From IMG/VR virus record IMGVR_UViG_3300046012_001130, positions 1 through 58,426 of that record: a stretch of 58,426 nucleotides of DNA; one strand, given 5' to 3'. The DNA is from a virus (taxonomy: Duplodnaviria > Caudoviricetes). The position numbers and the translations under genes are program-made. Below the pieces are notes generated by a model. That model ran no database searches, was not told where the DNA came from, and saw nothing but the letters and a program-made list of their open reading frames with translations. Positions 1 to 58,426 of this stretch are shown piece by piece (the stretch's first letter is position 1; each line of letters opens with the position of its first letter).

Positions 1-8
1 GAGGAGAA

Positions 9-18
9 CGCTTACGGT
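9..18. other. Putative cos cohesive-end sequence CGCTTACGGT, left copy
   Basis: The same 10-mer occurs at 58407-58416. Joining the two copies puts HNH directly before terS, the usual cos position in HK97-like phages. Confidence 0.7.
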
Positions 19-106
19 GGCACGCGGGGATTTTTTTCTGGTTCGATATTTTGGCATGTTCCGCGCCACCATTGATTCTATTCGGAAATAATCAAAACAT
101 GAGCGT

Positions 107-610
107 GTGATGCCCCGAGGCGGTGCGCGTCCCGGCGCTGGCCGCAAGCCTGGCTCCGTGAACAAGGAAATGACCATCGCTCGCATGCAGCAGGAGCGTG
201 ACGCCGCGCTTGAGCGCGCGAACGCTGCTGAATCCCTGCTCATCGGCGCCAACGATCGCATCGCCCAGCTCATGCGCCATGCCGAGACGATCGAGCGTGA
301 TCTCGCCGCCGCTCGTGAGCGCACCGTCGTCGCCGAGGCTTCTACCGAGAGCGCGAAGCTGACTCCGATCGACATCATGCTCGGGTCGGCCCGGAAATTT
401 TATGCCGAGGAAAACTACAAGGATGCGAATCTCGCGGCCGCTCGCGTCGCGTCCTACATCCACCAGCGTTTCGCGCCGACGCAAGAGCCCGCGAAGCGCC
501 ACGCCGAACAGGAGTTGCAGGATGATCTGTTCAATCCGCGTCCTGCGCCCGCGCCGCCGCCAACCGCGCCCGAAGACGACGATCCCTGGTCGAAGCTGCT
601 GATCCACTGA
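107..610 (+). CDS. terS: Terminase small subunit (probable)
   Basis: N-terminal PRGGARPGAGRKP motif typical of small terminases; lies directly upstream of terL. Confidence 0.7.
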   Translation: MMPRGGARPGAGRKPGSVNKEMTIARMQQERDAALERANAAESLLIGANDRIAQLMRHAETIERDLAAARERTVVAEASTESAKLTPIDIMLGSARKFYAEENYKDANLAAARVASYIHQRFAPTQEPAKRHAEQELQDDLFNPRPAPAPPPTAPEDDDPWSKLLIH

Positions 611-614
611 TCCG

Positions 615-2417
615 TTGGAAGTCTGGGACCTCTCCTGCAAAGATTGGGAACAACGGCTCACCGGTGGCCGTGCCCCTGTCGCGGACCTGCCACTGCTCAA
701 TGTCGTCGAGGCGGACCGCGCGCTCGCCATGTTCGACATGCTTCGGCTGCCCGACGTGCCAGGCACGCCGCTGCTCGCAGACGCCGCCGGCGACTGGTTT
801 CGCCAGTCGATCGTGCGCCCCGCCTTTGGTTCCTGGGATGAAGAGCGCCAGGAGCGCTACATCCGCGAAGTCTTCCTGCTGGTCGGCAAGAAAAATTCGA
901 AGACCTCCTACGGCGCCGGCCTCAGTCTGGTCTGGCTGCTTTACAATCGCCGCCCCAACGCCGAAGGCATCCTCGTCGCGCCGACGCAGGACATTACCGA
1001 CATCGCCTTCAGCCAGGCCGAAGGCATGGTGCGGCTCGATCCGCGCCTCAACCGCAAACGCCTGCGCGTCCAGAACAACCTAAAGCGCATCACCAATCTC
1101 ATTACCGGTGCGACGCTCGAAATTTTGACCTTCGACCCGAAGATTCTCACCGGCCAGAAGCCGGCCTTCTGGCTGCTCGACGAGATCCACGTTCTCTCGC
1201 GCATGTCGAACGCGGCCTCCGCCATCGGCCAGCTTCGCGGCGGCATGATCAGCCAGCCCGAAGCGCTCGGCATCATGATCACCACGCAATCGGACCGACC
1301 GCCCGCCGGCATCTTCAAGACCGAGCTGGTCAAGGCCCGCAACATCCGCGACGGCATCGACCGTTCGACCCGCATGTTGCCGGTGCTCTACGAATTTCCG
1401 CGTGCCATCGCCGCCTCGCGCGAGCTCTGGAGCGATCGCAAGGTCTGGCACATGGTCGTGCCGAACGACGGCCGCTCGATCACCGTCGAGCGGCTGACGC
1501 AGGAATTCCGCACCGCCGAGCAATCCGGCCCCGAGGAATTGAAGCGCTGGGCCTCGCAGCATCTCAATATCGAGATCGGCATCGGCCTCTCGTCGGACCA
1601 TTGGCCGGGCGCCCGCCACTGGGACAATTGCGCGGACGAGACGTTGACGCTTGCAACGCTGATCGAGCGAAGCGAGGTGGTCACAGTCGGCGGCGACGGC
1701 GGCGGCCTCGACGATATGTTGGGCTTCTGCGCCGTCGGCCGCGAGAAGGAAACGCGCCGCTTCCTCGTCGTCGCTCACGCCTGGATCCACCGTTCGGTGC
1801 TCGATCTGCGCAAGGAGATCGCGTCGAAATTCATCGATCTCGAGACCGACGGCGATCTCACCATCGTCGATCGCATGGGCGACGCCTTCGAGGAATTCGC
1901 CGATCTCTGCGAGCTCGTCAAAAATTCCGGCAAGCTCGCCGAGGTGGGGCTTGATACCGCCGCCGTCGGCCTCATTCCGGACGAGCTAGAATCGAGGGGG
2001 ATTACCGTCGAGGAAAAGCTCATCGCCGGCGTGCGGCAGGGCTGGTCGCTGATGGGTGTCATCAAATCGGTCGAGGATCTGCTGGCGGACGGCGTGCTTG
2101 TGCATGGCGGCCAGGCGCTGATGGCCTGGTGCGTCGGCAATGCCCGGATCGAGCAGCGTGGCAATGCGATCCTGATCACCAAGCAGGCTTCTGGTGTCGC
2201 CAAGATTGACGCGCTGATGGCCTTGCTCGACGCCTTCTGGTGTATGTTGAAGAACCCCGAATCGCGCACCGGCCGCAGCGTCTACGAAGAGATCGCCGCC
2301 CGCGCCCAGGCCGCGAAAGCGGCGACGCCTGACAAGCCGCGGGAGCGTGCCATTGCCACACCTCTCGCCTCGAAAGCCGACCCCGACGACGAGCGCTTCT
2401 GGAACGGCGCTGCTTGA
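615..2417 (+). CDS. terL: Terminase large subunit
   Basis: Walker A-like VGKKNSKTS, Walker B LLDEIH, ITTQ coupling motif, nuclease motifs GGDGGGLDD and KIDALMAL; TTG start. Confidence 0.95.
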   Translation: MEVWDLSCKDWEQRLTGGRAPVADLPLLNVVEADRALAMFDMLRLPDVPGTPLLADAAGDWFRQSIVRPAFGSWDEERQERYIREVFLLVGKKNSKTSYGAGLSLVWLLYNRRPNAEGILVAPTQDITDIAFSQAEGMVRLDPRLNRKRLRVQNNLKRITNLITGATLEILTFDPKILTGQKPAFWLLDEIHVLSRMSNAASAIGQLRGGMISQPEALGIMITTQSDRPPAGIFKTELVKARNIRDGIDRSTRMLPVLYEFPRAIAASRELWSDRKVWHMVVPNDGRSITVERLTQEFRTAEQSGPEELKRWASQHLNIEIGIGLSSDHWPGARHWDNCADETLTLATLIERSEVVTVGGDGGGLDDMLGFCAVGREKETRRFLVVAHAWIHRSVLDLRKEIASKFIDLETDGDLTIVDRMGDAFEEFADLCELVKNSGKLAEVGLDTAAVGLIPDELESRGITVEEKLIAGVRQGWSLMGVIKSVEDLLADGVLVHGGQALMAWCVGNARIEQRGNAILITKQASGVAKIDALMALLDAFWCMLKNPESRTGRSVYEEIAARAQAAKAATPDKPRERAIATPLASKADPDDERFWNGAA

Positions 2418-3729
2418 CCGGCTGAAGGGCTTCTTCAACCGCCAGACTCAGAGCTATTGGCCAAATCGCGCCACTCGCGTCGTCTATGTGCAGTCGACAC
2501 TCGCCGGCATCCGCGTCACGCCTGATACGGCGATGCAGCAGGCGGCGGTCTGGGCCTGCGTCAACGTGCTGTCGAAAAGCGTCGCACAACTGCCCTGGCG
2601 CGCGATGCGCGAGGAACAACCGGGCCGCAGCTCCATCGTTCCTGGCACGCTCGACAACCTGCTCAATCATCGGGCCAACGCGGAAATGTCGGCCTTCACC
2701 TTTCGCGAGGTGATGATGGGCCACGCTCTCATTTGGGGGAATGCTTTTGCAGAGATCGAACGCGACGGCGGTGGCCGGCCGATCGCGCTCTGGCCGATCG
2801 AGCCCGACCGTGTCTGGACGAAACGACGCTGGGACACGGGACGCCTCTATTACGAAATCACCAACCAGACGACGGGCATTACCGAGCTCGACTTCATGGA
2901 TGTGTTCCATCTGCATGGGCCAAGCTTCGACGGCATTTCGGGCTATCAGGTGGTCGGCTATGCGGCGCAGTCGATCGGCCTCGCCATGGCGGTCGAGCGG
3001 TTCGGCGCGAGTTTCTTCGGCAATAATGCGCAACTCGGCCAGGTCATTACGAGCGACAAGACCAATCTTTCGCCTGAAGCGCGCGACGCCATGCTGGCGA
3101 GCTTCAACGAAAAGAACCGCGGGCCCGACCAGGCGTTCAAAACGCAATATCTCGACGGCGGCATGAAGGTGACGCCGGTGGGCGTCGAGCCGGATAAGGG
3201 CCAGTTCATCGAGACGCAGCAGCAGATGACAGAAACCATCTGTCGCTGGTTCGGTGTGCCGCCGCACAAAGTCGGCCATCTGCTGCGCTCGACGAACAAC
3301 AACATCGAGGCGCAGGGCATCGAATTCGTCATCGATGGCATTCTGCCCTGGACCGTGCGGTTCGAGCAGGAAGCCGATTACAAGCTCATCAATCCGCGCA
3401 ATCCGCAGGGTTATTATACGCGGATCGACGTGCGCTCGCTGCAGCGCGGCGATCTCGCCGCCCGCGGCGCCTTCTACAAGGATATGTTCGACCGCGGCGT
3501 CTTCTCGCCGAACGACATCCGCGAATCGGAAGGACTGAACAAGATTCCAACGGCCGAAGGTGGCGACAAGCGCTTCGTGCCGCTCAACATGCAAATGCTG
3601 GAGACCGCCGGCGAGGAGCCGCCGCCCGTCGCACCAGAGCCTGACGACGGCACCGCTGACCAGGAAGACGATCCGGCGCCCGAGGGCGGCAGCGAGGAAG
3701 CGACCGGCGACGGTCCGAGCGACGGGTGA
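2347..3729 (+). CDS. Portal protein, HK97 family
   Basis: AVWACVNVLS, WGNAFAEI, ICRWFGVPPHKVG and SPNDIRESEGL motifs; start uncertain (GTG 2347 or near 2404). Confidence 0.95.
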   Translation: MPLPHLSPRKPTPTTSASGTALLDRLKGFFNRQTQSYWPNRATRVVYVQSTLAGIRVTPDTAMQQAAVWACVNVLSKSVAQLPWRAMREEQPGRSSIVPGTLDNLLNHRANAEMSAFTFREVMMGHALIWGNAFAEIERDGGGRPIALWPIEPDRVWTKRRWDTGRLYYEITNQTTGITELDFMDVFHLHGPSFDGISGYQVVGYAAQSIGLAMAVERFGASFFGNNAQLGQVITSDKTNLSPEARDAMLASFNEKNRGPDQAFKTQYLDGGMKVTPVGVEPDKGQFIETQQQMTETICRWFGVPPHKVGHLLRSTNNNIEAQGIEFVIDGILPWTVRFEQEADYKLINPRNPQGYYTRIDVRSLQRGDLAARGAFYKDMFDRGVFSPNDIRESEGLNKIPTAEGGDKRFVPLNMQMLETAGEEPPPVAPEPDDGTADQEDDPAPEGGSEEATGDGPSDG

Positions 3730-3733
3730 GCCC

Positions 3734-4435
3734 ATGACCTATTATTCGATGAAAGCGGCCGGTTCGCGCGGCGAAATCCTGCTCTATCAGGACATCGGAG
3801 AGAGCTTCTGGAGCGAGGGAACGACCGCCGAAGGCTTTGCGAAGGACCTCAAAGCGCTCGGCAAGGTCACCACGATCGATTGCCGCATCAATTCGCCCGG
3901 CGGTAATGTTTTCGAGGGCATGACGATCTATAATCTGCTGGCCGCGCACCAGGCCCGCATCGTCGTGCATGTCGACGGGCTGGCCGCCTCGATCGCTTCC
4001 GTCATCGCCATGGCGGGCGACGAGATCAACATCGCCGACAATGCGATGATGATGATTCACAATGCCTGGGGCATGGGCATTGGCACGGCGCAAGAGATCC
4101 GCAAAACCGCCGACGTGCTCGATTCGATCAGCGCGACGATCGCCGGCACCTATGCCAAGCGTTCGGGCACGAAACTCGACAAAATCGCCGGCATGATGGA
4201 TGCCGAGACCTGGTTCAATGCGCAGGAGGCCAAGGATTGCGGCCTCGCCGACGCGATCGTCGACAACATGAAAATGGCAGCCTGCGCCTTCGATGCGAAG
4301 CGCTTCCGCAATGCGCCGAAGCGGCTCGCCGAAGCGAACGCCGCGCGGCCGCACCGTGATCGTTTTGCAGCGCGTTTTTCCGCCATCGAAACGGCTCGCA
4401 TCAAGGCGCGCCTCGACGCGCAGCGCGCCGCTTAG
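3734..4435 (+). CDS. ClpP-like prohead maturation protease
   Basis: INSPGGNVFEG, GLAASIASVIAMAG, MMIHNAW and ETWFNAQEA motifs; ATG at 3734 just after the portal stop. Confidence 0.95.
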   Translation: MTYYSMKAAGSRGEILLYQDIGESFWSEGTTAEGFAKDLKALGKVTTIDCRINSPGGNVFEGMTIYNLLAAHQARIVVHVDGLAASIASVIAMAGDEINIADNAMMMIHNAWGMGIGTAQEIRKTADVLDSISATIAGTYAKRSGTKLDKIAGMMDAETWFNAQEAKDCGLADAIVDNMKMAACAFDAKRFRNAPKRLAEANAARPHRDRFAARFSAIETARIKARLDAQRAA

Positions 4436-4440
4436 AAATA

Positions 4441-4790
4441 CCCCAGAGGGCGGTCAGGTACGGCTCGCAAGGCTCCCTGCACCGATTCGGGACCGCGCTG
4501 ATCACGCGGTAGGACCATAGGTCGCCGCCCGCCACGAAATTCCACGGGAGCCCTGCGGGAATAGTCGCTATGCGATACGCCCCCGCCGAAAGTGCCGCCT
4601 CTTGAGATGCGCGGACCACACGCTGCCGGCTAACAGCAGGGGCGCCTTTCGAAAAGCCTGATGGTCGGGCGGTTTCTTGGTCCCGCCGAAACATCGGTCC
4701 TGCCGCCGTCCCACAGGCGTCCGGCTAGGAAGGCGTCAGTTACTTTGAATTCCGGCCTCAAGCCGGTCAGCCCGAACGCCCTTGGGCAAG
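4441..4790 (+). ncRNA. Candidate large structured ncRNA (unassigned family)
   Basis: About 400-nt gap with no credible CDS. Nested long-range helices (4442-4452/4777-4786, 4481-4486/4693-4698, 4488-4494/4679-4685, 4513-4521/4657-4666, 4578-4583/4639-4644) plus crossing pairings. Confidence 0.6.
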
Positions 4791-4842
4791 GTGCATGGCG
4801 AACGTCGGACGACGTGCGCATTCCCTCAGATGGAGCCCAAAC

Positions 4843-6339
4843 ATGAAGGCCAGTCCGGTCTCTGTGCAGGCGTTGCTCGTCCTCCTGGCCGGCAGCCCCC
4901 GCATTTATTTCAACGACGGCAATACGCTTCAGTCGCTACGCGACCGGCTCGTCGAGCTCAACGATCGCGCCGTCACCATCCAGGCCGCGGCCGATGCGGC
5001 GAAACGCGACTTCTCGACCGAAGAGGCGACCGAGCTCGACGATATTTTCGCGCAGGTCGAGCAGACCAAGGGTGATATTGCCCGACGCGAACGGATCGAA
5101 GAGAACACCAACGCGCTCGCCGCCGGCGGCGGCCGCCGCACCGAGGCGAACGACCCCGAGGCCGGGCCCGATCCCGCGGCCGCTGCGGCAAGGGAGGCCG
5201 GCGCGGCTGCCAATGCCCGCGCTGCTGCCGCTGTTGGCAACGGGCGGCCCGAACCGCGCCGCACCGTCCCGGCGCAGGCGCGCGGCGGCGATTACCTCCG
5301 CCGCGGCTTCCATAACATGGGCGATTTCGCACGTTGCGTCGTCAATGCCTCGCGCCCTGGCGGCGCCGTCGATCCGCGCCTCATTGTCGATGCGCCGTCG
5401 ACCTTCGGCTCGGAAGGCGTCGGCGCCGACGGCGGCTTCGCCGTGCCGCCCGAATTCCGGACCGCCATCATGGAAAAGGTGCTGGGCGAAACCTCGCTGC
5501 TCGGCCGCACGGATCTGCTCGAAGTCACCGGCAATTCGATCACCATTCCGAAAGACGAGACGACACCCTGGCAATCCTCCGGCGGCATCCTCGCCTCCTG
5601 GGAAGGCGAGGCGCAGCAGCTCACACAGACCAAGCCTCTCCTCGAGGACGTGACGATCCGCCTCAACAAGCTTACGGCGCTCGTCCCCGTCACTTCCGAA
5701 CTCCTGGAAGACGCCGCCGCGCTCGCCTCCTATATCAACCGCAAGGCGCCGGAGAAGATCGATTTCAAGATCAATGCCGCGATCATTGGGGGCACCGGCA
5801 ACGGTCAGCCGCTCGGCATTCTGAAAAGCCCGGCTTTGATCACCGTCGCCGAGGAATCGGCCCAGACCGCGGCGACCGTCAATCACCAGAACATCATCAA
5901 AATGTGGTCGCGGCTTTACGGCCCGGCCCGTTCGAATGCTGTCTGGCTCGTCAATCAGGATGTCGAGCCGCAGCTCAATTCTCTGGGCTTCCCGGCAAGT
6001 GCGACGACGGTGCAATTCCCGGTCTATATTCCGCCCGGCGGCCTTTCCGCCGCGCCCTACGCCAATCTGCTCGGGCGGCCGGTCATCCCGAGTCAGGCTT
6101 GTTCGACGCTCGGGACCGTCGGCGACATCATTCTCACCGATCTCAAGGCCTATCTGGCCGCCCAGAAAGTTGGCGGGATCAGGGCCGAAACGTCGATCCA
6201 TCTTTGGTTCGATTACGATATCACCGCCTTCCGCTTCATCCTGCGCATCGCCGGCCAACCGTGGTGGTCTGCGGCGATCAATCCCTACAACGGCGCCAAT
6301 ACGCTCGGTCACTACGTCGCGCTGGCGACGCGCTCCTGA
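4843..6339 (+). CDS. Major capsid protein, HK97 fold, with N-terminal delta/scaffold region
   Basis: ADGGFAVPPEF, VTSELLEDA and GTGNGQPLGIL motifs; N-terminal coiled coil; GGAG RBS before ATG 4843. Confidence 0.95.
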   Translation: MKASPVSVQALLVLLAGSPRIYFNDGNTLQSLRDRLVELNDRAVTIQAAADAAKRDFSTEEATELDDIFAQVEQTKGDIARRERIEENTNALAAGGGRRTEANDPEAGPDPAAAAAREAGAAANARAAAAVGNGRPEPRRTVPAQARGGDYLRRGFHNMGDFARCVVNASRPGGAVDPRLIVDAPSTFGSEGVGADGGFAVPPEFRTAIMEKVLGETSLLGRTDLLEVTGNSITIPKDETTPWQSSGGILASWEGEAQQLTQTKPLLEDVTIRLNKLTALVPVTSELLEDAAALASYINRKAPEKIDFKINAAIIGGTGNGQPLGILKSPALITVAEESAQTAATVNHQNIIKMWSRLYGPARSNAVWLVNQDVEPQLNSLGFPASATTVQFPVYIPPGGLSAAPYANLLGRPVIPSQACSTLGTVGDIILTDLKAYLAAQKVGGIRAETSIHLWFDYDITAFRFILRIAGQPWWSAAINPYNGANTLGHYVALATRS

Positions 6340-6410
6340 TCCTTGCAACCCGGCGCGCAGCTCGATCGCCGCGCGCATCCCCTTTACCCGCCTTCCTTTG
6401 AGGCAGCATC

Positions 6411-6908
6411 ATGAATCTAAACGCCCAGCTTATCGAGCAGAGCAAGATCGTTCCCGCTCTGTCGAACACCGTGCCGTCGACGACGACGCCGCGCCGCGTG
6501 TCGATGAAAGGCTACGAGCGATGCACGATCATCATCAGCGCGCTCAACGCCTCGACCGTCACCGGCTCCGCCATCACGCTCCAGCAGGCGACCGATATCG
6601 CCAATGCCAACAGCGACGAAAAGGCGGTGCCGTTCACGGCCGCCTATCGCAACGTCGATGTCGCCGCCGCCGAGCCCGAAGCGGCTTTCGCCGTTGCCAG
6701 CAACACCTTCACCATGGCGGCAGTCAATTCGAAGGAAATGCTCTACGTCATCGAAGTAACGTCCGACATGATGGATATCGACAACGGCTTTGATTGTCTC
6801 CGCGTCGGCACCGCCAATGCAACCGCGCAGACCGTCTCGATCGTGATGATCCTCTGGCCGGCCCGCTATGCTAAGAGCGTTCCTGGCATTGCGGCACGCG
6901 CCAATTGA
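6411..6908 (+). CDS. Probable head-associated (decoration/cement-like) protein
   Basis: Beta-rich 165 aa ORF right after the capsid gene; GAGG RBS. Confidence 0.55.
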   Translation: MNLNAQLIEQSKIVPALSNTVPSTTTPRRVSMKGYERCTIIISALNASTVTGSAITLQQATDIANANSDEKAVPFTAAYRNVDVAAAEPEAAFAVASNTFTMAAVNSKEMLYVIEVTSDMMDIDNGFDCLRVGTANATAQTVSIVMILWPARYAKSVPGIAARAN

Positions 6909-6949
6909 GCTGACTGCCCATCGACTGCGCCGGAACGAAAGGCATCGAT

Positions 6950-7213
6950 ATGAAACTGGTTCGCTTCATCGAAACGCATTCGTACCGGCGCGATCATAAA
7001 ACGCTGTTTTGGCGCGAAGGCCACGCCTATCCTTATGACGACGAGATGCTGCCTTATATCCGCATGGGGCACGCCGAAATCGTCGCGCCACCGCCTCCTG
7101 CGCCCCTCGAACCAATCGAGACGGGCGGGAATTCTCCGCGCCTTCCTGCAAGCCCGGCGCCCGATCCGGCCGCCGGAACGATGGCCGACACACATCCAGA
7201 ACGGCGCTCGTGA
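6950..7213 (+). CDS. Hypothetical head-module protein
   Basis: AAGG RBS; stop overlaps the next start (GTGA). Confidence 0.55.
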   Translation: MKLVRFIETHSYRRDHKTLFWREGHAYPYDDEMLPYIRMGHAEIVAPPPPAPLEPIETGGNSPRLPASPAPDPAAGTMADTHPERRS

Positions 7214-7854
7214 ACCGCATTCTCACCGTCACGTCGCCGGCGGCGTCGAAGCTCCTCACCTCGCTCGTGACGGTGAGGCAGGAACTCGGCATCACCAGTT
7301 CCGCGAACGACGCGCAGCTGACGCGTTATATCCTGGCGGCCTCGCGGGCCGCCGCGCATAAGTGCAACGGCGAACTCGTGCTCGAGGGCGTGACGGAGCA
7401 GTTTCGTCCCTATCCTTTTATCGACAGCGCCTCGCTCACCAATGCGCCGGAATTTATCCATCTGCGGCGGACGCCGGTTGCGGAGATCGTTTCCGTTACC
7501 GAAGACGATCGCACACTCCTGCAAGACACGGACTTCGAAATCGACTCCAGGCTCGGCCGGCTGACGCGGCTCTATAGCGATCTGCCGATGCGCTGGCATT
7601 TCCGCAAGCTCGTTGTCGTCTACACGGGCGGCTACGCGCCGCCGATCGGCGACAGCGAACCCGACCTCGAACAGGCGGCGATCGAGATCGTCAAGGATAT
7701 GTGGTCGGCGAAGGCGCGCGATCCACTCATCCGCTCCGAGGAAGCGACCGGTATTTTCCGCACCGAATATTGGGTCGGCTCGCTCGGCGAGGACGGCGGC
7801 TGGCCGCCGAAAGTGACCGATCTGCTGGCGCCTTATCAGCGGCCGAAGTTCTAA
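7210..7854 (+). CDS. Head-tail connector/adaptor (gp6-like)
   Basis: LTSLVTVRQELGI, VVYTGGY and DLEQAAIEIV pattern; position in head module. Confidence 0.8.
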   Translation: MNRILTVTSPAASKLLTSLVTVRQELGITSSANDAQLTRYILAASRAAAHKCNGELVLEGVTEQFRPYPFIDSASLTNAPEFIHLRRTPVAEIVSVTEDDRTLLQDTDFEIDSRLGRLTRLYSDLPMRWHFRKLVVVYTGGYAPPIGDSEPDLEQAAIEIVKDMWSAKARDPLIRSEEATGIFRTEYWVGSLGEDGGWPPKVTDLLAPYQRPKF

Positions 7855-7868
7855 CGGAAGGCTTCGCC

Positions 7869-8138
7869 ATGCCCAATGCCAACGATCCCTTCGACAGTGT
7901 CAGCGCGCATCTCAACGATCCCGGCGACGACATCTATCCCGTCACACCGGACGACGACACGGATCTGCCGACCGCCGCCCGCGCGCTGCGGGCCAATACC
8001 GACGGCACGATCAAGGTTACGATGCGCAACGGCCAGGCGCGCACCTTGAATTTCGCCGCCGGCGAGATGCGCGTCGGGCGCTTCCGCCGCGTCTGGGAGA
8101 CCGGGACGACCGCGACCGGCATCGAGGCGCATATCTGA
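7869..8138 (+). CDS. Head spike base protein (RcGTA Rcc01079-like)
   Basis: DPF...PGDDIYPVTPDDDTDLPTAARALR...RRVWETGTTATGI matches the remembered spike-base family pattern; TGATG coupling to the next gene. Confidence 0.75.
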   Translation: MPNANDPFDSVSAHLNDPGDDIYPVTPDDDTDLPTAARALRANTDGTIKVTMRNGQARTLNFAAGEMRVGRFRRVWETGTTATGIEAHI

Positions 8139-9910
8139 TGCTGGGCCCGGCGCTCGACCTGTCGCTGCGAAGCCAGCAAGGCGGCGCGGCGCTGCCATCG
8201 GGCCTCGTCGGCCATTGGGATGCCAACGATTATGCCGCGAGCCCGCGGCCTTCGATCCGCAACCGCGTGAGCGGGCGGCCCGTCTCGCAAAGCCTGTTCT
8301 CCGATCAGCGCCGTTTCTTCGCCGATAGCGAAACCGCCTTCTGGTCCGGTGGCGGCTCCAGGACGGTCACCGACAACAATGCGACATCGCCGACCGGTGA
8401 CAATGACGCCTCAACCTTTGTCGGGTCAGGGAACGCATTTATCGCGCGAACCATCGGTCTGGCCGCTGGCACTTATACGCTTGCCGCAAACGTCAAGAAC
8501 CTCGGCGCCGGCTCACAATCCTTCAATATGTCGGGCAACAGCGGGACCAATTCCTCGACCTACAGCGCGACGACCGCCTGGCAGCGCTTCAAATATACAT
8601 TCACGGCGCCGGGAGGCTCGGCCGTCATCATCCCGGTATGGATCATTTCCGGCTCTTGCAATCTGGCCTTCACCGATGTCGAGCTCTTTCCGGGCTCTGC
8701 CGATCTCGGCCCTACGACGCCCTCCGGCCATTGGCTGCTCGGCTCGGACGCTGCGACACATCTGCCGACGGTGCAGGACGGTTATGTCGATCTCACGGCC
8801 GGCTATGGTTATGCGCAGTTCGACCAGGCGGCGGATTATTCGGCGCTCACCGTCGTCGCCCTCGCCGCCAAGGTCAGCGACACACCGATGTATAATTCGC
8901 TCATCGCCGCCAGGGTGAGCGAGCCGACCTCCGGCGGCGCCTTCGGCTTCATGGCGGCGGCGGATATTTCGAAAGCGCCGGGCTTTTACTTCAAGCAGAA
9001 GAACTTCCTCTTTGACCGCGGCACGGCCATCGCTATTTCCGGGCTGTGGGATCTGTATCAGAAGGGCTACCACGGGATTGCGACGCGCTGGGACGGCGCG
9101 GCGGCTCAGATCTTCCTCGACGATTGCAAATGGCCATCGAGCGAAGCTGAAACGCTCAGCGCGCAATCGCTCGTCGATTTCGTCTTCGGCTATGTGGCGG
9201 CGCCGACCCTTCCTTCCGGCATGCGGCTCGCCGCGCTCGCGCTGTTCAACCGCGCGCTTTCCGATAGCGAAATCAGGCAGGCCTATGCTGCGCTGATCCG
9301 CAAGGCGCCGCAGGTTGCGCCCGTCGCTGCCGACCGCGTCTATGCCGCCGCCGGCGACAGCATCACCAACGGCTTCACTTACTGCTACCCGTATTTGTTC
9401 GGCCCGAACGCGAATCCAACGGTCTACGGCGCCAATATCGGCGTGTCCGGCTGGGGCCTCGCCGACATCATCGCCGACGCGCCGGTCACAGTCGACCCGA
9501 TCGTTCCTCCCGGCCATCGCGCCGGCCGCAAGTTCATCCTGTCGCTGCTGATCGGCCGCAATGACCTGCACTTCTACAGCGGCGGCGCGGCGCAGTACGC
9601 GGCCGACCTCGGCACTTACTTCGCGGCGCGCAAAGCGGCGGGCTGGACGCATTGCGTGCTCTGCACGGTCTTGCCGGCGACGGCGTCGGGTTTCAACACG
9701 GTGCGCAACGCCTTCAATGCCATCGTAACGGCCAATGGCTGGGCGGCGGCGAACCACGTCGACGAGATTTGCAATTTCGCCGCCGACGCGACCATGGGCC
9801 CCGATGCGGCCGCGTCGAACACGACCTATTACGCTGACGGCACGCATCCGACGAATGCAGGCCAGGTGATCCTCGAATCGATCATCCGGCCGATCCTCAA
9901 CGGGCTTTGA
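8138..9910 (+). CDS. Probable head fibre: carbohydrate-binding/LamG-like domains plus C-terminal SGNH/GDSL hydrolase
   Basis: GDSIT, GVSG, IGRND and DGTHP SGNH blocks; LFNRALSDSEI LamG-like end; MLGPALDLSL N-terminus following the spike base. Confidence 0.7.
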   Translation: MLGPALDLSLRSQQGGAALPSGLVGHWDANDYAASPRPSIRNRVSGRPVSQSLFSDQRRFFADSETAFWSGGGSRTVTDNNATSPTGDNDASTFVGSGNAFIARTIGLAAGTYTLAANVKNLGAGSQSFNMSGNSGTNSSTYSATTAWQRFKYTFTAPGGSAVIIPVWIISGSCNLAFTDVELFPGSADLGPTTPSGHWLLGSDAATHLPTVQDGYVDLTAGYGYAQFDQAADYSALTVVALAAKVSDTPMYNSLIAARVSEPTSGGAFGFMAAADISKAPGFYFKQKNFLFDRGTAIAISGLWDLYQKGYHGIATRWDGAAAQIFLDDCKWPSSEAETLSAQSLVDFVFGYVAAPTLPSGMRLAALALFNRALSDSEIRQAYAALIRKAPQVAPVAADRVYAAAGDSITNGFTYCYPYLFGPNANPTVYGANIGVSGWGLADIIADAPVTVDPIVPPGHRAGRKFILSLLIGRNDLHFYSGGAAQYAADLGTYFAARKAAGWTHCVLCTVLPATASGFNTVRNAFNAIVTANGWAAANHVDEICNFAADATMGPDAAASNTTYYADGTHPTNAGQVILESIIRPILNGL

Positions 9911-10227
9911 TCATGCCGAGGATCGTCACTCGCGAAGCACTCGATCTGAAGTTGCGGGCCTTCGGAGTCGGCGATCGGGTTCGCGAGCGCATTCTTCGCC
10001 TCAATCCTTCCGTTGACGAAGGCACGCGGCTGCGCGGCTGCTTTAACCGATACCGAAAAACCAACCGGCTGATCGCCGGCGAGATGACGCGCGGCGAATT
10101 CATCAAAGCCCATGGCGCCGAAGCATGGGCGCACCTGCCGGCATCCGCATTCGTCAAGGATGGAAAGCGGCGCATCGTCCGCGCGGGTTGGGACACGGCA
10201 TCTGATATCGCGGGACGATTCACATGA
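9907..10227 (+). CDS. Hypothetical protein
   Basis: Overlaps both neighbouring genes; start may be ATG 9913. Confidence 0.5.
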   Translation: MIMPRIVTREALDLKLRAFGVGDRVRERILRLNPSVDEGTRLRGCFNRYRKTNRLIAGEMTRGEFIKAHGAEAWAHLPASAFVKDGKRRIVRAGWDTASDIAGRFT

Positions 10228-10535
10228 AACTTGCGCTCGTTGAGGTTGATCTCGCGTTTCTCGCAGAGATTCTTCCCGTGCTCGGCGATGCCGGCCTCGC
10301 GGTCACCGGCGTCATGTCGCTACGGGACAATTATGTCGCCGTCAGTTTCGAAACGCCTGCAGATATTCTGCCGGTCGATTGTGAGAATGATCGCCGCCTC
10401 GTCGTCATGACGTTCACGCGTGAGCAATACGGTTCCCAACGTATGACGCGCGTTGAATCGATCAGGCTTGCTTCAGCCGACACAATGAAAGGCTTCAAGT
10501 CGCGCTGCTGGCTGCTCGGCGCCGGCTTTCCCTGA
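10224..10535 (+). CDS. Hypothetical protein
   Basis: ATGA overlap with the upstream ORF. Confidence 0.55.
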   Translation: MKLALVEVDLAFLAEILPVLGDAGLAVTGVMSLRDNYVAVSFETPADILPVDCENDRRLVVMTFTREQYGSQRMTRVESIRLASADTMKGFKSRCWLLGAGFP

Positions 10536-10542
10536 GTTTCAA

Positions 10543-10619
10543 TGTGGGGTGGAGCAGTCCGGTAGCTCGCCAGGCTCATAACCTGGAGGTCGCCAGTTCA
10601 AATCTGGCCCCCGCAACCA
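10543..10619 (+). tRNA. tRNA-Met(CAT), initiator (fMet)-like, CCA encoded
   Basis: Full cloverleaf TGTGGGG-TGGAGCAGTCCGGTAGCTCG-CCAGG-CTCATAA-CCTGG-AGGTC-GCCAG-TTCAAAT-CTGGC-CCCCGCA-ACCA; closely resembles bacterial tRNA-fMet. Confidence 0.95.
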
Positions 10620-10651
10620 TTTCAGCGCTCACAATCTAAAAGGATCGTCTC

Positions 10652-11179
10652 ATGCAGACCGGGATACTTAGTCAAGACAACGGCGCGATCTCGGCTGAGG
10701 ATTGGGCGCAGACCTCCGCTGCCATGCTCCTCATGGCAATAAAAGTCGATCCGGCGTCGCCACGCAGGACGCAGATCGAAATGGCGAAGAATCGCGTTCA
10801 GGCACCGCTTGCGGCCATTTTTTTCAAACATCATGAAGCAGTGCAACGCTTCGAGCGGGAGAAACTCGCTGCCGGCGACCACACTCGGCTGCTGCTCGAC
10901 TTGGACATCGCCGAGCACACCGATGTAGACCAATGCGTGGGCGATGTACTCGCCATCGTCGAGCCGCTGTTGTCCAACCCGCAGTTGTTCAGGGCTGGCG
11001 AAGTAACCTCTGATCACGATCATATCATCGCGCATATCTCCGAAGTCGTTCGCCAGCGGTCGGAGATGGACCTTCGCACCACGCTCTGGATCGAGCGCTC
11101 CTGGCACGCCGATCGGCATCCTGATCACGAACATTCGAAGGCCTTTCGCGCCGCCTCTGCCGCGCCTGACGCCGCCTGA
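10652..11179 (+). CDS. Hypothetical protein
   Basis: AAGGA RBS; 175 aa. Confidence 0.65.
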   Translation: MQTGILSQDNGAISAEDWAQTSAAMLLMAIKVDPASPRRTQIEMAKNRVQAPLAAIFFKHHEAVQRFEREKLAAGDHTRLLLDLDIAEHTDVDQCVGDVLAIVEPLLSNPQLFRAGEVTSDHDHIIAHISEVVRQRSEMDLRTTLWIERSWHADRHPDHEHSKAFRAASAAPDAA

Positions 11180-11221
11180 GCTTCGCGCCGCCATATCGAC
11201 TGCCTGCCGTAGGAGGCTGAA

Positions 11222-11914
11222 ATTTCCATCACAACCGCCGTAGCCTATAGCGCCAAGGCCGAATGGCCGATGGGGGCGCATTCTTTTCTTGCGACTCAAT
11301 CGAACGTTTCGTGTTCCGGTACGAGCACCCAAAAAACACTGACGGGACTTGCCTCGACCGCCGGCCTTGTCAAAGGCATGGCAGCGAGCGGCACCAATGT
11401 CGCCTCGGGTGCGCAGATCAAAACAATCGATTCCGCCACGCAGGTGACGCTGACCGATGCACATACGGGTTCGGTCACTTCGGTCACTTTCACCGCCGAC
11501 GCCTTCAAATTCGCGCTGATCAAGGACTCGCCGGCCAATTCCTATTCCGGCACGCTGACCAATTACGGTTCCGGCAGCGGCACGCCGACCACCAGCAATC
11601 TGGGCACCGACGAGGCTTCCGGCACCGGCTATTCGGCCGGCGGATTCGCGCTTACCAATATTTCGCCGCAGGTTGGCACGACCAAGGCCTATTGGTCATT
11701 CTCGGTCAATCCAAGCTGGACCTCGGCGACCATTTCGACCGATGGCGGCATCGTCTACAATACCAGCGTTCGACTCGGTGCGGCGGCCACGCCGCTGGGC
11801 GGTCGAGTGATCTCGGTCCACGATTTTGGCGGCGCCCAGACGGTCTCAGCCGGCACGCTCACCGTCTTGCTGCCGACCAACGCGGAAAGCACCGCGCTGC
11901 TGTCGATCAGCTAG
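11222..11914 (+). CDS. Virion fibre/structural subunit, probable ATT start
   Basis: AGGAGG at 11211-11216 then ATT-TCC-ATC-ACA-ACC gives (M)SITTAVAYSAKAEW...HSF. Contains FKFALIK, EASGTGYSAGG and VHDFGG motifs of a common phage structural family. Alternative start ATG 11270. Confidence 0.7.
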   Translation: MSITTAVAYSAKAEWPMGAHSFLATQSNVSCSGTSTQKTLTGLASTAGLVKGMAASGTNVASGAQIKTIDSATQVTLTDAHTGSVTSVTFTADAFKFALIKDSPANSYSGTLTNYGSGSGTPTTSNLGTDEASGTGYSAGGFALTNISPQVGTTKAYWSFSVNPSWTSATISTDGGIVYNTSVRLGAAATPLGGRVISVHDFGGAQTVSAGTLTVLLPTNAESTALLSIS

Positions 11915-11928
11915 CCGCGCCGCAAGTC

Positions 11929-13947
11929 ATGGCGATCGGCGCGCTCACTGGGGTTGTAGACCCCACCGCCAACATCCAAAATTCCGGCGCGAACTCGCCG
12001 GGTACGGCATCAGACGCGCCGGCCGGCTCGCTCATCATCTGCGTGCTGCTGCCGAATGACCCGAATTCTAGCATTACGGCGTTTTCTGACAGCGTCGGCA
12101 ACACTTACACGATCGTCCAGCCTGCGGCGACATCGGGCATCTACAGCGTCGCGGTCGCCTATTGCCAGAACACCGCGCACGATCTGCCGAGCGGCGGCAC
12201 GTTCAGCGCTACGCTTTCGGGCGGCGGCCAATGGCAAATCGGCGCCTACTTTATTTCAGGCTGCAACGGCGGCGTGTCGACGCCAGTTACGGTCAATCAT
12301 TCGGCCGCCACGTCGAGCTCCCAATCGACCGGCACGCTCGCGAGCGCGAACGCGCTTGTGCTCAGCGTTTTCGGTGCTGCCAACTCGTCGACGATCACGT
12401 CGCCGTCCGGTTGGATCAATCAATCCAAAAGCTCATTCACTTCGATCGATTCCAAGATCGTCAGCTCGACCGCGAGCGTAACGGCCGCCTATAGCTGGAC
12501 GGCGTCCGGTAGCTATTCACAGGTGACGATCGCTTTTTATGCGACGTCGGGCGTTTCCATCTCGCCTCCGGCGGTTTCCTGCACCGCCTCGGCTGCAGGG
12601 CTCGCGGGCTCGGTTTCGCCCGCATCTTCGCCAGCTGCCGCGACCGCTTCGGCCGGCAGCCTCGCTCCGTCTATCGCATCAACACCGGCATCAGCCGGCG
12701 CGACGGGCGTGGCGCGGTCGCTGTTGATCGAGGAATCGTTTACCGTGCTGGCGGCCGCCGCGAGCGCCTTGGCCCGGGCACTCAGCGTCGCGCAATCGGC
12801 CTCCGTTTCGGTCTCGCAGGCTGCGGCGACGGCTGCGGCGGCTGGCGTGACGCCCGCTTCACAACCGCTCAGCGCTGCCGCCAGCGCCAGCGCCGCGGCC
12901 GCGGGGCTCGCGGCACGCATCGACTTCACCCTCAGACAGGCGCTTGCTACCGCTGTAGCTGCCGCAGTTCCTGCTAGTTCCGGCCTTCCGATCGCCGGCG
13001 CCGCGGCTTCCGCCGCGAGCCTGGCACTTCACGCGGACCTCCTCGCATTCGGTGCGGCCGCGGCGGCACTCGCCGCCGCTAGTCCCGGCGCCGGCGCGAT
13101 CGGGCTCGCGCCGGCCAGAGCCGAGGCCGTCGTCGGGCAGGGCGCTCTCAGCCTGGCGATCGAGACCTTCGTCGCGCAGGCCGCGGCGGCGGCTGAATCC
13201 GCCAGCATTTCTTTTGCCGGCGAAACCGTCGCGAATCCTTCCCAAGCTGCCTGCGCGGCCGTGGCGCGGTCGCTGGCTGCGTCACTAGACTTCGAGGGGC
13301 TCGCGGCGCAGGCGGGAGCGGAAGCGGCTCCCTTGGCCACCACAATTGATGCGCAGGCCCTTCAAGCCGGCGCTGCCGCAACAGCCCGCGGTCCGGCGCT
13401 CGATCTTTCGATCGTGGGCCTCCGCGCTACCGCTGCCGCCAGCGCCGGGGCGCTGGCCCCGCTTCTATCTTTCACGACGATGCAGGCCGGCGTCGCGGCT
13501 AATGCCAACGGGCCTGCGTCGGCCGTTTCGGAGGCGGCGCCGGCGGCGCGCGCCACGGCTGCCGCCGGCTCGCTCGCCTTCGCGCTGCTGCCGATCGCCC
13601 TGCAAGCCGCCGCCGCCGCCAACGCCAACGCGCCGGCGGCGGCCGAGACTTTCGCATCGCCTTCGGCTTCCGCGTCTGCCCAGGCGGCGCCGATCAATGC
13701 GAGCGGTCTGCCCAGCCTCTCCGCGCAGGCCTCGGCTTCGGCGCGCGGCTTCAGCATAACGATCGCTTTTGGACTTTCCGGCGCCCATGTCCTTGCCCGC
13801 GCCGCCACGCTCGTCATCGAGAGGCGACAGATCGGCCCGGTCGAGACCCGCTACTATCGGACCGTCAACCGTGCCGCTTACGTGAGACCGGCCGCGACGG
13901 CGCGTTATGCCGAGGTCGCCAGTGCCTTTTACGCGGAGGCGAGCTGA
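11929..13947 (+). CDS. Long Ala-rich repetitive virion (fibre-associated) protein
   Basis: ATG 11929 after the previous stop; globular N-domain followed by many AAAxAxAxxL-type repeats. Confidence 0.7.
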   Translation: MAIGALTGVVDPTANIQNSGANSPGTASDAPAGSLIICVLLPNDPNSSITAFSDSVGNTYTIVQPAATSGIYSVAVAYCQNTAHDLPSGGTFSATLSGGGQWQIGAYFISGCNGGVSTPVTVNHSAATSSSQSTGTLASANALVLSVFGAANSSTITSPSGWINQSKSSFTSIDSKIVSSTASVTAAYSWTASGSYSQVTIAFYATSGVSISPPAVSCTASAAGLAGSVSPASSPAAATASAGSLAPSIASTPASAGATGVARSLLIEESFTVLAAAASALARALSVAQSASVSVSQAAATAAAAGVTPASQPLSAAASASAAAAGLAARIDFTLRQALATAVAAAVPASSGLPIAGAAASAASLALHADLLAFGAAAAALAAASPGAGAIGLAPARAEAVVGQGALSLAIETFVAQAAAAAESASISFAGETVANPSQAACAAVARSLAASLDFEGLAAQAGAEAAPLATTIDAQALQAGAAATARGPALDLSIVGLRATAAASAGALAPLLSFTTMQAGVAANANGPASAVSEAAPAARATAAAGSLAFALLPIALQAAAAANANAPAAAETFASPSASASAQAAPINASGLPSLSAQASASARGFSITIAFGLSGAHVLARAATLVIERRQIGPVETRYYRTVNRAAYVRPAATARYAEVASAFYAEAS

Positions 13948-14258
13948 TGCCGGCAGCGAGCAATGATTTCTCGACGCTCGGCACCAGCGAGAGCCCGTTC
14001 CGCTCGATCGATTTCGCCGACGGCCTCGCCGCCGGCGAGACGATCCAATCCGCCGCCTGCACGATCAGCGTTCTCGAAGGCACCGATGCCGATGCCGCCG
14101 ATCGGGTGATTAGCGGGCCGTCCATTTCAGGCAGCATCATCACCGTACAGCTCGGCACCATGCTCGACGCCGTCACTTATCGCGTGCTGATCACAGTCAC
14201 CACCAGCCTCGGCCAGGTGCTGTCGGCTTTTTGCCAGCAGCCTTGCGCAGCGCCGTAA
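13947..14258 (+). CDS. Fibre adaptor-like protein
   Basis: IDFADGLAAGETIQSA...YRVLITVTTSLGQVL pattern; TGATG coupling. Confidence 0.6.
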   Translation: MPAASNDFSTLGTSESPFRSIDFADGLAAGETIQSAACTISVLEGTDADAADRVISGPSISGSIITVQLGTMLDAVTYRVLITVTTSLGQVLSAFCQQPCAAP

Positions 14259-14270
14259 GGACCGGCCTTC

Positions 14271-14627
14271 ATGGATGCTAATTCGGTCGACGCCATCTAT
14301 CGGCGCGCCTTGGCCTCGCGGTCCGGGCCCGGGGCCATGGTGACCTTGATCCGCGCGTTCGGCGAGGGGGCGGGCCGTTACAGCGTGCATGCCTTTGTGC
14401 GCGGCTATACGCCCGCCGATGTCGTCGGCGCCGTGCAGCAGGGCCGTCGCAAGGCCATCGTGCTGGGTTCGGACGTCGTGAAGTGCGGCTTCCCTTTGCC
14501 GTTCAAGCCGAAGCAGGATCGGCTCGAATGGGGCGAGCATACCGATGTGATCTTCGCTGTCGATGACGCGACGGGACAGATTCAGGGCGTGACGATTGCC
14601 TACGAATTGGAACTGCAAGGCAGCTGA
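14271..14627 (+). CDS. Head closure/head-tail joining protein (probable)
   Basis: Size and position; C-terminal AYELELQG. Confidence 0.6.
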   Translation: MDANSVDAIYRRALASRSGPGAMVTLIRAFGEGAGRYSVHAFVRGYTPADVVGAVQQGRRKAIVLGSDVVKCGFPLPFKPKQDRLEWGEHTDVIFAVDDATGQIQGVTIAYELELQGS

Positions 14628-15307
14628 TGGCGCTGCGCACCCGCATGCAGCCGCTGGCGAAGAACTTTCTCGTTGCGCCTGGCGGCGCGCTTTCACGCGA
14701 GGCCGGTGCGCAAGTCGTCGCCGATATCGCCCGCACCGAGATTGAAGCTGCGCTCGCACAGGATGCCGAGTTGCTCGGCCATGCCCCGGCCTACGAGACC
14801 TTCGTTAACGGCTCCGTGTCGGCCCGGCTCGATACGGTGCGGCCGGGCCAGGCGATCGTCGCGCTGTTCGAGATCGACGCGGATGTCGTGCAATTCGTCT
14901 GGGATTTGATCAAGGCGAGCGCGCCGGTCCTTTCGGGGCGGTTCCGCGATTCGCAACGCCTTTATGCCGATGGCGTCGAAGTCGCGGCGCCAAGCGACTG
15001 TGCCGGCGCCAAAGAAGTCGTGATTCTCTCCATCGTGCCCTATGCCCGCAAGATCGAGGGCCATCCCGGCCGACCGCCGCAATCGAAACAGGCGCCGAAC
15101 GGCGTCTACCAGGCCGCCGCCGCGCTGGCCGCCGCCCGCTATGGCAATATTGCCAAAATCTCTTTCAGTTTTCGCAATCCGGTCGGCGGGGCGACGATGC
15201 TCGAAGCCTGGGCGCTGCCCCACGCGGCCCGGGTCAGCGAGCGACGTCGCCTGAAGCAATATCAGCGAGACACGCGGCAGCCCGCCGTGATCATGAACTT
15301 CGGGTGA
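14627..15307 (+). CDS. Tail completion/neck protein (HK97 gp10-like)
   Basis: APVLSGRFRDS, VPYARKIE and SKQAPNGVY motifs. Confidence 0.7.
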   Translation: MALRTRMQPLAKNFLVAPGGALSREAGAQVVADIARTEIEAALAQDAELLGHAPAYETFVNGSVSARLDTVRPGQAIVALFEIDADVVQFVWDLIKASAPVLSGRFRDSQRLYADGVEVAAPSDCAGAKEVVILSIVPYARKIEGHPGRPPQSKQAPNGVYQAAAALAAARYGNIAKISFSFRNPVGGATMLEAWALPHAARVSERRRLKQYQRDTRQPAVIMNFG

Positions 15308-15311
15308 CAGC

Positions 15312-15734
15312 ATGGCGTCGAAAGCGGTGATGGACGCGGTCGCCGCCGAGCTCGCAAGTGCATGGGGAGCGATCGCGGCATCGATCCGGATCATCCCGCC
15401 GAACGACGTAGCGGCGGTGCCGGCCGACGGGTCGGCCTTTCTCGCCTACGAATTCCCGCTCGCGAGCGAAGATCAGATCACCATCGGCGCGCCCGGCGAC
15501 AATGTGTTCCGGGAGACCGGCGCGTTTCGCATCGTGCTTTGCGCGCCTATCGGCAGCGGCGTCGATCCCTGGGCCGGTTACGTCGATGCGCTTCGCGCTG
15601 CCTTCCGGGCTCGGCAGTTTTCCGGCGTCAATTGCTGGGCGCCGTCGCCGCCTGCCATCGACAATCAATCGGACCGTGGCGCCTATTTCGAGTTCTCCTT
15701 CGCTATTCCCTATTACTTCGACCTCGCCGGCTGA
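15312..15734 (+). CDS. Tail terminator-like protein
   Basis: Position before the tube gene; FRETGAFRIVL motif. Confidence 0.7.
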   Translation: MASKAVMDAVAAELASAWGAIAASIRIIPPNDVAAVPADGSAFLAYEFPLASEDQITIGAPGDNVFRETGAFRIVLCAPIGSGVDPWAGYVDALRAAFRARQFSGVNCWAPSPPAIDNQSDRGAYFEFSFAIPYYFDLAG

Positions 15735-15746
15735 CGGAGCCCTGCC

Positions 15747-17219
15747 ATGACGATCGACATCAACAGCACCAATCGCGTCGCGCACGGCAAGGTCCGCGAG
15801 TCGACGTTCGGCGTCATTCCGACGAGCCCCGCGATCAAAGCTATCCGGGTCACTTCGTCCAGCTTGAGCGCCAAGCCGACGACGATCGTCTCCGACGAAA
15901 TTCGCTCCGATCGCCAGGTAACCGATCTCAATCTCGTCGGCACGCAAGCCGATGGGGATGTCGGCGCGGAACTGTCCTTTCTGGCGCAGGACGATGACTT
16001 CGAGGAGGTGCTGCAGAGCGCCTGGGTCAGCAATCCGAACATCGTCAATATCGCCGCCGACACGCAGATCAGCGCGCTGACAGCGACGACGGCCACGGTG
16101 GCGGCGGGCGGCGCCGCCTTTCTCGCCGGCATGATCGCGCTTTTGTCTGGATTTACGACCGCCGGCAACAACAAGGCCGCTGTCGTTGCCTCGAGCACCG
16201 CGACGACCGTCGTTTTTCCATCCTCGACGTTCACCGAGGAAGCCGGCGCGATCCCGGTCGGCGCGTCGCTCCGCGCGGTTGGCGTGCAAGGCGCCGCCAG
16301 CGATATTGTGGCGACCGCCGGCCCGAACGGTCTCAGCTCGACGCTGCTCGATTTCACCACCCTCGGCCTCGTCGCCGGCCAATGGATAAAAGTCGGGGGC
16401 GCCGCGGCCGGCGCAAAGTTCGCGACCGCCGCCAACAACGATTGGTGCCGCATTCTGTCGATCGCCGCGGATGCGATGCTCTTCGACCGCGTGCCGGCAT
16501 CCTGGGGCGCCGACGTTGGTACCGGCAAGACGATCTCGATCTTCTTCGGCGATTATCTGCGCAACGGATCGACGCTCCTTTCGTCGACCTTCGAGCGGCA
16601 ATATCTCGATCAGAGTCCGGTCTCCTACGAATATCTGACCGGCATGTGCCTCGACAAAGTGGCGCTCACCGTCTCGTCGCAAAAAATCATGACGATGGTG
16701 AAATCCTATATCGGCGAGACCGGCACGATTTCAACTTCACGCGCCTCCGGCGCCAGCGATGTTGCAGCGCCGGTCAATCAGATCCTCAACGCATCGGCCA
16801 ATGTCGGCCGCCTCGGCGTCAACGGCGCGACTGTGACGGGGCCGAATTATGTGATGGAGGCGACGATCGACATCGCCAACAATCTGCGACCCCTCAATGC
16901 CGTCGGCAATCTCGGCGCCATCGGCATGGGCAACGGCGAGTTCACGTTGACCGGCTCGCTCAATACCTATTTCGGCGATCTGACCTATTACAATCTTCTG
17001 CTCGCCAACAGCGCCAGTTCCTTCGACTTCCGCGTTGGCCGCGCCGATGGCAACAAAGAGGCCTATTTGTTCGACATGCCGCGCATGAAATTCTCCTCTG
17101 GCGCACCGACCGTGCCAGGCAAGAACCAGAACGTCATGCTGCCGCTCGCTTTCCAGGCCCTGCGCGATCCGACGCTAGGCTACACCATCCACATGCAGAG
17201 GCATTGGTATCTGGAATAA
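15747..17219 (+). CDS. Major tail tube protein with inserted domain
   Basis: ESTFGVIP, SDEIRSDRQ, DIANNLR and GSLNTYF motifs. Confidence 0.85.
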   Translation: MTIDINSTNRVAHGKVRESTFGVIPTSPAIKAIRVTSSSLSAKPTTIVSDEIRSDRQVTDLNLVGTQADGDVGAELSFLAQDDDFEEVLQSAWVSNPNIVNIAADTQISALTATTATVAAGGAAFLAGMIALLSGFTTAGNNKAAVVASSTATTVVFPSSTFTEEAGAIPVGASLRAVGVQGAASDIVATAGPNGLSSTLLDFTTLGLVAGQWIKVGGAAAGAKFATAANNDWCRILSIAADAMLFDRVPASWGADVGTGKTISIFFGDYLRNGSTLLSSTFERQYLDQSPVSYEYLTGMCLDKVALTVSSQKIMTMVKSYIGETGTISTSRASGASDVAAPVNQILNASANVGRLGVNGATVTGPNYVMEATIDIANNLRPLNAVGNLGAIGMGNGEFTLTGSLNTYFGDLTYYNLLLANSASSFDFRVGRADGNKEAYLFDMPRMKFSSGAPTVPGKNQNVMLPLAFQALRDPTLGYTIHMQRHWYLE

Positions 17220-17280
17220 CAGTTCCCACCCTTTCGGCCATCCACTCGCTTAATACAATTCCTTTGTTGAAGGTGATCCT

Positions 17281-17712
17281 TTGAATCTCTCGAGCATCAA
17301 GATCGATTCCACTCGCATCGACGGCGGCGAATGGGTTGAGGAAATCCCGGGCCTCGGCGATCTGCGGCTGAAGGTGCGCGGTGCGCAATGCGCCGCTGCC
17401 AAAGAGCTACGCGCTAAGATGATGCGGGCGTTGCCGCGCAGCGACGTGCGCCGCGACGGTTCGCTGCCGGTCGCGGTGGCGGAGCGCATTCAAAACGAGG
17501 TCCTGGCCGGCGCCATATTGCTCGACTGGGATAATCTCGCGATCGACGACAGCGCCGAGAAAGCCCCCTTTAGCCCGGACCTGGCGCGAAAACTGCTCGC
17601 CGACCCCGATTACGATCTTTTCCGCGCCGGCGTTGCCTATGCCGCCGAAATCGTTCAGGCCGGCCGCGCTGAGCACGAAGAGGATCTGCTGGGAAACTCC
17701 AAAGCGCCCTAG
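17281..17712 (+). CDS. Tail assembly chaperone (G-like)
   Basis: Between tube and tape measure genes; GEWV...LRLKVRG...LLDWDNL; ends with a slippery site; TTG start. Confidence 0.8.
   Translation: MNLSSIKIDSTRIDGGEWVEEIPGLGDLRLKVRGAQCAAAKELRAKMMRALPRSDVRRDGSLPVAVAERIQNEVLAGAILLDWDNLAIDDSAEKAPFSPDLARKLLADPDYDLFRAGVAYAAEIVQAGRAEHEEDLLGNSKAP
17691..17697 (+). promoter_or_regulatory. -1 programmed ribosomal frameshift heptamer G GGA AAC
   Basis: In the correct codon phase; the -1 frame stays open to 18032. Confidence 0.85.
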
Positions 17713-18032
17713 GCTGGCAGCTCGAATGGGCGGAGCATGCCGATCATCTCGCCGATGCCTTCGAGGCTGACGGACGGCCGCTGCCGGACCATTTGCTGCG
17801 ACCGCTGCTGCGGCCGGAGGCGGTCGCGCTGTTCGAAGCCTGGTCGGAACTTTCTTCCGATCGGTCGATGGGCCTGACGATCGGGCCCATTCCTTTCGCC
17901 TCGATCGACCGTTACGCGGCGCGCTACGGCTTCGACGCGCCGGACGATTTCGATCTGCTCCGCCGCGCCGTGCGCGCCATGGATGCGGTCTATTTCGAAT
18001 ATCGGGCGCAGCAGACGGCAGCACGGAAATAG
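17691..18032 (+). CDS. Tail assembly chaperone GT extension (-1 frame)
   Basis: Reads KLQSALGWQLEW...AWSELSSDRSMG...GPIPFASIDRYA. Confidence 0.8.
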   Translation, partial: GKLQSALGWQLEWAEHADHLADAFEADGRPLPDHLLRPLLRPEAVALFEAWSELSSDRSMGLTIGPIPFASIDRYAARYGFDAPDDFDLLRRAVRAMDAVYFEYRAQQTAARK

Positions 18033-18044
18033 ACGGAGGGGACG

Positions 18045-21000
18045 ATGGTTTCGCTCGATCTCATCCGCAAAGTCACCGTGCAATATCAGTCGACCGGCGC
18101 CGAAAAGGCCGCCGCCGATTACGACAAGCTTACCTCAGCACAGGACAAGGCGGCCGCATCAGCGACACGCGTCGAGGCGACGACCGAAAAGCTGTCGCGC
18201 ACGCAATTGAGCGTGTCGGGCGCGACCGAACGTTATGTGCGGGCGATGGACCCTGCCGCCCGCGCGCAGGCGCAGGTTGAGCGCGGCGAGAGGCTGATGG
18301 CGGCGGCCCGCGCCCAGGGCTTGCCGATTACCGCCGCCATGAATAACGCGCTCGAACTCGCGCGCAAGCGGCACGAAGAATATTCGAAAGCAGCCGAGGC
18401 GAACACGCGCGCCATCGGCCTCAATCGCATGCAGATGATGGAATTCGGCCATGTGGCGCGAAGCGTCGCCGATTCCGTCGCGGCGGGCGCCAATCCATTG
18501 CGCGTGCTGAGCCAGGAAGGCGGCCGCGTCGCGCAAATTTTCACCGAAGGCCAGGGCGGCGTTGGCGGCACCTTCAAGGCGCTGACCAGCCAGGTCGGCC
18601 GGCTCGCCTTTTCCTGGGTCGGCCTCGGCCTCGCGGCGGCTGGCGCGAGCGCCATCGGCGCCGGCGCGGCTCTTTCCTGGGCCAGCGCGCAAAGCCGGCT
18701 GGCGGCCTCGCTGAACGGCGTCGGGCGCGCATCAGGGCTTAATCTCGCTGGGCTCAATAGCGCCGCTCGCGCGGCTGCGACGGCCGGCGGCCTTTCGACG
18801 CCTGAAGCCCGCACTCTGATGGCGGGTTTTGCCGGTACGGGGACGATCTCCGGGTCGTTGGGGCAAAGCCTTGCCGGTTCAAGCCGACGCTTCGGCGACA
18901 TAACCGGCCAGTCGACGGCCGATGCCGGTGCCATGCTCGCGAAGCTCTTTGCCGATCCGAGCGCCGGCGCCAAGGGATTGTCTAAAATATTCGGCGATCT
19001 CGACGCGCGGACGCTCGAGCTGATTCAATCGGAGCAGGCTAGGGGCGAAATCGTCGCCGCGCAGAAGACCTTACTCGACTCCTTTTCAGCGAGTCTGAAG
19101 GCGGCGACCGATAACACCTGGAAGTTGCAGGACTGGGCGCAGAACGCCAAAAACGCCGGCGCCAATTTCCTCGATCGGATCGGCGCCGGCATCGCCGAAT
19201 TGGTCGCGAAGCCGCCGCTGGCCGTGCAACAGACCGATATTCAAGCCCAGATCGGCGTTCTGAGCCGGGAGCGAGGGCAGGAGGGCAATGTCGCGCGGCT
19301 GCGCGCGCAATATGAGACGAACCAGCAGATCCTCGATAAGGAGGCGCAGCGGGCGCAGGCGGACGCTCGCCAGCAAGCTGCGACGCGGCTCGGCAATCAG
19401 GCGGCTGATGCGGTACGAGCGGCATTGCCGGATTTCGTCCGTGCCAATAGTCTTGCCGACCGCATCGGCCTGTTGCGCAACGCCGCCGGCAATAGCGATG
19501 CCATGCACGGGCTCGAAGGTTTTGATGTCAACGGCGCGCTGTCGCGCAGCCTCATGCAGCAGCGTAATCTCGATCCCGGCCGTCGTGCCGCGCAGGACGA
19601 TCTGCTTTCCATTCAAAATAGCCAGGCTCGCACGCTGGCGGAGAAAATTGCCGTCGATGCCGAAAAGGCGCGGCTTCAAGTGCTGCGCGATACGGGCGAT
19701 GCGTTGCAGGCGGCCGCCGCGGCGGAATCGGCTCGCAACGAACAGATCGCCGCCGCCAACCGTCAGGCCCAGGATGTGGTGAAACAATCGGGCCGCGATT
19801 TGCAAATGGCCGGAATGTCGCCCTATCAGCGGGGACGGCAAGAGATTGAGAATCGTTTTGCCGATTTGCGCGAGCAGTTGACGGCTTCGCCGACTCAACT
19901 CGCCAATGCGATGAGGCCGCAATTCTCCACCGATATCGACCGGCTCGGCGATGCGGCGACGCGGGCCGCCGATGCGCTCGACCGCATCGCTAATGACAAT
20001 TCGCCCTATGGATCGGTTCGGGCTCCCGGTTCTATCAGCGGCGGCGCGTCGGGGCCTTGGGGCTCCGTTCGCGCGCCGGGCTCGATCAGCGGAAATAATC
20101 CCGGCAACCTCGAAGTTTCAAGCTTCAGCGCGGGCCAGCCTGGCTTCATCGGCGGCGGCCGTTTCGCCAGTTTTGCGACACCGGCCGACGGCTACCGCGC
20201 CGCCAACAATCTGCTGACCTCCTATGTTCACCGTGGCTACCGGACGCCGGCTGCAATTATCAACCGCTGGGCCCCGCGCAGCGACGGCAATGATCCGGCG
20301 GCCTACGGCGCCTCGATCGCCAAGATCGCCGGCCTCGATCCGAATGCGACGCTTGGCTTCGACGCACAGTCGCGCTCTCGCCTGCTCTTTGCCATGACGA
20401 AGGTCGAACACGGCTCGTCGCCTTATGGCGAGAGCGCCATCGCCGGCATGTTGCAAGGCAAGGCGCCGGTCGGCCTCACCACCGCAGGAGCGGTCGCCAC
20501 GGCGCACAGCCAATCGGTCGCTGCCTATAATATCGAATCAATTCAACAGCCTTTCAAGCAATCCAATCAAGCGCTCAAGGATCAGAATCTGCTGCTCGAC
20601 GTGCAACAGAAGGCCTTCGGCAAATCGAAAGCTGAACTCGAAGGCCTGCTCGCGGCGCAAAAGCTTTATAATGACTTCACCGACGCCGGTGTGACGGTGA
20701 CGGCGGCCATGAACGAGCAGATCCAGGCTTACGGTGCCGGCGTCACGACGCTGAATCGGCGCCAGGAGCAAATGCAGAGGCAACAGGACGCCATGGGCGC
20801 GGTGCGCGATGTTGGATCTAGCTTTATCGACTCAGTCGCCCAAGGCCTCGCCACGAGGCACCGCAACGTCCACCAGACGATCTTCGGCAGCGCCATGCAT
20901 AGCGTCGGCACGAGCCTTCTCTCCTCCGGCGAGCGCGCTCTGACGGGCGCCTTGTTTGGCGGTGGTCGCGACGGCGGCAACGGCGTTCTAGGCAGCCTCT

Positions 21001-21425
21001 TCGCATCATTGTTCGGCGGCGTTGGCGGCGGCGGCGCGCCGATGCAGCTCCACTTCGCCGGCGGCGGTGTGATGACGTCGCGCGGTCCGCTCGCCTTGCG
21101 GCGCTATGCTGGCGGCGGGGTCGCCGATAGCCCTCAACTCGCCATGTTCGGCGAGGGTTCCGGGCCGGAAGCCTATGTGCCGCTGCCCGACGGGCGTTCG
21201 ATTCCGGTCAATATGCGTGGCCGTTCGGGGCCGGCTCAGCCCGGTCATACCTTCAATAGTTCGACAACGATCGTCATGAATGGCGGCGACGATCCGAAAC
21301 GCCAAGCCTCGCAGCTGCAGGCCGAGCTCGATCGGCGCGACGCAAAGCTCATGCAGAACGTGCAGCGGAATGTCGGGTCGATGCAATCAACCTGGAATCG
21401 CCGCTATGGCAAGGCCGCCGGCTGA
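18045..21425 (+). CDS. Tape measure protein with internal lysozyme-like domain
   Basis: 1126 aa Ala-rich helical ORF; NNPGNL...FATPADG...IINRWAP domain; C-terminal FAGGG/GEGSGPEAYVPL. Confidence 0.9.
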   Translation: MVSLDLIRKVTVQYQSTGAEKAAADYDKLTSAQDKAAASATRVEATTEKLSRTQLSVSGATERYVRAMDPAARAQAQVERGERLMAAARAQGLPITAAMNNALELARKRHEEYSKAAEANTRAIGLNRMQMMEFGHVARSVADSVAAGANPLRVLSQEGGRVAQIFTEGQGGVGGTFKALTSQVGRLAFSWVGLGLAAAGASAIGAGAALSWASAQSRLAASLNGVGRASGLNLAGLNSAARAAATAGGLSTPEARTLMAGFAGTGTISGSLGQSLAGSSRRFGDITGQSTADAGAMLAKLFADPSAGAKGLSKIFGDLDARTLELIQSEQARGEIVAAQKTLLDSFSASLKAATDNTWKLQDWAQNAKNAGANFLDRIGAGIAELVAKPPLAVQQTDIQAQIGVLSRERGQEGNVARLRAQYETNQQILDKEAQRAQADARQQAATRLGNQAADAVRAALPDFVRANSLADRIGLLRNAAGNSDAMHGLEGFDVNGALSRSLMQQRNLDPGRRAAQDDLLSIQNSQARTLAEKIAVDAEKARLQVLRDTGDALQAAAAAESARNEQIAAANRQAQDVVKQSGRDLQMAGMSPYQRGRQEIENRFADLREQLTASPTQLANAMRPQFSTDIDRLGDAATRAADALDRIANDNSPYGSVRAPGSISGGASGPWGSVRAPGSISGNNPGNLEVSSFSAGQPGFIGGGRFASFATPADGYRAANNLLTSYVHRGYRTPAAIINRWAPRSDGNDPAAYGASIAKIAGLDPNATLGFDAQSRSRLLFAMTKVEHGSSPYGESAIAGMLQGKAPVGLTTAGAVATAHSQSVAAYNIESIQQPFKQSNQALKDQNLLLDVQQKAFGKSKAELEGLLAAQKLYNDFTDAGVTVTAAMNEQIQAYGAGVTTLNRRQEQMQRQQDAMGAVRDVGSSFIDSVAQGLATRHRNVHQTIFGSAMHSVGTSLLSSGERALTGALFGGGRDGGNGVLGSLFASLFGGVGGGGAPMQLHFAGGGVMTSRGPLALRRYAGGGVADSPQLAMFGEGSGPEAYVPLPDGRSIPVNMRGRSGPAQPGHTFNSSTTIVMNGGDDPKRQASQLQAELDRRDAKLMQNVQRNVGSMQSTWNRRYGKAAG

Positions 21426-21427
21426 AC

Positions 21428-22156
21428 ATGAACATCGGGCCACCCGGCATCGAGTTCAGCCTCGAACTTTGTCCACCCGGTCGCATGACCATGCCGCGCA
21501 TCATCGGCGCCGGCATCGAAGGCGGCCGCTCGCTGTCGGGCATCAGCCAAGCAATTGATGCGACGGGCGGCGGCTTTGTCGCGGTCGATTACAAGATGAT
21601 CCAGCTCGGAAACGTCAATCAGGACCGGCTGCGCTATTTTAATCGCCTCGGATTCCTGAATGGTGGCGTTCGCTCGATCGTTGTGCCGCTGCTGGTCGAC
21701 GCCGTGTCGCCCCTCGCGTTGGGCGCGTCACTTTTCATGGCCTCGAAATTCTCGGATACATCGCACTTTTCCGACGGGTCGTCATTCAGCCAATCCGCGA
21801 TCGCGGCCGTCACGGTCGGCGCCTTCGCGCTTAACGCGTCGACGATCGTGATCAAGATCTTGCAAGGCTCACCCCTGCAGGGCGGCGAATGGTTCGGATT
21901 ATTCCACCCGACCAAGTCGAACCGCGCCTATTTGATCACCGATGTCGATTCGAAGGCGACGAACGAGGATGGTTCCGCAACCTATTCAGTGGCGATCCGA
22001 CCTCCTCTGCGCGGGCCGATCGGCGACGGAAGTGAAGTCGATTTCCTTCGTCCGCGTTGCGTCATGCGGCTGGCTCCGGGAACGACGCTCTCGGTCGATG
22101 TCGAAAAATATTGGTACGGGACGCCCGACATCAGTTTCGTCGAGAGCTTTCCGTAG
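21428..22156 (+). CDS. Distal tail/baseplate protein (probable)
   Basis: Directly after the tape measure gene; IRPPLR...PRCVMRL...ISFVE. Confidence 0.65.
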   Translation: MNIGPPGIEFSLELCPPGRMTMPRIIGAGIEGGRSLSGISQAIDATGGGFVAVDYKMIQLGNVNQDRLRYFNRLGFLNGGVRSIVVPLLVDAVSPLALGASLFMASKFSDTSHFSDGSSFSQSAIAAVTVGAFALNASTIVIKILQGSPLQGGEWFGLFHPTKSNRAYLITDVDSKATNEDGSATYSVAIRPPLRGPIGDGSEVDFLRPRCVMRLAPGTTLSVDVEKYWYGTPDISFVESFP

Positions 22157-22762
22157 ATGGCCTATATCGACGATGCGACGATCGTCGCCTTGCGCGGCAA
22201 CGTCAACCTGGCGATCTTCTTTCGCGTCGGCGCCGATCCCGTCCTGCATCTCTGTCTCGGCGTCAATGACATTCCTGCCGGCATCCCGGTGCTCGATCCA
22301 GACGGCACGGTTTATACGGGCGCGGGCCAGCTTCTCAGCATTCCTGATCTCGAAAGCTTGATCAACGGCATCGCCGACAAGGTATCATTCTCGGTTAGCG
22401 GCGTAGCGCAGGCGTTCAGCGAATTCTTTATCGAAAATGCGCCGCCGGTGCTTGGCGCGCTCTGCACCGTCGGCCTCGCAGTGCTCGATGAGCGCTACCA
22501 GATCGTCGGATCGATCGTGAGCCTGTGGGAGGGGATGGCGGATTACTGGGCAATGGAACAGCAGCCTCAGTCCGACGTCACCAAGCCCCTAATGCGCACG
22601 ATCGCGCTGGTCTGCTCGAGCGGCTATTCGGCGCGCGGTTTCGCGCGGCTCGAAACCTACACGTCGCAGGCGCAGAAGCTGAAATATCCGACCGATGATT
22701 TCTGCAATAATGTTCCGCGCTATTATCAAGGTCAGGTCGTGAGTTGGCCGAGGTATACGTGA
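22157..22762 (+). CDS. Tail tip/hub protein (probable)
   Basis: YTGAGQLL...QKLKYPTDDFC...WP pattern. Confidence 0.65.
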   Translation: MAYIDDATIVALRGNVNLAIFFRVGADPVLHLCLGVNDIPAGIPVLDPDGTVYTGAGQLLSIPDLESLINGIADKVSFSVSGVAQAFSEFFIENAPPVLGALCTVGLAVLDERYQIVGSIVSLWEGMADYWAMEQQPQSDVTKPLMRTIALVCSSGYSARGFARLETYTSQAQKLKYPTDDFCNNVPRYYQGQVVSWPRYT

Positions 22763-22816
22763 GAGACCCAGACGCACTTGATAAGGCCGCAGTCGTCGAA
22801 TGGATCAACTTAGGAG

Positions 22817-23059
22817 ATGCGCATGAACCGCGTTCGCCTTGCGTCTTTGGTATTTGCGATCGGGTCTGCGGCGGTCATCATTCTCGTCTGCGCGTCCGTG
22901 TGGGTTGCTGAACATCCTCTAGTCGCCCAAGGTAACATAGTCACAACGGGCTGCCGGGGATGCGCAACGGCCCCTCCCGGGACGTTTGTGACCAAGGATG
23001 GGGGAACGATCGACCTCACAAATGCGGTCATCAATAGCAGCGCGCGCGCCGCACCTTGA
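22817..23059 (+). CDS. Small membrane protein (moron-like)
   Basis: AGGAG RBS; N-terminal hydrophobic helix; CxxC. Confidence 0.45.
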   Translation: MRMNRVRLASLVFAIGSAAVIILVCASVWVAEHPLVAQGNIVTTGCRGCATAPPGTFVTKDGGTIDLTNAVINSSARAAP

Positions 23060-23238
23060 TCGGCCTTCTCTGCTTCCTTGTCGGCGCGGCAATCGCTGCA
23101 TTCGTCCGCTGGCGGCAGTGGCGCCGAGGCGCCTGTACCGAACGACGCCTCTATTGCAATCCGATAGATTGGGAGGAATTCGAGGCCCATCGCAAAGAAA
23201 CCCGCAATGATCACTCCTGCGTGACGGTCGGACCAGGA

Positions 23239-23460
23239 TTACGCCGACTTTGAGTCTTTGAGGTATCGGCAGAACTCAGCACGCGCCATCGCTTCTACCG
23301 CTTCGTACTGATCCCCTGTCATGTTCCCATCCGGGTAGAGGCGATCGAGTTCTTCGACTTGTTCCTCCGTCAGGATGCCGCCGTAGGTAGCCTGGTAGCC
23401 GTGGACCGTCGTCCCGTCGGGCAACGTATTCGTGATGATTGTCGCGCCATGCCGCGTCAT
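23239..23460 (-). CDS. Small acidic protein, antisense to the tail operon
   Basis: AAAGGGA RBS before ATG 23460; 73 aa. Confidence 0.5.
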   Translation of the reverse strand: MTRHGATIITNTLPDGTTVHGYQATYGGILTEEQVEELDRLYPDGNMTGDQYEAVEAMARAEFCRYLKDSKSA

Positions 23461-23493
23461 GTGGTCCCTTTCACATTCAGGCCGGAAGAAGTG

Positions 23494-23904
23494 ATGCTGT
23501 CGCTGGAAGACTATCTCACCGTAGCCATCCATCGTCCATGGGCCTGGGGTGCCGTGGATTGCTGTTTCTGGGCGGGCGACTGGATCATGGCGGCAACCGG
23601 CCGCGACCCGCTAGCGCCCTACCGCGGCACGTATGACAGCGCGCTCGGCGCTGCCCGGCTGATCAAGGGCCGCGGCGGTCTCGTCGAAATGGTCGGCGCT
23701 GAAATGCAGAATCTTGGTTTCGAGCCCACGGTCGATTGTTCGGACGGCGACATCGCAGCCATCGCCTATCCCGCCGGCGACGAGCGTCATCGCGCCGCCG
23801 ATGTGTCGGTAGTCATTCGACGCGGTCCTTGGTGGCTCGCGCGCGCCTTGAACGGCTGCATCGGACTAGAGGCAACGCCATTGCAGTGCTGGAAGATTTT
23901 ATGA
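23494..23904 (+). CDS. NlpC/P60-like (DUF6950-type) tail tip protein
   Basis: WAWGAVDCCFWAGDWI...TGRDP...RGTY motif. Confidence 0.8.
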   Translation: MLSLEDYLTVAIHRPWAWGAVDCCFWAGDWIMAATGRDPLAPYRGTYDSALGAARLIKGRGGLVEMVGAEMQNLGFEPTVDCSDGDIAAIAYPAGDERHRAADVSVVIRRGPWWLARALNGCIGLEATPLQCWKIL

Positions 23905-26372
23905 GCCTGCACGAATGGCTGGGCGATCCGATTTTCACACCGCTGTTCACGGCGGCTATCGCGGCGGCAGGCGGAACGGCGTCGGTGGCCATCGGCGGCA
24001 TTACCATCAATATTGCAGCGGTTTTGAGCGCAGTTACCGTGACCGCCATCGGCATCGGCCTGGTGCTCTTGTTCTCGCCACGACCGAAGCCCGAGTCAGG
24101 CGCCATCCCCGTCCAGCAGACCACGCCCTACCGCATTTTCGCTTACGGCGTCGTGCGCATGTCCGGCGCCGTCATGCTGAAGGAGAACGCCAACGGGCCG
24201 CTGAATTACGTGGCGGCGCTTTGCGCCCACCGTATCTCGCGGTTCAACCAGCTCTATATGAACGACGATCTCGTCACCATTGCCTTCGATAGTTTCAACC
24301 GGCAGTTCGCCGGGAACATCGGTGCGGGCTTCGACGGCCGCTACGCCGGCGATGTCGGCATTCAATGCCGCCTGGGGCGGACGCCGGAGGTGCCCTACAG
24401 CCTCACCTCGAACCTGTGGGGAACGAGCTATCGCGGCGACGGCATATCTTCGATCGCCATGGTCTGCACGCAGCCGACACAGGCGAATTTTACCAAAATA
24501 TTCCCCTTTTCTGGGCCCGCTCCGAGCGTGGTCATTCGCAGCGCGCGGCTATTCGATCCGCGGCCGCCCGAACAGCATGTCGACGATCCGGAGTCCTGGG
24601 CATTCAGCCAGAACGTCGCGCTGGCGATCCTGCATCATCAATGTTTCTCGGATTTCGGGGCAGGGCGGAATTACCAGACGGCCGTCCTGCCGGTGCTCGA
24701 TTACTGGATCCAGGCGGCGAACGATTGTGACGACTTCATGCCGGTTCGGGGCGGCGGTTCGGAGCGACGTTACGAACTCGGTTTCTTCGGCACGACCGAG
24801 CAGGACCAGAAGACCACCCTGCAAACGATGTTGAACGCCTGCGACGGGCATTTCGTCGAGCGCGGCGACGGCACCATCATCCTGCGGGTCGGAAAGTATG
24901 TCGAGCCAACCGTCGTCATCAGCGATGCCGATATCATCGGGTTTCAGATTCAATCGGCGATAGCCTCCGAAGACGCGATCAACCAGGCCTCGGCGAAATA
25001 TTCATCGCCGGACGCTGGATTTGTCACCGTCGAAACGGACCCCGTGATCAACTTCGCCGACCAGGCCGCGCGTCCGGGCGCGCCGCATGTCGCGCAATTC
25101 GATCTCGGCGCCGTGCAATCGACAGGGCAAGCTTCACGGCTCCTCAATCGTGAGATGATACGGCAGGCGGAACAGATCCGGGGCAAGCTGTGGCTGCGGC
25201 TCTCAGGGCTGAATTGCGCCTATGAGCGCTTCGTGAAAATCAACTCGAACACGGTTCCCTATCTGGCGGACACGGCGGTCGAAATCCGCAGGGCCGTCAT
25301 CAGCCTGCAAAGCGGCACCGTCGAAATCGATTTCCTCGGCACCGGGCCTTCGATCGACACGTTCGACCCGGGCGTCGACGGCAGCACACCGCCCTATGTG
25401 CCGCGCCGCTCCGTCGAGCTCGGGTTGCCGACGCCGGGCAGGGTCAGGGTTATCCCGAGTCTAGACTCCAACGGTGGTGTGTTTTTCGGCGTGTCGTGGG
25501 ACGATATGCCGTCCGATCTTGGCTACTCGAGCTATACTTGGACGATGCAATGGCGCGTCCCCGATGTCGGCGGCGGCGTTCCGGGCTCATGGGGCTCGGC
25601 CACTTTCATCTCGCCAACTTCCGTCAATCAGCGCTTCATCGAGGCTATTCCGCCCAATGAGGTCGACGCCGGGTTCGATTACGAAGTTCAGGTTTTTTCC
25701 GTCGCCAGCGGGGACTCCCTTTCGACGTCGAACATCTTTCAAAAAGTCGGCACCAAGCCCGAGGCTTGCGCGCCGGCCCGTCCGACAGGGCTTGCCTGCG
25801 CCGTGCTCGCCCCCGGCCTTGTGCAGGCGACAGGCAACCAGTCCACATCGCCAAATGCGGCCTTCGTCCGATTGTTTCGCAGCGCGGCCGGTGATTCCTT
25901 CGATATGGCCGTGCCATGCGGACCGATGTTCCGCGTCGCGGTCGGAAGCTTTTTCACGACGAATGACAACCCGCCGGGCGGCCACTTTTCCTATTGGCTC
26001 GCGAGTTATGCGGAGAACGGCGTTGGATCGGATTCGCTCGCGCCGGTCGATGTCTTTGCGCCCGACCCGTCCTATCCGGCGCCGACCGGCCTGACCGCGG
26101 CGGGATCGACCGACGGTTCGGGGGGCTCGCCGCTCACCGTGGTCGCACCGAACGCGACCGACATTTATGTCGTGCAGTTCTACGTGGTCGCGTCGGGCGG
26201 AGGATTTGCCGCCGCGGTTCCTGTCGGCCCGCAGCTTGGCGCGTTGCCAGGCGAGACGATCGGCTATGCCGACACCCAGGCGCTGGGCGACTGGGATTAT
26301 TACGCGACGGCGTTCAGCCGAACGCTCGCCGAATCGGCACCTGAGGGGCCTGTCTCGGTGACTCTCTCCTAA
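23901..26372 (+). CDS. Central tail fibre/host-specificity (J-like) protein with FN3-like C-terminal repeats
   Basis: AYGVVRMSG, LFDPR, SQNVAL and LNACDG motifs; repeated PxPTGL starts. Confidence 0.85.
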   Translation: MSLHEWLGDPIFTPLFTAAIAAAGGTASVAIGGITINIAAVLSAVTVTAIGIGLVLLFSPRPKPESGAIPVQQTTPYRIFAYGVVRMSGAVMLKENANGPLNYVAALCAHRISRFNQLYMNDDLVTIAFDSFNRQFAGNIGAGFDGRYAGDVGIQCRLGRTPEVPYSLTSNLWGTSYRGDGISSIAMVCTQPTQANFTKIFPFSGPAPSVVIRSARLFDPRPPEQHVDDPESWAFSQNVALAILHHQCFSDFGAGRNYQTAVLPVLDYWIQAANDCDDFMPVRGGGSERRYELGFFGTTEQDQKTTLQTMLNACDGHFVERGDGTIILRVGKYVEPTVVISDADIIGFQIQSAIASEDAINQASAKYSSPDAGFVTVETDPVINFADQAARPGAPHVAQFDLGAVQSTGQASRLLNREMIRQAEQIRGKLWLRLSGLNCAYERFVKINSNTVPYLADTAVEIRRAVISLQSGTVEIDFLGTGPSIDTFDPGVDGSTPPYVPRRSVELGLPTPGRVRVIPSLDSNGGVFFGVSWDDMPSDLGYSSYTWTMQWRVPDVGGGVPGSWGSATFISPTSVNQRFIEAIPPNEVDAGFDYEVQVFSVASGDSLSTSNIFQKVGTKPEACAPARPTGLACAVLAPGLVQATGNQSTSPNAAFVRLFRSAAGDSFDMAVPCGPMFRVAVGSFFTTNDNPPGGHFSYWLASYAENGVGSDSLAPVDVFAPDPSYPAPTGLTAAGSTDGSGGSPLTVVAPNATDIYVVQFYVVASGGGFAAAVPVGPQLGALPGETIGYADTQALGDWDYYATAFSRTLAESAPEGPVSVTLS

Positions 26373-26470
26373 CGAATTCGACACGCATCGCGGGCGCGCC
26401 AGGCGCGTCACGCGGCTATGCGTCGAACAGCAGCGTCGGATGACGCCGCATCCCACAGATGGAAATCAAC

Positions 26471-28045
26471 ATGAAATTCATGCGCTCGGCTTTTGCCGCG
26501 GCGGCGCTTCTCTTTGCGTCCGCCACAGGTCACGCACAAAGCTTCCTGCCGACCACGATCACCAGCGACGCGAATACGATCTTTCGCGATTACAACACCG
26601 ACGGTGTTCCCTCGAGCGGCGCCTACAATCCGCAAAAGTCGCAGATCCGTTCTCTTTTCGGAGCGATTGGGTCGATCATCATTTCGAGCGACAAGACGCT
26701 TGCGGTACCGGCCGACTACGCGACGGTGCAGGACGCTCTTGCGGCGGTGCAGAATTCAATCATCGATAGCGGCGTCACGGTGACGATCGCGGTCACCGGC
26801 CGCCAGACCTACACGACGCCGATCCAGGTTCGCCACCCCTATGGCGATCGCATCTGCATCACCGGAACCCCCACCACCACGCAGGCGATCAGCGCTTTTG
26901 CCAGCGCCACAGGATCGGCAGGCGGCTGGAGCGTCAAGATTACCGTGCCGAGCACGAGCGGCATCGCGGTCGGCGATCTCGTCGGAGTGGAAGGCGCATC
27001 AGGCGTCACCTACGCGGATCTGCAAGACGGCATCTGGAACGTCTCGGCGATCAATAGTTCAACCCAACTGACGGAGACAAATACCACCTGGTATTCGACC
27101 GCGCCGCCGGCAGGCGCGGTCGGCACGCTTCGAACCTATCCGACCCAACTAAAATTCACGGCGTCAACGGGCGTCGAGGCCGATCACCTCGGCTGTCTTG
27201 AAGAGATAGCGCTACACGGCAGCCTCACCGGCACGGCTTTCGGCCTCTTCGTCAAAGATCCGGACGATGCAATCCAGCAGGGCACGGTGCTCGCCGGGCC
27301 GCACCTCGGCGTCGCGGGTTTCACGGTCGATGGGGTGCGGGCCAATTATGGAGGCGTGATAAGGGCCAGCTACGTTTCCGTTTCCAACAATGGCAACAAT
27401 GGCTTTCTGACCCGTGATCTGGCCCACATCAATTGCCAAGCAGGTTGCGTTTCGACCGGAAACGGAATCAGCGGCCTCGCACCGGTACAGTCTGGCGGCA
27501 ATGGGTTCGAGGCGGAACTCGACAGCTCGCAACTTCTCGAAGGGGCTTTGTCCGTCGGCAATTTCGAAGACGGCTATCTGGCGCGAACCAACTCGTCGAT
27601 CCTCTGCGATAATTCCGCGCCATGTTCGGCTATCGGAAATCTGACCAACAATTACGAAACACAGGTGCTCGGCTTTCTTCAGAACGTCGGCGGGGTCGCG
27701 TTCGGAGCCGGCAATGATTCGTGGGTGGCGAATGGCGGGGTGATGCTGGCGATCAGCAGCACGGCGAACCATTCCGGCTCCAACTCCTATGCGGCGACGC
27801 TGGGCGGTTATTTGAACGCGCAAACGTCGACCGCGACCAACCAGGTCGACAACGGTTATTCGTCGTCTGGCACCGGAACTTTGATCGATGCAACAGGATC
27901 GACCGTCGTCGCGACGGTCGGAGGCACCCCCTATCTCGCGGGCGATACCGGCTACCTGATCAACACCGGCGCCGCCGGCCTTACGACCGCGAGCCCGACG
28001 GTGAATACGGGAGCAGTCGCGCCGGCTGGCTACATTCGTCACTAG
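26471..28045 (+). CDS. Tailspike/receptor-binding protein (beta-helix-like) with signal-peptide-like N-terminus
   Basis: FRDYNTDGVPSSG anchor motif, VPADYATVQDAL and N/G-rich beta-helix repeats. Confidence 0.7.
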   Translation: MKFMRSAFAAAALLFASATGHAQSFLPTTITSDANTIFRDYNTDGVPSSGAYNPQKSQIRSLFGAIGSIIISSDKTLAVPADYATVQDALAAVQNSIIDSGVTVTIAVTGRQTYTTPIQVRHPYGDRICITGTPTTTQAISAFASATGSAGGWSVKITVPSTSGIAVGDLVGVEGASGVTYADLQDGIWNVSAINSSTQLTETNTTWYSTAPPAGAVGTLRTYPTQLKFTASTGVEADHLGCLEEIALHGSLTGTAFGLFVKDPDDAIQQGTVLAGPHLGVAGFTVDGVRANYGGVIRASYVSVSNNGNNGFLTRDLAHINCQAGCVSTGNGISGLAPVQSGGNGFEAELDSSQLLEGALSVGNFEDGYLARTNSSILCDNSAPCSAIGNLTNNYETQVLGFLQNVGGVAFGAGNDSWVANGGVMLAISSTANHSGSNSYAATLGGYLNAQTSTATNQVDNGYSSSGTGTLIDATGSTVVATVGGTPYLAGDTGYLINTGAAGLTTASPTVNTGAVAPAGYIRH

Positions 28046-28211
28046 CCGCCGGCCTGCCACGAACGATCATCATCACCGCGCCTGGAGTTTCTCCGATGCG
28101 ACTTGCGCCGGCTTCTGTCGTCCTGCTTGGCGTCGCGCCGGCGCTTGCGGGCGGTACGCGTGAGAGCGGAAAAGCCGCATCCCATTAGGCGCACAACAAA
28201 AGCGGCTGAAC

Positions 28212-28619
28212 ATGATGAATCCGGCGATGATCCTGCGGCTCGCGGCGGTCGCGGCTTTATTTTGCCTTGTCGCGATCGCGCTGGCCGCCAGCGCGCGGCC
28301 GGCGCCGGCGTGGCCGCTCGAATTGCATCCTCAGCTCGTCACCGCCTCCTGGTACGGCGGCGCCGGTGAACACCTTGCGCGGCATACCGCCAATGGCGAG
28401 CGCTTCCGTCCCGATGGTTTCACCGCGGCGCATCGCACGCTGCCCTTCGGCACGCATTTGCGCGTCATCTGGCGCGGCCGTGCCGTCACCGTGACGATCA
28501 ATGATCGCGGCCCGGCCCGCGCGACCGGCCGCGGGCTCGATCTTTCGCGCGGCGCGGCCCGGGCGCTCGGCATGATCGGCGTTGGCGTCGCGCGCGTCGT
28601 TGTCGTCAGGCTCGATTAG
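28212..28619 (+). CDS. RlpA-like (DPBB) lytic transglycosylase with signal peptide
   Basis: ASWYG, TANGERF, TAAHRTLPFGT, INDRGP and LDLSRGAA motifs. Confidence 0.9.
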   Translation: MMNPAMILRLAAVAALFCLVAIALAASARPAPAWPLELHPQLVTASWYGGAGEHLARHTANGERFRPDGFTAAHRTLPFGTHLRVIWRGRAVTVTINDRGPARATGRGLDLSRGAARALGMIGVGVARVVVVRLD

Positions 28620-28725
28620 CGCGATTCCGGACCCGCTTCTCATCATCATCGCGCTGGCGATTGCCGGCATCGTCCTGGTCGGCGGCGCGATGTTTCTTCT
28701 GAAAGATACGATCGATGTCGATTGA
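28600..28725 (+). CDS. Small single-TM peptide (holin/antiholin candidate)
   Basis: IPDPLLIIIALAIAGIVLVGGAMFLLK; overlaps the endolysin start; start codon uncertain. Confidence 0.4.
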   Translation: MSSGSISAIPDPLLIIIALAIAGIVLVGGAMFLLKDTIDVD

Positions 28726-29314
28726 CCGCACCTTCTTCTTTCGCACGCTGCGCGAGCCCTTGTTTGGCGGCGTCATCAGCGAGAGCCAGGTTGTTGGCAC
28801 CGAGGACATTCTCGATGCGTGGGAGAAATGGCGGCTGTCGGACGATCTCCGTTTTCTCGCTTACATTTTGGCGACCGCCTATCACGAGACGGCGAACGCC
28901 ATGCAGCCGGTGCGCGAAGAGGGCAGGGGAGCCCGCCAGGAATACGGCAAGGTGGTTGGCCTCTGGCATCAGATCTATTACGGCCGCGGCCTTGCGCAGC
29001 TCACCTGGCAGCGCAACTATCGCCTCGCGACGCAGCGTCTGCGCGCGCACGCCATCATCGGCGCCGATGTCGATCTCGAGCGTGAGGCCGACCTTGCGTT
29101 GCGGCCTGATCTCGCCGTGGCGATCCTGATCTTCGGCATGATCGAAGGATGGTTCACCGGCGTCCGGCTGCGCACCTATTTCTCGGCGACGGAGGCCAAT
29201 TGGATCGACGCGCGGCGCATCGTCAACGGCACCGATTGCGCCAGCAAGATCGCGGGATATGGCAGGCTTTTCTACGCGGCGCTGGCCCCGCCGGCGCTTT
29301 CGGCCGCGGCATGA
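28715..29314 (+). CDS. Endolysin, GH19-like lysozyme
   Basis: AYILATAYHET, YYGRGLAQLTW..NY and ARRIVNGTD motifs. Confidence 0.9.
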   Translation: MSIDRTFFFRTLREPLFGGVISESQVVGTEDILDAWEKWRLSDDLRFLAYILATAYHETANAMQPVREEGRGARQEYGKVVGLWHQIYYGRGLAQLTWQRNYRLATQRLRAHAIIGADVDLEREADLALRPDLAVAILIFGMIEGWFTGVRLRTYFSATEANWIDARRIVNGTDCASKIAGYGRLFYAALAPPALSAAA

Positions 29315-29511
29315 AAACCGCGCTGGTGCTGCTCACCGTATGGGCCAACAGCGGCGCGATCTCTGAAATGCGCCTGCCGCCTGAGCAATGCGCGGTCATC
29401 GCAGCCGCCGATCTCGCCATGCCGGAACGCGACCGACCTTATTCGATCGTCCGCGCGGAGTGCGCTCCGCTGCATCCCGAGCCCGTCGCCCTTCTGACGG
29501 CCAAAAACTGA
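29311..29511 (+). CDS. Small hypothetical protein
   Basis: ATGA coupling to the endolysin. Confidence 0.5.
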   Translation: MKTALVLLTVWANSGAISEMRLPPEQCAVIAAADLAMPERDRPYSIVRAECAPLHPEPVALLTAKN

Positions 29512-29519
29512 GGTCACCC

Positions 29520-30053
29520 ATGAAGTCTAAATCGTTTCCGGCCTATCTGGCCGCGATAGCGCTTGCCGTCTGCATCGTGTTCGCCGCGCCGCTCTCGGCT
29601 ATGGCGCAAACGGTCATCGCGCCGGCCGGCGCCACTGAGGCCATTCCTCAACCGAACGGATCGACGGTCTTTCTCTATCCGCTGATCAACGGTCTCGAAC
29701 CGTACATCGTCATCTTCCTCGGCGGCCTCATCACGGTGATCGGCGGCTTCGCGACCGCATTCCTCAAACAGCACTTCAACATCGTTCTATCGGCCGCGCA
29801 GCAAGACAAGCTCATATCGATGGCGAAAACCGAAGCCGGGATATGGGTCGCGAAAGCCGATGGTGCGGCGATGAATGCCTCGATTGATATCGGCTCACCC
29901 GGCATCGCCGCAGCGGGGAACAGGATCATCGTTGCCGTTCCGGATATCGCAAGAGACCTCGGCGTCTCTCCTACCTCAGTTCAACAAATGATCGTCGGCG
30001 AGATCGGAAAACTTCAGGCCGCGGCGCCGACCGTCGTGCCTGCTGCCAAATAA
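29520..30053 (+). CDS. Membrane protein of the lysis cassette (holin-like)
   Basis: Signal/TM helix plus a second TM; GAGGT RBS. Confidence 0.55.
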   Translation: MKSKSFPAYLAAIALAVCIVFAAPLSAMAQTVIAPAGATEAIPQPNGSTVFLYPLINGLEPYIVIFLGGLITVIGGFATAFLKQHFNIVLSAAQQDKLISMAKTEAGIWVAKADGAAMNASIDIGSPGIAAAGNRIIVAVPDIARDLGVSPTSVQQMIVGEIGKLQAAAPTVVPAAK

Positions 30054-30088
30054 AACCGGCAGTTCCTCAAACCAGAAAGCAAAACCAT

Positions 30089-30394
30089 ATGTCGAAACTC
30101 TCTGACGCTATCGCTGCCGCTGGCGATCTTCTCGCGCGTGGCGAAGCCCTTGCCGCCGATATCGCCAAATTCGACGTCGAAGCGATCATCAATGATGCCA
30201 AGGCTGCGGGCAAAGCCCTCGAAGCTGATTTGCCGGCACTGAAGGCCGAAGCCGAAAGCGTCATGGCTGGCGTGAACGCGAAACTGAGTGCGGTCGGCCA
30301 GGCCCTTCATGCGGTCGGTCTCTCGTCGGCTGGCCCGAACGTCCAGAACTCGATCGAAGGCAATGGCGAGGGCACCGGCAGCGGCGTCGCTTAA
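30089..30394 (+). CDS. Hypothetical helical protein
   Basis: ATG after an A-rich leader; Ala/Lys-rich amphipathic sequence. Confidence 0.55.
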   Translation: MSKLSDAIAAAGDLLARGEALAADIAKFDVEAIINDAKAAGKALEADLPALKAEAESVMAGVNAKLSAVGQALHAVGLSSAGPNVQNSIEGNGEGTGSGVA

Positions 30395-30455
30395 ACCGCG
30401 CGCCAGCCCGGTAGCGGCGGCCCGTAGCAAGCAACTCTCACATAGAGGTCTATCC

Positions 30456-30791
30456 ATGCGTTTCAAAGCTGCGGCCGTCCTGCTGGCCTTTGCACCCGTT
30501 CTAGTCGGCGGGTGCGCAAAACAGGTTGCTGACCTGAAGGACAAACTCTCGGCCGCTCTCTCCAGTCCTGACGCAAAGACGGCCGAGAACTTCGTCATTA
30601 CCGATGGCGGCGTGCTGGCCTGCTCTTATGCTGTCTCGCATCCGCCGGTTAACCCCGGTCCGATCACGGCGACAACCTATCGCGCGTTTGTCGACGGCTG
30701 TGATACACCGCCGACCGATCTCGCCAGCGCGAACGCGTTCCTGACCAATCTCGCGGTCGCCTATATCGAGGCGCGGCTCCTTTCGAAATAG
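30456..30791 (+). CDS. Lipoprotein (spanin-like candidate)
   Basis: MRFKAAAVLLAFAPVLVGG-C lipobox; GAGGT RBS. Confidence 0.65.
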   Translation: MRFKAAAVLLAFAPVLVGGCAKQVADLKDKLSAALSSPDAKTAENFVITDGGVLACSYAVSHPPVNPGPITATTYRAFVDGCDTPPTDLASANAFLTNLAVAYIEARLLSK

Positions 30792-30814
30792 GCGCCGCTG
30801 AAAGGAGGGCGTGA

Positions 30815-31102
30815 ATGCCCGACGGAGAGCATGAATGGGAACTGCCGCTGCGGGATCGAGTTCTTCGACTTGAAATGCAGCAAAAGAGCATTGCCGAGTT
30901 TCAGGAATCGGTCATCGAGCGCTTCGACAAGGCTGACGAGGCGCGCGGAACGCAGGCGGCGTTACAGGCCGCCACCGATAAGAAGGTCGACAAGATCCTG
31001 AACATTATCGATGTCGGCAAATGGGGCGCTGGCGCCGTTTGGGCCGTGATCCTGCTCGCCGTCGGCGCCTTCTTCGCCTGGGTCGCCGCCTTGAAGCACT
31101 GA
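30815..31102 (+). CDS. Coiled-coil protein with C-terminal TM
   Basis: AAGGAGG RBS; RVLRLE coiled coil; WAVILLAVGAFFAW TM segment. Confidence 0.6.
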   Translation: MPDGEHEWELPLRDRVLRLEMQQKSIAEFQESVIERFDKADEARGTQAALQAATDKKVDKILNIIDVGKWGAGAVWAVILLAVGAFFAWVAALKH

Positions 31103-31129
31103 ATTCTTCTTATTCGTACAGGTGGCGGG

Positions 31130-31246
31130 ATGATCGAATGGTTGATCGCCGCGGCGATCGTCGTGGTGCCGCTTACTGTGTTTTTCGTCGTCGAATGGAA
31201 TACCGGTGCCGGCGAGGCGCGCGGACCATTCCGGCGATCGAAGTGA
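31130..31246 (+). CDS. 38-aa single-TM peptide
   Basis: MIEWLIAAAIVVVPLTVFFVVEW; below the ORF-track cutoff. Confidence 0.4.
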   Translation: MIEWLIAAAIVVVPLTVFFVVEWNTGAGEARGPFRRSK

Positions 31247-31412
31247 AGTCTTTTGCCCCGCGGCGTATCAGCGGGGCTCCCGGGCGTTTGAGCGCCCGGT
31301 TGCTGCGGCCGAGTTAAGCAGGACCGCCCAGTCTGACCAACCGCGAAAAGACTGCCCGCCGCGCGCGCCGAAGCGCGCTCCTGGCTCCTAGTCTTCGAGC
31401 GGAAACCATTTT

Positions 31413-32252
31413 ATGAACGACACTGGCTTTCGGCGTGTAAATCCGACGCGGCCGCCGGCTGCTTATATTGGTGGTAAAAAAATGCTTGCCGCGCGGCTCG
31501 TCGAGCGCATCGCGGCGGTGCCCCATTCCTCCTACGCGGAACCGTTTGTCGGCATGGGCGGCGTCTTCCTGCGCCGCACCAGCGTGCCTTCCGTCGAAAT
31601 CATCAACGACATATCCGGCGACGTAGCGAATCTGTTTCGCGTGCTGCAGCGCCACTATGTTGCCTTTATGGACATGCTGCGGTTTCAATTGACGGGCCGC
31701 CGCGAATTCGAGCGGCTGCTGGCGCAGGATCCGAAAACGCTCACCGATCTCGAGCGGGCGGCCCGTTTCCTCTACGTGCAGCGTCTCGCCTATGGCGGCA
31801 AAGTGGCGGGGCGTAACTTCGGCGTCTCAACCGGGCTCCCGGGGCGCTTCGATGTGACGAAGCTCGGGCCGTTACTGGCTGATCTCAGCGAACGGCTCGC
31901 CGGCGTCATCATTGAGAACTTGCCCTATGGTGAGTTCCTCGCGCGCTATGATGTCAAGGGCGCGCTGTTCTATTGCGATCCGCCTTATTCCGGCAGCGAA
32001 GACGATTACGGAGCCGGTGTGTTCGGGCCACTCGATTTTGACAAGCTCGCCGCGATCCTCGGCGGCCTGAAGGGCGTCTTCTTGCTGTCGATCAACGCGA
32101 CGCCTGAAATGCGGAAGGTTTTCGCGCGATTCGACGTCGAGGAGGTCGACGTCGGCTATTCGATCGCCGGCGGCGAATGGAAGATATCGCGTGAATTGAT
32201 CGTCTCGACTGTCGGCCTCCCACGTGAAACCCGCGCGCCGACTTTTTTATAG
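31413..32252 (+). CDS. DNA adenine methyltransferase (Dam/D12 class)
   Basis: YIGGK, YAEPFVGMGGV, IIND and YCDPPY motifs. Confidence 0.93.
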   Translation: MNDTGFRRVNPTRPPAAYIGGKKMLAARLVERIAAVPHSSYAEPFVGMGGVFLRRTSVPSVEIINDISGDVANLFRVLQRHYVAFMDMLRFQLTGRREFERLLAQDPKTLTDLERAARFLYVQRLAYGGKVAGRNFGVSTGLPGRFDVTKLGPLLADLSERLAGVIIENLPYGEFLARYDVKGALFYCDPPYSGSEDDYGAGVFGPLDFDKLAAILGGLKGVFLLSINATPEMRKVFARFDVEEVDVGYSIAGGEWKISRELIVSTVGLPRETRAPTFL

Positions 32253-32283
32253 AGCTTCGCCGGCATCCCACAGATGCCGGCGG

Positions 32284-32352
32284 AGATGCCCTCCTTGGGC
32301 GTTTCCTCCCTAGACTTGGGCCCCTGGCGCTTCGGCGCTGGGGGCTCTTTTT
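32284..32352 (+). ncRNA. MmgR/suhB (alpha-r8)-family small RNA
   Basis: Short hairpin, signature TTTCCTCCCT (32302-32311) followed by AGACTTGGGCC, then a terminator with T5. Confidence 0.75.
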
Positions 32353-32413
32353 GCGTTTTAGGGCCGCCGCTAATATGCTCGCTCCGCCCCTTCGGGGGGA
32401 AGACCCCACAGAG

Positions 32414-32447
32414 CCCGTTGGAGAGCCCCCTTTCCAGCGGGTTTTTT
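32414..32447 (+). terminator. Rho-independent terminator
   Basis: CCCGTTGGA/TCCAGCGGG stem followed by T6. Confidence 0.6.
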
Positions 32448-32501
32448 ATGGTTGGAACTTCGCGCGCTTCCGCCCGGTTGAGTCGGACCGGAGGCGTTGC
32501 C

Positions 32502-33506
32502 GTGCGTGCCAGTAAACGAGTTTTCGAGCCGTCGAGGCGGAGCGCGCGTGTTCCCGAGCCGCCGCGGTGGATCGAGCCGCAGCTTTCCCGGCTTGTCGAG
32601 ACCATTCCCGCTGGCGACGGCTGGGCCCATGAGGTCAAATTCGACGGCTATCGCATGATGGCGCGTCTCTTCGGCGGCGAAGCGTTGCTGCTGACCCGCA
32701 GCGGTCTCGACTGGACCGCGAAATATCCTGGCATCGCCGCCGCGCTGCGCTCGCTGAAGCTGCGGCAGGCCTATCTCGATGGCGAGCTTTGCGCCATCAG
32801 GCCGGACGGCACGACCTCCTTCGCCGACATGCAGGCGGCTGCGGAAGGCAAGGCGCGCCTCGTCTATTTCGCCTTCGACCTGCTGCATCTCGACGGCCTC
32901 GACCTCATGCCGCTGCCGCTGCTCGAGCGGAAAGCCCTGCTCGAGCGATTGCTCGCCGGCGGGCCGGCCGCGATCCGCTACAGCTCGCACCACGTCGGCG
33001 ACGGCCCGAAGCTCTACGCCGCGGGAGCAGCCCAGGGCATTGAGGGGCTGCTGTCGAAGCAGATCGACAAGCCCTATGCGCCGGGCAATCGCGGGCTATG
33101 GGTGAAGACGAAGTTCCTCAACCGGCAGGAGTTCGTCATCGTTGGCTGGTCAGAGCCGGAGGGCTCGCGCGAGGCGCTGGGCTCGCTGCTGCTCGGCTAT
33201 TACGCGGACGACGGCCGGTTGCTCTACGCCGGCCGGGCCGGTACCGGCATGTCGAACGTCGTGCTGCGCGGGCTCATGCGGAAGCTGAAGCCGCTCGAGC
33301 AAAAGAAGATGACGGTCGACGAGCCGCCGCCGAAGACAAGCCATTTCGGCCGGCCGCTCGAGCTCGCGCGCGTCCATTGGGTGAAGCCGAAACTGGTCGC
33401 GGAAGTGACCTATCTGACCTGGACAACGGACGGTCTTCTGCGGCACGTCGTTTTCGAGGGGCTGCGCGACGACAAGCCGGCCCAACAGGTTCGGCGCCAG
33501 GGTTGA
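32502..33506 (+). CDS. ATP-dependent DNA ligase (LigD ligase domain)
   Basis: HEVKFDGYR, LDGEL, FDLL, EGLLSK, WVKTK and LRHVVFEGLRDDK motifs; GGAGG RBS with GTG start. Confidence 0.93.
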   Translation: MRASKRVFEPSRRSARVPEPPRWIEPQLSRLVETIPAGDGWAHEVKFDGYRMMARLFGGEALLLTRSGLDWTAKYPGIAAALRSLKLRQAYLDGELCAIRPDGTTSFADMQAAAEGKARLVYFAFDLLHLDGLDLMPLPLLERKALLERLLAGGPAAIRYSSHHVGDGPKLYAAGAAQGIEGLLSKQIDKPYAPGNRGLWVKTKFLNRQEFVIVGWSEPEGSREALGSLLLGYYADDGRLLYAGRAGTGMSNVVLRGLMRKLKPLEQKKMTVDEPPPKTSHFGRPLELARVHWVKPKLVAEVTYLTWTTDGLLRHVVFEGLRDDKPAQQVRRQG

Positions 33507-33607
33507 GCGGAACCTGCTGCACCTGATGGCGAAGACACGCGCAGCCCGATGGGAACCATCAGCCGGCGGAGGCATTTCAGGTGTCCTCCTACTGAACGAT
33601 GCATCTC

Positions 33608-33637
33608 GCCCCGGCCATTGCGCCGGGGCATTTTGTT
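33608..33637 (+). terminator. Terminator-like hairpin between convergent genes
   Basis: GCCCCGGC/GCCGGGGC stem then ATTTTGTT. Confidence 0.55.
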
Positions 33638-33819
33638 GGCGGGCCGGCCGAGGATTGAGGGCGACCTCGACCGGCCCTCGCCGCCGTCGGTAAGGGAGCC
33701 GCAGCGGCTAGAGCGATGATCTTGGACGATAACGGCGAGTTGGAGGCGGGCCGGCCGCGGACGAAGAATTGCACGGCCAGCCCTGGCCAGCCGCCGCGTC
33801 GGCCTCACACTGGTTGCTG

Positions 33820-34098
33820 CTATAATTCAGATGGCGGGAGTTCGTTGCGCGGTCCTGTCGGCTCCGATCCGGCCTCAGGCAGCCCGAGCGCCCGCCGCCG
33901 CTGCCACTCGAAGGCCTTGCTAACCTCAACGACGCCTTCGCTCATCACGCTGAGATTGATCACGGCCTGATTCTCGGCACCGATGCCGTGGAAGACGAGC
34001 CAGACGTAGCCATCGGCGTCGGGCCCGCGGACCTCGATGTTTTCGAGGGCGGCGCGGGCGGCGGCGGGATCGGCGAGCGGGGACGAGTTGCTGTTCAT
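33820..34098 (-). CDS. Hypothetical protein
   Basis: Third gene of a small minus-strand operon. Confidence 0.55.
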   Translation of the reverse strand: MNSNSSPLADPAAARAALENIEVRGPDADGYVWLVFHGIGAENQAVINLSVMSEGVVEVSKAFEWQRRRALGLPEAGSEPTGPRNELPPSEL

Positions 34099-34113
34099 GG
34101 GGACAGATGTTGC

Positions 34114-34401
34114 TCAGTGCTCAGCGGCCGTATGGATCAGGAAATCGCTGATGAGCGCATTCAGGGACTGGCTATCGTCAATCACGTGCTCATCGAGCAT
34201 CTCGAGGAAAATCTCAACACCAGGCGCCTCAGCGACCTCGCTAATCGCCATCGCGGCCATGAGCTCATCATCGAGGCCGTCTACCTGCGCGAGCAGGCGA
34301 GCGGCCGTTACAGCATTCAGCTGGTAACGCGTTCCCTCCTGCAGGTTGGCATTTTCCGCCATCGCCACCAAGCCGGCGCGCAATTCTTCCCGCGTATTCA
34401 T
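34114..34401 (-). CDS. Hypothetical acidic protein
   Basis: GGAGGA RBS; ATGA overlap; begins MNTREEL. Confidence 0.55.
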   Translation of the reverse strand: MNTREELRAGLVAMAENANLQEGTRYQLNAVTAARLLAQVDGLDDELMAAMAISEVAEAPGVEIFLEMLDEHVIDDSQSLNALISDFLIHTAAEH

Positions 34402-34775
34402 TTCTCGTCCTCCGGCGGCAGGCGTTCGGCGATCATATGCGTCCCGTTCCGAAAGGTGAGGCGCGATCGCAGACGCACCTTTACCGCGCTTTCGTAAGCG
34501 GCGCGACCGATCGACAAATTCACACTCCGGGCCAGGCATTCGGTGACGCGGTTGCCAGTGTGGTCCCATTCGTCGACGCGGTAGGATTGTTCGCGGCTCG
34601 AGGCGGCATGCTCGCTGTGGTAAAAGCGCAGCGCCTCAAGCAGCAGTGCCGCGCTGCGCTGGCCGACCCGAAACCCCTGCGGATGCGCGGCCATGCGCTG
34701 GAACAGGGTCTCCATCTCCTCGTCGGACCAGGTCACTCGGGTCTTGAAATCGAATGGCTCCCGACGCGTGCCCAT
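34398..34775 (-). CDS. Hypothetical protein, probably LexA-regulated
   Basis: GGAGG RBS; SOS box about 22 bp upstream. Confidence 0.7.
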   Translation of the reverse strand: MGTRREPFDFKTRVTWSDEEMETLFQRMAAHPQGFRVGQRSAALLLEALRFYHSEHAASSREQSYRVDEWDHTGNRVTECLARSVNLSIGRAAYESAVKVRLRSRLTFRNGTHMIAERLPPEDEK

Positions 34776-34796
34776 GCTTCCTCCGCCCGGCTGACT

Positions 34797-34811
34797 GTTC
34801 TCTTTATGTTC
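34797..34811. promoter_or_regulatory. Alphaproteobacterial LexA box GTTC-N7-GTTC
   Basis: GTTCtctttatGTTC, intergenic, upstream of the 34775 start. Confidence 0.75.
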
Positions 34812-34845
34812 ACGCCGCGGCGTTCGTCAAGCAGGGCTCACCCCC

Positions 34846-35526
34846 TTACGAATCAGTCTTTTCGGGCTCGATCACGCTCGGATCGTCGTCGAAGGCGCCG
34901 GTCTTGTTGATTCGCGGCGAGACGCGCTGTTCGCGGAAACGCGCCTCCGGGGCAGGGTGCAGCTCCTCGGCCACCATGTCGCCGCGGAGCCAGCGGTCGA
35001 TCTCGGCCTCGGCGAGCACGGCTGGCATGCGGTCGTGATAGGGCTTCATCCACTCGCTGGCGGCGGTGACGATCATCGTCGCCGAGAGAATTTCCTCGCC
35101 GGTCTGCTTGTCGCGCCACGTCTCCCGCAGGCCGGCCAGGAAGAGGATCGGCGAGCCGTCGGCGGCCGTGAAGAGCCATGGCTGGCGGGCCTTCTTGTCG
35201 CCGGTCCACTCGTAGAAGCCCGACGCTGGCACGATGCAGCGGCGGCGCTTATAGGCCTCGCGAAACGTCGGCTTGGTGGCGACCGTTTCGACCATCGCGT
35301 TGAAGGTCGAATAGGAATCCTTCGGACCGTTCTTCGACCAGAAGGGAATGAGGCCCCAGCGCGCCTGGACGAGCTCGCGCTGTCCGGTGGCGTCGAGGCG
35401 GACGATATCGATCATCGTCGTCGGCGCGATATTGTAGCGCGGCCGCAGGTTCTGCGGCGCGCTCATGATGTTCAAAAAATCATGCACCTGCGCCCAGGTG
35501 TAGTTTTGCGTGAAGCGGCCGCACAT
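34846..35526 (-). CDS. SRAP (SOS response-associated peptidase, YedK/HMCES family)
   Basis: MCGRF, RYNIAPT, WGLIP, RRCIVPASGFYEW and HDRMP motifs. Confidence 0.95.
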   Translation of the reverse strand: MCGRFTQNYTWAQVHDFLNIMSAPQNLRPRYNIAPTTMIDIVRLDATGQRELVQARWGLIPFWSKNGPKDSYSTFNAMVETVATKPTFREAYKRRRCIVPASGFYEWTGDKKARQPWLFTAADGSPILFLAGLRETWRDKQTGEEILSATMIVTAASEWMKPYHDRMPAVLAEAEIDRWLRGDMVAEELHPAPEARFREQRVSPRINKTGAFDDDPSVIEPEKTDS

Positions 35527-35702
35527 GCAAAGGCTCCTATTCGCCTTGGACGAGTCGCGCCAGTTCGAGCGCGTCGCGGCGGACGCTGGCCGGGGCTATT
35601 GAAATACCTTTCTTTTCGACCGCCGTCGCCAGGGCCAATGAACCGAAGCGATCGTCGCGACAGGTCGAAAAGGGAGTCTTGACGACGCCGCCCCGATAAT
35701 TT

Positions 35703-35954
35703 TCCCGGAAAAAATCCCGGACTATTGCGCGAGGCTGGTGTAAGTGATGCCAGGGCGAGGGAATCGCCGACGCGCGGCCCGGGCTGGGGGACTAGGGGTC
35801 GTGGGTTCGAATCCCGCCACTCCGACCATTTAACCGACTGAAGTTTCTACCGTTTTGCCCTGTTTTCGGGGTGCCTCGAAAGGGCGGATTCGGAACGAAA
35901 CTGATCCAAATTCCCTGAATTGGAAGTAAAAGTCCCGGAAAAGTCCCGGACTAT
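35703..35954. repeat. Integrase arm-type repeats flanking the attP core
   Basis: TCCCGGA-N4/5-TCCCGGACTAT at 35703-35725 and 35933-35954. Confidence 0.7.
35784..35828 (+). mobile_element. attP core: 3' half of tRNA-Pro(GGG)
   Basis: CTGGGGG-ACTAG-GGGTC-GTGGGTTCGAATCCCGC-CACTCCG-ACCA with no 5' half upstream; next to the integrase. Confidence 0.85.
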
Positions 35955-35969
35955 GTTCGTCGCCTGTTC
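35955..35969. promoter_or_regulatory. Second GTTC-N7-GTTC LexA-type box abutting the attP arm repeat
   Basis: GTTCgtcgcctGTTC. Confidence 0.5.
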
Positions 35970-35979
35970 GCGTTGCGAC

Positions 35980-37122
35980 TCACCGTTTTTTGCGCGCCTT
36001 CGACGCCGCCTCCATGCCGGCCAGAATCTCTTCGTCGAGCACGTGCGCGTAACGCGTCGTGGTTTCGATCTTCGAATGATGCAGGGCGCGCTGCACGAGC
36101 TTCAGATTGCCGGTCTCGCGCAGCAGCTTGGTTGCAAAGTCATGCCGGAGATCGTGGAAGCGCAGGTCGGCCGGCAGCCGCGCGCCCGTCTTGCGATGGC
36201 GCGAGCGGCGCCACGTCGTCTTCAGTCCGGACTTGGTGATCGGCTGCCTTTCACCCTTCGCGTAAAGTACCTTGCCGCCACGCCGGCACGCGCGGGCCGC
36301 CGCGTAAGTGAAAACATAGAGCGTCGGGTTGGCCATTTCGGCCATCAGGATCATGCGCATCTCGTCGGTGATCGGCTGGCTGATCGGCTTGGCGCCCTTG
36401 CCGATGACATTGATGCGGCCGCCGGCGAGATCGACATCCGTTTTTTTCATCAGGCATTCGGAGAGCCGCAGGCCGGCGGCGCGGGCGAAGGCGACGAGCG
36501 GCCGATAGTCGGCGCGGACAGCGGCGAAACTGTCCTCCTCGGACGCCCTGACCTCGCGCACGCGCTCGCGCGGCTCCTCCAGCATATGCTCAGACCAACG
36601 CGGCGGCTTCGGCAAAACGACGCCCCAGAGTCGTGTGGCGCGGTTGCAGATTTTTTGCAGCACCTCGGTCGTCGAGCGATTGACGGTCGAGGGTGACACA
36701 TGCGGCGCCGGATGCGACTGCTTGGCGTCGAAAGGATCGCGGACGCTCTTGCGGCCCTTGATGGTCTGGGCGCGGCGCCATGCGACGAGCTTGGCGACAT
36801 CGTCGTCGCTGATCTCGTCGAGCCGCTTCGACGGTCCGAAATATTTCTCCAGCCGGTCGAGATTGGCCCAGGTCGTGGTGGCGCCGGCATGGTGCTGGCC
36901 GACCTCGAGCCAATAACGGCCGGCGGCCACGTCGATCGTCATCGGCGCCGAGCCGGTCGCCTGCTCGCGATCGAGATCGACGCGCGCCTTGGCGCGGGCT
37001 TTCTTTTCTATTTCCTTGGCGTCGCTGCGGCTTTTCGAGCGCGTAGATCCGAAAAAGCGACGACCGTCGAGTTCGAAGTCGTAGGTGTAGTACGGCGACT
37101 TTTGCGGCTTGTAGACGGACAT
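35980..37122 (-). CDS. int: Tyrosine integrase
   Basis: GLRLSE, IGKG, FHDLRH, LHH and TTRY catalytic motifs. Confidence 0.95.
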   Translation of the reverse strand: MSVYKPQKSPYYTYDFELDGRRFFGSTRSKSRSDAKEIEKKARAKARVDLDREQATGSAPMTIDVAAGRYWLEVGQHHAGATTTWANLDRLEKYFGPSKRLDEISDDDVAKLVAWRRAQTIKGRKSVRDPFDAKQSHPAPHVSPSTVNRSTTEVLQKICNRATRLWGVVLPKPPRWSEHMLEEPRERVREVRASEEDSFAAVRADYRPLVAFARAAGLRLSECLMKKTDVDLAGGRINVIGKGAKPISQPITDEMRMILMAEMANPTLYVFTYAAARACRRGGKVLYAKGERQPITKSGLKTTWRRSRHRKTGARLPADLRFHDLRHDFATKLLRETGNLKLVQRALHHSKIETTTRYAHVLDEEILAGMEAASKARKKR

Positions 37123-37331
37123 GGGTTTGGTTCCGGCACCGTCAGAAACCTCGTGCGGCGGTCGATGAAACGATCGATGTCATCGGGGTTAAAACGCAGG
37201 CGGCGGTGCTTTTCGCCCCGGCCGATGGCCACGGCCGGCAGATTGCCGTCATCCACATGCTGGCGCAAGCAGCGGACCGATATGCCGAGGCGCTCGGCGG
37301 CCTCCGTCGGCTTGAGCAGGAAGGCGGTCAT
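37008..37331 (-). CDS. xis: Excisionase-like HTH protein
   Basis: LLKPTEAAERLGIS...RFNPDDIDRFI; overlaps the int start. Confidence 0.8.
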   Translation of the reverse strand: MTAFLLKPTEAAERLGISVRCLRQHVDDGNLPAVAIGRGEKHRRLRFNPDDIDRFIDRRTRFLTVPEPNPCPSTSRKSRRTTPTTSNSTVVAFSDLRARKAAATPRK

Positions 37332-37627
37332 GCCGTGGCAGCCCAGGCTTTACGGAAATAGGCCTTGTAGGTCCGCAGGAGCGCGGCGTGGGCCGGCTCG
37401 CCGGCTTGCGCGACGCGGTCGTAGGTGTCGGCCAAATCGTCGGGAAGCGGCCCGCCGCGCACCTCCTGCTCCGCCAGTTCCATTCCGCGGAGGCGCGAGA
37501 TCAATTGGAGGATCGCGAAGGTTTTCGTCTCCGACAGCGCCAGGCGTTCATATTCGGTCGCACGGGCGAGCGAGGCGTCAAGGTTTTCGAATGTTACGTC
37601 GATGCGACGGCGGACGGCTTGCATCAT
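37328..37627 (-). CDS. Hypothetical protein
   Basis: ATGA-coupled in the early-left operon. Confidence 0.6.
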   Translation of the reverse strand: MMQAVRRRIDVTFENLDASLARATEYERLALSETKTFAILQLISRLRGMELAEQEVRGGPLPDDLADTYDRVAQAGEPAHAALLRTYKAYFRKAWAATA

Positions 37628-37968
37628 GACGCGTCCTCAACGGCTTCGCAGATTGGCTTGTTGGCGATTTCGAGCAGCACGTCGGCGTGGCAAACCGAGC
37701 CAAGCGCGCAAAAGCAGGCGAGGTTTTTGCCGCGCAGGCTTATGACCTCATCGGCTCCAAACTCCAGAAGGTGCGCTTGTCGGAAGATCGCATGGCGGAA
37801 AGCGGCAACGCACACCTCCCTCGATCCGTGGGCGCCGACCTTGAAGGGATTACCCCATTTGCTCGGCCGCGCGACATTGACCGCCGGCAGGCCGTTCGTC
37901 GCCAGCGAGAGGGCTTGCAGGCTGAAGCCCTTGCGGCGCGAGAGCTGGAGGCGGACGGGCGCTGTCAT
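37624..37968 (-). CDS. DUF4326-like protein
   Basis: RPSKWGNPF, LRGKNLACFC and CHADVLL motifs. Confidence 0.85.
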   Translation of the reverse strand: MTAPVRLQLSRRKGFSLQALSLATNGLPAVNVARPSKWGNPFKVGAHGSREVCVAAFRHAIFRQAHLLEFGADEVISLRGKNLACFCALGSVCHADVLLEIANKPICEAVEDAS

Positions 37969-39191
37969 GATCGCGCCTGCGGATAGGCATCATGCAGCCC
38001 GCCGTCGAGGAGCCGGCCGGCGGCGCGTTTGCCGACGCGGATCGATGTCGTGCCGTCGCTATGGTGCTCGTATCGATGCGCGCCGATGCCCGCTACGCCG
38101 GCGGCATCGCTGAAATTCAGGGGCGCGCCGGCCTTGCGGCCGTCGACAAGCACTTCGCCAAGGAGCTGCGCCAGCCAGGCGTCCGCGTCGATCCATTCGC
38201 CCCATTGCTTGAACAGGAACGGCACGCCGGCGGCGGCGCATTGATCGCGAATCGACCGGGCCCAATCCGGATGCATTGGCCGCGTCTTGCGGCCTGATTC
38301 GCCGCCGGCGACGATCCAGTCGATCGTGATCCGTTTTGCGCCGACCCATTCCGGGCAGCCGTGCGCATCTCGGGGGCCCTCGTCGCATTGATAAAATGCC
38401 TTCCCTTTTGGGCAGTCGCAGCGAGGTCCTTCGGCATCGCATTCCTGACATCCCCAAAACCTACCGTTTACCTCCGGGTGGTCATGATGGATGTCTGTTT
38501 CCGGCCACGGCAGCCAGGGCTCGAAATCGACGCCGCTCAATAGCGGCTCGGCGCTGACCCAGCGGATCGCCGCGGGCGTCGCCAGCATGTCCGGGACGCG
38601 CAGGTCGGCGGTCTTCTGATCTTCGGCAGAGATACCGAGCCAGACGTTCGGCAGCGGCCATGTCCGGATTTTGATGTCGTCCGGCAGATCGACGTCACCG
38701 ATCGATTCGACGGGCCATTTGTTGTCCGGTGCGACCTTCCGTTCGATCAGCAGATCTACGCACGAGCGGGCGATCCGGCGATCGCGCTCGCCGGTCATGT
38801 AAGCCCGCATCCTCGCGCTGCGCTTCGTCAGCACCTGGAAAATATGCTGCGGGCAGAGCGCCGTGATCGCGAAGATCTTGTCGAGCCATTCGTCCGGAAC
38901 CCATTCGCCGAAGAGATCGGTCATCGAGCAGGGAAAGATCATGCGCGGCTTTTTCCACCGCAGCGGCTGCAATAGCGCTTCCTCGTCGAGATAGATTTCG
39001 ACCTTGGCGCGATCCTGATGCGCGTAGCGGATCGGGTTGCCGAAGCGCGGTTGCAAGCGCTCGGCGTAGCAGTTGCGGCAGCCGTCACTCGCGTGCTCGC
39101 AAAAATGGCCGACCTTACCGGTCTCGCGGTTGCGGGCGCGGATCGGATTCCAGGTCGAATCCGTCCATTCGATTTTTGACCGGTCAGCCAT
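37965..39191 (-). CDS. DUF5131 (phage Gp37/Gp68, radical-SAM-like) protein
   Basis: IEWTDSTWNP, CEHASDGCRNCYA, SMTDLF, LTKR, SAEPLL, GGESG and FKQWG motifs. Confidence 0.9.
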   Translation of the reverse strand: MADRSKIEWTDSTWNPIRARNRETGKVGHFCEHASDGCRNCYAERLQPRFGNPIRYAHQDRAKVEIYLDEEALLQPLRWKKPRMIFPCSMTDLFGEWVPDEWLDKIFAITALCPQHIFQVLTKRSARMRAYMTGERDRRIARSCVDLLIERKVAPDNKWPVESIGDVDLPDDIKIRTWPLPNVWLGISAEDQKTADLRVPDMLATPAAIRWVSAEPLLSGVDFEPWLPWPETDIHHDHPEVNGRFWGCQECDAEGPRCDCPKGKAFYQCDEGPRDAHGCPEWVGAKRITIDWIVAGGESGRKTRPMHPDWARSIRDQCAAAGVPFLFKQWGEWIDADAWLAQLLGEVLVDGRKAGAPLNFSDAAGVAGIGAHRYEHHSDGTTSIRVGKRAAGRLLDGGLHDAYPQARS

Positions 39192-39435
39192 TCGGCGTCT
39201 CCGGCTTGCTAATTGGTACACGCGGCCTTTCATCAAGTGCGACGCCATGGCGGAACTGATCGGCGCGCAGGCCGGCGCGAATCGTATTCATGACGGACCC
39301 GCAAATCACGCGTGCTTCGAGCCGCGTCACTTCGCCTACGGGTTGGAAATCAAGAGTTCGACCGTCCGGCATGGTTATGACGATCTTGACCGGTGCGCCC
39401 TCGTCGTCGACGAGCGTAAAGATGCATTCCATCAT
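39184..39435 (-). CDS. Hypothetical protein, paralog of 39677-39904
   Basis: Shares IVITMPDGR.LD.QP.GEV...EARVICG...QFRHG with the other copy. Confidence 0.7.
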   Translation of the reverse strand: MMECIFTLVDDEGAPVKIVITMPDGRTLDFQPVGEVTRLEARVICGSVMNTIRAGLRADQFRHGVALDERPRVPISKPETPNG

Positions 39436-39680
39436 TATGCCGCCATCCCGAGCTTTTCGAGTTCGGCCTTGGCGCGCGAGGCGCGCATGCCGGTGCTGGC
39501 CGCGAGTTCGTGCAGCCGTTCGATATGTTTGGCGTCGGTGCAGGCCTTGACCAGCGAACAATCGCTCACGGGGACGATGCTGAAGGGCCAGCCGCAGGCG
39601 GCAAGATCGTCACCGTCGACGAAGGCCACCACCCAGGTCTCGCCGGTCGGGCGGTGCAAGACGTGATCGCCGGCTCTCAT
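39435..39680 (-). CDS. Hypothetical protein
   Basis: GDHVLHRPTGETWVVA...CGWP; coupled to both neighbours. Confidence 0.65.
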   Translation of the reverse strand: MRAGDHVLHRPTGETWVVAFVDGDDLAACGWPFSIVPVSDCSLVKACTDAKHIERLHELAASTGMRASRAKAELEKLGMAA

Positions 39681-39904
39681 TGCGCTTCCCTTTCATCGAG
39701 CACTTCGCCGTGGCGGAATTGATAGGCGCGCAGGCCGTCGCGCATGCAGTTCATGATGCCGCCGCAGATCACGCGGGCTTCGTCGCGCGAGACCTCGCCG
39801 GTCGGCTGCAGGTCGAGGCTGCGGCCGTCCGGCATGGTGATGACGATCCTCACCGCTTCCGATTGGCGGTCGACAAGGGTCAAAATGCAGGGACCAAGGG
39901 CCAT
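39677..39904 (-). CDS. Hypothetical protein, paralog of 39184-39435
   Basis: Same shared motif as its paralog. Confidence 0.7.
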   Translation of the reverse strand: MALGPCILTLVDRQSEAVRIVITMPDGRSLDLQPTGEVSRDEARVICGGIMNCMRDGLRAYQFRHGEVLDEREAQ

Positions 39905-39915
39905 CGGCTTCGCCT

Positions 39916-40374
39916 CTAAAACGGAATGTCGTCGTCGATTGGCGGCCCGCGGTCAGCGACCGCGGCTACAGGCTCACGCGTCTGCGTGGTGCCGTAGGAA
40001 TCTTCGGAGGGCGCCGGGGCGCGGTCGGCGCGATCGAGCAACGTGAGCTCGCCACGGAAGGCTGCCAGCACGCATTCAGTGACTTGTTTCTCGACGCCGT
40101 CGCGTCCCTTGTATTTGCGGGTTTTCGATTGGCCGACGACCCAGGCCTTGGAGCCTTTTTTCAGATATTGTTCGGCGACGCCGGCGAGCGTTTCGTCGAA
40201 GATGACGACGCGATGCCATTCGGTGCGCTCCTTGCGCTCGCCCGTCGCCTTGTCGCGCCAGCTTTCCGATGTCGCCAGCGAGAACGAGACGATCTTCTTG
40301 CCGTCGGCGGTTTTATGAACATCAGGATTCTGGCCGAGATGGCCGATCAGCATGAGTTTGTTGAGACCGCTCAT
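39916..40374 (-). CDS. ssb: Single-stranded DNA-binding protein
   Basis: NKLMLIGHLG, TEWHRVV and C-terminal DDDIPF. Confidence 0.95.
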   Translation of the reverse strand: MSGLNKLMLIGHLGQNPDVHKTADGKKIVSFSLATSESWRDKATGERKERTEWHRVVIFDETLAGVAEQYLKKGSKAWVVGQSKTRKYKGRDGVEKQVTECVLAAFRGELTLLDRADRAPAPSEDSYGTTQTREPVAAVADRGPPIDDDIPF

Positions 40375-40571
40375 GCCGGCGCTTTCGGATCGAGCATGGC
40401 GCCGAGGCCGCCGATCAGTTTCGTCGCCGACAACAGGATCGATTCAAGTTCCGTGTTTCTCGCCTCGGCGGTGCGGGCGCGCTCGAGCAGCGCGTTGTTG
40501 CTGGCGAGAAGGTCGTCGATTCGTCGGCGGAGCCGCGCCATTTCGTATATCTGGGCATCGTCGCGGGTCAT
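40371..40571 (-). CDS. Small coiled-coil protein
   Basis: ATGA overlaps on both sides. Confidence 0.55.
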   Translation of the reverse strand: MTRDDAQIYEMARLRRRIDDLLASNNALLERARTAEARNTELESILLSATKLIGGLGAMLDPKAPA

Positions 40572-41119
40572 GCGTGCCCCATCGGGGGCCTGTGGATTGG
40601 ATCGGTCTCGAGTTTGCGGAAATGCGCTGTCATTGCGAGAATGCGCTGCCAGACGGTTTCGAGATCGGCCTGATCGTCGGCGCGGCTTAGGACTTCGGCC
40701 ATTATCTGGACCAGCGCCTCGACGGCGGCCTCGGATTCCTCCTGGCCAACAGGGCCGCCGCGGTCGATTGCGGCATCGCCATAAAGTGCGCGAGCGACAC
40801 GGCAGGTGATGCATGTGCAAGGAACCGCGGGTGCCTCGCCGCCGGCCTTGGCATCCTTGCCGCGCCGGCGCTCGAAGATTGTCGAGACCGTTTGATGGGC
40901 GAATGCCTCGGCGGCGGAATCCTCGGGAGTCTTTCCGCTAACGGCCCCGAAGGCGCCGGCGGCCTTGAAGATGCACGTGAGCGCGGCGGTAAAAACGACG
41001 GCGAGATAATCCTCGGTGCTGCGCCCGAGCTGCGAGACAGAGTCCACTGCCTTCGAAACGCGCTCCTCGACGAGACGCGATAGGTCGATCATCACGTGGT
41101 CGGCGAGTTTTTCGCTCAT
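40568..41119 (-). CDS. Hypothetical protein
   Basis: Coupled ORF; contains CTCITC. Confidence 0.55.
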   Translation of the reverse strand: MSEKLADHVMIDLSRLVEERVSKAVDSVSQLGRSTEDYLAVVFTAALTCIFKAAGAFGAVSGKTPEDSAAEAFAHQTVSTIFERRRGKDAKAGGEAPAVPCTCITCRVARALYGDAAIDRGGPVGQEESEAAVEALVQIMAEVLSRADDQADLETVWQRILAMTAHFRKLETDPIHRPPMGHA

Positions 41120-43011
41120 TCCGCGGCCTCGCTGGCGGCGAGAATTGCTTCGTCGGCCTCGATTGCATCGAGCATGGCCTCGGCGAGCGTTGGGCCGGGG
41201 GCCGCTGCGACAGGGGCCTCGGGGCCGGCCGGCAGATCAGCCCAGCGAGCGAAGGGCTGTGGCAGCCATTGGCGATCGCGGGCGAGCGTCGCGGCCGCCT
41301 CGGCCGCTGCTTCGCGCTTCAGCTTCTTTGCGGCGATGCCGGCGGCCTGGCCGTCCATCGCCTCGATGGCGGCCACGGAGGCCGCCTTGGCGGCAAGGCC
41401 AAAATAAAGGCTTGGGTCGAAGTGCTGGAGCAGATCGGCGCCGAGCGCACCGGCGCGGGCCTGGATCCCGGCAGCGAGCGGATCGATCTCGCTCATCGAT
41501 GTCGCGCCGGCCGGATAGATCGAGGCGGCGATCAATTCTCCGAAGGCCGCAACGAGATCGACGAGCGGCACCGCGCCTGTGATCGCCAGGGCGGTCTTGA
41601 ACCGGTAAGGGCGCATCGAAAAAAGGCGCGCGAGCAATTCGTTGCTTGTGCCGGAAAGATCGGTCTGCGTGGAATCGAGGAGCACGAAGCCGCGGGAATC
41701 ATAGTCCCTCTTGACGAGCGCGGCGATCGCGATCGCCAGTGCGATGTCAGGACGCGCCATGATGGCGCTGCGGAAGGCCTTGGTGGCGACCTCGTCGAGC
41801 ATCTGGCGGAGGTTTTTGCCGGGCTCTTCGGGGGCCTCCGGCTCCGCCTTCGGCGTTTTGCCAGAGCTGGTTGGGGCGCTGACGCGGTCCCCGATATCGC
41901 CCGCAGGCTCGCGCGAAACGAAGGCCGCCTTGCGTTGCAGGCCGCGCTCGATCGAGAGGCGGCCGTCCTGGATGGTGGCGCAGATGCCGAGGATGGCGCG
42001 CGCCGTCTGCGGTATGGCCCGCAAGATTGCTTTGGCCTCGATTACATCCAGCCGCGCGTCGATCGCGGCGGCGCGTGCGTCATCATCGTTGTCTTCCGCT
42101 TCGGCGCGGAGGGTGGCGCGCTCGCTGTCCTCGTCTTCGAGATAATCCGGTTCGAATTGCGATTGTTGATAATCGCGCCGCTCGGCCTGCGGCACGACAA
42201 AGCCCCAGCCTTCCTCGAAAGCCGCATCGCCAGCTTCACGCGCTAGCTTTTCGAGTGCGAGCTTTTTGGCAAGCGTGCCGTCGAGCCAGACGATCTCTTC
42301 GGCAAAGAGCGAATCCTCGATACGACCACCGGCGGCGAGATAATCGGCATCGCCGACGTAGAGCGCCTCGTCGTCATTCGCCGCGATCCAATCGGCGATC
42401 AGCGCCTTGCGTACTGAATAGTCTGCGTTTTGGAGGTTCCTGGCCTTCAGCGAGTCAAACACGGCGATCTGCGCTTCGTGCGTCTCGCCGGTCGCATAGG
42501 CTTCGGCCGCTTCGGCGTCGATGACGCCGGCGCGCCAGGCTGCGCGCAGCGCCGGCGCCAGGCGCGCGAGTTTGAGGGCGCGACGGACGCGTCTCGGTGT
42601 GGTGCCGAAGGCGGTGGCGATCGCCGCAATATCGCGGCCCGATGCCTCGAGATCCGCGAAGGCCTCATATTCGGCGACGGGATGCAAATCGGCCCGCATG
42701 ACATTCAGCGCCAGCGCCGTCTCGCGCATGACGTCCTCGGCGCCGTCGGCGCAGATCTCGATCGGCACGCGGCGGCTGCCATCGGGAGAGAGCTGCCGCA
42801 GCGCCAGGTAACGGCGGCGACCGTCGAGCACGCGATAACCCTCGCCGGTCATCTCCTCGCAGAGCAGCGGCTGCAGCAGGCCGGAAGCCCCGATCGAGGC
42901 GGCGAGCGCGTCGATGCCGTCATCGGCCGGCTCGCCGAAGCGCGGATTATAAGGCGAGATGCCCTCGATGGCGGAGAGCGCGACGGTGGCGCGGACCGGA
43001 TTCAGCATCAT
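41116..43011 (-). CDS. ParB/Srx-family protein with HTH
   Basis: NPR, LAASI...GLLQPL, DGRRRY and HPVAEYEAF motifs followed by an HTH. Confidence 0.85.
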   Translation of the reverse strand: MMLNPVRATVALSAIEGISPYNPRFGEPADDGIDALAASIGASGLLQPLLCEEMTGEGYRVLDGRRRYLALRQLSPDGSRRVPIEICADGAEDVMRETALALNVMRADLHPVAEYEAFADLEASGRDIAAIATAFGTTPRRVRRALKLARLAPALRAAWRAGVIDAEAAEAYATGETHEAQIAVFDSLKARNLQNADYSVRKALIADWIAANDDEALYVGDADYLAAGGRIEDSLFAEEIVWLDGTLAKKLALEKLAREAGDAAFEEGWGFVVPQAERRDYQQSQFEPDYLEDEDSERATLRAEAEDNDDDARAAAIDARLDVIEAKAILRAIPQTARAILGICATIQDGRLSIERGLQRKAAFVSREPAGDIGDRVSAPTSSGKTPKAEPEAPEEPGKNLRQMLDEVATKAFRSAIMARPDIALAIAIAALVKRDYDSRGFVLLDSTQTDLSGTSNELLARLFSMRPYRFKTALAITGAVPLVDLVAAFGELIAASIYPAGATSMSEIDPLAAGIQARAGALGADLLQHFDPSLYFGLAAKAASVAAIEAMDGQAAGIAAKKLKREAAAEAAATLARDRQWLPQPFARWADLPAGPEAPVAAAPGPTLAEAMLDAIEADEAILAASEAAE

Positions 43012-43250
43012 AAAAGCCAGCCTTTCGCGGCGGAGGGAAGTTCACCTGGTTGCTCTCGCCTAAGCGGGGCATAGCTTTCGTCGTCGGCCGCCCGCTCGAA
43101 TTCGGCGAGATCCACGGTGCGGTTCGGCCGGCCTCGCGCCACGGCGCCCACAGCCAGGCCGAGCGCGAAGCCGAACAGGCCGGCGAGAAGCATCGAGCCG
43201 AAGACGCCGGCGGAGGTGGCGACGAGCGGCGCGCTGTCGGGGTGAATCAT
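43008..43250 (-). CDS. Small membrane protein
   Basis: One TM segment; ATGA coupling. Confidence 0.5.
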   Translation of the reverse strand: MIHPDSAPLVATSAGVFGSMLLAGLFGFALGLAVGAVARGRPNRTVDLAEFERAADDESYAPLRREQPGELPSAAKGWLL

Positions 43251-43507
43251 GCCGCCGCCTCGAGGTTGAGGCCGTAGGAGCGGCCGATCATGACGATCGC
43301 GGCGTGCAGCGAGGCTTCCTCCTGCCAGAGGGCGATCTCGGCGGCGCTGAAGCCGGCCGCCGACAGCAGGCGCTCAGTGTTCTCGTAAGGCGGCGCGGCG
43401 AGGATCGCCCGCGTCATCGAGGCGGCGACCGGCTCGGCCAAATCGTTGCTGTGAGACGTGCGGCCTGTCATCGGGACGCGGTCACGCGGCGAATGCCTGG
43501 AAGACAT
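43247..43507 (-). CDS. Hypothetical protein
   Basis: Early-left operon; ends in EAAA; start may be 43471. Confidence 0.5.
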   Translation of the reverse strand: MSSRHSPRDRVPMTGRTSHSNDLAEPVAASMTRAILAAPPYENTERLLSAAGFSAAEIALWQEEASLHAAIVMIGRSYGLNLEAAA

Positions 43508-43820
43508 CGGCCGCGGCGCCGATGCGGGCCAGGGCGCGGCGCGGTTCGAGGGCTTGCGCGGCCGCGGCGCGCTCGGCGCGATAGGAGGCCATTAGCGCCT
43601 CGATCTTCGCGGCCTCGGCGGCGGCGCCAGCGCCGAAGGCGAGGACTTCGTGGGGAAGAAAGCCTGAATCGGCGAGCGTCTGCGCCGCCGACCGGGCGCC
43701 GCGATGCAGCAGCACGCCGACCATGTCGGCGGCGATGCGGGTCGCGCCGGCGTTTTCAGGCGCGGTGCGGGGGATGATGATGGCGCGGGCGGAAGCGTTG
43801 GCGCGAGACGGTGTGTCCAT
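43482..43820 (-). CDS. Hypothetical protein, first gene of the early-left operon
   Basis: GGGAGG RBS before ATG 43820. Confidence 0.6.
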   Translation of the reverse strand: MDTPSRANASARAIIIPRTAPENAGATRIAADMVGVLLHRGARSAAQTLADSGFLPHEVLAFGAGAAAEAAKIEALMASYRAERAAAAQALEPRRALARIGAAADVFQAFAA

Positions 43821-43850
43821 AAGTGAAACGCCTCCCCTGACGCGGCGGCT

Positions 43851-43930
43851 TGTTGCATAATGCACCAAATCCGTCGCTTTATTCGCTTAGATGCAATAAA
43901 CTAAGCGCAGCAGCGCAATAAAGTCAATGC
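43851..43930 (-). promoter_or_regulatory. PL-like promoter/operator
   Basis: Minus strand reads TTGACT-N18-TAGTTT; the TGCATTATGCAACA box is shared with the cro start region. Confidence 0.55.
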
Positions 43931-44026
43931 GCAACGCAACGATACCGGGGCGCTCTGCGCCAGTCAGGATTGACCGTTTGGCGTGTGGGGAGTGCGATGG
44001 AGGGGGCTCAGTTGGCGGGGGAGGCG

Positions 44027-44533
44027 ATGAAACGCTCGAGGGCGATTTACTCGATTGCAGCGGCATGCGCGCTTTCGGGATGCGCTGCGGCGCCTTACAC
44101 GCTGACGGAAGCCTTTTCCGCAGCCGACTTTGCGCCCTATGCCGGGGCGGGACCGGCCACACTCTCGGGGCAGGCGTTCTTAACGACGCAGACTGACGAA
44201 GTGAAGACCTGTGCCGGCAACAAGGTGTTGCTGGTCCCCAGCACTGCCTATGACGAGGAAGCCATCTCGCACTCCGACGGATTGGCGTTGGATAGCCTGA
44301 GTCCGGGGGCGAAGGCGTTCATCCGGACGGGTATCTGCGACGCCGGAGGCAATTTCTCGTTCGCATTCATCCCGACCGGAAGGTGGTACGTCCTCACCCA
44401 GGTCGCCTGGGTGGCTCCGGTGAATCAGTACGTGGGGTTAAATCAGGGCGGCCGGATGGTGGAGGAGGTGACGGTCGGTTCGGGACAGAACCGCGTCATT
44501 CTTGCCGGAGATGCCCTCAACCGAAAGGTGTAG
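44027..44533 (+). CDS. Lipoprotein (moron; superinfection-exclusion candidate)
   Basis: LSG-C lipobox; GGAGG RBS; sits in the immunity region. Confidence 0.75.
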   Translation: MKRSRAIYSIAAACALSGCAAAPYTLTEAFSAADFAPYAGAGPATLSGQAFLTTQTDEVKTCAGNKVLLVPSTAYDEEAISHSDGLALDSLSPGAKAFIRTGICDAGGNFSFAFIPTGRWYVLTQVAWVAPVNQYVGLNQGGRMVEEVTVGSGQNRVILAGDALNRKV

Positions 44534-44542
44534 GCGCCCTTG

Positions 44543-45232
44543 TCAGTCCCTACGGCGTCGCAAGCTCATCGTGACGATGCCCATGATCGTCACCGAATCG
44601 TCGAGTAGAATGGGCGCCCCTAATGCCGGGTCGAGCGTTCGCGCTATGAGGAACGGCGGCGCGTACTTGCGAATCAGCGTCTCCTCGCCCCCTCGATTGT
44701 CTGGACGGTTGAATACCACGATGTCGTCTTTGCGAGGCGCTCGCAGCCTCATGTCGCAACGAACAATATCCCCAGGAATATAGCCGTCGAGTTCGAGCGC
44801 CCGCGTCGTCAAAACGCGGTCGAAGACGTTCAGGTCGTCTTCTTTCGCTGGCCACTGCGCTGCGTTTTGTAGCGGCGCGACTTCCGGCTCCCGCAGTGCA
44901 CCAGGGCCGGAAGCCGTCGCTGACGGAACAGACCATCCCTGTTCCGAAGCGATCGGATTCTCAACCCCGAATGCCTGAGCAATCTTCTGTAAAGATCCGA
45001 GATCGGGCGCCGCCGTGCCATCCGCCCTTAGCCACCGATACACGGTGGACGGATTGATTTTGGCGCGGCGAGCAATCCCCGTGACTTTGAGGCCATTCGC
45101 GCGCATCAGTCCATTAACGAAGGTTTGCACACGTTCGCGGGTGCTATCGCGTTGAGAGGACACTGATTTTGCCACGTGCGCCGTCACTCGGAGGGCGGTC
45201 CGCGACCGCTGATCGGCGCTAATCTGCAACAA
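44543..45232 (-). CDS. CI-like repressor (HTH plus degenerate S24-like domain)
   Basis: IARRAKINPSTVYRW HTH; C-terminal PGDIV...IMGIV; divergent from cro; start uncertain. Confidence 0.8.
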   Translation of the reverse strand: MLQISADQRSRTALRVTAHVAKSVSSQRDSTRERVQTFVNGLMRANGLKVTGIARRAKINPSTVYRWLRADGTAAPDLGSLQKIAQAFGVENPIASEQGWSVPSATASGPGALREPEVAPLQNAAQWPAKEDDLNVFDRVLTTRALELDGYIPGDIVRCDMRLRAPRKDDIVVFNRPDNRGGEETLIRKYAPPFLIARTLDPALGAPILLDDSVTIMGIVTMSLRRRRD

Positions 45233-45264
45233 GACGCAGCACTCTCACGGCCGCAACTGGGCCA

Positions 45265-45308
45265 TTGACACCGGAAAGAATGCACCTAATCCTTTGCGTT
45301 ATGCAACA
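45265..45308 (+). promoter_or_regulatory. PR-like promoter/operator
   Basis: TTGACA at 45265, TAATCC near 45287; TGCGTTATGCAACA overlaps the cro ATG. Confidence 0.55.
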
Positions 45309-45534
45309 TCTGATTCGCATCAACGCCATTGAGGCCAGGGCGCACGAGCTCAAAACGACCTTGTCGGGCCTCTGCCGGCGGGCAGGCGTCGTGCCATCGA
45401 CAGTGCTGCGCTGGCGAAGCGGCGCGGTCGACCCCGGCATTCTGCTTTTTGAAGAGGTGGCCGGAAGGCTCGAGGCCGAACTCGACAAGGTCCGCAAGGA
45501 ACTGGCCGAAGCCATCAAGGAGAGCGCGGCGTGA
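45301..45534 (+). CDS. Cro-like HTH protein
   Basis: LCRRAGVVPSTVLRWRSG...P. Confidence 0.8.
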   Translation: MQHLIRINAIEARAHELKTTLSGLCRRAGVVPSTVLRWRSGAVDPGILLFEEVAGRLEAELDKVRKELAEAIKESAA

Positions 45535-45608
45535 GCGAGGAAGCGCTCGATATATTGATGGCCGCAGGCGGCCGACTCTATTCGCGGGGCGGCGACGCGG
45601 CAGATGGG

Positions 45609-46100
45609 TCACCGTTCGTCGTCGGGCAAATGAAATGGCGATTGGGGCGTGTCGAAATCGAGCTCCGATTTGCACGCCAGGCATATCGCGCTCGCCATCC
45701 CGAAGGGCCGGTCGCGGACCTGCAATATCGATTTACGATCCTGCTCAAAGCACTGTGCGCAGAGGGCATGAAACGGGTCGGCGCCCTGCGCCGCTGGCTT
45801 AATCGCCCAGACGTAGATGCCGGCCGCAAAGCGATACAATTCGTAGCGCTGCTTCTCGACCGCCCATCGGCCGCGCTGTTCGAGTTCCTCGCGCATCACG
45901 CGGTTCGACTCTGCCATCGCGAGATACTCCTGGTGAATCGTCGCTACGCCGCTCGAAACCCTGAATTGAACCTCCCGGAGATTATCGACCTCGGCCCTGA
46001 TGGCTTTGGTGTCGCGAAGCCCGGCGATGGTCTTCAGGATGTCGCCGCCGGTTTTCAGCGACGTCAGGATTTCGGCGATCGTGGCTGCAATCTCGAACAT
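45609..46100 (-). CDS. Coiled-coil plus Zn-ribbon protein, antisense to the early-right operon
   Basis: GGGAG RBS; YEL...CAQCFEQDRKSILQ...CLAC. Confidence 0.7.
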   Translation of the reverse strand: MFEIAATIAEILTSLKTGGDILKTIAGLRDTKAIRAEVDNLREVQFRVSSGVATIHQEYLAMAESNRVMREELEQRGRWAVEKQRYELYRFAAGIYVWAIKPAAQGADPFHALCAQCFEQDRKSILQVRDRPFGMASAICLACKSELDFDTPQSPFHLPDDER

Positions 46101-46278
46101 CGAAGCGCTCCCCATCAGGGAAGTGATCCTAAGGGCGGCGAGGGCGGCGCGCCAATCCGGCGACGCTGAAGGTTCCCGCCGGCGTTTCCTCCCGCCGGCG
46201 GCGTGTGCGTCCGCGTTGCGTTCAAGCGTTCGTTTCAGTTTTCGACACTCTGCGTTTTCAGCACATTGGGGATGGGGC

Positions 46279-46590
46279 ATGGCGGAGCTTTGCGAGGACG
46301 ATCGGCTGATACTTGCCTTGCGCGAGATCGGCACGACCGAACGGCAGATCGCGGCGCGGCTTGAAATGCCGTTCGATCGGCTTCGCAGCCGGCTGGCATT
46401 CCTGCGGTCAAAGGGCCAGTTCGATGCGTCGCCGCTCGAAGGGCGCGAGGCAACGCTGCACAGGTTGAACGCGGCGCGACGCCTCATCGCCGACGTGCTT
46501 GGCCAGCGCAATGGCGGCATCGTCGTGCGCTTCGTCAATGACGCGCCGGTGTCGCTGCCGCGGCTGAAATGTCTCGAAGGTGCGGCATGA
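46279..46590 (+). CDS. HTH-like protein
   Basis: TERQIAARLEM; C-terminal VSLPRLKCLEGAA. Confidence 0.55.
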   Translation: MAELCEDDRLILALREIGTTERQIAARLEMPFDRLRSRLAFLRSKGQFDASPLEGREATLHRLNAARRLIADVLGQRNGGIVVRFVNDAPVSLPRLKCLEGAA

Positions 46591-46888
46591 CCGGCACGCG
46601 GACCATATGGAGCGAGGACGATGGAGGATCTGTGCTTTGCGTCGGTCGCCGGATCGATGGCCGGGGCGGTTATCGGCGCGCTCCTGGTGGCTCTTTGGTG
46701 GGGATGCCATCTGATCCTCGCCAGCGCCGCGCCGACAATCGATCAGCTCGAGGGGATCGTTCTCGTCTTTGCGGTGTTCGGGGCGATCGGCTTGCCGGCC
46801 TCGTTGGTGGTCGGCGACATCGTCGAAGGCCGGAAGAACCGATCATCCTGAAGGGTCTTTGCTCGTCTCGGAAGACGAGGGTTGCGGC

Positions 46889-47950
46889 ATGAAGTTTCTG
46901 CCGCCACAGCCGGGCGACGAAGGCGGCACGCTGGCACTTTATTCAGCGGCGCGCAGCGCGCTCGCCGCCGCTTATCGCGTCGACGAGGTCAAAGACATCC
47001 GCGACAAAGCCGTTGCGATGCAGGCCTACGCGCGGCAGGCGCAGGATGCGGCGCTGATCGAGATGGCGACGGAGATCCGGCTGCGGGCGGAGCGGCGGGC
47101 CGGGCAATTATTGCGCGAGATTGAGAAGGCATCAGGCGCGAAAGGAAATCCGGGAGGTCGTGGCGCAAAGATTGTGCGGTCAGCGGATGCAACCGCACAA
47201 AAACCTACACTCGCAGAACTTGGCATCAACAAGAATCAATCGGCCCGATGGCAGAAGCTCGCTGAGCTGGACGAAGCCGCGTTCGAACTAAAGGCGACAG
47301 CGGCGAAAAAGAACATGGTCGCGAGCGTCGACAAAGACACGCGCGAGGAAGTGGCGCGCGAAAAGCGCGAGCGGCGCGCTTCACGTGAAACCGAGCTCGG
47401 CAGCCGCATCGTCGCGCTGCCGCAGAGGCGATACGGCGTCATCCTCGCCGATCCCGAATGGCAATTCGATGTCTGGTCGCGCGAGACCGGCATGGATCGC
47501 GCCGCCGACAATCATTATCCGACGTCGTCGCTCGAAGCGATCCTGTCGCGCGACATAACCTCGATCGCGGCCGACGATTGCGTTTTGTTTCTGTGGTCGA
47601 CGGCGCCGATGCAGCCGCAGGCTTTTGCTGTGATGTCGGCGTGGGGCTTTATCTATCGCTCGCAAGTGATCTGGGTCAAAGACCGGCTCGGGACCGGCTA
47701 TTGGTTCCGCAACAAGCATGAGCTGCTGCTCGTCGGCACGCGCGGCAAGGTGCCGGCGCCAGCTATGGGCACGCAATGGCCGAGCGTCGTCGAGGCGCCG
47801 GTCGGCGCGCACAGCGCCAAGCCGGAGAAATTCCTGGAACTGATCGAAAGCTATTTTCCGACGCTGCCGAAAATCGAATTGAACCGCCGCGGACCGGCGC
47901 GGCCTGGCTGGGATGCGTGGGGTAATGAAGCGGAAGGGAGAGCGGCATGA
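46889..47950 (+). CDS. MT-A70 family adenine methyltransferase with N-terminal helical domain
   Basis: YGVILADPEW, HYPT, LFLW, WGF.Y, HELLLVGTRG, HSAKP and WDAWGNE motifs. Confidence 0.9.
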   Translation: MKFLPPQPGDEGGTLALYSAARSALAAAYRVDEVKDIRDKAVAMQAYARQAQDAALIEMATEIRLRAERRAGQLLREIEKASGAKGNPGGRGAKIVRSADATAQKPTLAELGINKNQSARWQKLAELDEAAFELKATAAKKNMVASVDKDTREEVAREKRERRASRETELGSRIVALPQRRYGVILADPEWQFDVWSRETGMDRAADNHYPTSSLEAILSRDITSIAADDCVLFLWSTAPMQPQAFAVMSAWGFIYRSQVIWVKDRLGTGYWFRNKHELLLVGTRGKVPAPAMGTQWPSVVEAPVGAHSAKPEKFLELIESYFPTLPKIELNRRGPARPGWDAWGNEAEGRAA

Positions 47951-47993
47951 GCGACGTCGACCAGGTGCTCGCGGCGAGCGCGGAGCGAGGGTG

Positions 47994-48347
47994 ATGGATC
48001 AACTCACGCATGCGGAAGCCGATGTCATTGAGGAGCGCCGGCAGCAGCTGACGCGCGAGGGATATGACGATCGGCACGACGACTCGGATAATGACCGTGG
48101 CGATTTGGCGCGCGCGGCGGCTTGCTATGCAATTGCTGTCGGGTTGTCAGATAAGGCGCGAGCACACGTGAGTCTTTCGCCGAACGACGATCTCGCTGAG
48201 ATCAATCTCCTCGCGCGAATTTGGCCTCGGGGCTGGCTGCGCGACCTCAATCTTAAGACACGTCGCCGCGACCTGGTTCGTGCTGGGGCGCTGATTATCG
48301 CGGAAATCGAGCGGTTCGATCGCGCGGCAGCGGATCAAGCCCGATGA
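47994..48347 (+). CDS. Conserved phage hypothetical protein
   Basis: ERRQQ..EGY...HDD, LARAAACYA and RRDLVRAGALIIAEIER motifs. Confidence 0.75.
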   Translation: MDQLTHAEADVIEERRQQLTREGYDDRHDDSDNDRGDLARAAACYAIAVGLSDKARAHVSLSPNDDLAEINLLARIWPRGWLRDLNLKTRRRDLVRAGALIIAEIERFDRAAADQAR

Positions 48348-48390
48348 CGCTTCGTGCGGGAGTTATGCAGATTCTATGCGGGCCTTTGCG

Positions 48391-49029
48391 ATGAGCTATC
48401 GCGACCTGCCGGCGCCGCTTCGCAATGCCAATCGCATTCATGACATCCTGCTGCATGCGCGGGAGGTGGCGTTCGATTATGTCGATCCGGTGCATCTTTA
48501 TCTGCATTCGCGCGGTATCGATCTGACGAAGGCGCGTTTGAATCGGGGCGTGCTGCTGTCGCATCCGCGGCTCGGCAATTGGGCGGCGCGCGGCATCACG
48601 TCGCCGGCGATGATCCTCGTCGCGCAGGGCGCCGAGACGCGGACACTCGATGTCACCTTTCTGACCGAGGCCGGCGGCCTGGCGCCCATCTTTCCGCGGC
48701 TGAGGCTCGGGGCTTTCGACGGCCATGTCGCGCATCTGGCTGGCGCTGCCGGCGAACCCGATCTTGCCCTCCTGGCGCAATCGGGCGAGGGCGCCTTGCG
48801 GGCGATCGCCGCCGGCTTTCCAGGCCATGTGCTCTGCGCGGTGGCGCTCGGCAATATGGCGCGCATACGGCTGCCGGAAGGCGTCAGCCGGCTGCATCTT
48901 TATTTCGAGCGCGATGCGCTGAGTTCGGGCCGCGAAGCTGTCGTCGCCAGTTTCACGGCGCGCGGCTACCAGGTGCTTGAATGGACCGATCCGGTCCGTG
49001 TCGCGCCGGCCGGCGAGGTGGCGCCGTGA
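48391..49029 (+). CDS. Degenerate primase/Toprim-like protein
   Basis: YLHSRGI, PAM, TFL, GEG and IRLPEGV layout mirrors the primase at 51363 but lacks acidic Toprim motifs. Confidence 0.5.
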   Translation: MSYRDLPAPLRNANRIHDILLHAREVAFDYVDPVHLYLHSRGIDLTKARLNRGVLLSHPRLGNWAARGITSPAMILVAQGAETRTLDVTFLTEAGGLAPIFPRLRLGAFDGHVAHLAGAAGEPDLALLAQSGEGALRAIAAGFPGHVLCAVALGNMARIRLPEGVSRLHLYFERDALSSGREAVVASFTARGYQVLEWTDPVRVAPAGEVAP

Positions 49030-49244
49030 GCGATCTCTTTGGCGGTAAGGAGCCGCGGTCAGCGACCGTGGCTACAGGGCGCCGGGCCACCGCGTGGGTG
49101 TCGAAGCTCGATGTCTGCTGTATCTGCGGCGGCATTGGGCCGTTCGGGTTCGACGTCAATCTGCGCCAGGGCCGCGAGGGATTCTGGGCCTGCGCCGCGC
49201 ATCGCGACCAGGTGGCGCGGGAACGCGGGATGGTGCTGCGATGA
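49026..49244 (+). CDS. Small Zn-finger-like protein
   Basis: CCICGG...PFG...WACAAH. Confidence 0.6.
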   Translation: MSDLFGGKEPRSATVATGRRATAWVSKLDVCCICGGIGPFGFDVNLRQGREGFWACAAHRDQVARERGMVLR

Positions 49245-49786
49245 GCGAGACGCGGCGCGGCGATTGGATTCAGACTTACACCGGTGGCGCCTTCTGGCCG
49301 CTCGACCCGCGCGAGGATGAGATACGTCTGGCGGATATTTCCCATGCACTCGCCTTTCAATGTCGCTTTGGCGGTCATTGCCGGCGCTTTTACAGCGTCG
49401 CCGAACATTGCGTGTTGCTCTCCTATCTCGTCGAGCCGCAGGCTGCGTTGCTGGCGCTGATGCATGATGCGGCGGAAGCCTATCTCGTCGATCTGCCGAG
49501 ACCGGTGAAGCGCAGCCTCGTCGGCTATGAGATGATCGAGCGGCAGCTCGAGTTGATGATCTTCAAGAAGTTCGGCGTCGGCCTCACATATTGGGAACAC
49601 GTGCGCGACTGCGATCGTCGCATTCTGACGGACGAAGCTCGGCAGAACATGGCGCCGCCGCCGCGGCCCTGGTCGACGCTGGCGGCCCCGCTTGGTGCGA
49701 CGCTGATGTTCTGGAAGCCGGAAGACGCGGAACATTATTTCGCGCGGCGGTATGATGCCCTTGCGACGACAGTCGAGGCGACATGA
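49241..49786 (+). CDS. HD-domain phosphohydrolase (YfdR-like)
   Basis: DISHAL...CRFGGH...YSVAEH...LMHDAAEAYLVD. Confidence 0.9.
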   Translation: MSETRRGDWIQTYTGGAFWPLDPREDEIRLADISHALAFQCRFGGHCRRFYSVAEHCVLLSYLVEPQAALLALMHDAAEAYLVDLPRPVKRSLVGYEMIERQLELMIFKKFGVGLTYWEHVRDCDRRILTDEARQNMAPPPRPWSTLAAPLGATLMFWKPEDAEHYFARRYDALATTVEAT

Positions 49787-50664
49787 GCGCGCCCGCCATG
49801 CGGCTTTCCGTTTCCGCTCTGTCGCTCTCCGGCTTCGTTCGGCCGCGTACGAATGCCGCGCCCGGCCGGCCGCCGGAGCTGCGCTGGATTGACATCGACT
49901 GCCTTTATGTCGATCGCGATTATCAGCGCGAGATCCTGCGCGCCGGACGCGACAACATTCTAAAGATCGCCGGCGCCTTCAACTGGGCCTTTTTCGCGCC
50001 GGTCGTGGTGGCGCCGCTCGAAGGCAGCGACGATTTCTTTGTCATCATCGACGGCCAGCATCGCTGCATGGCGGCGAAGCTCATGCAGCACACGCAGGTG
50101 CCGTGTTCGATCATCACGGCCGACCGAGCACAGCAGGCCCGCGCTTTCGCCGCGATCAACGGTAATGTGACGGCAATAAGCTCGCTGTCGCGATTCAAGG
50201 CGCTGCTGGCCTCCGGCGACGCGAACGCGCTGCGCACCGATCGCGTTGCCGCCGAGGCAGGCGTGAAAATTCTGCGCGTAAATGCCTCGAGCAAGGCGAT
50301 GAAAGCGCATGAGACAACGGCGCTCAACGCCATCGATAAGTCGATCGCGGCCTATGGCGAGCGCGTCGTCAAAAAATCGCTCGAAGGCATTCTCGCTTCA
50401 GCGAAGGGGCGACCGCATTATCTGCAGCATCCAATCATCTGCTCGGTGACGCGAGTCCTCGCCGGCGATGCCGGCTGGCTCGCATCGCCCTATCTGATGG
50501 AGGCGTTCGAGGCGATCGACCTGCGCGCGGCGCTGGTTGAGGCTCGCAGCGAGCATGCGGCGAGTCCTGGCCGCAACATCGCCGATTTTATCGACGCGCC
50601 GCTGATCGTGCATCTCGGGGAATTTCTTGAGGAACGCGCCGAGTCTCAGTCGAGGGGAGGGTAG
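49783..50664 (+). CDS. ParB-N/DUF6551-like protein
   Basis: VDRDYQR, IIDGQHR and FAAIN motifs. Confidence 0.8.
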   Translation: MSAPAMRLSVSALSLSGFVRPRTNAAPGRPPELRWIDIDCLYVDRDYQREILRAGRDNILKIAGAFNWAFFAPVVVAPLEGSDDFFVIIDGQHRCMAAKLMQHTQVPCSIITADRAQQARAFAAINGNVTAISSLSRFKALLASGDANALRTDRVAAEAGVKILRVNASSKAMKAHETTALNAIDKSIAAYGERVVKKSLEGILASAKGRPHYLQHPIICSVTRVLAGDAGWLASPYLMEAFEAIDLRAALVEARSEHAASPGRNIADFIDAPLIVHLGEFLEERAESQSRGG

Positions 50665-50665
50665 C

Positions 50666-51019
50666 GTGGTCGGGCTGACGGAATATACGCAGCCGCGCGT
50701 GCGGCGCGAGCGACGCGTGATCGATTATGTGCATGCGGGCCTCGCCTGGAGCGTTAGTTGGGAAGCGTCCGCCGTCGATGGATCGCCGCGCGACATCGAT
50801 CTCGTCTGCCTGACGGCCGGCGCGGCGGGGGTCACGCGAACGGCGGCGGCGATTCTCGAAGTCTTGAACCGCGCGCTCCACGACGGCGCGACGCTGGCCG
50901 GTGCCGAGGCGCTGCTGCGGCGGCACGAGGATATGATCGTCGTCGCCGCGCTCGCGCGGGTGCGGGCGGTCAGCGGGCCCGGCCGCGGGCGGCGGGCGAT
51001 CGAGGGCGGCGCGAAATGA
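50666..51019 (+). CDS. Hypothetical protein
   Basis: GGAGG RBS with GTG start; ATGA coupling. Confidence 0.5.
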   Translation: MVGLTEYTQPRVRRERRVIDYVHAGLAWSVSWEASAVDGSPRDIDLVCLTAGAAGVTRTAAAILEVLNRALHDGATLAGAEALLRRHEDMIVVAALARVRAVSGPGRGRRAIEGGAK

Positions 51020-51366
51020 TCTCGAGCCATACGCCGCCGGGAACGAAGGTGCTCTATCGGCCGGACGGGGACCCGAGCGCCGATGATTTCGCCATCGCCG
51101 CCGAGTTACCCGCTCTATCGGAGGGCGGCCATTATACGCTGCATCGGATCGTCGAATGCGATGACATGTCCTTCGGCGTCGCCCTGCTCGAAACCGCCGC
51201 CGCCCAGGGAAAGCCGGTGCCGGTGACGCTGAACGGCAAGAAGTGGTCAGCATTCCTGTTTTATCGTTTGGAGGATTTCGTGCCGGCGGCGCTGCCGCAA
51301 TGCCTGACCGAGCTGCTCGATGTGGCGCCCGTCGATGCCGAGCGCGGCGTGTCGGAGCCCGCATGA
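51016..51366 (+). CDS. Hypothetical protein
   Basis: ATGA coupling on both sides. Confidence 0.55.
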   Translation: MISSHTPPGTKVLYRPDGDPSADDFAIAAELPALSEGGHYTLHRIVECDDMSFGVALLETAAAQGKPVPVTLNGKKWSAFLFYRLEDFVPAALPQCLTELLDVAPVDAERGVSEPA

Positions 51367-52598
51367 ACCGGCGTGCCGAACAAAAACATTCCGACGCCTT
51401 CGAGGCCTGGATCGAGGAGGCGCGGAAGGTCACGGTCACGGCCTATCTGCAAAAGCGCGGGCATTGGGACAAGAAGATGATCGGCGACGCCGGCGTCCCT
51501 TGCCCGGGCTGCGGCGGCACCGATCGCTTCGCGGTGAACACGCGCAAGAATGTCTTTTTCTGTCGGGCGTCAGGCGCGGCGGGCGATGCCATCGCGGCGG
51601 CCGAGCATATATTCGGCCTGCCGTTTCTCGACGCGGTCGAAGATGTCGCCGGCCTGCCGCCGCCTGAGCGCGAAGCCCGAGAGAGCGCGGCCGATCGCGA
51701 CAGCAGGGTCGCACGGCTCGCGCGGCAGCAGGCGGAAGCGGCGGAAAAGCAGAAGATCGACGCGGCCGAGGCCAACCATTATCGCGACCGTGAGCGACGC
51801 GAGGGCTTCCGGCTTTGGCAACAGGCGCTGCCGATATCGGGCACACCGGTCGAGGAATATCTGGCGCTGCGCCGGCTCGCCGCGCCTGGCTCGGCGCATC
51901 TGCGCTACATGCCGTCGGCGCGCTATTGGCACAAGCCGCCGCCGGATGGCGCCTGCCTGCATGTCGGCCCGGCGATGGCGGCGGCGATCGTCGGGCCGCA
52001 CGGGCGATTCATCGGGCTGCATCGCACCTGGATCGATCTCGCGCAGCCGAAGGGCAAGCTCGTGCCTGTCGATCCGGAGACCGGCGAAATATTGAAGGCA
52101 AAGAAGACGCGCGGCTCCTGGAAGGGTGGCTCGATCCTTGTGGCGCGGGCGGAGGGCCCGCCGGAGTTTTTCGTCGCCGGCGAAGGCATCGAGACCGTGC
52201 TCGGCTTTCGCGCCATGATGCTTCTCGACGATCCCGGCTTCGTAGCGCGGGCCGAATTCCGCGCGGCGGTGTCGCTCGATAATCTCGGCGGCAAGGCGGC
52301 CGGCCGCGTCGCCCATCCGACCGAGACCAAGGTCGATCGCCGCGGCCGCGTCCGGCATGTGCTGATCGGCTCCGACGAGCCCGAGCCGTTCGACGATCTG
52401 CCGCTGATCCGCGTGCCCGGGTGCGTCGAAGAGATCGTGCTGCTGCGCGACGGCGACAGCGAGCCGGCGCGCACGTCCAACGCCATGACGCGGGCGGCGA
52501 AGCGCTTCCATGCGGCCTATCCTCATTGCGGCGTCAAGATCGTCGCGGCGGCCGAAGGCGAGGATTTTGGCGACAGCTGGATCAGGAGGGCGGCGTGA
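51363..52598 (+). CDS. DNA primase (Zn finger plus Toprim)
   Basis: PCPGCGGTDRF, FFCR, HRTW, GEGIET, DGD and GEDF motifs. Confidence 0.85.
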   Translation: MNRRAEQKHSDAFEAWIEEARKVTVTAYLQKRGHWDKKMIGDAGVPCPGCGGTDRFAVNTRKNVFFCRASGAAGDAIAAAEHIFGLPFLDAVEDVAGLPPPEREARESAADRDSRVARLARQQAEAAEKQKIDAAEANHYRDRERREGFRLWQQALPISGTPVEEYLALRRLAAPGSAHLRYMPSARYWHKPPPDGACLHVGPAMAAAIVGPHGRFIGLHRTWIDLAQPKGKLVPVDPETGEILKAKKTRGSWKGGSILVARAEGPPEFFVAGEGIETVLGFRAMMLLDDPGFVARAEFRAAVSLDNLGGKAAGRVAHPTETKVDRRGRVRHVLIGSDEPEPFDDLPLIRVPGCVEEIVLLRDGDSEPARTSNAMTRAAKRFHAAYPHCGVKIVAAAEGEDFGDSWIRRAA

Positions 52599-53329
52599 TG
52601 AATGTGCAGACGGCGATGAGCGCGGCATTCGAGCGGGTGGGTATGGACGGGTCGGGCGAGCGGCTGTTCGCGGCGGCGGCGAAGGCGCTGCGTGGTGAAG
52701 TGCAGCCGCACCGCGCCCTGGCGCCGTTTCTGGCGGCGCTGGAGCGCGATCGCGGAGCGCTGCGGGCGCTGGCGCTCGGCTATCTCGAAGAACGGGCCGC
52801 GGATATGCGCGGCGACGAATTGCGCGGGGGCGGCCAGAATACGAGTGCTCGAAAGGGCCAGAGCATCAGTGCCGCGCCCGCGCAAGACGATGAAAATCAG
52901 AGTTCGCGCGACGGGGGACCTGAAGGGTTTGCCCCAGAGGGCCATGTGACAAGTGCCCCCGTCGCGTGTCCGAACGAGGAAGTCGGCGGCCAGGGGATTT
53001 GTGCCACCTACGCGGCCGGGAAAACCATGCCGCCGCCTTCCTCACCGCGCCGCACCGGCACGCCGCGGCCGCTCGCCGTCATGTCAAGCGTGCAGGCCGT
53101 CATCGGCCGCTCGCTGTTCGACACCCACAGGCTTCGCGACGGCCGCGCCATCGGCGATATCCTCTGGCGCGACCTGCTGGCGCTGGCTGGTCGCGACGAA
53201 AAAGAAGCGGCGCTGCTGCGCGCCATCGCCGGCCACGTCGCCAATGCGCCGGCCGCCGCGCTGGTGCGCGAAGTCGTGTCGGAGAAGGTGGTCGCGGCGG
53301 CGATCGCCGCGGCCGAGGCGGTATCATGA
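52598..53329 (+). CDS. Hypothetical protein whose central linker is encoded by three TIGR-like units
   Basis: AGGAGG RBS; coupled on both sides; helical N- and C-domains with a low-complexity linker. Confidence 0.65.
   Translation: MNVQTAMSAAFERVGMDGSGERLFAAAAKALRGEVQPHRALAPFLAALERDRGALRALALGYLEERAADMRGDELRGGGQNTSARKGQSISAAPAQDDENQSSRDGGPEGFAPEGHVTSAPVACPNEEVGGQGICATYAAGKTMPPPSSPRRTGTPRPLAVMSSVQAVIGRSLFDTHRLRDGRAIGDILWRDLLALAGRDEKEAALLRAIAGHVANAPAAALVREVVSEKVVAAAIAAAEAVS
52820..53043 (+). ncRNA. Stem-loop TIGR-like guide array, units 1-3
   Basis: Three hairpins (52820-52885, 52905-52968, 52976-53043), each stem-CCA-N9-TG-small hairpin-CCA-N9-TG-stem; one box is ACC and one CCG. Confidence 0.8.
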
Positions 53330-54189
53330 ATCGCGACGCGCTCGCCGCGGTCTGCCTGCAGCTGATGGAGCTGCAAAGCGCCCGCAAACATTATATCGGC
53401 CTCGCCAACAAGCTCACCAATGCGCAGCAGGCGCGCATCCGCCGGGCGCTGGGCTGGCGGCCCGACGGCGGCGAAGCATCCAGGAAGGCGATCAATCAGC
53501 GCGCGTCGCACGTCATGCAGGCGGTGCGGATGCGCGATTCGAAACAGGCCAAGCCGCCGAAAGAAGAGGACGCGCCGATCATTGCGGCGCTGCGCGAAGA
53601 AATCGTCGTCACCCTGCAAAGCCTGGAGCCGAGCGCGAAGGCGCGTGCGGCGGTCGAGAAGGAAATGGCGCGGCTGGCGCGGACGCTGCCGGCCTATGCG
53701 TGGGTAAAGGGCGTGCGCGGCTTCGGCGATCTCGGCTTCGCCGTCACTATCGGAGAATGTGGCGATCTGCTGCTTTATTCGACGCCCGACAAAGTGTGGA
53801 AGCGCTGCGGCCTGGCGCCGTATGACGGCAAGGCCTATTCGAGCTGGCGGCGCGAGGGTGGCCTGACGAAGGAGCAATGGACCGATGCCGGCTACAAGCC
53901 GGGGCGGCGGGCGGAGATTCACGCCTGCGTCACCGAGAGCCTGCTGAAGCTGCAAAAGCCCGGCATGGCCTATCGCGACATCTATGATCTCAGGCGAGCG
54001 AACCGCGCCGTCAACCGGCCGGAATGGTCGAAGGGGCATTCGCATTTCGATGCGATGCGGGTGATGACGAAGATGCTGCTTTCCGACCTCTGGTCGGAAT
54101 GGCGGAGGGCCGCGATTATTGTGCCCGAAGGGGCCATGCATGCCGTGCCCTCCGCCGAGATTCACGCGGCGGCGGAGGCCCGCGCATGA
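53326..54189 (+). CDS. TasA-like Nop-domain protein (IS110 Tnp20-related, no RuvC/HNH)
   Basis: Coiled coil, then VKGVRGFGDLGFAVTIGECGDLLLYSTPDKVWKRCGLAP, YRDIYDLRR and HSHFDAMRVMTKMLLSDLW; no DEDD domain and no QSG serine motif. Confidence 0.8.
   Translation: MNRDALAAVCLQLMELQSARKHYIGLANKLTNAQQARIRRALGWRPDGGEASRKAINQRASHVMQAVRMRDSKQAKPPKEEDAPIIAALREEIVVTLQSLEPSAKARAAVEKEMARLARTLPAYAWVKGVRGFGDLGFAVTIGECGDLLLYSTPDKVWKRCGLAPYDGKAYSSWRREGGLTKEQWTDAGYKPGRRAEIHACVTESLLKLQKPGMAYRDIYDLRRANRAVNRPEWSKGHSHFDAMRVMTKMLLSDLWSEWRRAAIIVPEGAMHAVPSAEIHAAAEARA
54101..54156 (+). ncRNA. Stem-loop TIGR-like unit 4 inside the 3' end of the tas gene
   Basis: GGCGGAGGG-CCG-cgattattg-TG-CCCGAAGGGG-CCA-tgcatgccg-TG-CCCTCCGCC. 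Confidence 0.8.
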
Positions 54190-54491
54190 CCGCTCCCGCG
54201 CCGACCCTTCTGATCCGCATCCGGCTGCTAAGGGATCGCCGCAGCGACCTGCTGCTGGCCGGCAGCGGCGATCTGCCGGGCCTGCATGTGCATGCTTATT
54301 CTCCGGCTGAAATCGACATAAAGCTGCCGGCGGCGATCCGGGAGCTCCTGGAATTGCGCGGCGCGACGATCGACCGGATCGACACGGCCGATGCCGATGC
54401 GAAGGGCTTCGTCATGTGGCCCTCGACCTATCGCGTGAGTTGTATCGAAATGCCGGTTTCGGGGACTTTCGGACGGGAAACGGACGCGTGA
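54186..54491 (+). CDS. HicB/DUF1902-like protein
   Basis: SGDLPGLHVHAYSPAEI..KLPAAIRELL; ATGA-coupled to tas. Confidence 0.55.
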   Translation: MTAPAPTLLIRIRLLRDRRSDLLLAGSGDLPGLHVHAYSPAEIDIKLPAAIRELLELRGATIDRIDTADADAKGFVMWPSTYRVSCIEMPVSGTFGRETDA

Positions 54492-54745
54492 TCCTCGAAC
54501 CGCGAATCAATGTGGTGCCGCGGCCTCTTCGCGCGCCATCCCAGAAGCTGCATCGCAATCCGCTGCTGCAGAAACGGCGTTATCGCATGCCGCGCTGGTG
54601 GCCTTGGCGGGATCGACAAAGTGCGACGGCTCTCAGGGCCGAGATCGGCAAGGCGGTGCCCGGCCGCTTTCGACATCGCTCGGAGCCTGCTTTTCTGACG
54701 GCGTCAGCAAAGATGCCGGTGCCCGACCTCATGGCGACCGCATGA
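54488..54745 (+). CDS. Hypothetical basic protein
   Basis: GTGA and ATGA coupling on both sides. Confidence 0.4.
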   Translation: MILEPRINVVPRPLRAPSQKLHRNPLLQKRRYRMPRWWPWRDRQSATALRAEIGKAVPGRFRHRSEPAFLTASAKMPVPDLMATA

Positions 54746-56550
54746 CAGTGCCGCTCGACGAGCCCGAATCCCCTCGTATCGGCGCGACGATTGTCGCTTT
54801 TCCGCGTGGAACCCGCCCGTTGCCCGCGCCGGCCGAGCCGCGAAGCGGCGAAGATGAGCCATCTTCCCAGACGGGAGGATCGCGGCCTTCGGGAGACGAC
54901 AAGCCGCCGGGCGCGCACGACGGCGGCCGGGGACGCGGGCGGCGCGGCGGCGGCGACTCCGACGATGGCGACGATGCGGCGGATCTCAACCGGAGACTGG
55001 CGCTGCTGCCGCTCACCGATCTCGGCAACGCCGAACGTTTCGCGGCGCGCAACGAAGGCCGCTTTCTCTATTGCCCGGCGCTCGGCTGGCTCTGGTGGGA
55101 CGGTCGGCGCTGGTCGCGCGTCGGCGCCGAAGAGGCGGTGAAGCGGGCCGAACACGAGACGATCCGCGCCATTCAGGATGAGGCCAAGGCGCTGCGCGAT
55201 TCCGAACAGGATGTCGAGCTGAAGGAAGAGGTGAAGCGGCTGAAGGACGGCGCGGTGATGACGCCGGCTATCTGGCTCTCCGACCTCGTCGCGCGACACG
55301 GCCGCGCCTCGGAATCGGCGCAGCGCCTCGGCTCGGTGTCGAAACGCGCCGCCGCCATGCTGGCGATCGACGTTGCCGATCTCGACGCCGATCCGTGGCG
55401 CATCAACGTGCTGAACGGAACGCTGGTCGTTAAAAAAACGATTATCGAGTTGGCCGACGGGCACCCTGTCGAGCGCCCTGTGGATGCCGATTACATCACG
55501 CTGGTGCCGCACGCGCCGGAGCATCGCATCACCAAGCTCGCGCCGGTGATCTTCGATCCGGCCGCCGATTATCCGTTGTTCAAAGCCTTCCTCGATCGCG
55601 TGCAGCCACCGGATTCAAAAGGCGAGCGGCGGATGCAGAAATTTCTGGCGCAATGGGCGGGCTATGCGCTGACCGGTTCGATCGCCGAACAGAAGATGAC
55701 GTTTCATTACGGGAAAGGCCGCAACGGCAAGGGCGTCTGGGTCAATGCGCTGTCGCATGTCGCCGGCGACTATGCCGATGCGATCCCGATCGAGAGCTTC
55801 ATGGATTCGGGCCGGGCGCGGGCCGGCGGCCAGGCGACGCCCGATATCGCCGGCGTCGTCGGCGTGCGGTTTCTGACGACCTCCGAGCCAAAGAAGAATG
55901 CCGTCCTCGACGATGCCTTCATCAAGCTCTTCACCGGTGGCGACAAGATCAAGGCGCGCTTTCTGAACCGCGATTATTTCGGCTTCGTGCCAGTCGCCAA
56001 GCTGACCATGCAGGGCAATTACCGGCCGAAGGCGCCGACCGACGAGGGGTTGTGGAGCCGGCTGCTGCTGGTGCCCTGGGGCGTCTTCATCCCGCCGGAG
56101 GAGCGCGACCAGCAGCTCGGCGACAAGCTGCGCGCCGAGGCTTCCGGCATCCTGAATTGGATGCTCGACGGGCTGCGCTCCTGGCTCGACGAAGGGCTGA
56201 AGCTGCCGGACGAAGTCTCCAAGGCGACGGAGGACTATCGCAGCGACAGTGATCCGCTCGGCCGCTTCCTCGGCGTCTGCACGATGCAGGACATCGGCCA
56301 TCGCGTGCAGGCGAGCGACATGCACGCACTGTTCATCGCCTGGGCGAAAGCCAATGGCGAAAGCGAGTGGAGCATGAAGGGGCTCGCGGCCGCGCTGAAA
56401 GAGCGAGGCATCGCCTCGATCAAGAGCTCGTCGACCTTCTGGCTGGACCTGAAGCTGACGAAGCACGTGCATGATTTCGTCGATTACGAGGGCAAGCCGA
56501 TCCGCATGCGGGACGAATCGGACGGCGCGAGTTTTGAGGAGCTTCCGTGA
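54742..56550 (+). CDS. P4/D5-family SF3 helicase (primase-helicase C-terminal part)
   Basis: TDLGNAERF, INVLNG, Walker A GKGRNGKG, TGGDKIKARFL and SDPLGRFL motifs. Confidence 0.92.
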   Translation: MTVPLDEPESPRIGATIVAFPRGTRPLPAPAEPRSGEDEPSSQTGGSRPSGDDKPPGAHDGGRGRGRRGGGDSDDGDDAADLNRRLALLPLTDLGNAERFAARNEGRFLYCPALGWLWWDGRRWSRVGAEEAVKRAEHETIRAIQDEAKALRDSEQDVELKEEVKRLKDGAVMTPAIWLSDLVARHGRASESAQRLGSVSKRAAAMLAIDVADLDADPWRINVLNGTLVVKKTIIELADGHPVERPVDADYITLVPHAPEHRITKLAPVIFDPAADYPLFKAFLDRVQPPDSKGERRMQKFLAQWAGYALTGSIAEQKMTFHYGKGRNGKGVWVNALSHVAGDYADAIPIESFMDSGRARAGGQATPDIAGVVGVRFLTTSEPKKNAVLDDAFIKLFTGGDKIKARFLNRDYFGFVPVAKLTMQGNYRPKAPTDEGLWSRLLLVPWGVFIPPEERDQQLGDKLRAEASGILNWMLDGLRSWLDEGLKLPDEVSKATEDYRSDSDPLGRFLGVCTMQDIGHRVQASDMHALFIAWAKANGESEWSMKGLAAALKERGIASIKSSSTFWLDLKLTKHVHDFVDYEGKPIRMRDESDGASFEELP

Positions 56551-56607
56551 ACAAAGCGCGATCTGCGAACAAAGGAAGGACGCGCGATGCGCCGATGTTC
56601 TGAGTCT

Positions 56608-56858
56608 ATCCTCCCAACCTCCCAAAATTGGGAGGATCGTCGCGCCCGCAACCCGTTGATAAGACGGGCGATGGGAGGGTGTGGGCGGATAGGGAGGATT
56701 TCTGCACGCTCCATGTAACGCGCGCACATGCGCGTGTGCGCGCACATATGAGACATATGAAATAATCCTCCCTAACCTCCCAAACCCTCCCAAACACAAT
56801 CAAATCAATCACTTGACTTGGGAGGGTTTGGGAGGATGCGGGTTACTTAGGGAGGATC
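56608..56858. repeat. Iteron-like CCTCCC(A/T)A repeats in both orientations (putative origin)
   Basis: About 11 CCTCCC/GGGAGG copies, a central GCGC-rich palindrome and an A-rich tract, directly after the helicase. Confidence 0.65.
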
Positions 56859-56868
56859 GTCGAAATGG

Positions 56869-57867
56869 ATGGTTTTAGGGGCGCTGGAGGGGCGATTGGG
56901 CAAGCGGACACCGAAGCGAGACGAGATGATCAAGGTGCGGGTCGAGGCGTATGAGGCTGCGAAACGTGGCGGCTCGCTTGCCTATGGCGCCAAGGGCGAG
57001 GTTGGTAAGGCGGTCGACGTGGCGGCCACGGCGTGCGGGCTCAAGAATCGCGCTGGAATCGTGGCGGCGCTGCGCGCGGTCGAGCACATCGACATTGTTC
57101 CCGTCGATGTCGCCCGAAGGACGGTTCGCCGCGACAGCCAACTTGCGAAGCGAATTGCGAAGACGCGTCGAGACTGGAGGATTGCCGCCAACCGCAGTAT
57201 CGGCGCGAGCCTGGAGCGTCGCGCCAAGGCGGTCGCGCCGAAACCGGAGAAGGCCTCAAAGCAAAAGCGCGCAGCGACGGCGAAGTCGAAGCGCAGTCGC
57301 AAGGCGAAGCCGGTGGTGCCGGTGCTGGCGACGAATGGCGCCATCATCGCATCGCGCTATGTCGATGATCCGTTTGGTGGCGCGCCGATCAGGGTGCAAG
57401 TTAACCAGGCCGAACATCCGGCCGAGCTGCTGCGCGCCCGCGGCTCGATCGACGATGTGCAATACCAGGTCGCGGGCAAGTTTCGAGCCGCCTATGAGGC
57501 GGCGAATGTGGGCGCGGTGCGCGGCATCGATCCGACACGCGAACACGTCGATGGCGGCATGATTGCTATGCCTGTCGTCAGCGCCGGCGGCGTCGATCTG
57601 TTGCGCTACTATCGAAGCCTCACGACGCAGCTCGGCTATGTCGTACTGGCCGGCGTCATTGGCGAAGGGCGCGGACTGGCGCATGTCGCCGGCAAGTATG
57701 CCGAGATGCGGAAGGGTGGAGAGCGCGGCGCGCATGGGCATGTGCTCGGCGTGCTGATCGAGGCGCTCGACGATCTGGCGGTCGCACTCGGCATGCGGCC
57801 GAAGGCCGAGCACGCCGCGAATCAGTTTGCGCGAAAACTGGCATTAGCGACAGCGCACCGCGTTTAG
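56869..57867 (+). CDS. Putative late-gene regulator (DUF6456-like C-terminus)
   Basis: ELLRARGSIDDVQYQVAGKFRAAYE...LIEALDDLA; Q-like position; start uncertain. Confidence 0.6.
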   Translation: MVLGALEGRLGKRTPKRDEMIKVRVEAYEAAKRGGSLAYGAKGEVGKAVDVAATACGLKNRAGIVAALRAVEHIDIVPVDVARRTVRRDSQLAKRIAKTRRDWRIAANRSIGASLERRAKAVAPKPEKASKQKRAATAKSKRSRKAKPVVPVLATNGAIIASRYVDDPFGGAPIRVQVNQAEHPAELLRARGSIDDVQYQVAGKFRAAYEAANVGAVRGIDPTREHVDGGMIAMPVVSAGGVDLLRYYRSLTTQLGYVVLAGVIGEGRGLAHVAGKYAEMRKGGERGAHGHVLGVLIEALDDLAVALGMRPKAEHAANQFARKLALATAHRV

Positions 57868-58007
57868 TGTGCGCTTTGAAATCATCGTTAGCGGATTGAT
57901 TGAATGATTAAATCAAGAACGAAAAAATCAATGGTTGACTCGTGACATGAGTTCGGCAACAAAAGTGCATGGTCATAAGTTGCGTTCGAGAGATGCAACG
58001 GGACCGA

Positions 58008-58031
58008 GAGGGCGCCGCGAGCGCCCTTTTT
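58008..58031 (+). terminator. Terminator in the late leader
   Basis: GAGGGCGC-CGCGA-GCGCCCTT followed by a T run. Confidence 0.7.
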
Positions 58032-58044
58032 GTTGGGGCGAACC

Positions 58045-58362
58045 ATGGCGCGGCTGACGATCGACCGCCCGCGCATAAAGGCCGATAGCCTTCGTCTCGC
58101 GCCACCTCCGAAGACGGCGCTGCCCTACTACCTGACCCCTGAACATCGGGCGTGGAGCAAGGCCGTCATCGCGCGTGCGCACGGCATCTGCGAGATGCCA
58201 GGCTGTGGCCGCCGCGAGCGGCGGATGTTTGCGGACCACATCGTTGAAGTGGGGGACGACCCGTCGCGAAGGCTCGATCCGGCGAATGGCCAGTGCCTTT
58301 GCGGCTCGTGCCACACGCGCAAGACGGCCGCTGAAAGGGATCGCCGGCATGCGCGTCGCTGA
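58045..58362 (+). CDS. HNH endonuclease (packaging-associated, HK97 gp74-like)
   Basis: CEMPGC...ADHIVE...NGQCLCGSCHTRKT. Confidence 0.9.
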   Translation: MARLTIDRPRIKADSLRLAPPPKTALPYYLTPEHRAWSKAVIARAHGICEMPGCGRRERRMFADHIVEVGDDPSRRLDPANGQCLCGSCHTRKTAAERDRRHARR

Positions 58363-58406
58363 GGGGCAGGGGGGGTTAAATTCCTCGCCCGCCAGGGGCC
58401 TGTAAC

Positions 58407-58416
58407 CGCTTACGGT
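58407..58416. other. Putative cos sequence CGCTTACGGT, right copy
   Basis: Identical to 9-18; follows a G-run after the HNH gene. Confidence 0.7.
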
Positions 58417-58426
58417 CTCTTCCTTT

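What the first reader, a model, noticed from the sequence alone, without database searches (positions are those of the whole stretch)
4441..4790. ~345-nt multi-pseudoknot RNA candidate between the prohead protease and capsid genes
Seen: the head operon is otherwise tightly packed, but this ~400-nt gap is almost fully pairable. Closing stem CCCAGAGGGCG/CGCCCTTGGG. Nested stems ACCGAT/ATCGGT, CGGGACC/GGTCCCG, GACCATAGG/CCTGATGGTC and CGCCCC/GGGGCG. Local hairpins at 4492-4510, 4539-4562, 4565-4575, 4595-4614, 4622-4637 and 4752-4766. Three crossing pairings: GGCTCCC 4471-77 with GGGAGCC 4546-52; GCCGCCCG 4524-31 with CGGGCGGT 4666-73; loop CTTGAG 4601-06 with CTCAAG 4757-62. I could not match it by eye to RNase P, tmRNA or group I/II introns. 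Inference: an ornate phage ncRNA (conceptually like GOLLD/ROOL) or a ribozyme/processing element controlling capsid expression or assembly. High GC makes some chance pairings likely.
Basis: partly seen in the sequence, partly recalled or inferred. Interest (0 to 1): 0.8.

Follow-up and report, generated by a model that had tools for sequence, protein, structure and literature searches.

The report
New tRNA-linked phage RNA family
The 400-base gap before the capsid gene is not one giant folded RNA but a patchwork, whose first 100 bases belong to an apparently undescribed, strongly conserved small structured RNA found in over a hundred phage sequences, sometimes right beside an initiator-like tRNA gene.

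Summary
As a whole it folds no better than shuffles (z -0.01), and none of about 185 related head loci shares its first 311 nt. It has three parts.

(1) 4437-4536 belongs to a structured RNA family that no Rfam 15 model matches. The fold is a 7-bp closing stem around four hairpins. There are 98 hits (87 distinct rows), 95% of pair cells are paired, and 20 of 28 pairs show double-sided changes (0/500 shuffles). Conserved U-G pairs make it strand-specific. It sits mostly in sense inside operons of diverse phages. It occurred in 8 of 151 genomes of the Bradyrhizobium order and in 0 of 150 other genomes of the class sample. A tRNA-Met(CAT) gene abuts it in 13 of 98 loci, and it is locally homologous to that tRNA.

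(2) 4537-4746 is an orphan spacer with no support of any kind.

(3) 4747-4842 is a conserved leader (GCCCTTGGGCAAGG) that elsewhere precedes major capsid and tail-tube genes.

Only hairpins 4492-4510 and 4752-4766 survive. Function is inferred, not shown.

The parts
3560..4435 (+). Prohead protease gene (ClpP family), upstream neighbour; stop TAG at 4433-4435
   Evidence: Pfam CLP_protease 2.3e-33
4437..4447 (+). Conserved single-stranded 5' flank of the RNA element (AAUACCCCAGA; family box GAAUACCC plus purines)
   Evidence: ATACCC (at most 1 mismatch) starts 6-18 nt (mostly 8-12) before the closing stem in 81 of 88 distinct family contexts
4448..4454 (+). P1, 5' strand (GGGCGGU) of the 7-bp closing stem
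   Evidence: Pairs with 4524-4530. Perfect in all 8 first members. In the 98-hit alignment, P1 (helices 1 and 2 of that call) has 5 of 7 pairs with double-sided changes, the first pair is G-C in 87/87 rows and the last is U-G in 82/87
4455..4479 (+). Hairpin A: CAGG/CCUG outer stem, UAC/C internal loop, GGCU/GGCU inner stem, CGCAA loop. It is the most conserved block and is locally similar to the D-loop to anticodon-stem part of the window's own tRNA-Met
   Evidence: Compensatory A-U/U-A swap in the outer stem (UA 79, AU 8). Inner pair GC 68, GU 11, AU 5, UA 3. Local alignment of 4450-4475 to the tRNA at 10543-10619: 21 of 24 aligned positions identical with a 2-nt gap, score 26 against 13.9 +/- 2.1 in shuffles, 0/2000
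4482..4490 (+). Hairpin B (CCG-AUU-CGG), short and variable
   Evidence: All 3 pairs show double-sided changes across the family
4492..4510 (+).
   Evidence: All 6 pairs show double-sided changes; 79.8% of cells paired, because lengths differ. Part of the MFE fold
4513..4523 (+). Hairpin D (GACC-AUA-GGUC), abutting the P1 3' strand with no linker
   Evidence: All 4 pairs show double-sided changes, e.g. GC 45, AU 20, CG 13, UA 8 at one pair; 99.1% of cells paired
4524..4530 (+). P1, 3' strand (GCCGCCC), followed by GCCA
   Evidence: NCCA directly follows P1 in 12 of 88 contexts
4537..4746 (+). Orphan spacer: no homolog, no coding signal, no excess structure
   Evidence: z 0.06. Against 2.1 Mb of held loci, one 30-nt blastn match (L192, E 0.02) and only short tblastx fragments (call-wide E 5e-4 to 0.013); none is homology over a stretch. 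No match in GenBank phages. No second copy of the element with filters off
4747..4842 (+). Conserved capsid-gene leader: hairpin 4752-4766, GCCC box 4770-4773, motif GCCCTTGGGCAAGG 4778-4791, hairpin 4798-4819, SD GGAG 4832-4835
   Evidence: 78% identical over 92 nt to L067. The motif occurs between protease and capsid in 22 of 104 non-redundant related loci. A hairpin precedes it in 21 of 22. Elsewhere it precedes capsid and tail-tube genes
4843..6339 (+). HK97-type major capsid gene with N-terminal delta-like domain
   Evidence: Pfam Phage_capsid 5.3e-42. The start is placed by alignment with relatives
10543..10619 (+). Initiator-like tRNA-Met(CAT) gene, 6 kb downstream; same type as the tRNAs that abut the element in other phages
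   Evidence: ARAGORN and Rfam. Loop CUCAUAA and 3' end GCAACCA

Best explanation
SHOWN. The protease-capsid gap is a composite. Compared with its closest relatives, which have gaps of 67-107 nt, this phage carries a 311-nt insertion (4436-4746) directly after the protease stop codon and in front of an otherwise ordinary capsid leader (4747-4842).

The first 100 nt of the insertion (4437-4536) are one copy of a widespread small structured RNA that no Rfam 15 model matches. It has a 7-bp closing stem that always opens with G-C and ends with U-G. That stem encloses a nearly invariant bipartite hairpin A, two variable hairpins (B and C) and a short hairpin D stacked on the closing stem. A conserved single-stranded GAAUACCC box precedes it. 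The RNA strand is the one that codes the neighbouring genes. The family sits mostly in sense between genes of many phage types (Mu-like, P2-like, lambda-like, HK97-like). Among the genomes sampled it was found only in the Bradyrhizobium/Mesorhizobium order. In 13 of 98 loci it directly abuts an initiator-like tRNA-Met gene, and part of its sequence is homologous to that tRNA. The remaining 210 nt of the insertion have no detectable feature.

INFERRED (about 35%). The element is a tRNA(fMet)-derived, tRNA-like module. The closing stem plus hairpin D would form an 11-12-bp acceptor/T-type minihelix. It would be co-transcribed with the operon and cut out by tRNA-type processing: RNase P at the first G of the closing stem, and/or RNase E in the AU-rich 5' box. 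In this phage that would sever the terminase-portal-protease message from the capsid message and release a compact stable RNA. What the released RNA does in trans, if anything, is unknown.
For: Insertion:
- L002 has a 67-nt gap, L108 69 nt and L109 107 nt, each with the same leader motif.
- Only 9 of 140 related loci have gaps above 200 nt.
- In L006 a tRNA-Asn gene sits at exactly this spot.

Family:
- Model R1 hits the window at 96.7 bits.
- 18 members give 96.4% paired cells.
- 98 hits (87 distinct rows) give 95.0% paired, 20/28 pairs with double-sided changes in 421 cells, and a covariation score of 0.426. Shuffles give 0.122 (0/500 reach the observed value) and slid registers give at most 0.066.
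- U-G is kept in 82/87 and 85/87 rows.
- The window copy alone folds into the consensus as both MFE and centroid.

Context and distribution:
- Flanking coding strand, upstream: same 60, opposite 9, unclear 18, too short 1 of 88. Downstream: same 44, opposite 8, unclear 33, too short 3 of 88.
- Diverse neighbours.
- Genomes with a match: 3/151, 1/151, 8/151 and 1/151, the last being the centre genome only.

tRNA link:
- tRNA adjacency. All adjacent tRNAs are CAT with loop CUCAUAA or a near variant.
- Local homology to the tRNA, 0/2000 shuffles.
- tRNA-like geometry: a 7-bp stem opening with G-C in 87/87 rows, hairpin D abutting with no linker, and NCCA after the stem in 12/88 contexts including the window.
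Against: - No expression or end-mapping data exist. No RNA run was listed.
- Thermodynamic stability of the element alone is not significant (z -0.98).
- It is not detected as a tRNA by ARAGORN or by the Rfam tRNA model. It has no T-loop and no anticodon arm, and CCA is missing in 76 of 88 contexts.
- The strong conservation of the 5' box and of hairpin A is not needed for, and not explained by, simple RNase P or RNase E processing. It points rather to a specific partner.
- 80 of the 98 loci were collected with an exact pattern covering 22 nt of hairpin A, so that hairpin's invariance in the large alignment is largely by construction. Only the 10 new genome-derived members are free of this. 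Three of them vary a little in hairpin A (L201, L203, L206).
- The alignments were fitted to the model's structure, which inflates paired percentages.
- The element is absent from all close relatives, so it is not required for capsid expression.
Confidence: 0.5

Rival explanations
1. One reading: the whole stretch of about 345 nt (4441-4790) is one ornate multi-pseudoknot RNA, closed by 4442-52 pairing with 4777-86.
For: All listed complementary strings exist. The MFE of the whole gap uses the closing stem.
Against: Whole-gap z is -0.01 and stem counts are at chance. No relative shares 4537-4746, and none of 185 related head loci shares 4436-4746. The 3' half of the closing stem lies in a leader motif conserved in phages that have no 5' partner. 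Four of the eight proposed long-range pairings use bases that are paired otherwise in a fold with strong covariation.
Confidence: 0.03
2. The 100-nt element is a trans-acting phage RNA with a specific host partner. Examples would be a mimic or decoy of initiator tRNA that titrates a host protein (a tRNA-targeting defence nuclease, a modification enzyme or an initiation factor), or another host-specific effector RNA. It is merely carried in operons as a passenger and released from them.
For: - Near-invariant hairpin A and 5' box, including in genome-derived members.
- Found only in one bacterial order among the genomes sampled, despite many phage types. This fits a host-specific partner.
- Homology of hairpin A to the D-loop/anticodon-stem part of initiator-like tRNA.
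- Co-location with such tRNA genes.
Against: No partner has been identified, and no conserved neighbouring protein gene exists. There is no anticodon loop or acceptor end that known tRNA-binding proteins would need. There are no expression data.
Confidence: 0.2
3. The element is a new class of self-cleaving ribozyme that cuts phage polycistronic or tRNA-containing transcripts.
For: The distribution resembles that of small ribozymes: promiscuous intergenic positions, mostly in sense, in phage operons. Core nucleotides are invariant while peripheral hairpins vary in length. It directly abuts tRNA genes. One locus, L282, has two copies about 300 nt apart.
Against: No Rfam ribozyme family matches, even at E of 10 or less. 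No tertiary pairing or pseudoknot was detected. The invariant block is a hairpin rather than a junction core. Cleavage cannot be tested here.
Confidence: 0.1
4. The element acts in cis on transcription or translation of the downstream gene. It could be a processive antitermination RNA, a 5' stabiliser or a translational operator.
For: Mostly sense orientation. The downstream start codon is often only 16-60 nt away.
Against: In this window the next start codon is 306 nt away. In six loci (L191, L193, L194, L197) or similar cases the next gene downstream is a tRNA. Downstream genes are of every kind. The element lies in the middle of operons rather than at their start.
Confidence: 0.08
5. The window copy is a functionless passenger: a scar of illegitimate recombination that brought in 311 nt of foreign intergenic DNA.
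For: The insertion is unique among relatives. 210 of its 311 nt have no feature.
Against: The copy is intact and is the best-scoring family member (96.7 bits). All 28 consensus pairs form in its MFE fold.
Confidence: 0.09

Closest known systems
tRNA(fMet) and tRNA-like RNAs (tmRNA tRNA-like domain, bacterial Y-RNA-like YrlA; the latter two recalled, not tested)
   Same: A 7-bp terminal stem opening with G-C and stacked on a short hairpin. A purine follows the stem in 74% of contexts. NCCA is enriched after the stem (12/88). A 21-of-24-nt stretch is homologous to the D-loop/D-stem/anticodon-stem part of initiator-like tRNA. The element lies 2-100 nt from such tRNA genes on the same strand.
   Different: No T-loop, no anticodon arm and no conserved CCA. 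Five helices instead of four. Not recognised by ARAGORN or the Rfam tRNA/tmRNA models. Has a conserved 5' single-stranded box.
Mu-gpT-DE RNA motif (Rfam; its description is recalled)
   Same: The commonest single context of the family is the Mu-like head module downstream of gpT. Mu gp36 is the next gene in 11 of 58 downstream ORFs, and FluMu_N or gpT lies upstream in 9 of 58.
   Different: No Rfam family, Mu-gpT-DE included, matched the element. The searches were the window at E up to 10, the Mesorhizobium plasmid locus at E up to 10, and 11 further member loci at E up to 0.1. Five of those 11 are Mu-like. Most family members lie in other contexts.
GOLLD / ROOL large ornate phage-associated RNAs
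   Same: Phage or prophage borne, function unknown, strong covariation. Frequent neighbourhood to tRNA genes (recalled for GOLLD and ROOL).
   Different: The closing-stem span is 55-153 nt (median 83), against several hundred nt. A simple nested junction. No Rfam match.
Small self-cleaving ribozymes in phage operons, including HDV-like 'theta' ribozymes next to phage tRNAs (recalled)
   Same: Promiscuous sense-strand intergenic positions in phages. Direct adjacency to tRNA genes. Conserved core with variable peripheral stems.
   Different: No match to any ribozyme family in Rfam. No pseudoknot found. Cleavage untested.
Intercistronic mRNA processing and stabilising elements (RNase P or RNase E sites in operons; the RNase P-processed C4 RNA of phages P1/P7; recalled)
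   Same: A structured element inside a polycistronic unit, placed before highly expressed genes.
   Different: Those elements are not conserved sequence families spread across unrelated phages.

Membership tests
tRNA | Cloverleaf recognised by tRNA detectors (ARAGORN, Rfam RF00005) | tested here: not met
   ARAGORN finds only the tRNA at 10543-10619. The Rfam scan of 4300-4950 at E up to 10 gives no tRNA hit
tRNA | 7-bp acceptor stem with G1-C72, stacked on a T-type stem | tested here: met
   7-bp P1 with its first pair G-C in 87/87 rows. The 4-bp hairpin D abuts it with no linker
tRNA | T-loop, anticodon arm, 3' NCCA | tested here: not met
   The hairpin D loop is 3-6 nt. The loops of hairpins B and C vary. 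NCCA follows P1 in only 12 of 88 contexts
tmRNA | tRNA-like domain plus tag reading frame, detected by ARAGORN or Rfam | tested here: not met
GOLLD / ROOL | Match to the Rfam covariance model; size of several hundred nt | tested here: not met
   No hit at the gathering score or at E up to 10. The conserved unit is about 100 nt
Group I / group II intron | Match to Rfam intron models | tested here: not met
Known self-cleaving ribozyme classes (hammerhead, twister, twister-sister, pistol, hatchet, HDV-like) | Match to the Rfam models | tested here: not met
   Searches (E up to 10; E up to 0.1) over 13 member loci
Self-cleaving ribozyme (any, including a new class) | Site-specific self-scission | not testable with these tools
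   Needs an in-vitro transcript and a cleavage assay
Mu-gpT-DE motif | Match to the Rfam model | tested here: not met
   No hit in five Mu-like member loci (L195, L199, L202, L204, L205) at E up to 0.1
Mu-gpT-DE motif | Location downstream of Mu-like gpT genes (recalled definition) | tested here: inconclusive
   True for a minority: gp36 downstream in 11/58 ORFs, gpT or FluMu_N upstream in 9/58. Not true for the window
Structured RNA family defined here (model R1) | Full-length, high-scoring match to the covariance model, with all helices formed | tested here: met
   96.7 bits, model positions 1-98. The MFE fold equals the consensus fold
Protein-coding gene | Codon-position GC bias, Pfam or translated similarity | tested here: not met
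Repeat / MITE of the same genome | More than one copy in the record | tested here: not met
   One copy only. No weaker copy with filters off

The most novel reading that the evidence does not exclude
The 100-nt element is the first-noticed member of a new class of initiator-tRNA-derived phage RNAs with an activity of its own. That activity would be either self-cleavage or guided cleavage that punctuates phage transcripts, or molecular mimicry of initiator tRNA that disarms a host factor specific to the Bradyrhizobium/Mesorhizobium order. The neighbouring GCCCTTGGGCAAGG leader is a second, independent and undescribed signal that marks the most abundantly needed virion genes (major capsid, tail tube) for high expression.
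Probability: 0.2. Interest if true: 0.85.

Novelty: new variant of a known kind. Interest (0 to 1): 0.62.

Why it matters
Well-supported new bacterial or phage RNA families with this much covariation and no Rfam match are not common. This one has over a hundred members, mostly prophage or metagenomic phage sequences. It is mobile between unrelated phage types, was found in one host order only among the genomes sampled, and is linked by position and by sequence to phage-borne initiator-like tRNA genes. That link gives a concrete handle on two open questions: why phages carry tRNA genes, and what the many orphan structured phage RNAs do.

The second element found on the way is a leader shared by major capsid and tail-tube genes. 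It could explain how these phages boost their most abundant structural proteins. It may also be useful as an expression signal in alphaproteobacteria.

For the scan itself, the case shows that high-GC 'pairability' seen by eye was not evidence of structure. Comparative data nevertheless rescued a smaller, real RNA inside the flagged region.

Tried and rejected
- Coding potential of the gap. There is no GC3 periodicity and no Pfam hit for ORFs 4401-4694(-), 4661-4846(+) or 4630-4821(-). tblastx against related loci gives only chance-level fragments. Rejected.
- Known RNA families. Rfam at gathering scores and at E up to 10 on the window, and on 12 other member loci, found nothing but tRNAs.
- Repeat or MITE. 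There is a single copy in the record and no degenerate second copy.
- Homologs of the middle 210 nt. None in 2.1 Mb of held loci, in GenBank phages or in plasmids.
- Cultured phage records. No member was found with either variant of the element. Among plasmids, only NZ_AP023261 matched.
- Promoter for the element. There is no sigma-70-like site and no conserved -35-like position upstream. Where a tRNA precedes, the 5' box directly follows its CCA end.
- Extra tertiary helices or pseudoknots. A search over well-occupied alignment columns found none.
- Expression. No RNA holder was listed for 3600-6300.
- Earlier notes of this scan. Nothing by place or by sequence.
- Literature. One listing for 'Mu-gpT-DE' and two broader searches were read as listings and abstracts. 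Passages of two 2026 preprints were read by term search. None describes this RNA or the leader. Supplements were not consulted. The 2017 paper that defined Mu-gpT-DE is not in the library, so I recall it only.
Genomes were reached instead through loci of related prophages.
- H-type pseudoknot for the leader motif. Rejected on geometry, because both linkers would be 0 nt. The two small helices are alternatives.
Full report
ANATOMY OF THE REGION

The window is a 58,426-bp IMG/VR virus record. Its left end carries a head module:
- large terminase, 615-2417;
- portal, 2347-3729;
- ClpP-type prohead protease, 3560-4435;
- HK97-type capsid gene.

The long frame that holds the capsid gene opens at 4795. 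Relatives align from the ATG at 4843, which has GGAG at 4832-4835. The non-coding gap is therefore 4436-4842, 407 nt.

CHECK OF THE OBSERVATION

The claim that the gap is unusually pairable fails.
- The plus-strand MFE is -163.7 kcal/mol, against -163.66 +/- 6.3 for 100 dinucleotide shuffles (z -0.01).
- The minus strand gives z -1.0.
- Perfect stems of 6 bp or more in 4441-4790 number 25, against 18.8 +/- 4.5 in shuffles (29 of 300 shuffles reach 25). Stems of 7 bp or more number 3, against 5.1.

Rfam 15 gives nothing in the gap, either at gathering scores or at E up to 10. The gap does not look coding:
- no third-position GC excess (0.63/0.67/0.62, against about 0.8 in the flanking genes);
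- no Pfam hit for three gap ORFs;
- no translated similarity.

THE GAP IS MOSTLY AN INSERTION

I collected relatives of the capsid gene from three collections: IMG/VR (80 loci), one genome per species (25 loci) and metagenomes (80 loci). Both the protease and the capsid gene could be placed in 140 loci, which give 104 non-redundant gaps.

Typical gaps are about 0-140 nt. Only 9 of the 140 exceed 200 nt. The closest relatives with both genes have short gaps: L002 67 nt, L108 69 nt and L109 107 nt.

By blastn, no locus shares gap positions 1-311. Only the last 95 nt or so are shared. The window therefore carries a 311-nt insertion (4436-4746) between the protease stop codon and an otherwise ordinary leader.

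The same spot holds other insertions in other relatives:
- a tRNA-Asn gene in L006;
- small or large inserts, not studied further, in L003, L010, L040 and L107.

THE CONSERVED LEADER (4747-4842)

Twenty-two of the 104 non-redundant gaps carry CCTTGGGCAAG, allowing one mismatch. In 20 of these the motif lies 11-63 nt after the protease stop. In the window it lies 344 nt after the stop, and in L067 263 nt. A GC-rich hairpin of varying sequence precedes the motif in 21 of the 22.

The motif is conserved in phages that have no 5' partner for that stem, so the closing stem is not supported.

A 14-mer will also occur by chance in a collection of that size, and I cannot give the expectation. Among the 120:
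- 74 distinct downstream ORFs with a Shine-Dalgarno sequence and a start codon within 130 nt were kept;
- 38 stretches had none;
- 8 were duplicates.

Pfam hits among the 74:
- major capsid families: 28 (Phage_capsid 25, Phage_cap_E 2, Mu gpT 1);
- tail-tube families: at least 12 (Phage_tail_2 7, Phage_tube_2 5, plus three single hits to other tube families);
- tail sheath: 2;
- DnaB-like 4 and minor-tail 4, which are cases where the 14-mer lies in or at the start of a gene, judged from the 5-nt distance to the called start.

A second GCCC box lies 4-24 nt upstream of the motif in 45 of 59 leader-type contexts, against 13 of 52 other contexts. In the window's MFE fold this box (4770-4773) pairs with GGGC of the motif. 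One related locus, L055, has AGGC in the motif and GCCT upstream, which would be a compensatory change.

Whether the leader acts as RNA (a stability or translation signal) or as DNA (a promoter element) is open. Some loci have a canonical terminator just upstream, for example L337, L413 and L417. That would fit a promoter. The variable spacing of the two boxes fits an RNA helix.

THE REAL STRUCTURED RNA (4437-4536)

How the family was found:
- A distant blastn of the insertion against plasmids hit an unannotated 363-nt gap in a 56.7-kb circular Mesorhizobium record with phage-like genes. The match lies directly after a tRNA-Met gene.
- Exact-pattern scans of IMG/VR and a search of five prophage-bearing genomes gave more copies.
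- Eight sequences share a perfect 7-bp closing stem whose sequence differs between them.
- A covariance model (R1) then found one copy each in 3 of 151, 1 of 151 and 8 of 151 genomes sampled from the families and the order of Bradyrhizobium sp. YR681 and Mesorhizobium loti. The centre genome is counted in the first and third samples. It found none in 150 other genomes of the class sample.
- Ten of the first 18 members have CUGG...CCAG where the window has CAGG...CCUG. A pattern for that variant hit 113 IMG/VR stretches. I ran the model on 80 of these (L207-L286). L287-L319 were stored but not analysed.

Structure statistics:

| Alignment | Cells paired | Pairs with double-sided changes | Source |
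|---|---|---|---|
| 18 members | 96.4% | 18 of 28 | |
| 98 hits (87 distinct rows) | 95.0% | 20 of 28, in 421 cells | |

For the 98-hit alignment the covariation score is 0.426. Column-shuffled controls give 0.122 +/- 0.006 (0 of 500 reach the observed value). Registers slid by 1-3 columns give at most 0.066.

Examples:
- closing-stem pairs CG 42 / GC 36 / AU 6, and GC 47 / CG 37;
- hairpin A outer pair UA 79 / AU 8;
- a hairpin D pair GC 45 / AU 20 / CG 13 / UA 8.

Two U-G pairs are kept in 82 and 85 of the 87 rows. The complementary strand could not form them, so the folded strand is the one given.

The window copy is the top-scoring member (96.7 bits). On its own it folds into exactly the consensus, as both MFE and centroid. 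Its stability is not significantly above shuffles (z -0.98).

Caveats:
- The alignments are fitted to the model's structure.
- 80 of the 98 loci were found with a pattern that fixes 22 nt of hairpin A, so that hairpin's invariance in the large set is by construction. In the members found by the model in genomes it is still nearly invariant, with small changes in L201, L203 and L206.
- The evidence for P1 and for hairpins B, C and D does not depend on the pattern.

The supported fold is:
- P1: 4448-4454 with 4524-4530;
- hairpin A: 4455-4479;
- hairpin B: 4482-4490;
- hairpin C: 4492-4510;
- hairpin D: 4513-4523.

Hairpin 4492-4510 is correct.

They have no homolog anywhere I could search, no excess stability (z 0.06) and no second copy of the element.

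WHAT THE ELEMENT MIGHT DO

These facts are shown.

(a) Orientation. Where the flanking coding strand could be called, it is the element's strand. Upstream: same 60, opposite 9, with 18 unclear and 1 too short. Downstream: same 44, opposite 8, with 33 unclear and 3 too short.

(b) Neighbours are of every kind. Mu gp36 lies downstream in 11 of 58 scanned ORFs. FluMu_N or gpT lies upstream in 9 of 58. The rest include tail sheath/tube, lambda-type terminase/gpW/portal, DNA methylases, primase-like and HTH proteins, and many ORFs without a Pfam match. There is no constant protein partner.

(c) 5' flank. A GAAUACCC box lies just before the closing stem in 81 of 88 contexts, with no conserved -35-like position further upstream. 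Where a tRNA precedes the element, the box follows the tRNA's CCA end directly.

(d) tRNA adjacency. In 13 of 98 loci a tRNA-Met(CAT) gene lies within 100 nt on the same strand. Ten are upstream and three downstream. No other tRNA type is adjacent. The Phe and Ala genes found lie more than 1 kb away. These tRNAs have the loop CUCAUAA or a near variant, and 11 of the 13 end in GCAACCA. I recognise both as initiator-like from general knowledge.

(e) Homology to the tRNA. Window 4450-4475 aligns to positions 12-35 of the window's own tRNA-Met (10543-10619). Twenty-one of 24 aligned positions are identical, with one 2-nt gap. The score is 26, against 13.9 +/- 2.1 for shuffles (0 of 2000 reach it).

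(f) Geometry. The closing stem is 7 bp and opens with G-C in 87 of 87 rows. Hairpin D (4 bp) abuts it without a linker. The base after the stem is never T. NCCA follows in 12 of 88 contexts, the window included. A T-rich patch lies 7-9 nt further on.

From these I infer, at about 35%, a tRNA(fMet)-derived, tRNA-like module. It would be co-transcribed with phage operons and excised by tRNA-type processing. In this phage that would separate the capsid message from the upstream message.

The high conservation of hairpin A and of the 5' box, together with the occurrence in one host order only among the genomes sampled, argue that a specific host partner exists. This keeps a trans-acting mimic or decoy RNA (about 20%) and a new ribozyme (about 10%) as live rivals. 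None of these can be decided without wet-lab work.

COMPARISON WITH KNOWN FAMILIES AND NOVELTY

No Rfam 15 family matches the window copy or the 12 other member loci tested. The Mu-gpT-DE motif is included in that. Its recalled definition, downstream of Mu gpT, overlaps the family's commonest context.

ARAGORN and the tRNA/tmRNA models do not recognise the element. GenBank phage records hold no copy. Three literature searches and term searches in two recent preprints found no description.

I therefore regard it as an undescribed family of tRNA-related structured phage RNA: a new variant of a known kind rather than a new category. The leader motif also appears undescribed, with the same limits on what I could search.

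VERDICT

The 345-nt multi-pseudoknot RNA is not supported. Inside it lie one solid new 100-nt RNA family member and the front half of a conserved capsid/tail-tube leader, separated by 210 nt of featureless sequence. Function is open. Interest is moderate to high because of the strength of the covariation, the size and mobility of the family, and its tie to phage initiator-like tRNA genes.

Noticed in passing
window 4778-4791 and loci L320-L439: GCCCTTGGGCAAGG, usually with a GCCC box 4-24 nt upstream and a hairpin before it, lies about 19-54 nt in front of the start codons of major capsid genes (28 of 74 downstream ORFs), tail-tube genes (at least 12) and sheath genes (2) in many IMG/VR contigs. 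It looks like a shared high-expression leader or promoter element, and no Rfam model matches it.
   Followed up: partly
window 10543-10619: An initiator-like tRNA-Met(CAT) gene (loop CUCAUAA, 3' end GCAACCA, U1-A72 instead of a mismatch). It is of the same type as the tRNAs that abut the RNA element in other phages.
   Followed up: partly
window 32281-32360: An Rfam match to the mmgR/suhB sRNA family (61.8 bits, above the gathering score) inside a record classed as viral. Together with the tRNA at 10.5 kb, it suggests that part of the record is host (alphaproteobacterial) chromosome, or that the phage carries a host-type sRNA.
   Followed up: no
L006:2665-2740: A related phage carries a tRNA-Asn gene directly after the protease stop, at the same insertion point as the window's element. 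L003 and L006 also have a small basic ORF there, L040 a small Cys-rich ORF, and L010 an insert of about 830 nt (the ORFs read by eye only).
   Followed up: partly
L282:2696-2790 and 3089-3184: Two copies of the RNA element about 300 nt apart on the same strand in one viral contig.
   Followed up: no
L206 (about 55 nt upstream of the element at 1501-1634, minus strand): The first 15 nt or so of the element (purine run, closing-stem 5' strand and start of hairpin A) are repeated about 55 nt upstream. This is a possible trace of how the element inserts or recombines.
   Followed up: no
L090:7229-7240: The capsid-type leader (motif, hairpin, same Shine-Dalgarno context) occurs a second time in one prophage, about 2.9 kb downstream of the capsid gene and in front of another gene.
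   Followed up: no
L194 (just upstream of the element at 10906-10999, minus strand): A T-arm-like sequence (GGGGGTTCGAATCCCC) lies directly upstream of the element, but ARAGORN does not call it a tRNA. It may be a tRNA fragment or a second tRNA-like piece.
   Followed up: no

Follow-up and report, generated by a model that had tools for sequence, protein, structure and literature searches.

Predicted stem-loop TIGR guide units in frame within the linker of a conserved gene upstream of phage tasA

Related TIGR-Tas systems and the phage locus

TIGR-Tas systems were first described in 2025, and those closest to the locus considered here combine stem-loop TIGR arrays with TasA, as in the PlTasA system of a Peromyscus leucopus gut contig (Faure et al., 2025, Science, PMC12045711; Guan et al., 2026, preprint). 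As these texts present it, that system has several features in common with ours: a nuclease-less Nop-domain Tas protein; tandem hairpins with two 8-12-nt spacers, box C (CCA) and box D (UG); and variable palindromic stems replacing the edge repeats. The described PlTasA array lies beside tas and in intergenic sub-arrays, whereas three of the four units found here are inside a conserved non-tas gene, designated ORFX; the loops also differ, being 10-12 nt long here and forming a 3-bp stem with a tetraloop.

Guide units within tas are already known from a preprint (Xu et al., 2026, bioRxiv, 10.64898/2026.09.09.750476), which reports intragenic tigRNAs for BlTasA and in a TIGRFinder survey. According to its text, those units likewise lie in disordered regions and leave the reading frame unbroken; Unit 4 of the present locus, inside tasA, is exactly such a case. 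The main text of Xu et al. describes embedding in tas only, whereas the host here is a separate, conserved two-domain gene family; in the same text (supplements and TIGRSafari being outside this scope), the terms "open reading frame," "accessory," and "adjacent gene" do not occur. More generally, no conserved non-tas host gene came up in the searched texts, a scope outside which fall the supplements of Faure et al. and Xu et al., which may list such loci.

For a conserved accessory gene sharing an operon with tasA there is also a described counterpart, the tasParB-tasA operons of Faure et al. (2025), in which arrays lie upstream, downstream, or between both genes. The arrays of those operons are dual-repeat, and the text does not place them within the partner's coding sequence; ORFX differs in lacking similarity to ParB and any Pfam or PHROG match.

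The window (the whole stretch of DNA analysed, 58,426 nt) comes from soil and, judged from its sequence, is a tailed-phage contig, with a predicted stem-loop TIGR-TasA system in its replication module. The genes and signals concerned are:

51243-52598, + strand: primase-like gene (DUF7146 plus CHC2/primase zinc ribbon; Pfam PF23639, E 5.4e-21; phrog_510 "DNA primase," E 2.7e-53)
52584-52589, + strand: AGGAGG ribosome-binding site, 8 nt before the ORFX ATG (direct sequence reading)
52598-53329, + strand: ORFX (243 aa), host gene of units 1-3; ATG at 52598, TGA at 53327-53329
53326-54189, + strand: tasA (287 aa), with an ATGA overlap with ORFX
54186-54491, + strand: candidate downstream ORF (101 aa, without family), its ATG overlapping the tasA stop (ATGA)
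54598-56550, + strand: D5_N / P4-type primase-helicase gene (Pfam PF08706, E 7.6e-24; phrog_1156, E 5.8e-106), the closing gene of the replication-module context

A ParB-like gene is present elsewhere in the window (49783-50664), not adjoining ORFX or tasA.

The initial annotation of this DNA had proposed that ORFX has a strong ribosome-binding site and is coupled to a primase gene upstream and a tas gene downstream. The AGGAGG run, the 1-nt overlap between the primase-like stop codon (52596-52598) and the ORFX ATG, and the ATGA shared by the ORFX stop and the tasA ATG (53326) are in line with this, and protein comparison confirms the tas assignment. By homology and modeled fold, the gene at 53326-54189 is a nuclease-less Tas protein of the TasA type. 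Its phmmer match is the solved TasR structure 9MTY (E 5.1e-6) and its PHROG match is phrog_4285 (E 2.6e-18). The AlphaFold2 (AF2) model (pLDDT 92.5) is essentially all-helical over its 287 aa, with long helices at residues 3-41, 50-68, and 80-118 and a helical C-terminal domain, and has no beta-sheet domain; in Foldseek searches with this model, ranks 1-10 are all TasR or TasH chains (prob 1.00, TM up to 0.56/0.66), with IS110-family recombinases below them. The predicted architecture is thus a coiled coil plus a Nop-type C-terminal domain, without a nuclease domain: an N-terminal RuvC or HNH domain is absent, and Pfam gave no nuclease match even at E<=10.

Predicted guide units

Three hairpin units (units 1-3) lie within 52820-53043 and a fourth at 54100-54157, all on the + strand. 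Each consists of a stem, a box C (CCA-like), a 9-nt spacer, a box D (TG), and a 10-12-nt loop, followed by another box C, spacer, and box D and then the closing stem:

52820-52885, + strand: Unit 1, CCA-N9-TG, 10-nt loop, CCA-N9-TG; arms 15 nt, 93% complementary
52820-52847: Unit 1, first half (5′ arm 52820-52833, box C 52834-52836, spacer A 52837-52845, box D 52846-52847)
52848-52857: Unit 1, loop (3-bp stem plus GAAA)
52858-52885: Unit 1, second half (box C′ 52858-52860, spacer B 52861-52869, box D′ 52870-52871, 3′ arm 52872-52885)
52908-52965, + strand: Unit 2, 10-bp stem; non-consensus first box C (52918-52920), spacer A 52921-52929, TG, 10-nt loop, CCA 52942-52944, spacer B 52945-52953, TG; fold z -3.76
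52976-53043, + strand: Unit 3, 14-nt arms; CCA 52990-52992, spacer A 52993-53001, TG, 12-nt loop, CCG 53016-53018, spacer B 53019-53027, TG
54100-54157, + strand: Unit 4; CCG 54110-54112, spacer A 54113-54121, TG, 10-nt loop, CCA 54134-54136, spacer B 54137-54145, TG

This layout matches that of published stem-loop TIGR arrays, and the four units are probably genes for dual-spacer guide RNAs (tigRNAs). Box D is TG at all eight sites. Box C is perfect in both halves of Unit 1 and has one variant (CCG) in each of Units 3 and 4; the first box C of Unit 2 reads as ACC, or as CCT with an 8-nt spacer. Loops are 10, 10, 12, and 10 nt in Units 1 to 4, and the palindromic stems, of 10-14 bp, have a different sequence in each of the four. 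Units 1-3 occupy 224 nt and end 283 nt before the tas start; Unit 4 is inside the 3′ end of tasA, at about residues 259-277, the low-confidence tail.

High-GC DNA of this kind is rich in inverted repeats (93 pairs in 2 kb). With strict criteria (both box D TG, <=1 box C mismatch, 9-nt spacers, stem >=10), the window contains three units, all on the + strand and within 1.4 kb, compared with a mean of 0.033 and a maximum of 1 after 300 rounds of dinucleotide shuffling of the entire window. On folding, Units 1-4 each did better than all 200 shuffles (z -3.3 to -4.5). Since folding is about as good on the opposite strand, assignment of the units to a strand depends on the CCA...TG orientation of their boxes. 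A relaxed detector was noisy, with an antisense background of about 14% in related loci (119 vs. 831 units); its output for the window includes three likely false units and lacks Unit 2, which automatic scans failed to find and which was recognized by eye and by folding. The permissive TIGRFinder box set (CGA/CG allowed, stem >=5) was rejected as too unspecific in a window of 64% GC, where both strands yielded dozens of hits. A search of Rfam gave a chance-level miRNA match only (E 0.82), and no Rfam family for the units. Tandem Repeats Finder did not detect the array, which is to be expected as the units share just five fixed bases per interval.

A search of public sequencing runs for this DNA listed a single DNA run, probably the source sample, and no RNA run. 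Possible targets were sought in the contig and in related loci. The four spacer pairs have no match with <=3 mismatches in the 58-kb contig in either tandem geometry; at 4 mismatches there are five, consistent with chance. For 822 units of related loci, local matches with <=2 mismatches numbered 6, vs. 32 in a swapped-spacer control, giving no signal.

ORFX and its relatives

The arrangement of ORFX, as modeled by AF2, is that of two folded domains joined by a linker:

52613-52810, + strand: N-terminal four-helix domain (residues 6-71, pLDDT about 90-95)
52829-53053, + strand: disordered linker (residues 78-152, pLDDT about 40), coextensive with the array
53069-53323, + strand: C-terminal conserved domain (residues 158-242, pLDDT about 90-95; also used for a profile search)

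Units 1-3 fill this predicted disordered linker, in frame. As first written in the initial annotation, they lie within a stop-free ORF, and the linker translation is GGGQNTSARKGQSISAAP / DGGPEGFAPEGHVTSAPV / GGQGICATYAAGKTMPPP. Both domains have the GC3 periodicity of coding sequence (GC by codon position 0.82/0.52/0.82 for residues 1-77 and 0.78/0.53/0.87 for residues 153-243), which is absent from the linker (0.68/0.64/0.67). An in-frame ATG occurs at 53081, just past Unit 3.

Searches with ORFX of Pfam, PHROG, PDB sequences, PDB folds, BFVD folds, and Atlas features found no match, all Atlas structure rows falling under the naming bar. Homology and modeling nevertheless indicate that ORFX is a real, conserved gene. 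A profile search with the C-terminal domain against 1.84 billion representatives gave 724 clusters at E<=1e-3; among the 150 best of these, the proteins are 80-367 aa long, and the domain ends a few residues from the C-terminus in all except one (P0093). No longer protein carrying the domain in fused form was found, which is weak evidence. In 137 family proteins, G[QH] dipeptides, a soft proxy for embedded units based on protein sequences only, occur at 2.52 per 100 aa in the linkers, vs. 0.81 and 0.13 in the domains.

A locus search with an ORFX alignment found no stretch conserved enough, in either collection. Related loci were gathered with a Tas alignment, and ORFX was then sought by tblastn in the flanks. 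Of 146 unique loci, 45 have a C-domain match directly upstream of tas on the same strand, and none has one on the opposite strand. The link between ORFX and Tas, for which a dedicated partnership had been suggested, is a gene-neighborhood association that makes ORFX a candidate partner; Tas evidently does not need it, since it is present in just these 45 loci of the clade.

Both ORFX domains were detected in 26 loci, and in all 26 they share a single open frame. The linkers between them range from 90 to 369 nt, every one a multiple of 3. Across these linkers there are no stops in the coding frame, vs. 29 and 62 in the other two; open loci number 26 of 26 in the coding frame, vs. 11 and 6 in the others. 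The 42 C-domain frames that do not run off a contig all have 190 codons or more. Where ORFX is absent, by contrast, 43 of the 67 upstream arrays lack any open frame. Embedded units number approximately 82, in 38 of the 45 ORFX loci (with 10 antisense in the same frames), and in 68 of the 82 box C falls in one codon phase. These comparisons indicate that the ORFX frame is held open by selection across arrays of variable length; what the open frame reflects is selection against stops, not translation as such.

The proposal that spacers must avoid stop codons is supported by these counts, and alignment of homologs agrees with what had been predicted for it: the flanking domains are conserved, the number of units varies, and indels are in frame. 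In the homologs, the spacers change and the CCA/TG boxes are retained.

In the 146 Tas-clade loci as a whole, 831 units are on the tas strand vs. 119 on the opposite one, and the former are concentrated <1 kb upstream of tas, inside it, and <500 nt downstream. Among the 831, first box C variants include CCG (101) and CCT (47). Units of the same design form non-coding arrays adjoining homologous tas genes in loci L005-L007. The position of Unit 4 is also occupied by a unit in L001, L003, and L008; those of L001 and L003 have a common stem and different spacers. Many relatives carry 5-11 units, vs. four in the window.

The window itself has no close relative, and spacer variability is seen in the related loci. 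The clearest case is a pair from Pannonibacter, L001 and L003, which are 94% identical overall, with twelve 9-nt spacers as nearly their sole difference: the twelve spacer blocks are 37% identical (40 of 108 positions), vs. 93.7% (1358 of 1450) elsewhere (Fisher p 7e-46). ORFX is open in both despite this replacement. At the protein level, the pairs L015/L017 and L003/L093 have the same spacer-confined variation.

Interpretation

The best explanation, and a probable one, is a stem-loop TIGR-TasA system with its guides in frame inside the ORFX linker and in the tail of tasA. An alternative that accepts the units as genuine tigRNA genes is that ORFX is not made as one polypeptide, the frame being open for another reason. 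Ribosome transit might shield the array transcript from Rho-dependent termination or decay, keeping tasA and later genes transcribed; or the C-terminal domain alone might be made, from the ATG at 53081. The presence of that ATG so soon after Unit 3 is consistent with this, and a linker that lacks codon-position GC periodicity and is predicted to be disordered seems to have an unselected peptide sequence. Both domains are conserved, however, and in one frame in all 26 loci with no in-frame stops; moreover, an open frame implies reading by ribosomes, which would itself give the full-length protein. We consider this alternative unlikely.

Two others deny the ORFX units a role as guides. They might be decaying array remnants overgrown by the gene, with Unit 4 only, or none, functional. 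The box C variants of Units 2 and 3 can be read as signs of weakness or decay, there are fewer units here than in many relatives, and no targets turned up in the contig; on the other hand, stems of 10-14 bp and both TG boxes are intact in all four units, box C variants are common in the clade, and the embedded units of L001 and L003 have had their spacers fully replaced while keeping boxes and stems, which indicates ongoing use. Decay of this kind seems very unlikely. Strongly disfavored, and scarcely credible, is that the array is just a Gly/Pro/Ala-rich protein repeat linker, or a set of generic GC-rich hairpins (REP-like elements or terminators), with coincidental CCA/TG motifs and no guide function. 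It would account for the equal folding of both strands and draws on the abundance of inverted repeats in such DNA; it fits poorly with the excess of strict units over shuffles, the strand bias in the clade, the confinement of variation to 9-nt spacers, the identical design of the non-coding arrays in L005-L007, the Tas protein encoded next door, and the lack of an Rfam family.

If the guides are indeed in frame within ORFX, a mechanism can be proposed by analogy with published work on other TIGR systems. The primase-ORFX-tasA operon transcript would fold into hairpins, whose box C/D pairs would be bound by a TasA dimer, and host RNases would trim the stems to give tigRNAs of roughly 55-65 nt. 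The resulting RNP would bind DNA, spacers A and B pairing with opposite strands of an approximately 18-bp site, and as it lacks a nuclease might act by blocking transcription or replication of the target. Translation through the linker and cutting into guides would be mutually exclusive fates of any one transcript, so that guide maturation would lower ORFX synthesis; tasA translation would fall as well if, as the ATGA overlap suggests, it is coupled to that of ORFX. The peptide encoded by the linker would be mainly a by-product of constraints on the RNA.

Production of a guide and a protein from one transcription unit is familiar from the eukaryotic box C/D snoRNAs carried in host genes, guides which also have a box C/D architecture and are bound by a Nop-domain protein. 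The bacterial dual-function RNAs SgrS/SgrT and RNAIII/hld similarly combine a regulatory RNA and a protein in one transcription unit. However, snoRNAs are usually intronic, so that coding and guide sequences do not overlap, and SgrS and RNAIII keep the peptide ORF largely apart from the base-pairing region. In the present locus, by contrast, the guide hairpins would themselves be codons, one stretch of ORFX-linker DNA apparently acting as guide array and coding sequence at once.

A more tentative idea, on which we would place less than even weight, is that phage TIGR-TasA has in ORFX a dedicated "host gene" whose linker is a tolerated landing pad in which guides are stored, exchanged, and expressed. 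Competition between translation and maturation would then create feedback among guide load, ORFX dose, and TasA dose, and the family might be the best natural material for the study of TIGR spacer replacement. Apart from this, spacer turnover can be tested directly on the near-identical elements whose spacers are fully swapped, and the locus is a natural setting in which to test whether translation and guide maturation are coupled. On the preferred reading, guide hairpins can sit in the coding sequence of a second conserved gene that selection keeps readable, and ORFX is a candidate accessory gene for TasA systems of alphaproteobacterial-type phages.

There is also a practical consequence for annotation, as such genes look like proteins with hypervariable linkers, and their linkers like protein repeats. 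The initial annotation went further, in supposing that scans limited to intergenic DNA would miss such arrays; this stands in part, the published TIGRFinder scanning coding DNA and reporting units inside tas.

Hairpin Units Within an Open Reading Frame

Four hairpin units, putative dual-spacer guide RNA (tigRNA) genes, were found in the window, three of them inside a gene here called ORFX and the fourth inside the downstream tas gene, tasA:

52820-52885, + strand: U1, arms of 15 nt with 93% complementarity
52908-52965, + strand: U2, 10-bp stem, first box C non-consensus; spotted by eye, missed by scans
52976-53043, + strand: U3, arms of 15 nt with 93% complementarity
54100-54157, + strand: U4, found by pattern search, within the 3′ end of tasA

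Each stem encloses two 9-nt intervals, both preceded by box C (CCA or a variant) and followed by TG, with a loop of 10-12 nt between them; the loops of U1, U2, and U4 consist of a 3-bp stem and a tetraloop. When both box D sequences were required to be TG, with at most one mismatch in box C, spacers of 9 nt, and a stem no shorter than 10, three units in the window passed, all on the + strand and inside 1.4 kb; 300 dinucleotide shuffles of the window gave a mean of 0.033 units and a maximum of 1. Folding of each of U1-U4 beats 200 of 200 shuffles (z from -3.3 to -4.5). Because the opposite strand folds about equally well, the strand of the units was assigned from box orientation. The 3′ arm of U4 also belongs to a 19-nt inverted repeat (54139-54157 and 54170-54188, 79% complementary), in which it pairs with sequence that covers the stop of tasA and the ATG after it; this may be a rival fold to the U4 hairpin, or a terminator-like element.

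ORFX (52598-53329, + strand, 243 aa) has an AGGAGG 8 nt upstream of its ATG, the ribosome-binding site named in the initial annotation, and its frame stays open through all three hairpins, as also claimed there. The ATG shares one base with the stop of a primase-like gene and the ORFX stop overlaps the tasA ATG (ATGA), an arrangement consistent with the proposed coupling to both neighbors. An AlphaFold2 model (29 homologues) agrees with the description of a linker between two domains: a four-helix N-domain (residues 6-71, pLDDT about 90) and a folded C-domain (residues 158-242, pLDDT about 95) flank disordered residues 78-152 (pLDDT about 40), which correspond to nt 52829-53053, the array. Across the three codon positions, GC content runs 0.82/0.52/0.82 in the N-domain, compared with 0.78/0.53/0.87 for the C-domain; at a genomic GC of 64%, this periodicity is what coding sequence is expected to show. 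The linker is flat, at 0.68/0.64/0.67. In a search of 1.84 billion representative proteins, a C-domain profile matched 724 clusters at E ≤ 1e-3, 392 of them at E ≤ 1e-10. In the best 150 matches listed, from proteins of 80-367 aa, the domain sits no more than a few residues from the C-terminus, with the exception of P0093.

Related Loci and Spacer Turnover

The two ORFX domains were searched by tblastn in 168 loci around tas homologues plus the window (169 sequences, 146 unique). By this search, 45 of the 146 unique loci have the C-domain upstream of tas and in the tas orientation; none has it on the opposite strand. In 26 of the 45 the search picked up the N-domain as well, and in all 26 the two domains are in frame within one open frame, with linkers of 90-369 nt whose lengths are each divisible by 3. 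These linkers contain no stops in the coding frame, whereas the other two frames have 29 and 62; 26 of 26 loci are stop-free in the coding frame, and 11 and 6 of the 26 in the others. Frames containing the C-domain reach at least 190 codons in 42 of the 45 loci, the remaining three being cut by the contig end, and no locus therefore shows a lone C-domain behind a stop. Openness is not automatic to the units, since 43 of the 67 upstream arrays in the same Tas clade that have no ORFX contain no open frame whatsoever. The initial annotation had itself proposed a homologue comparison, expecting conserved flanking domains and in-frame variation of the linker, and had argued that the spacers must avoid stop codons; both are seen here. 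Its observation holds, and its interpretation, that the same nucleotides serve as message and guide precursor, is supported in its central point as well as by that comparison of sequences.

Four findings bear on whether the embedded repeats are guides or a repeat at the protein level: units in homologous linkers, strand bias, non-coding counterparts, and spacer turnover. Units also occur within the ORFX linkers of L001, L002, L003, L004, and L008. With a relaxed detector, whose counts are approximate (in the window it overlooked U2 and gave three units that are likely false), the 146 loci yield 831 units on the tas strand vs 119 on the other, and the ORFX frames of 38 of the 45 loci about 82, vs 10 antisense in the same frames. 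In 68 of the 82 embedded units the first base of box C falls at codon position three, which produces a recurrent Gly-Gln/His. Were the first box C read as a codon, an in-frame TGA would arise in units whose 4-nt loop begins with A (the ACAC type, in L006 and L007). Loop lengths are bimodal across the clade, with 4 nt in 500 of the 831 units and 8-10 nt in 219. The window units are of the long-loop class, in which CCGACAAGG is a frequent loop sequence, giving a recurrent Ala-Asp-Lys-Ala peptide in ORFX linkers. Textbook arrays, non-coding and on the tas strand, lie upstream of tas homologues in Meridianimarinicoccus and two Thermoguttaceae contigs; their units read CCA-N9-TG, a 4-nt loop, and CCA-N9-TG.

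The spacers are hypervariable. Two paralogous ORFX-tas loci in one Pannonibacter tanglangensis assembly (L001:4193-5840 and L003:4193-5840) are 94% identical, and the differences between them sit in twelve blocks of 9 nt, each with box C and box D on either side. These spacer blocks are identical at 40 of 108 positions (37%) and the remaining sequence at 1358 of 1450 (Fisher p 7e-46). Hardly any change is seen in stems, boxes, and loops, bearing out the box conservation on which the annotation's reading depended, and the ORFs remain open in both. The replacement of all 12 spacers points to cassette-like turnover rather than point mutation. The same pattern is found at the protein level in the pairs L015/L017 and L003/L093, L093 being a third allele with yet other spacers. 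The replaced L001/L003 blocks look unrelated, and show no obvious base-specific bias.

The tasA Product and Known TIGR Systems

The identification of the downstream gene as tas is confirmed: the tasA product (53326-54189, + strand, 287 aa) has no match in a Pfam search, and matches by sequence (E 5.1e-6) the solved chain 9MTY, the TasR of Faure et al. (PMC12045711). Its AlphaFold2 model (35 homologues, pLDDT 92.5) has a long coiled coil and a helical C-terminal domain, and in a PDB fold search ranks 1-10 are all TasR/TasH chains (probability 1.00), followed by IS110-family recombinases. The product has no nuclease domain, and is therefore a TasA-type protein. U4 coincides with the low-confidence C-terminal tail of the model; a unit is found at the equivalent place in L001, L003, and L008, with one common stem sequence but different spacers in L001 and L003. 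In many tas homologues (e.g., P0006, P0013, P0026) the same pseudo-repeat peptides make up an N-terminal extension of 40-170 aa. In L001 (L001:4815-5834), L003, and L004 (L004:1382-2350) these are units embedded at the tas 5′ end, so that one locus can hold units in ORFX and at both ends of tas.

In the main text of Faure et al. (2025; PMC12045711), CCA is named box C and UG box D, and stem-loop TIGR arrays are described as hairpins that carry two spacers of 8-12 nt and whose palindromic stems vary; the layout of the window units equals these. The main text of the Xu et al. (2026) preprint (bioRxiv 10.64898/2026.09.09.750476) reports in-frame units inside tas, in disordered regions, of which U4 is a case; it has no mention of Alphaproteobacteria or Rhizobi. 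No mention of guide units in a non-tas gene was found in the main texts of either, and a literature search on tigRNAs embedded in coding sequence gave these two papers only. Stem-loop TIGR-TasA systems are thus already known, and what looks unreported is the hosting of guide units by a conserved non-tas gene family.

Proposed Mechanism and Phage Context

By extension from published TIGR work, the operon RNA would fold into hairpins, a TasA dimer would bind the box C/D pairs, and host RNases would trim the stems; the complex would then bind DNA with its two spacers on opposite strands and, having no nuclease, act as a repressor. As the hairpins are codons, any one transcript would be either read or cut, not both. 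The ATGA coupling would transmit any effect on ORFX to tasA, and we suggest that embedding may protect the RNA of the array against Rho-dependent polarity. Guide expression and processing, ORFX translation, and the ORFX-Tas partnership suggested in the initial annotation are putative. Target sites were sought as A followed by the reverse complement of B, a geometry derived from the reported 8-nt 3′ overhangs, and in an alternative geometry; none was found within the 58-kb contig at up to three mismatches in either, and local target matches in the related loci are not in excess.

The surrounding genes include:

615-2417: terminase large subunit
2347-3729: portal
4795-6339: major head protein
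10543-10619, + strand: tRNA-Met (CAT anticodon), among structural genes, running on into a CCA-containing 3′ end
15747-17219: minor tail protein
18045-21425: tape measure
23736-26372: tail fibre
32274-33506: ATP-dependent DNA ligase
41116-43011, - strand: ParB-like gene
48376-49029, + strand: short DUF7146 gene (217 aa)
49783-50664: ParB-like gene
51243-52598, + strand: full primase-like gene, DUF7146 and zinc ribbon, phrog_510 match
54598-56550: D5_N primase-helicase

From the terminase, portal, head, tape measure, tail fibre, ligase, ParB-like, and primase genes, the window is a tailed phage or prophage. Three primase-related genes lie within 8 kb, two of them with a DUF7146 domain and 2 kb apart. 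Relatives of the window's tas are often found on viral contigs, of 8-116 kb.

Follow-up and report, generated by a model that had tools for sequence, protein, structure and literature searches.

Four hairpins with a single layout and unrelated stems share a short stretch of a virus genome with the gene for a 287-aa protein, and the question is whether hairpins and protein together constitute a TIGR-Tas system. A preliminary description, made from the sequence, had read the locus as TIGR-Tas-like, with a nuclease-less Nop-domain protein and dual-spacer guides. The fold of the protein and the conservation of the hairpin grammar in relatives support this reading overall, and the locus is very probably a stem-loop TIGR-TasA system that belongs to a temperate siphovirus from soil and forms part of its rightward early/replication operon.

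Phage genome and replication operon

The window, i.e. the whole stretch of DNA that was analysed, is an entire record, a virus contig of 58,426 bp with 64% G+C. PHROG matches across the whole window reveal the layout of a temperate siphovirus (Table 1). Methyltransferases and a ligase also belong to the phage gene set predicted from PHROG matches, and an SSB is present as well as an HNH gene at the right end of the genome. A close relative of the phage was not found in the cultured-phage collection. The phage host is probably a high-GC alphaproteobacterium.

The tasA locus forms part of a rightward operon of early/replication genes in which the start and stop codons of consecutive genes overlap. 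The primase gene and ORF243 overlap in TGATG, and ORF243 and tasA, like tasA and ORF101, overlap in ATGA. ORF243 is hence translationally coupled on both sides, to the stop of the primase gene and to the start of tasA. A cluster of iterons, which resembles a replication origin, is located 2.4 kb downstream of the TIGR-Tas locus.

Table 1. Genes and guide units of the phage genome, with positions in the 58,426-bp window. Positions of U1 to U4 include the closing stems.
Feature	Position	Core	Strand	Description
Terminase	615-2417			Followed by portal, protease and major head protein; PHROG
Tape-measure protein	18045-21425			Followed by tail fibre and endolysin; PHROG
Integrase	35980-37122		-	PHROG
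ParB-like DUF6551 gene	49783-50664		+	In the rightward operon, 2.7 kb upstream of the TIGR-Tas locus
Primase	51243-52598		+	Zinc ribbon, DUF7146, Toprim; phrog_510, 2.7e-53; directly before ORF243
ORF243	52598-53329		+	Companion gene, 243 aa; between primase and tasA
U1	52820-52885	52834-52871	+	CCA-N9-TG-loop 10-CCA-N9-TG; MFE -39.7 kcal/mol, z -5.2
U2	52905-52968	52918-52955	+	First box ACC (non-canonical), loop 10 nt; z -3.8
U3	52976-53043	52990-53029	+	CCA-N9-TG-loop 12-CCG-N9-TG; z -3.9
tasA	53326-54189		+	Nuclease-less Tas protein, 287 aa
U4	54100-54157	54110-54147	+	In codons of the tasA C-terminal tail; z -3.3
ORF101	54186-54491		+	No family found; between tasA and the D5 gene
D5-type primase/helicase	54598-56550		+	PF08706, 7.6e-24; phrog_1156, 5.8e-106

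A Tas protein without a nuclease domain

The 287-aa protein starts with a coiled coil, continues with an RNA-binding core of the Nop type and ends in a tail that is disordered from approximately residue 264. A Pfam search with this protein gave no match, PF01548 and PF02371 being undetected at E 0.1, and its PHROG family is phrog_4285 (2.6e-18), which carries the label 'transposase'. When the single sequence was compared with all PDB sequences, only TasR (9MTY), whose structure was solved by Faure et al., was found, at 5e-6. A profile of 24 homologs searched against PDB matched TasR 9MTY at 4.5e-12, TasH at 0.011 and ISCro4 at 0.2, and TasR is the sole solved relative that is significant by sequence.

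The AlphaFold2 model (pLDDT 88.6, pTM 0.82) is all-helical and has no strands of 3 or more residues. Three long helices make up the N-terminal 118 residues and are followed by a compact helical core and by a tail of low confidence from approximately residue 264 onward. The best ten PDB matches obtained with Foldseek are all TasR or TasH chains. These structural matches start at approximately residue 65 of TasH and residue 111 of TasR, past the nuclease domains of both proteins, and the structural alignment to IS621 and ISCro4 begins at approximately residues 121-125 of the recombinases. No RuvC/DEDD domain was detected in the 287-aa protein, either in the AlphaFold2 model or by structural alignment. 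The preliminary description had credited the protein with a coiled coil and a core of the Nop/IS110 type but no nuclease domain, and the model and the structural matches agree. The profile search, Foldseek and structural alignment place the fold, which is Nop/IS110-like, closest to Tas proteins. As the fold is of the Tas type and a nuclease domain is absent, the product is a Tas protein without nuclease, i.e. TasA. The tasA reading frame is intact, and 14 invariant columns are common to the homologs.

Four guide units with one grammar

Each unit has a closing stem that encloses, in order, a CCR or ACC box (box C), a 9-nt spacer (N9), TG (box D), a loop, CCR, a second N9 and TG, and all four units are on the plus strand (Table 1). 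The preliminary description had reported four such hairpins with stems of 9-14 bp. All four were recovered at the same positions and with the same parse, and the eight variable segments are indeed all 9 nt. The closing stems of U1 to U4, which are unrelated in sequence between units, span 14, 13, 14 and 10 positions, respectively, when G-U pairs and one mismatch are permitted. Every unit RNA folds with its closing stem, and the z values relative to dinucleotide shuffles range from -3.3 to -5.2.

Both strands of the entire window were scanned with a strict form of the grammar, CCR-N9-TG-loop 8-14-CCR-N9-TG. With no stem requirement there are 9 matches, and only three of these, U1, U3 and U4, are left when a stem of at least 7 pairs is demanded. 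Permitting ACC as box C brings in U2 together with a weak 7-pair match at 39829, and with a stem of at least 9 pairs exactly U1 to U4 remain. Shuffled windows contain a mean of 0.01 such units, with a maximum of 1 (100 dinucleotide-preserving shuffles). The four-unit grammar is far beyond chance; it was chosen after the finding was seen, yet it is identical to the published grammar.

Among the eight box C motifs, one is non-canonical. This is the first box of U2, where ACC departs from CCA at two positions, so U2 may be a degenerate or weakened unit. A very relaxed scan that tolerated 2 box mismatches and spacers of 8-10 nt gave background matches on both strands, none of them convincing as a fifth unit. 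The segment at 36868-36897 was considered as a further unit and rejected, as its spacer is 8 nt long and it is a palindrome that belongs to the integrase gene. Rfam gave no match at the units, T-runs do not follow them and none of the terminator-like sites coincides with a unit. The CUU motif is found at the stem bases of none of the four units in the window. With four guides the array is small.

Conservation of the grammar in related loci

TasA belongs to a large family. Among 1.84 billion cluster representatives, a profile search retrieved 4,908 proteins at E ≤0.001 and 1,881 at ≤1e-30, and the best protein relatives are approximately 50% identical. A copy with 48% identity is present in one bacterial MAG of Bradyrhizobiaceae. 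Records of cultured phages include four weak relatives, all annotated as hypothetical.

For 72 viral loci whose Tas proteins share 23-51% identity with TasA, the sequence was turned so that tas reads on the plus strand, and the grammar was counted on both strands. In its strict form, with 9-nt spacers, a loop of 6-20 nt and a stem of at least 8 pairs, it has 45 matches on the tas strand and none on the opposite one. Control grammars that carry equal information, but in which the boxes are different or the spacers are 7, 8, 10 or 11 nt, have 0-1 matches in the same loci. When the loop is widened to 3-25 nt, the count rises to 141 on the tas strand and is again 0 on the other, with matches in 50 of the 72 loci. 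Allowing one box mismatch and requiring a stem of at least 9 pairs gives 194 units on the tas strand, from 54 loci, and 5 on the other. Homologous loci thus keep the CCA and TG boxes around variable 9-nt spacers on the strand of tas, in line with the preliminary description.

Box C of the 194 units is CCA in 156 cases at the first position and 150 at the second, and box D is TG in 176 and 174, respectively. No base is preferred at any position of the spacers, 169 of which are distinct. The loop is 4 nt long in 123 units and 10 nt long in 33. In eight of the loci that had no match, box D is CG instead of TG, and most of their units have this change at both positions. Covariation of this sort, linking one box pair to the other, has been described by Faure et al. 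(PMC12045711). Over the 19 loci with no match, the CG form of the grammar has 21 matches on the tas strand and 2 on the other.

Some loci are near-duplicates, and the 198 units from relatives (194) and window (4) include 173 that are distinct. A set of 34 units with a 10-nt loop, three of them from the window, was aligned without gaps. In this alignment, the inner helix formed within the loop, which was not a criterion of selection, is 94.9% paired and has compensatory changes in three of its four pairs. The structure of the whole unit is 90% paired, a value that drops to 61.5% when the partners are shuffled and to 36-47% when they are slid. Changes on both sides are seen in 12 of the 13 pairs of the outer stem, figures that are partly circular because the units were selected by stem complementarity. 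CUU is barely enriched at the stem base, being present at the 5′ side in 20 and at the 3′ side in 34 of the 173 distinct units against a background of 10.5%.

Guides inside tasA and the companion gene

All four units are intragenic. U4 overlaps the codons of the disordered C-terminal tail of TasA, and U1 to U3 are in frame in the linker of the product of ORF243. This placement is absent from the preliminary description. The 5′ stem of U4 is formed by conserved W-R-R codons, and the boxes leave a footprint in the protein alignment of the homologs, WRRA-x3-[VLM]P-xx-A-xxx-[VLM]P, with variable residues in between. Many relatives have a unit at the equivalent position at the 3′-end of tas, with different spacers.

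Hairpins located in coding sequence could instead be by-products of peptide repeats, attenuator or REP-like structures of the mRNA, or the remains of an IS110 element and its bridge RNA. The linker peptides do look repetitive (G-Q/H ... S-A-P), and the PHROG label of the protein family would suit the last of these. However, the stems are always complementary while being unrelated in sequence, the boxes and the 9-nt spacing are fixed where all else varies, and neither peptide repeats nor plain palindromes predict a grammar that is confined to one strand (141 versus 0). Likewise, the lack of T-runs or terminator-like sites at the units, of an Rfam match there and of a RuvC/DEDD domain in the protein argues against structures of these kinds, and a non-guide origin of the hairpins is extremely improbable.

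If the hairpins are the guides of a TIGR-TasA system, three of them are carried by a neighbouring gene. ORF243 is a real, conserved gene. The N- and C-terminal domains of its product are conserved and the guide-bearing linker between them is variable. Homologs were found by tblastn directly upstream of tas in 20 of the 72 loci, several of them as a single alignment spanning both ends, and a profile of the C-terminal domain matches in 35 of 73 loci. On either side of the linker, ORF243 has a high-GC coding signature, with GC3 of 0.81-0.86 and GC2 of 0.51-0.55. GC in the guide-bearing linker is flat by codon position (0.68/0.63/0.67), and it is likewise flat in the tail of TasA. Relatives carry 21 distinct units in their companion genes, of which 18 share the codon phase of U1 to U3, 3 are in another phase and 0 in the third. 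Searches of Pfam, PHROG, PDB and Atlas gave no lead on the ORF243 family.

It can be suggested, tentatively, that this conserved upstream gene is a working part of the TIGR system of the clade and not a bystander, its linker serving as a guide array kept in one frame. The companion protein may in that case be a cofactor for processing or targeting. Were the companion gene such an array, excision of guides from the operon mRNA would destroy the messages for the companion protein and TasA, and guide production would be coupled to the dosage of the effector.

Search for target sites

A target was defined as an 18-bp site in which spacer A is followed on one strand by the reverse complement of spacer B, a geometry deduced from the 8-nt 3′ overhang of TasR (PMC12045711). 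The 58-kb phage genome includes no site within 3 mismatches for any of the four spacer pairs in either geometry. At 4 mismatches there are five matches, which are chance-like given that 3-4 would be expected by our own estimate.

These results bear on the possibility that a genuine TIGR-TasA acts on the DNA of the phage itself, by marking the origin, aiding the integrase through bending, or helping partition. The position of the locus between the primase and D5 helicase genes of a replication operon would suit such a role, as would the ParB-like gene upstream and the origin-like iterons downstream, and Faure et al. discuss both an association with ParB and DNA bending as an aid to integrase (PMC12045711). 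However, the absence of any phage site within 3 mismatches argues against a self-directed role, and neither the ParB-like gene nor the primase gene (2 of 72) nor the D5 gene is conserved beside tas in the 72 loci. Action on the phage's own DNA is therefore unlikely.

Targets elsewhere were sought for the same system. Among the tas loci, the 198 spacer pairs have 6 matches with one mismatch, and as the mispaired control gives 1 and the reversed control 5, there is no signal of cross-targeting. The viral collection was scanned for exact matches to spacer A, 0-2 nt and the reverse complement of spacer B, in that geometry only and with no control pattern. U1 has 5 matches, in 3 unrelated groups, U3 has 1 and U2 and U4 have 0, numbers that are indistinguishable from chance. 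For U1 alone, 401 genomes were searched from the order that includes the Bradyrhizobiaceae MAG with the TasA relative, and 0 contain the target.

Empty target searches would also be expected of a decaying or inactive remnant, descended from a TIGR-TasA system whose guides are no longer processed or used. The low number of units, the degenerate box C of U2 and the missing CUU at the stem bases are in keeping with decay. Yet the tasA frame is intact, retains the invariant columns and predicts a confident fold, and three units have perfect boxes and stems of 10-14 positions. Moreover, tasA is tightly coupled to its neighbours and the phage genome is intact, and a remnant is accordingly most unlikely.

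Proposed mechanism

For a functional stem-loop TIGR-TasA system, the steps from expression and processing through RNP assembly and DNA binding to repression, and likewise the kind of target, are inferred from the published mechanism. The operon transcript would carry the four hairpin units, and each hairpin would be freed as a tigRNA. The long closing stem and the small internal loop would each offer a pair of UG (box D) and CCA (box C) to one TasA protomer, TasA presumably acting as a dimer with one protomer per box pair. The two 9-nt spacers would thereby be exposed and could pair with opposite strands of a single 18-bp DNA site. As TasA has no nuclease, the expected outcome is binding and blocking; the complex of TasA and guide would bind and bend the DNA and so block transcription or other transactions. 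Rather than the phage itself, the host or a rival mobile element most likely carries the 18-bp site. A role as a programmable DNA binder or repressor would agree with the experiment of Xu et al. (10.64898/2026.09.09.750476), in which RNA-guided repression of transcription by a TasA is shown.

Comparison with known systems

TIGR-Tas systems were defined by Faure et al. in 2025, including stem-loop arrays with TasA (PMC12045711), and 2,559 stem-loop arrays have been catalogued by Xu et al. (10.64898/2026.09.09.750476). Xu et al. also describe guides that can be encoded in tas itself, where its product is disordered, and a CUU motif at the processed ends that is frequent but not defining. Guan et al. 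(10.64898/2026.08.11.744272) have determined structures of PlTasA and a stem-loop guide by cryo-EM. Given the publications of Faure et al. in 2025 and Xu et al. in 2026, the TIGR-TasA kind is known, and the phage locus is a genuine example of it and not a new kind. An arrangement of the tasParB type was considered and rejected, as none of the 72 loci has, within 4 kb of its tas gene, a counterpart of the ParB-like gene found in the window.

The core proteins of box C/D sRNPs and snoRNPs, Nop5, Nop56/58 and Prp31, are only distantly similar to TasA of the phage. Compared with Nop5 and Nop56/58, it has no fibrillarin-binding domain, no K-turn/L7Ae partner and no methylation function, and the target of the Tas family is DNA, unlike that of the box C/D RNP core proteins. 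The bridge-RNA recombinases of the IS110 family (IS621, 8WT6; ISCro4, 9T56) differ in possessing a DEDD/RuvC domain, which is absent from TasA, and a recombinase C-terminal part, where TasA ends in a disordered tail after the Nop core and probably lacks such a part. They also use one bridge RNA where the phage locus has several short guides. Furthermore, tasA is a conserved gene of a phage operon, whereas an IS110 element is mobile.

Closer relatives are TaTasR (9MTY) and SpTasH (9VZX, 21KL and others), from which TasA of the phage differs in having no RuvC or HNH domain. Both are nucleases of dual-repeat TIGR systems with 36-nt dual-repeat units, whereas the phage guides are stem-loop units.

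The closest counterparts, by their published descriptions, are PlTasA, from a Peromyscus leucopus gut contig, BlTasA and MbTasA. The phage system shares with these an origin in phage and a Nop-domain protein that has a coiled coil but no nuclease. It also has the features described for stem-loop TIGR-TasA systems, namely hairpins with two short spacers of 8-12 nt, each of them between box C (CCA) and box D (UG), palindromic closing stems that vary in sequence from unit to unit, and units both upstream of tas and inside its disordered regions. It differs from known stem-loop TIGR-TasA systems in the lack of CUU at the stem bases, in the small size of the array and in that all four units are intragenic, three of them in a neighbouring conserved gene. 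In the passages compared from Faure et al., Xu et al. and Guan et al., guides carried by a gene next to tas do not appear.

The locus adds a well-documented natural TIGR-TasA system in a complete temperate phage genome, of modest added interest for an array that lies wholly inside genes and for its conserved companion gene. This clade writes guides into coding sequence, including that of the neighbouring conserved gene. Stem-loop Tas proteins are reported to be without the Y/H dyad for self-processing, and intragenic guides bear on how stem-loop tigRNAs mature without it. They also bear on why array finders limited to intergenic DNA miss loci of this type.

Guide-bearing sequences in the window and in related loci

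GC contents at codon positions 1, 2 and 3 are 0.68, 0.63 and 0.67 in the guide-bearing stretch at 52823-53041, and 0.74, 0.61 and 0.77 in that at 54094-54186. Genes in this genome typically show an excess of GC at the third position; in both stretches this excess is flattened, and codon preference there seems to be overridden by RNA constraints. A palindrome in the integrase gene (36868-36897) fits the grammar of the units only if the first spacer is taken as 8 nt and the loop as 3 nt, and it does so on both strands; this match is most likely due to chance.

Among the 72 related viral loci encoding TasA relatives, eight (L003, L004, L005, L008, L009, L058, L061 and L066) have units in which CG takes the place of TG in box D, and most of these units carry CG at both positions; a pattern finder restricted to TG would therefore miss these arrays. 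Many Tas relatives recovered by profile search of the representative library have an N-terminus 100-260 residues longer than that of the window's TasA, which fits descriptions of TasA as having N-terminal extensions that are disordered and may bear guides.

Putative replication origin

The intergenic repeat cluster (see table) includes approximately 12 copies of the motif GGGAGGAT / TTGGGAGG and a perfect inverted repeat of 18 nt, whose arms lie at 56776-56793 and 56818-56835; it looks like an iteron-type replication origin. Rfam microRNA-precursor matches here are spurious products of the iteron-like cluster. Between the iteron blocks, at 56720-56760, lies an alternating purine-pyrimidine palindrome of repeated GCGCGCACAT, with one arm at 56720-31 and the other at 56732-43; two ACATATGA repeats come after it.

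Positions of the genes and repeats discussed
Feature	Position	Strand	Context
Second ParB-like gene	41116-43011	-	
ParB-like gene, DUF6551	49783-50664	+	tasA operon, 2.7 kb upstream of tasA
ORF101	54186-54491		Translationally coupled to tasA stop
Intergenic repeat cluster	56608-56862	Motif copies in both orientations	Directly after D5 primase/helicase gene

Genes neighbouring tasA

For ORF101, no family was found in Pfam or PHROG, and none of the 72 related loci has a counterpart of it downstream of tas. Of the phage's two ParB-like genes, the DUF6551 gene lies in the tasA operon. Near tas, none of the same 72 loci has a counterpart of this gene, which therefore probably does not represent the published tasParB arrangement.
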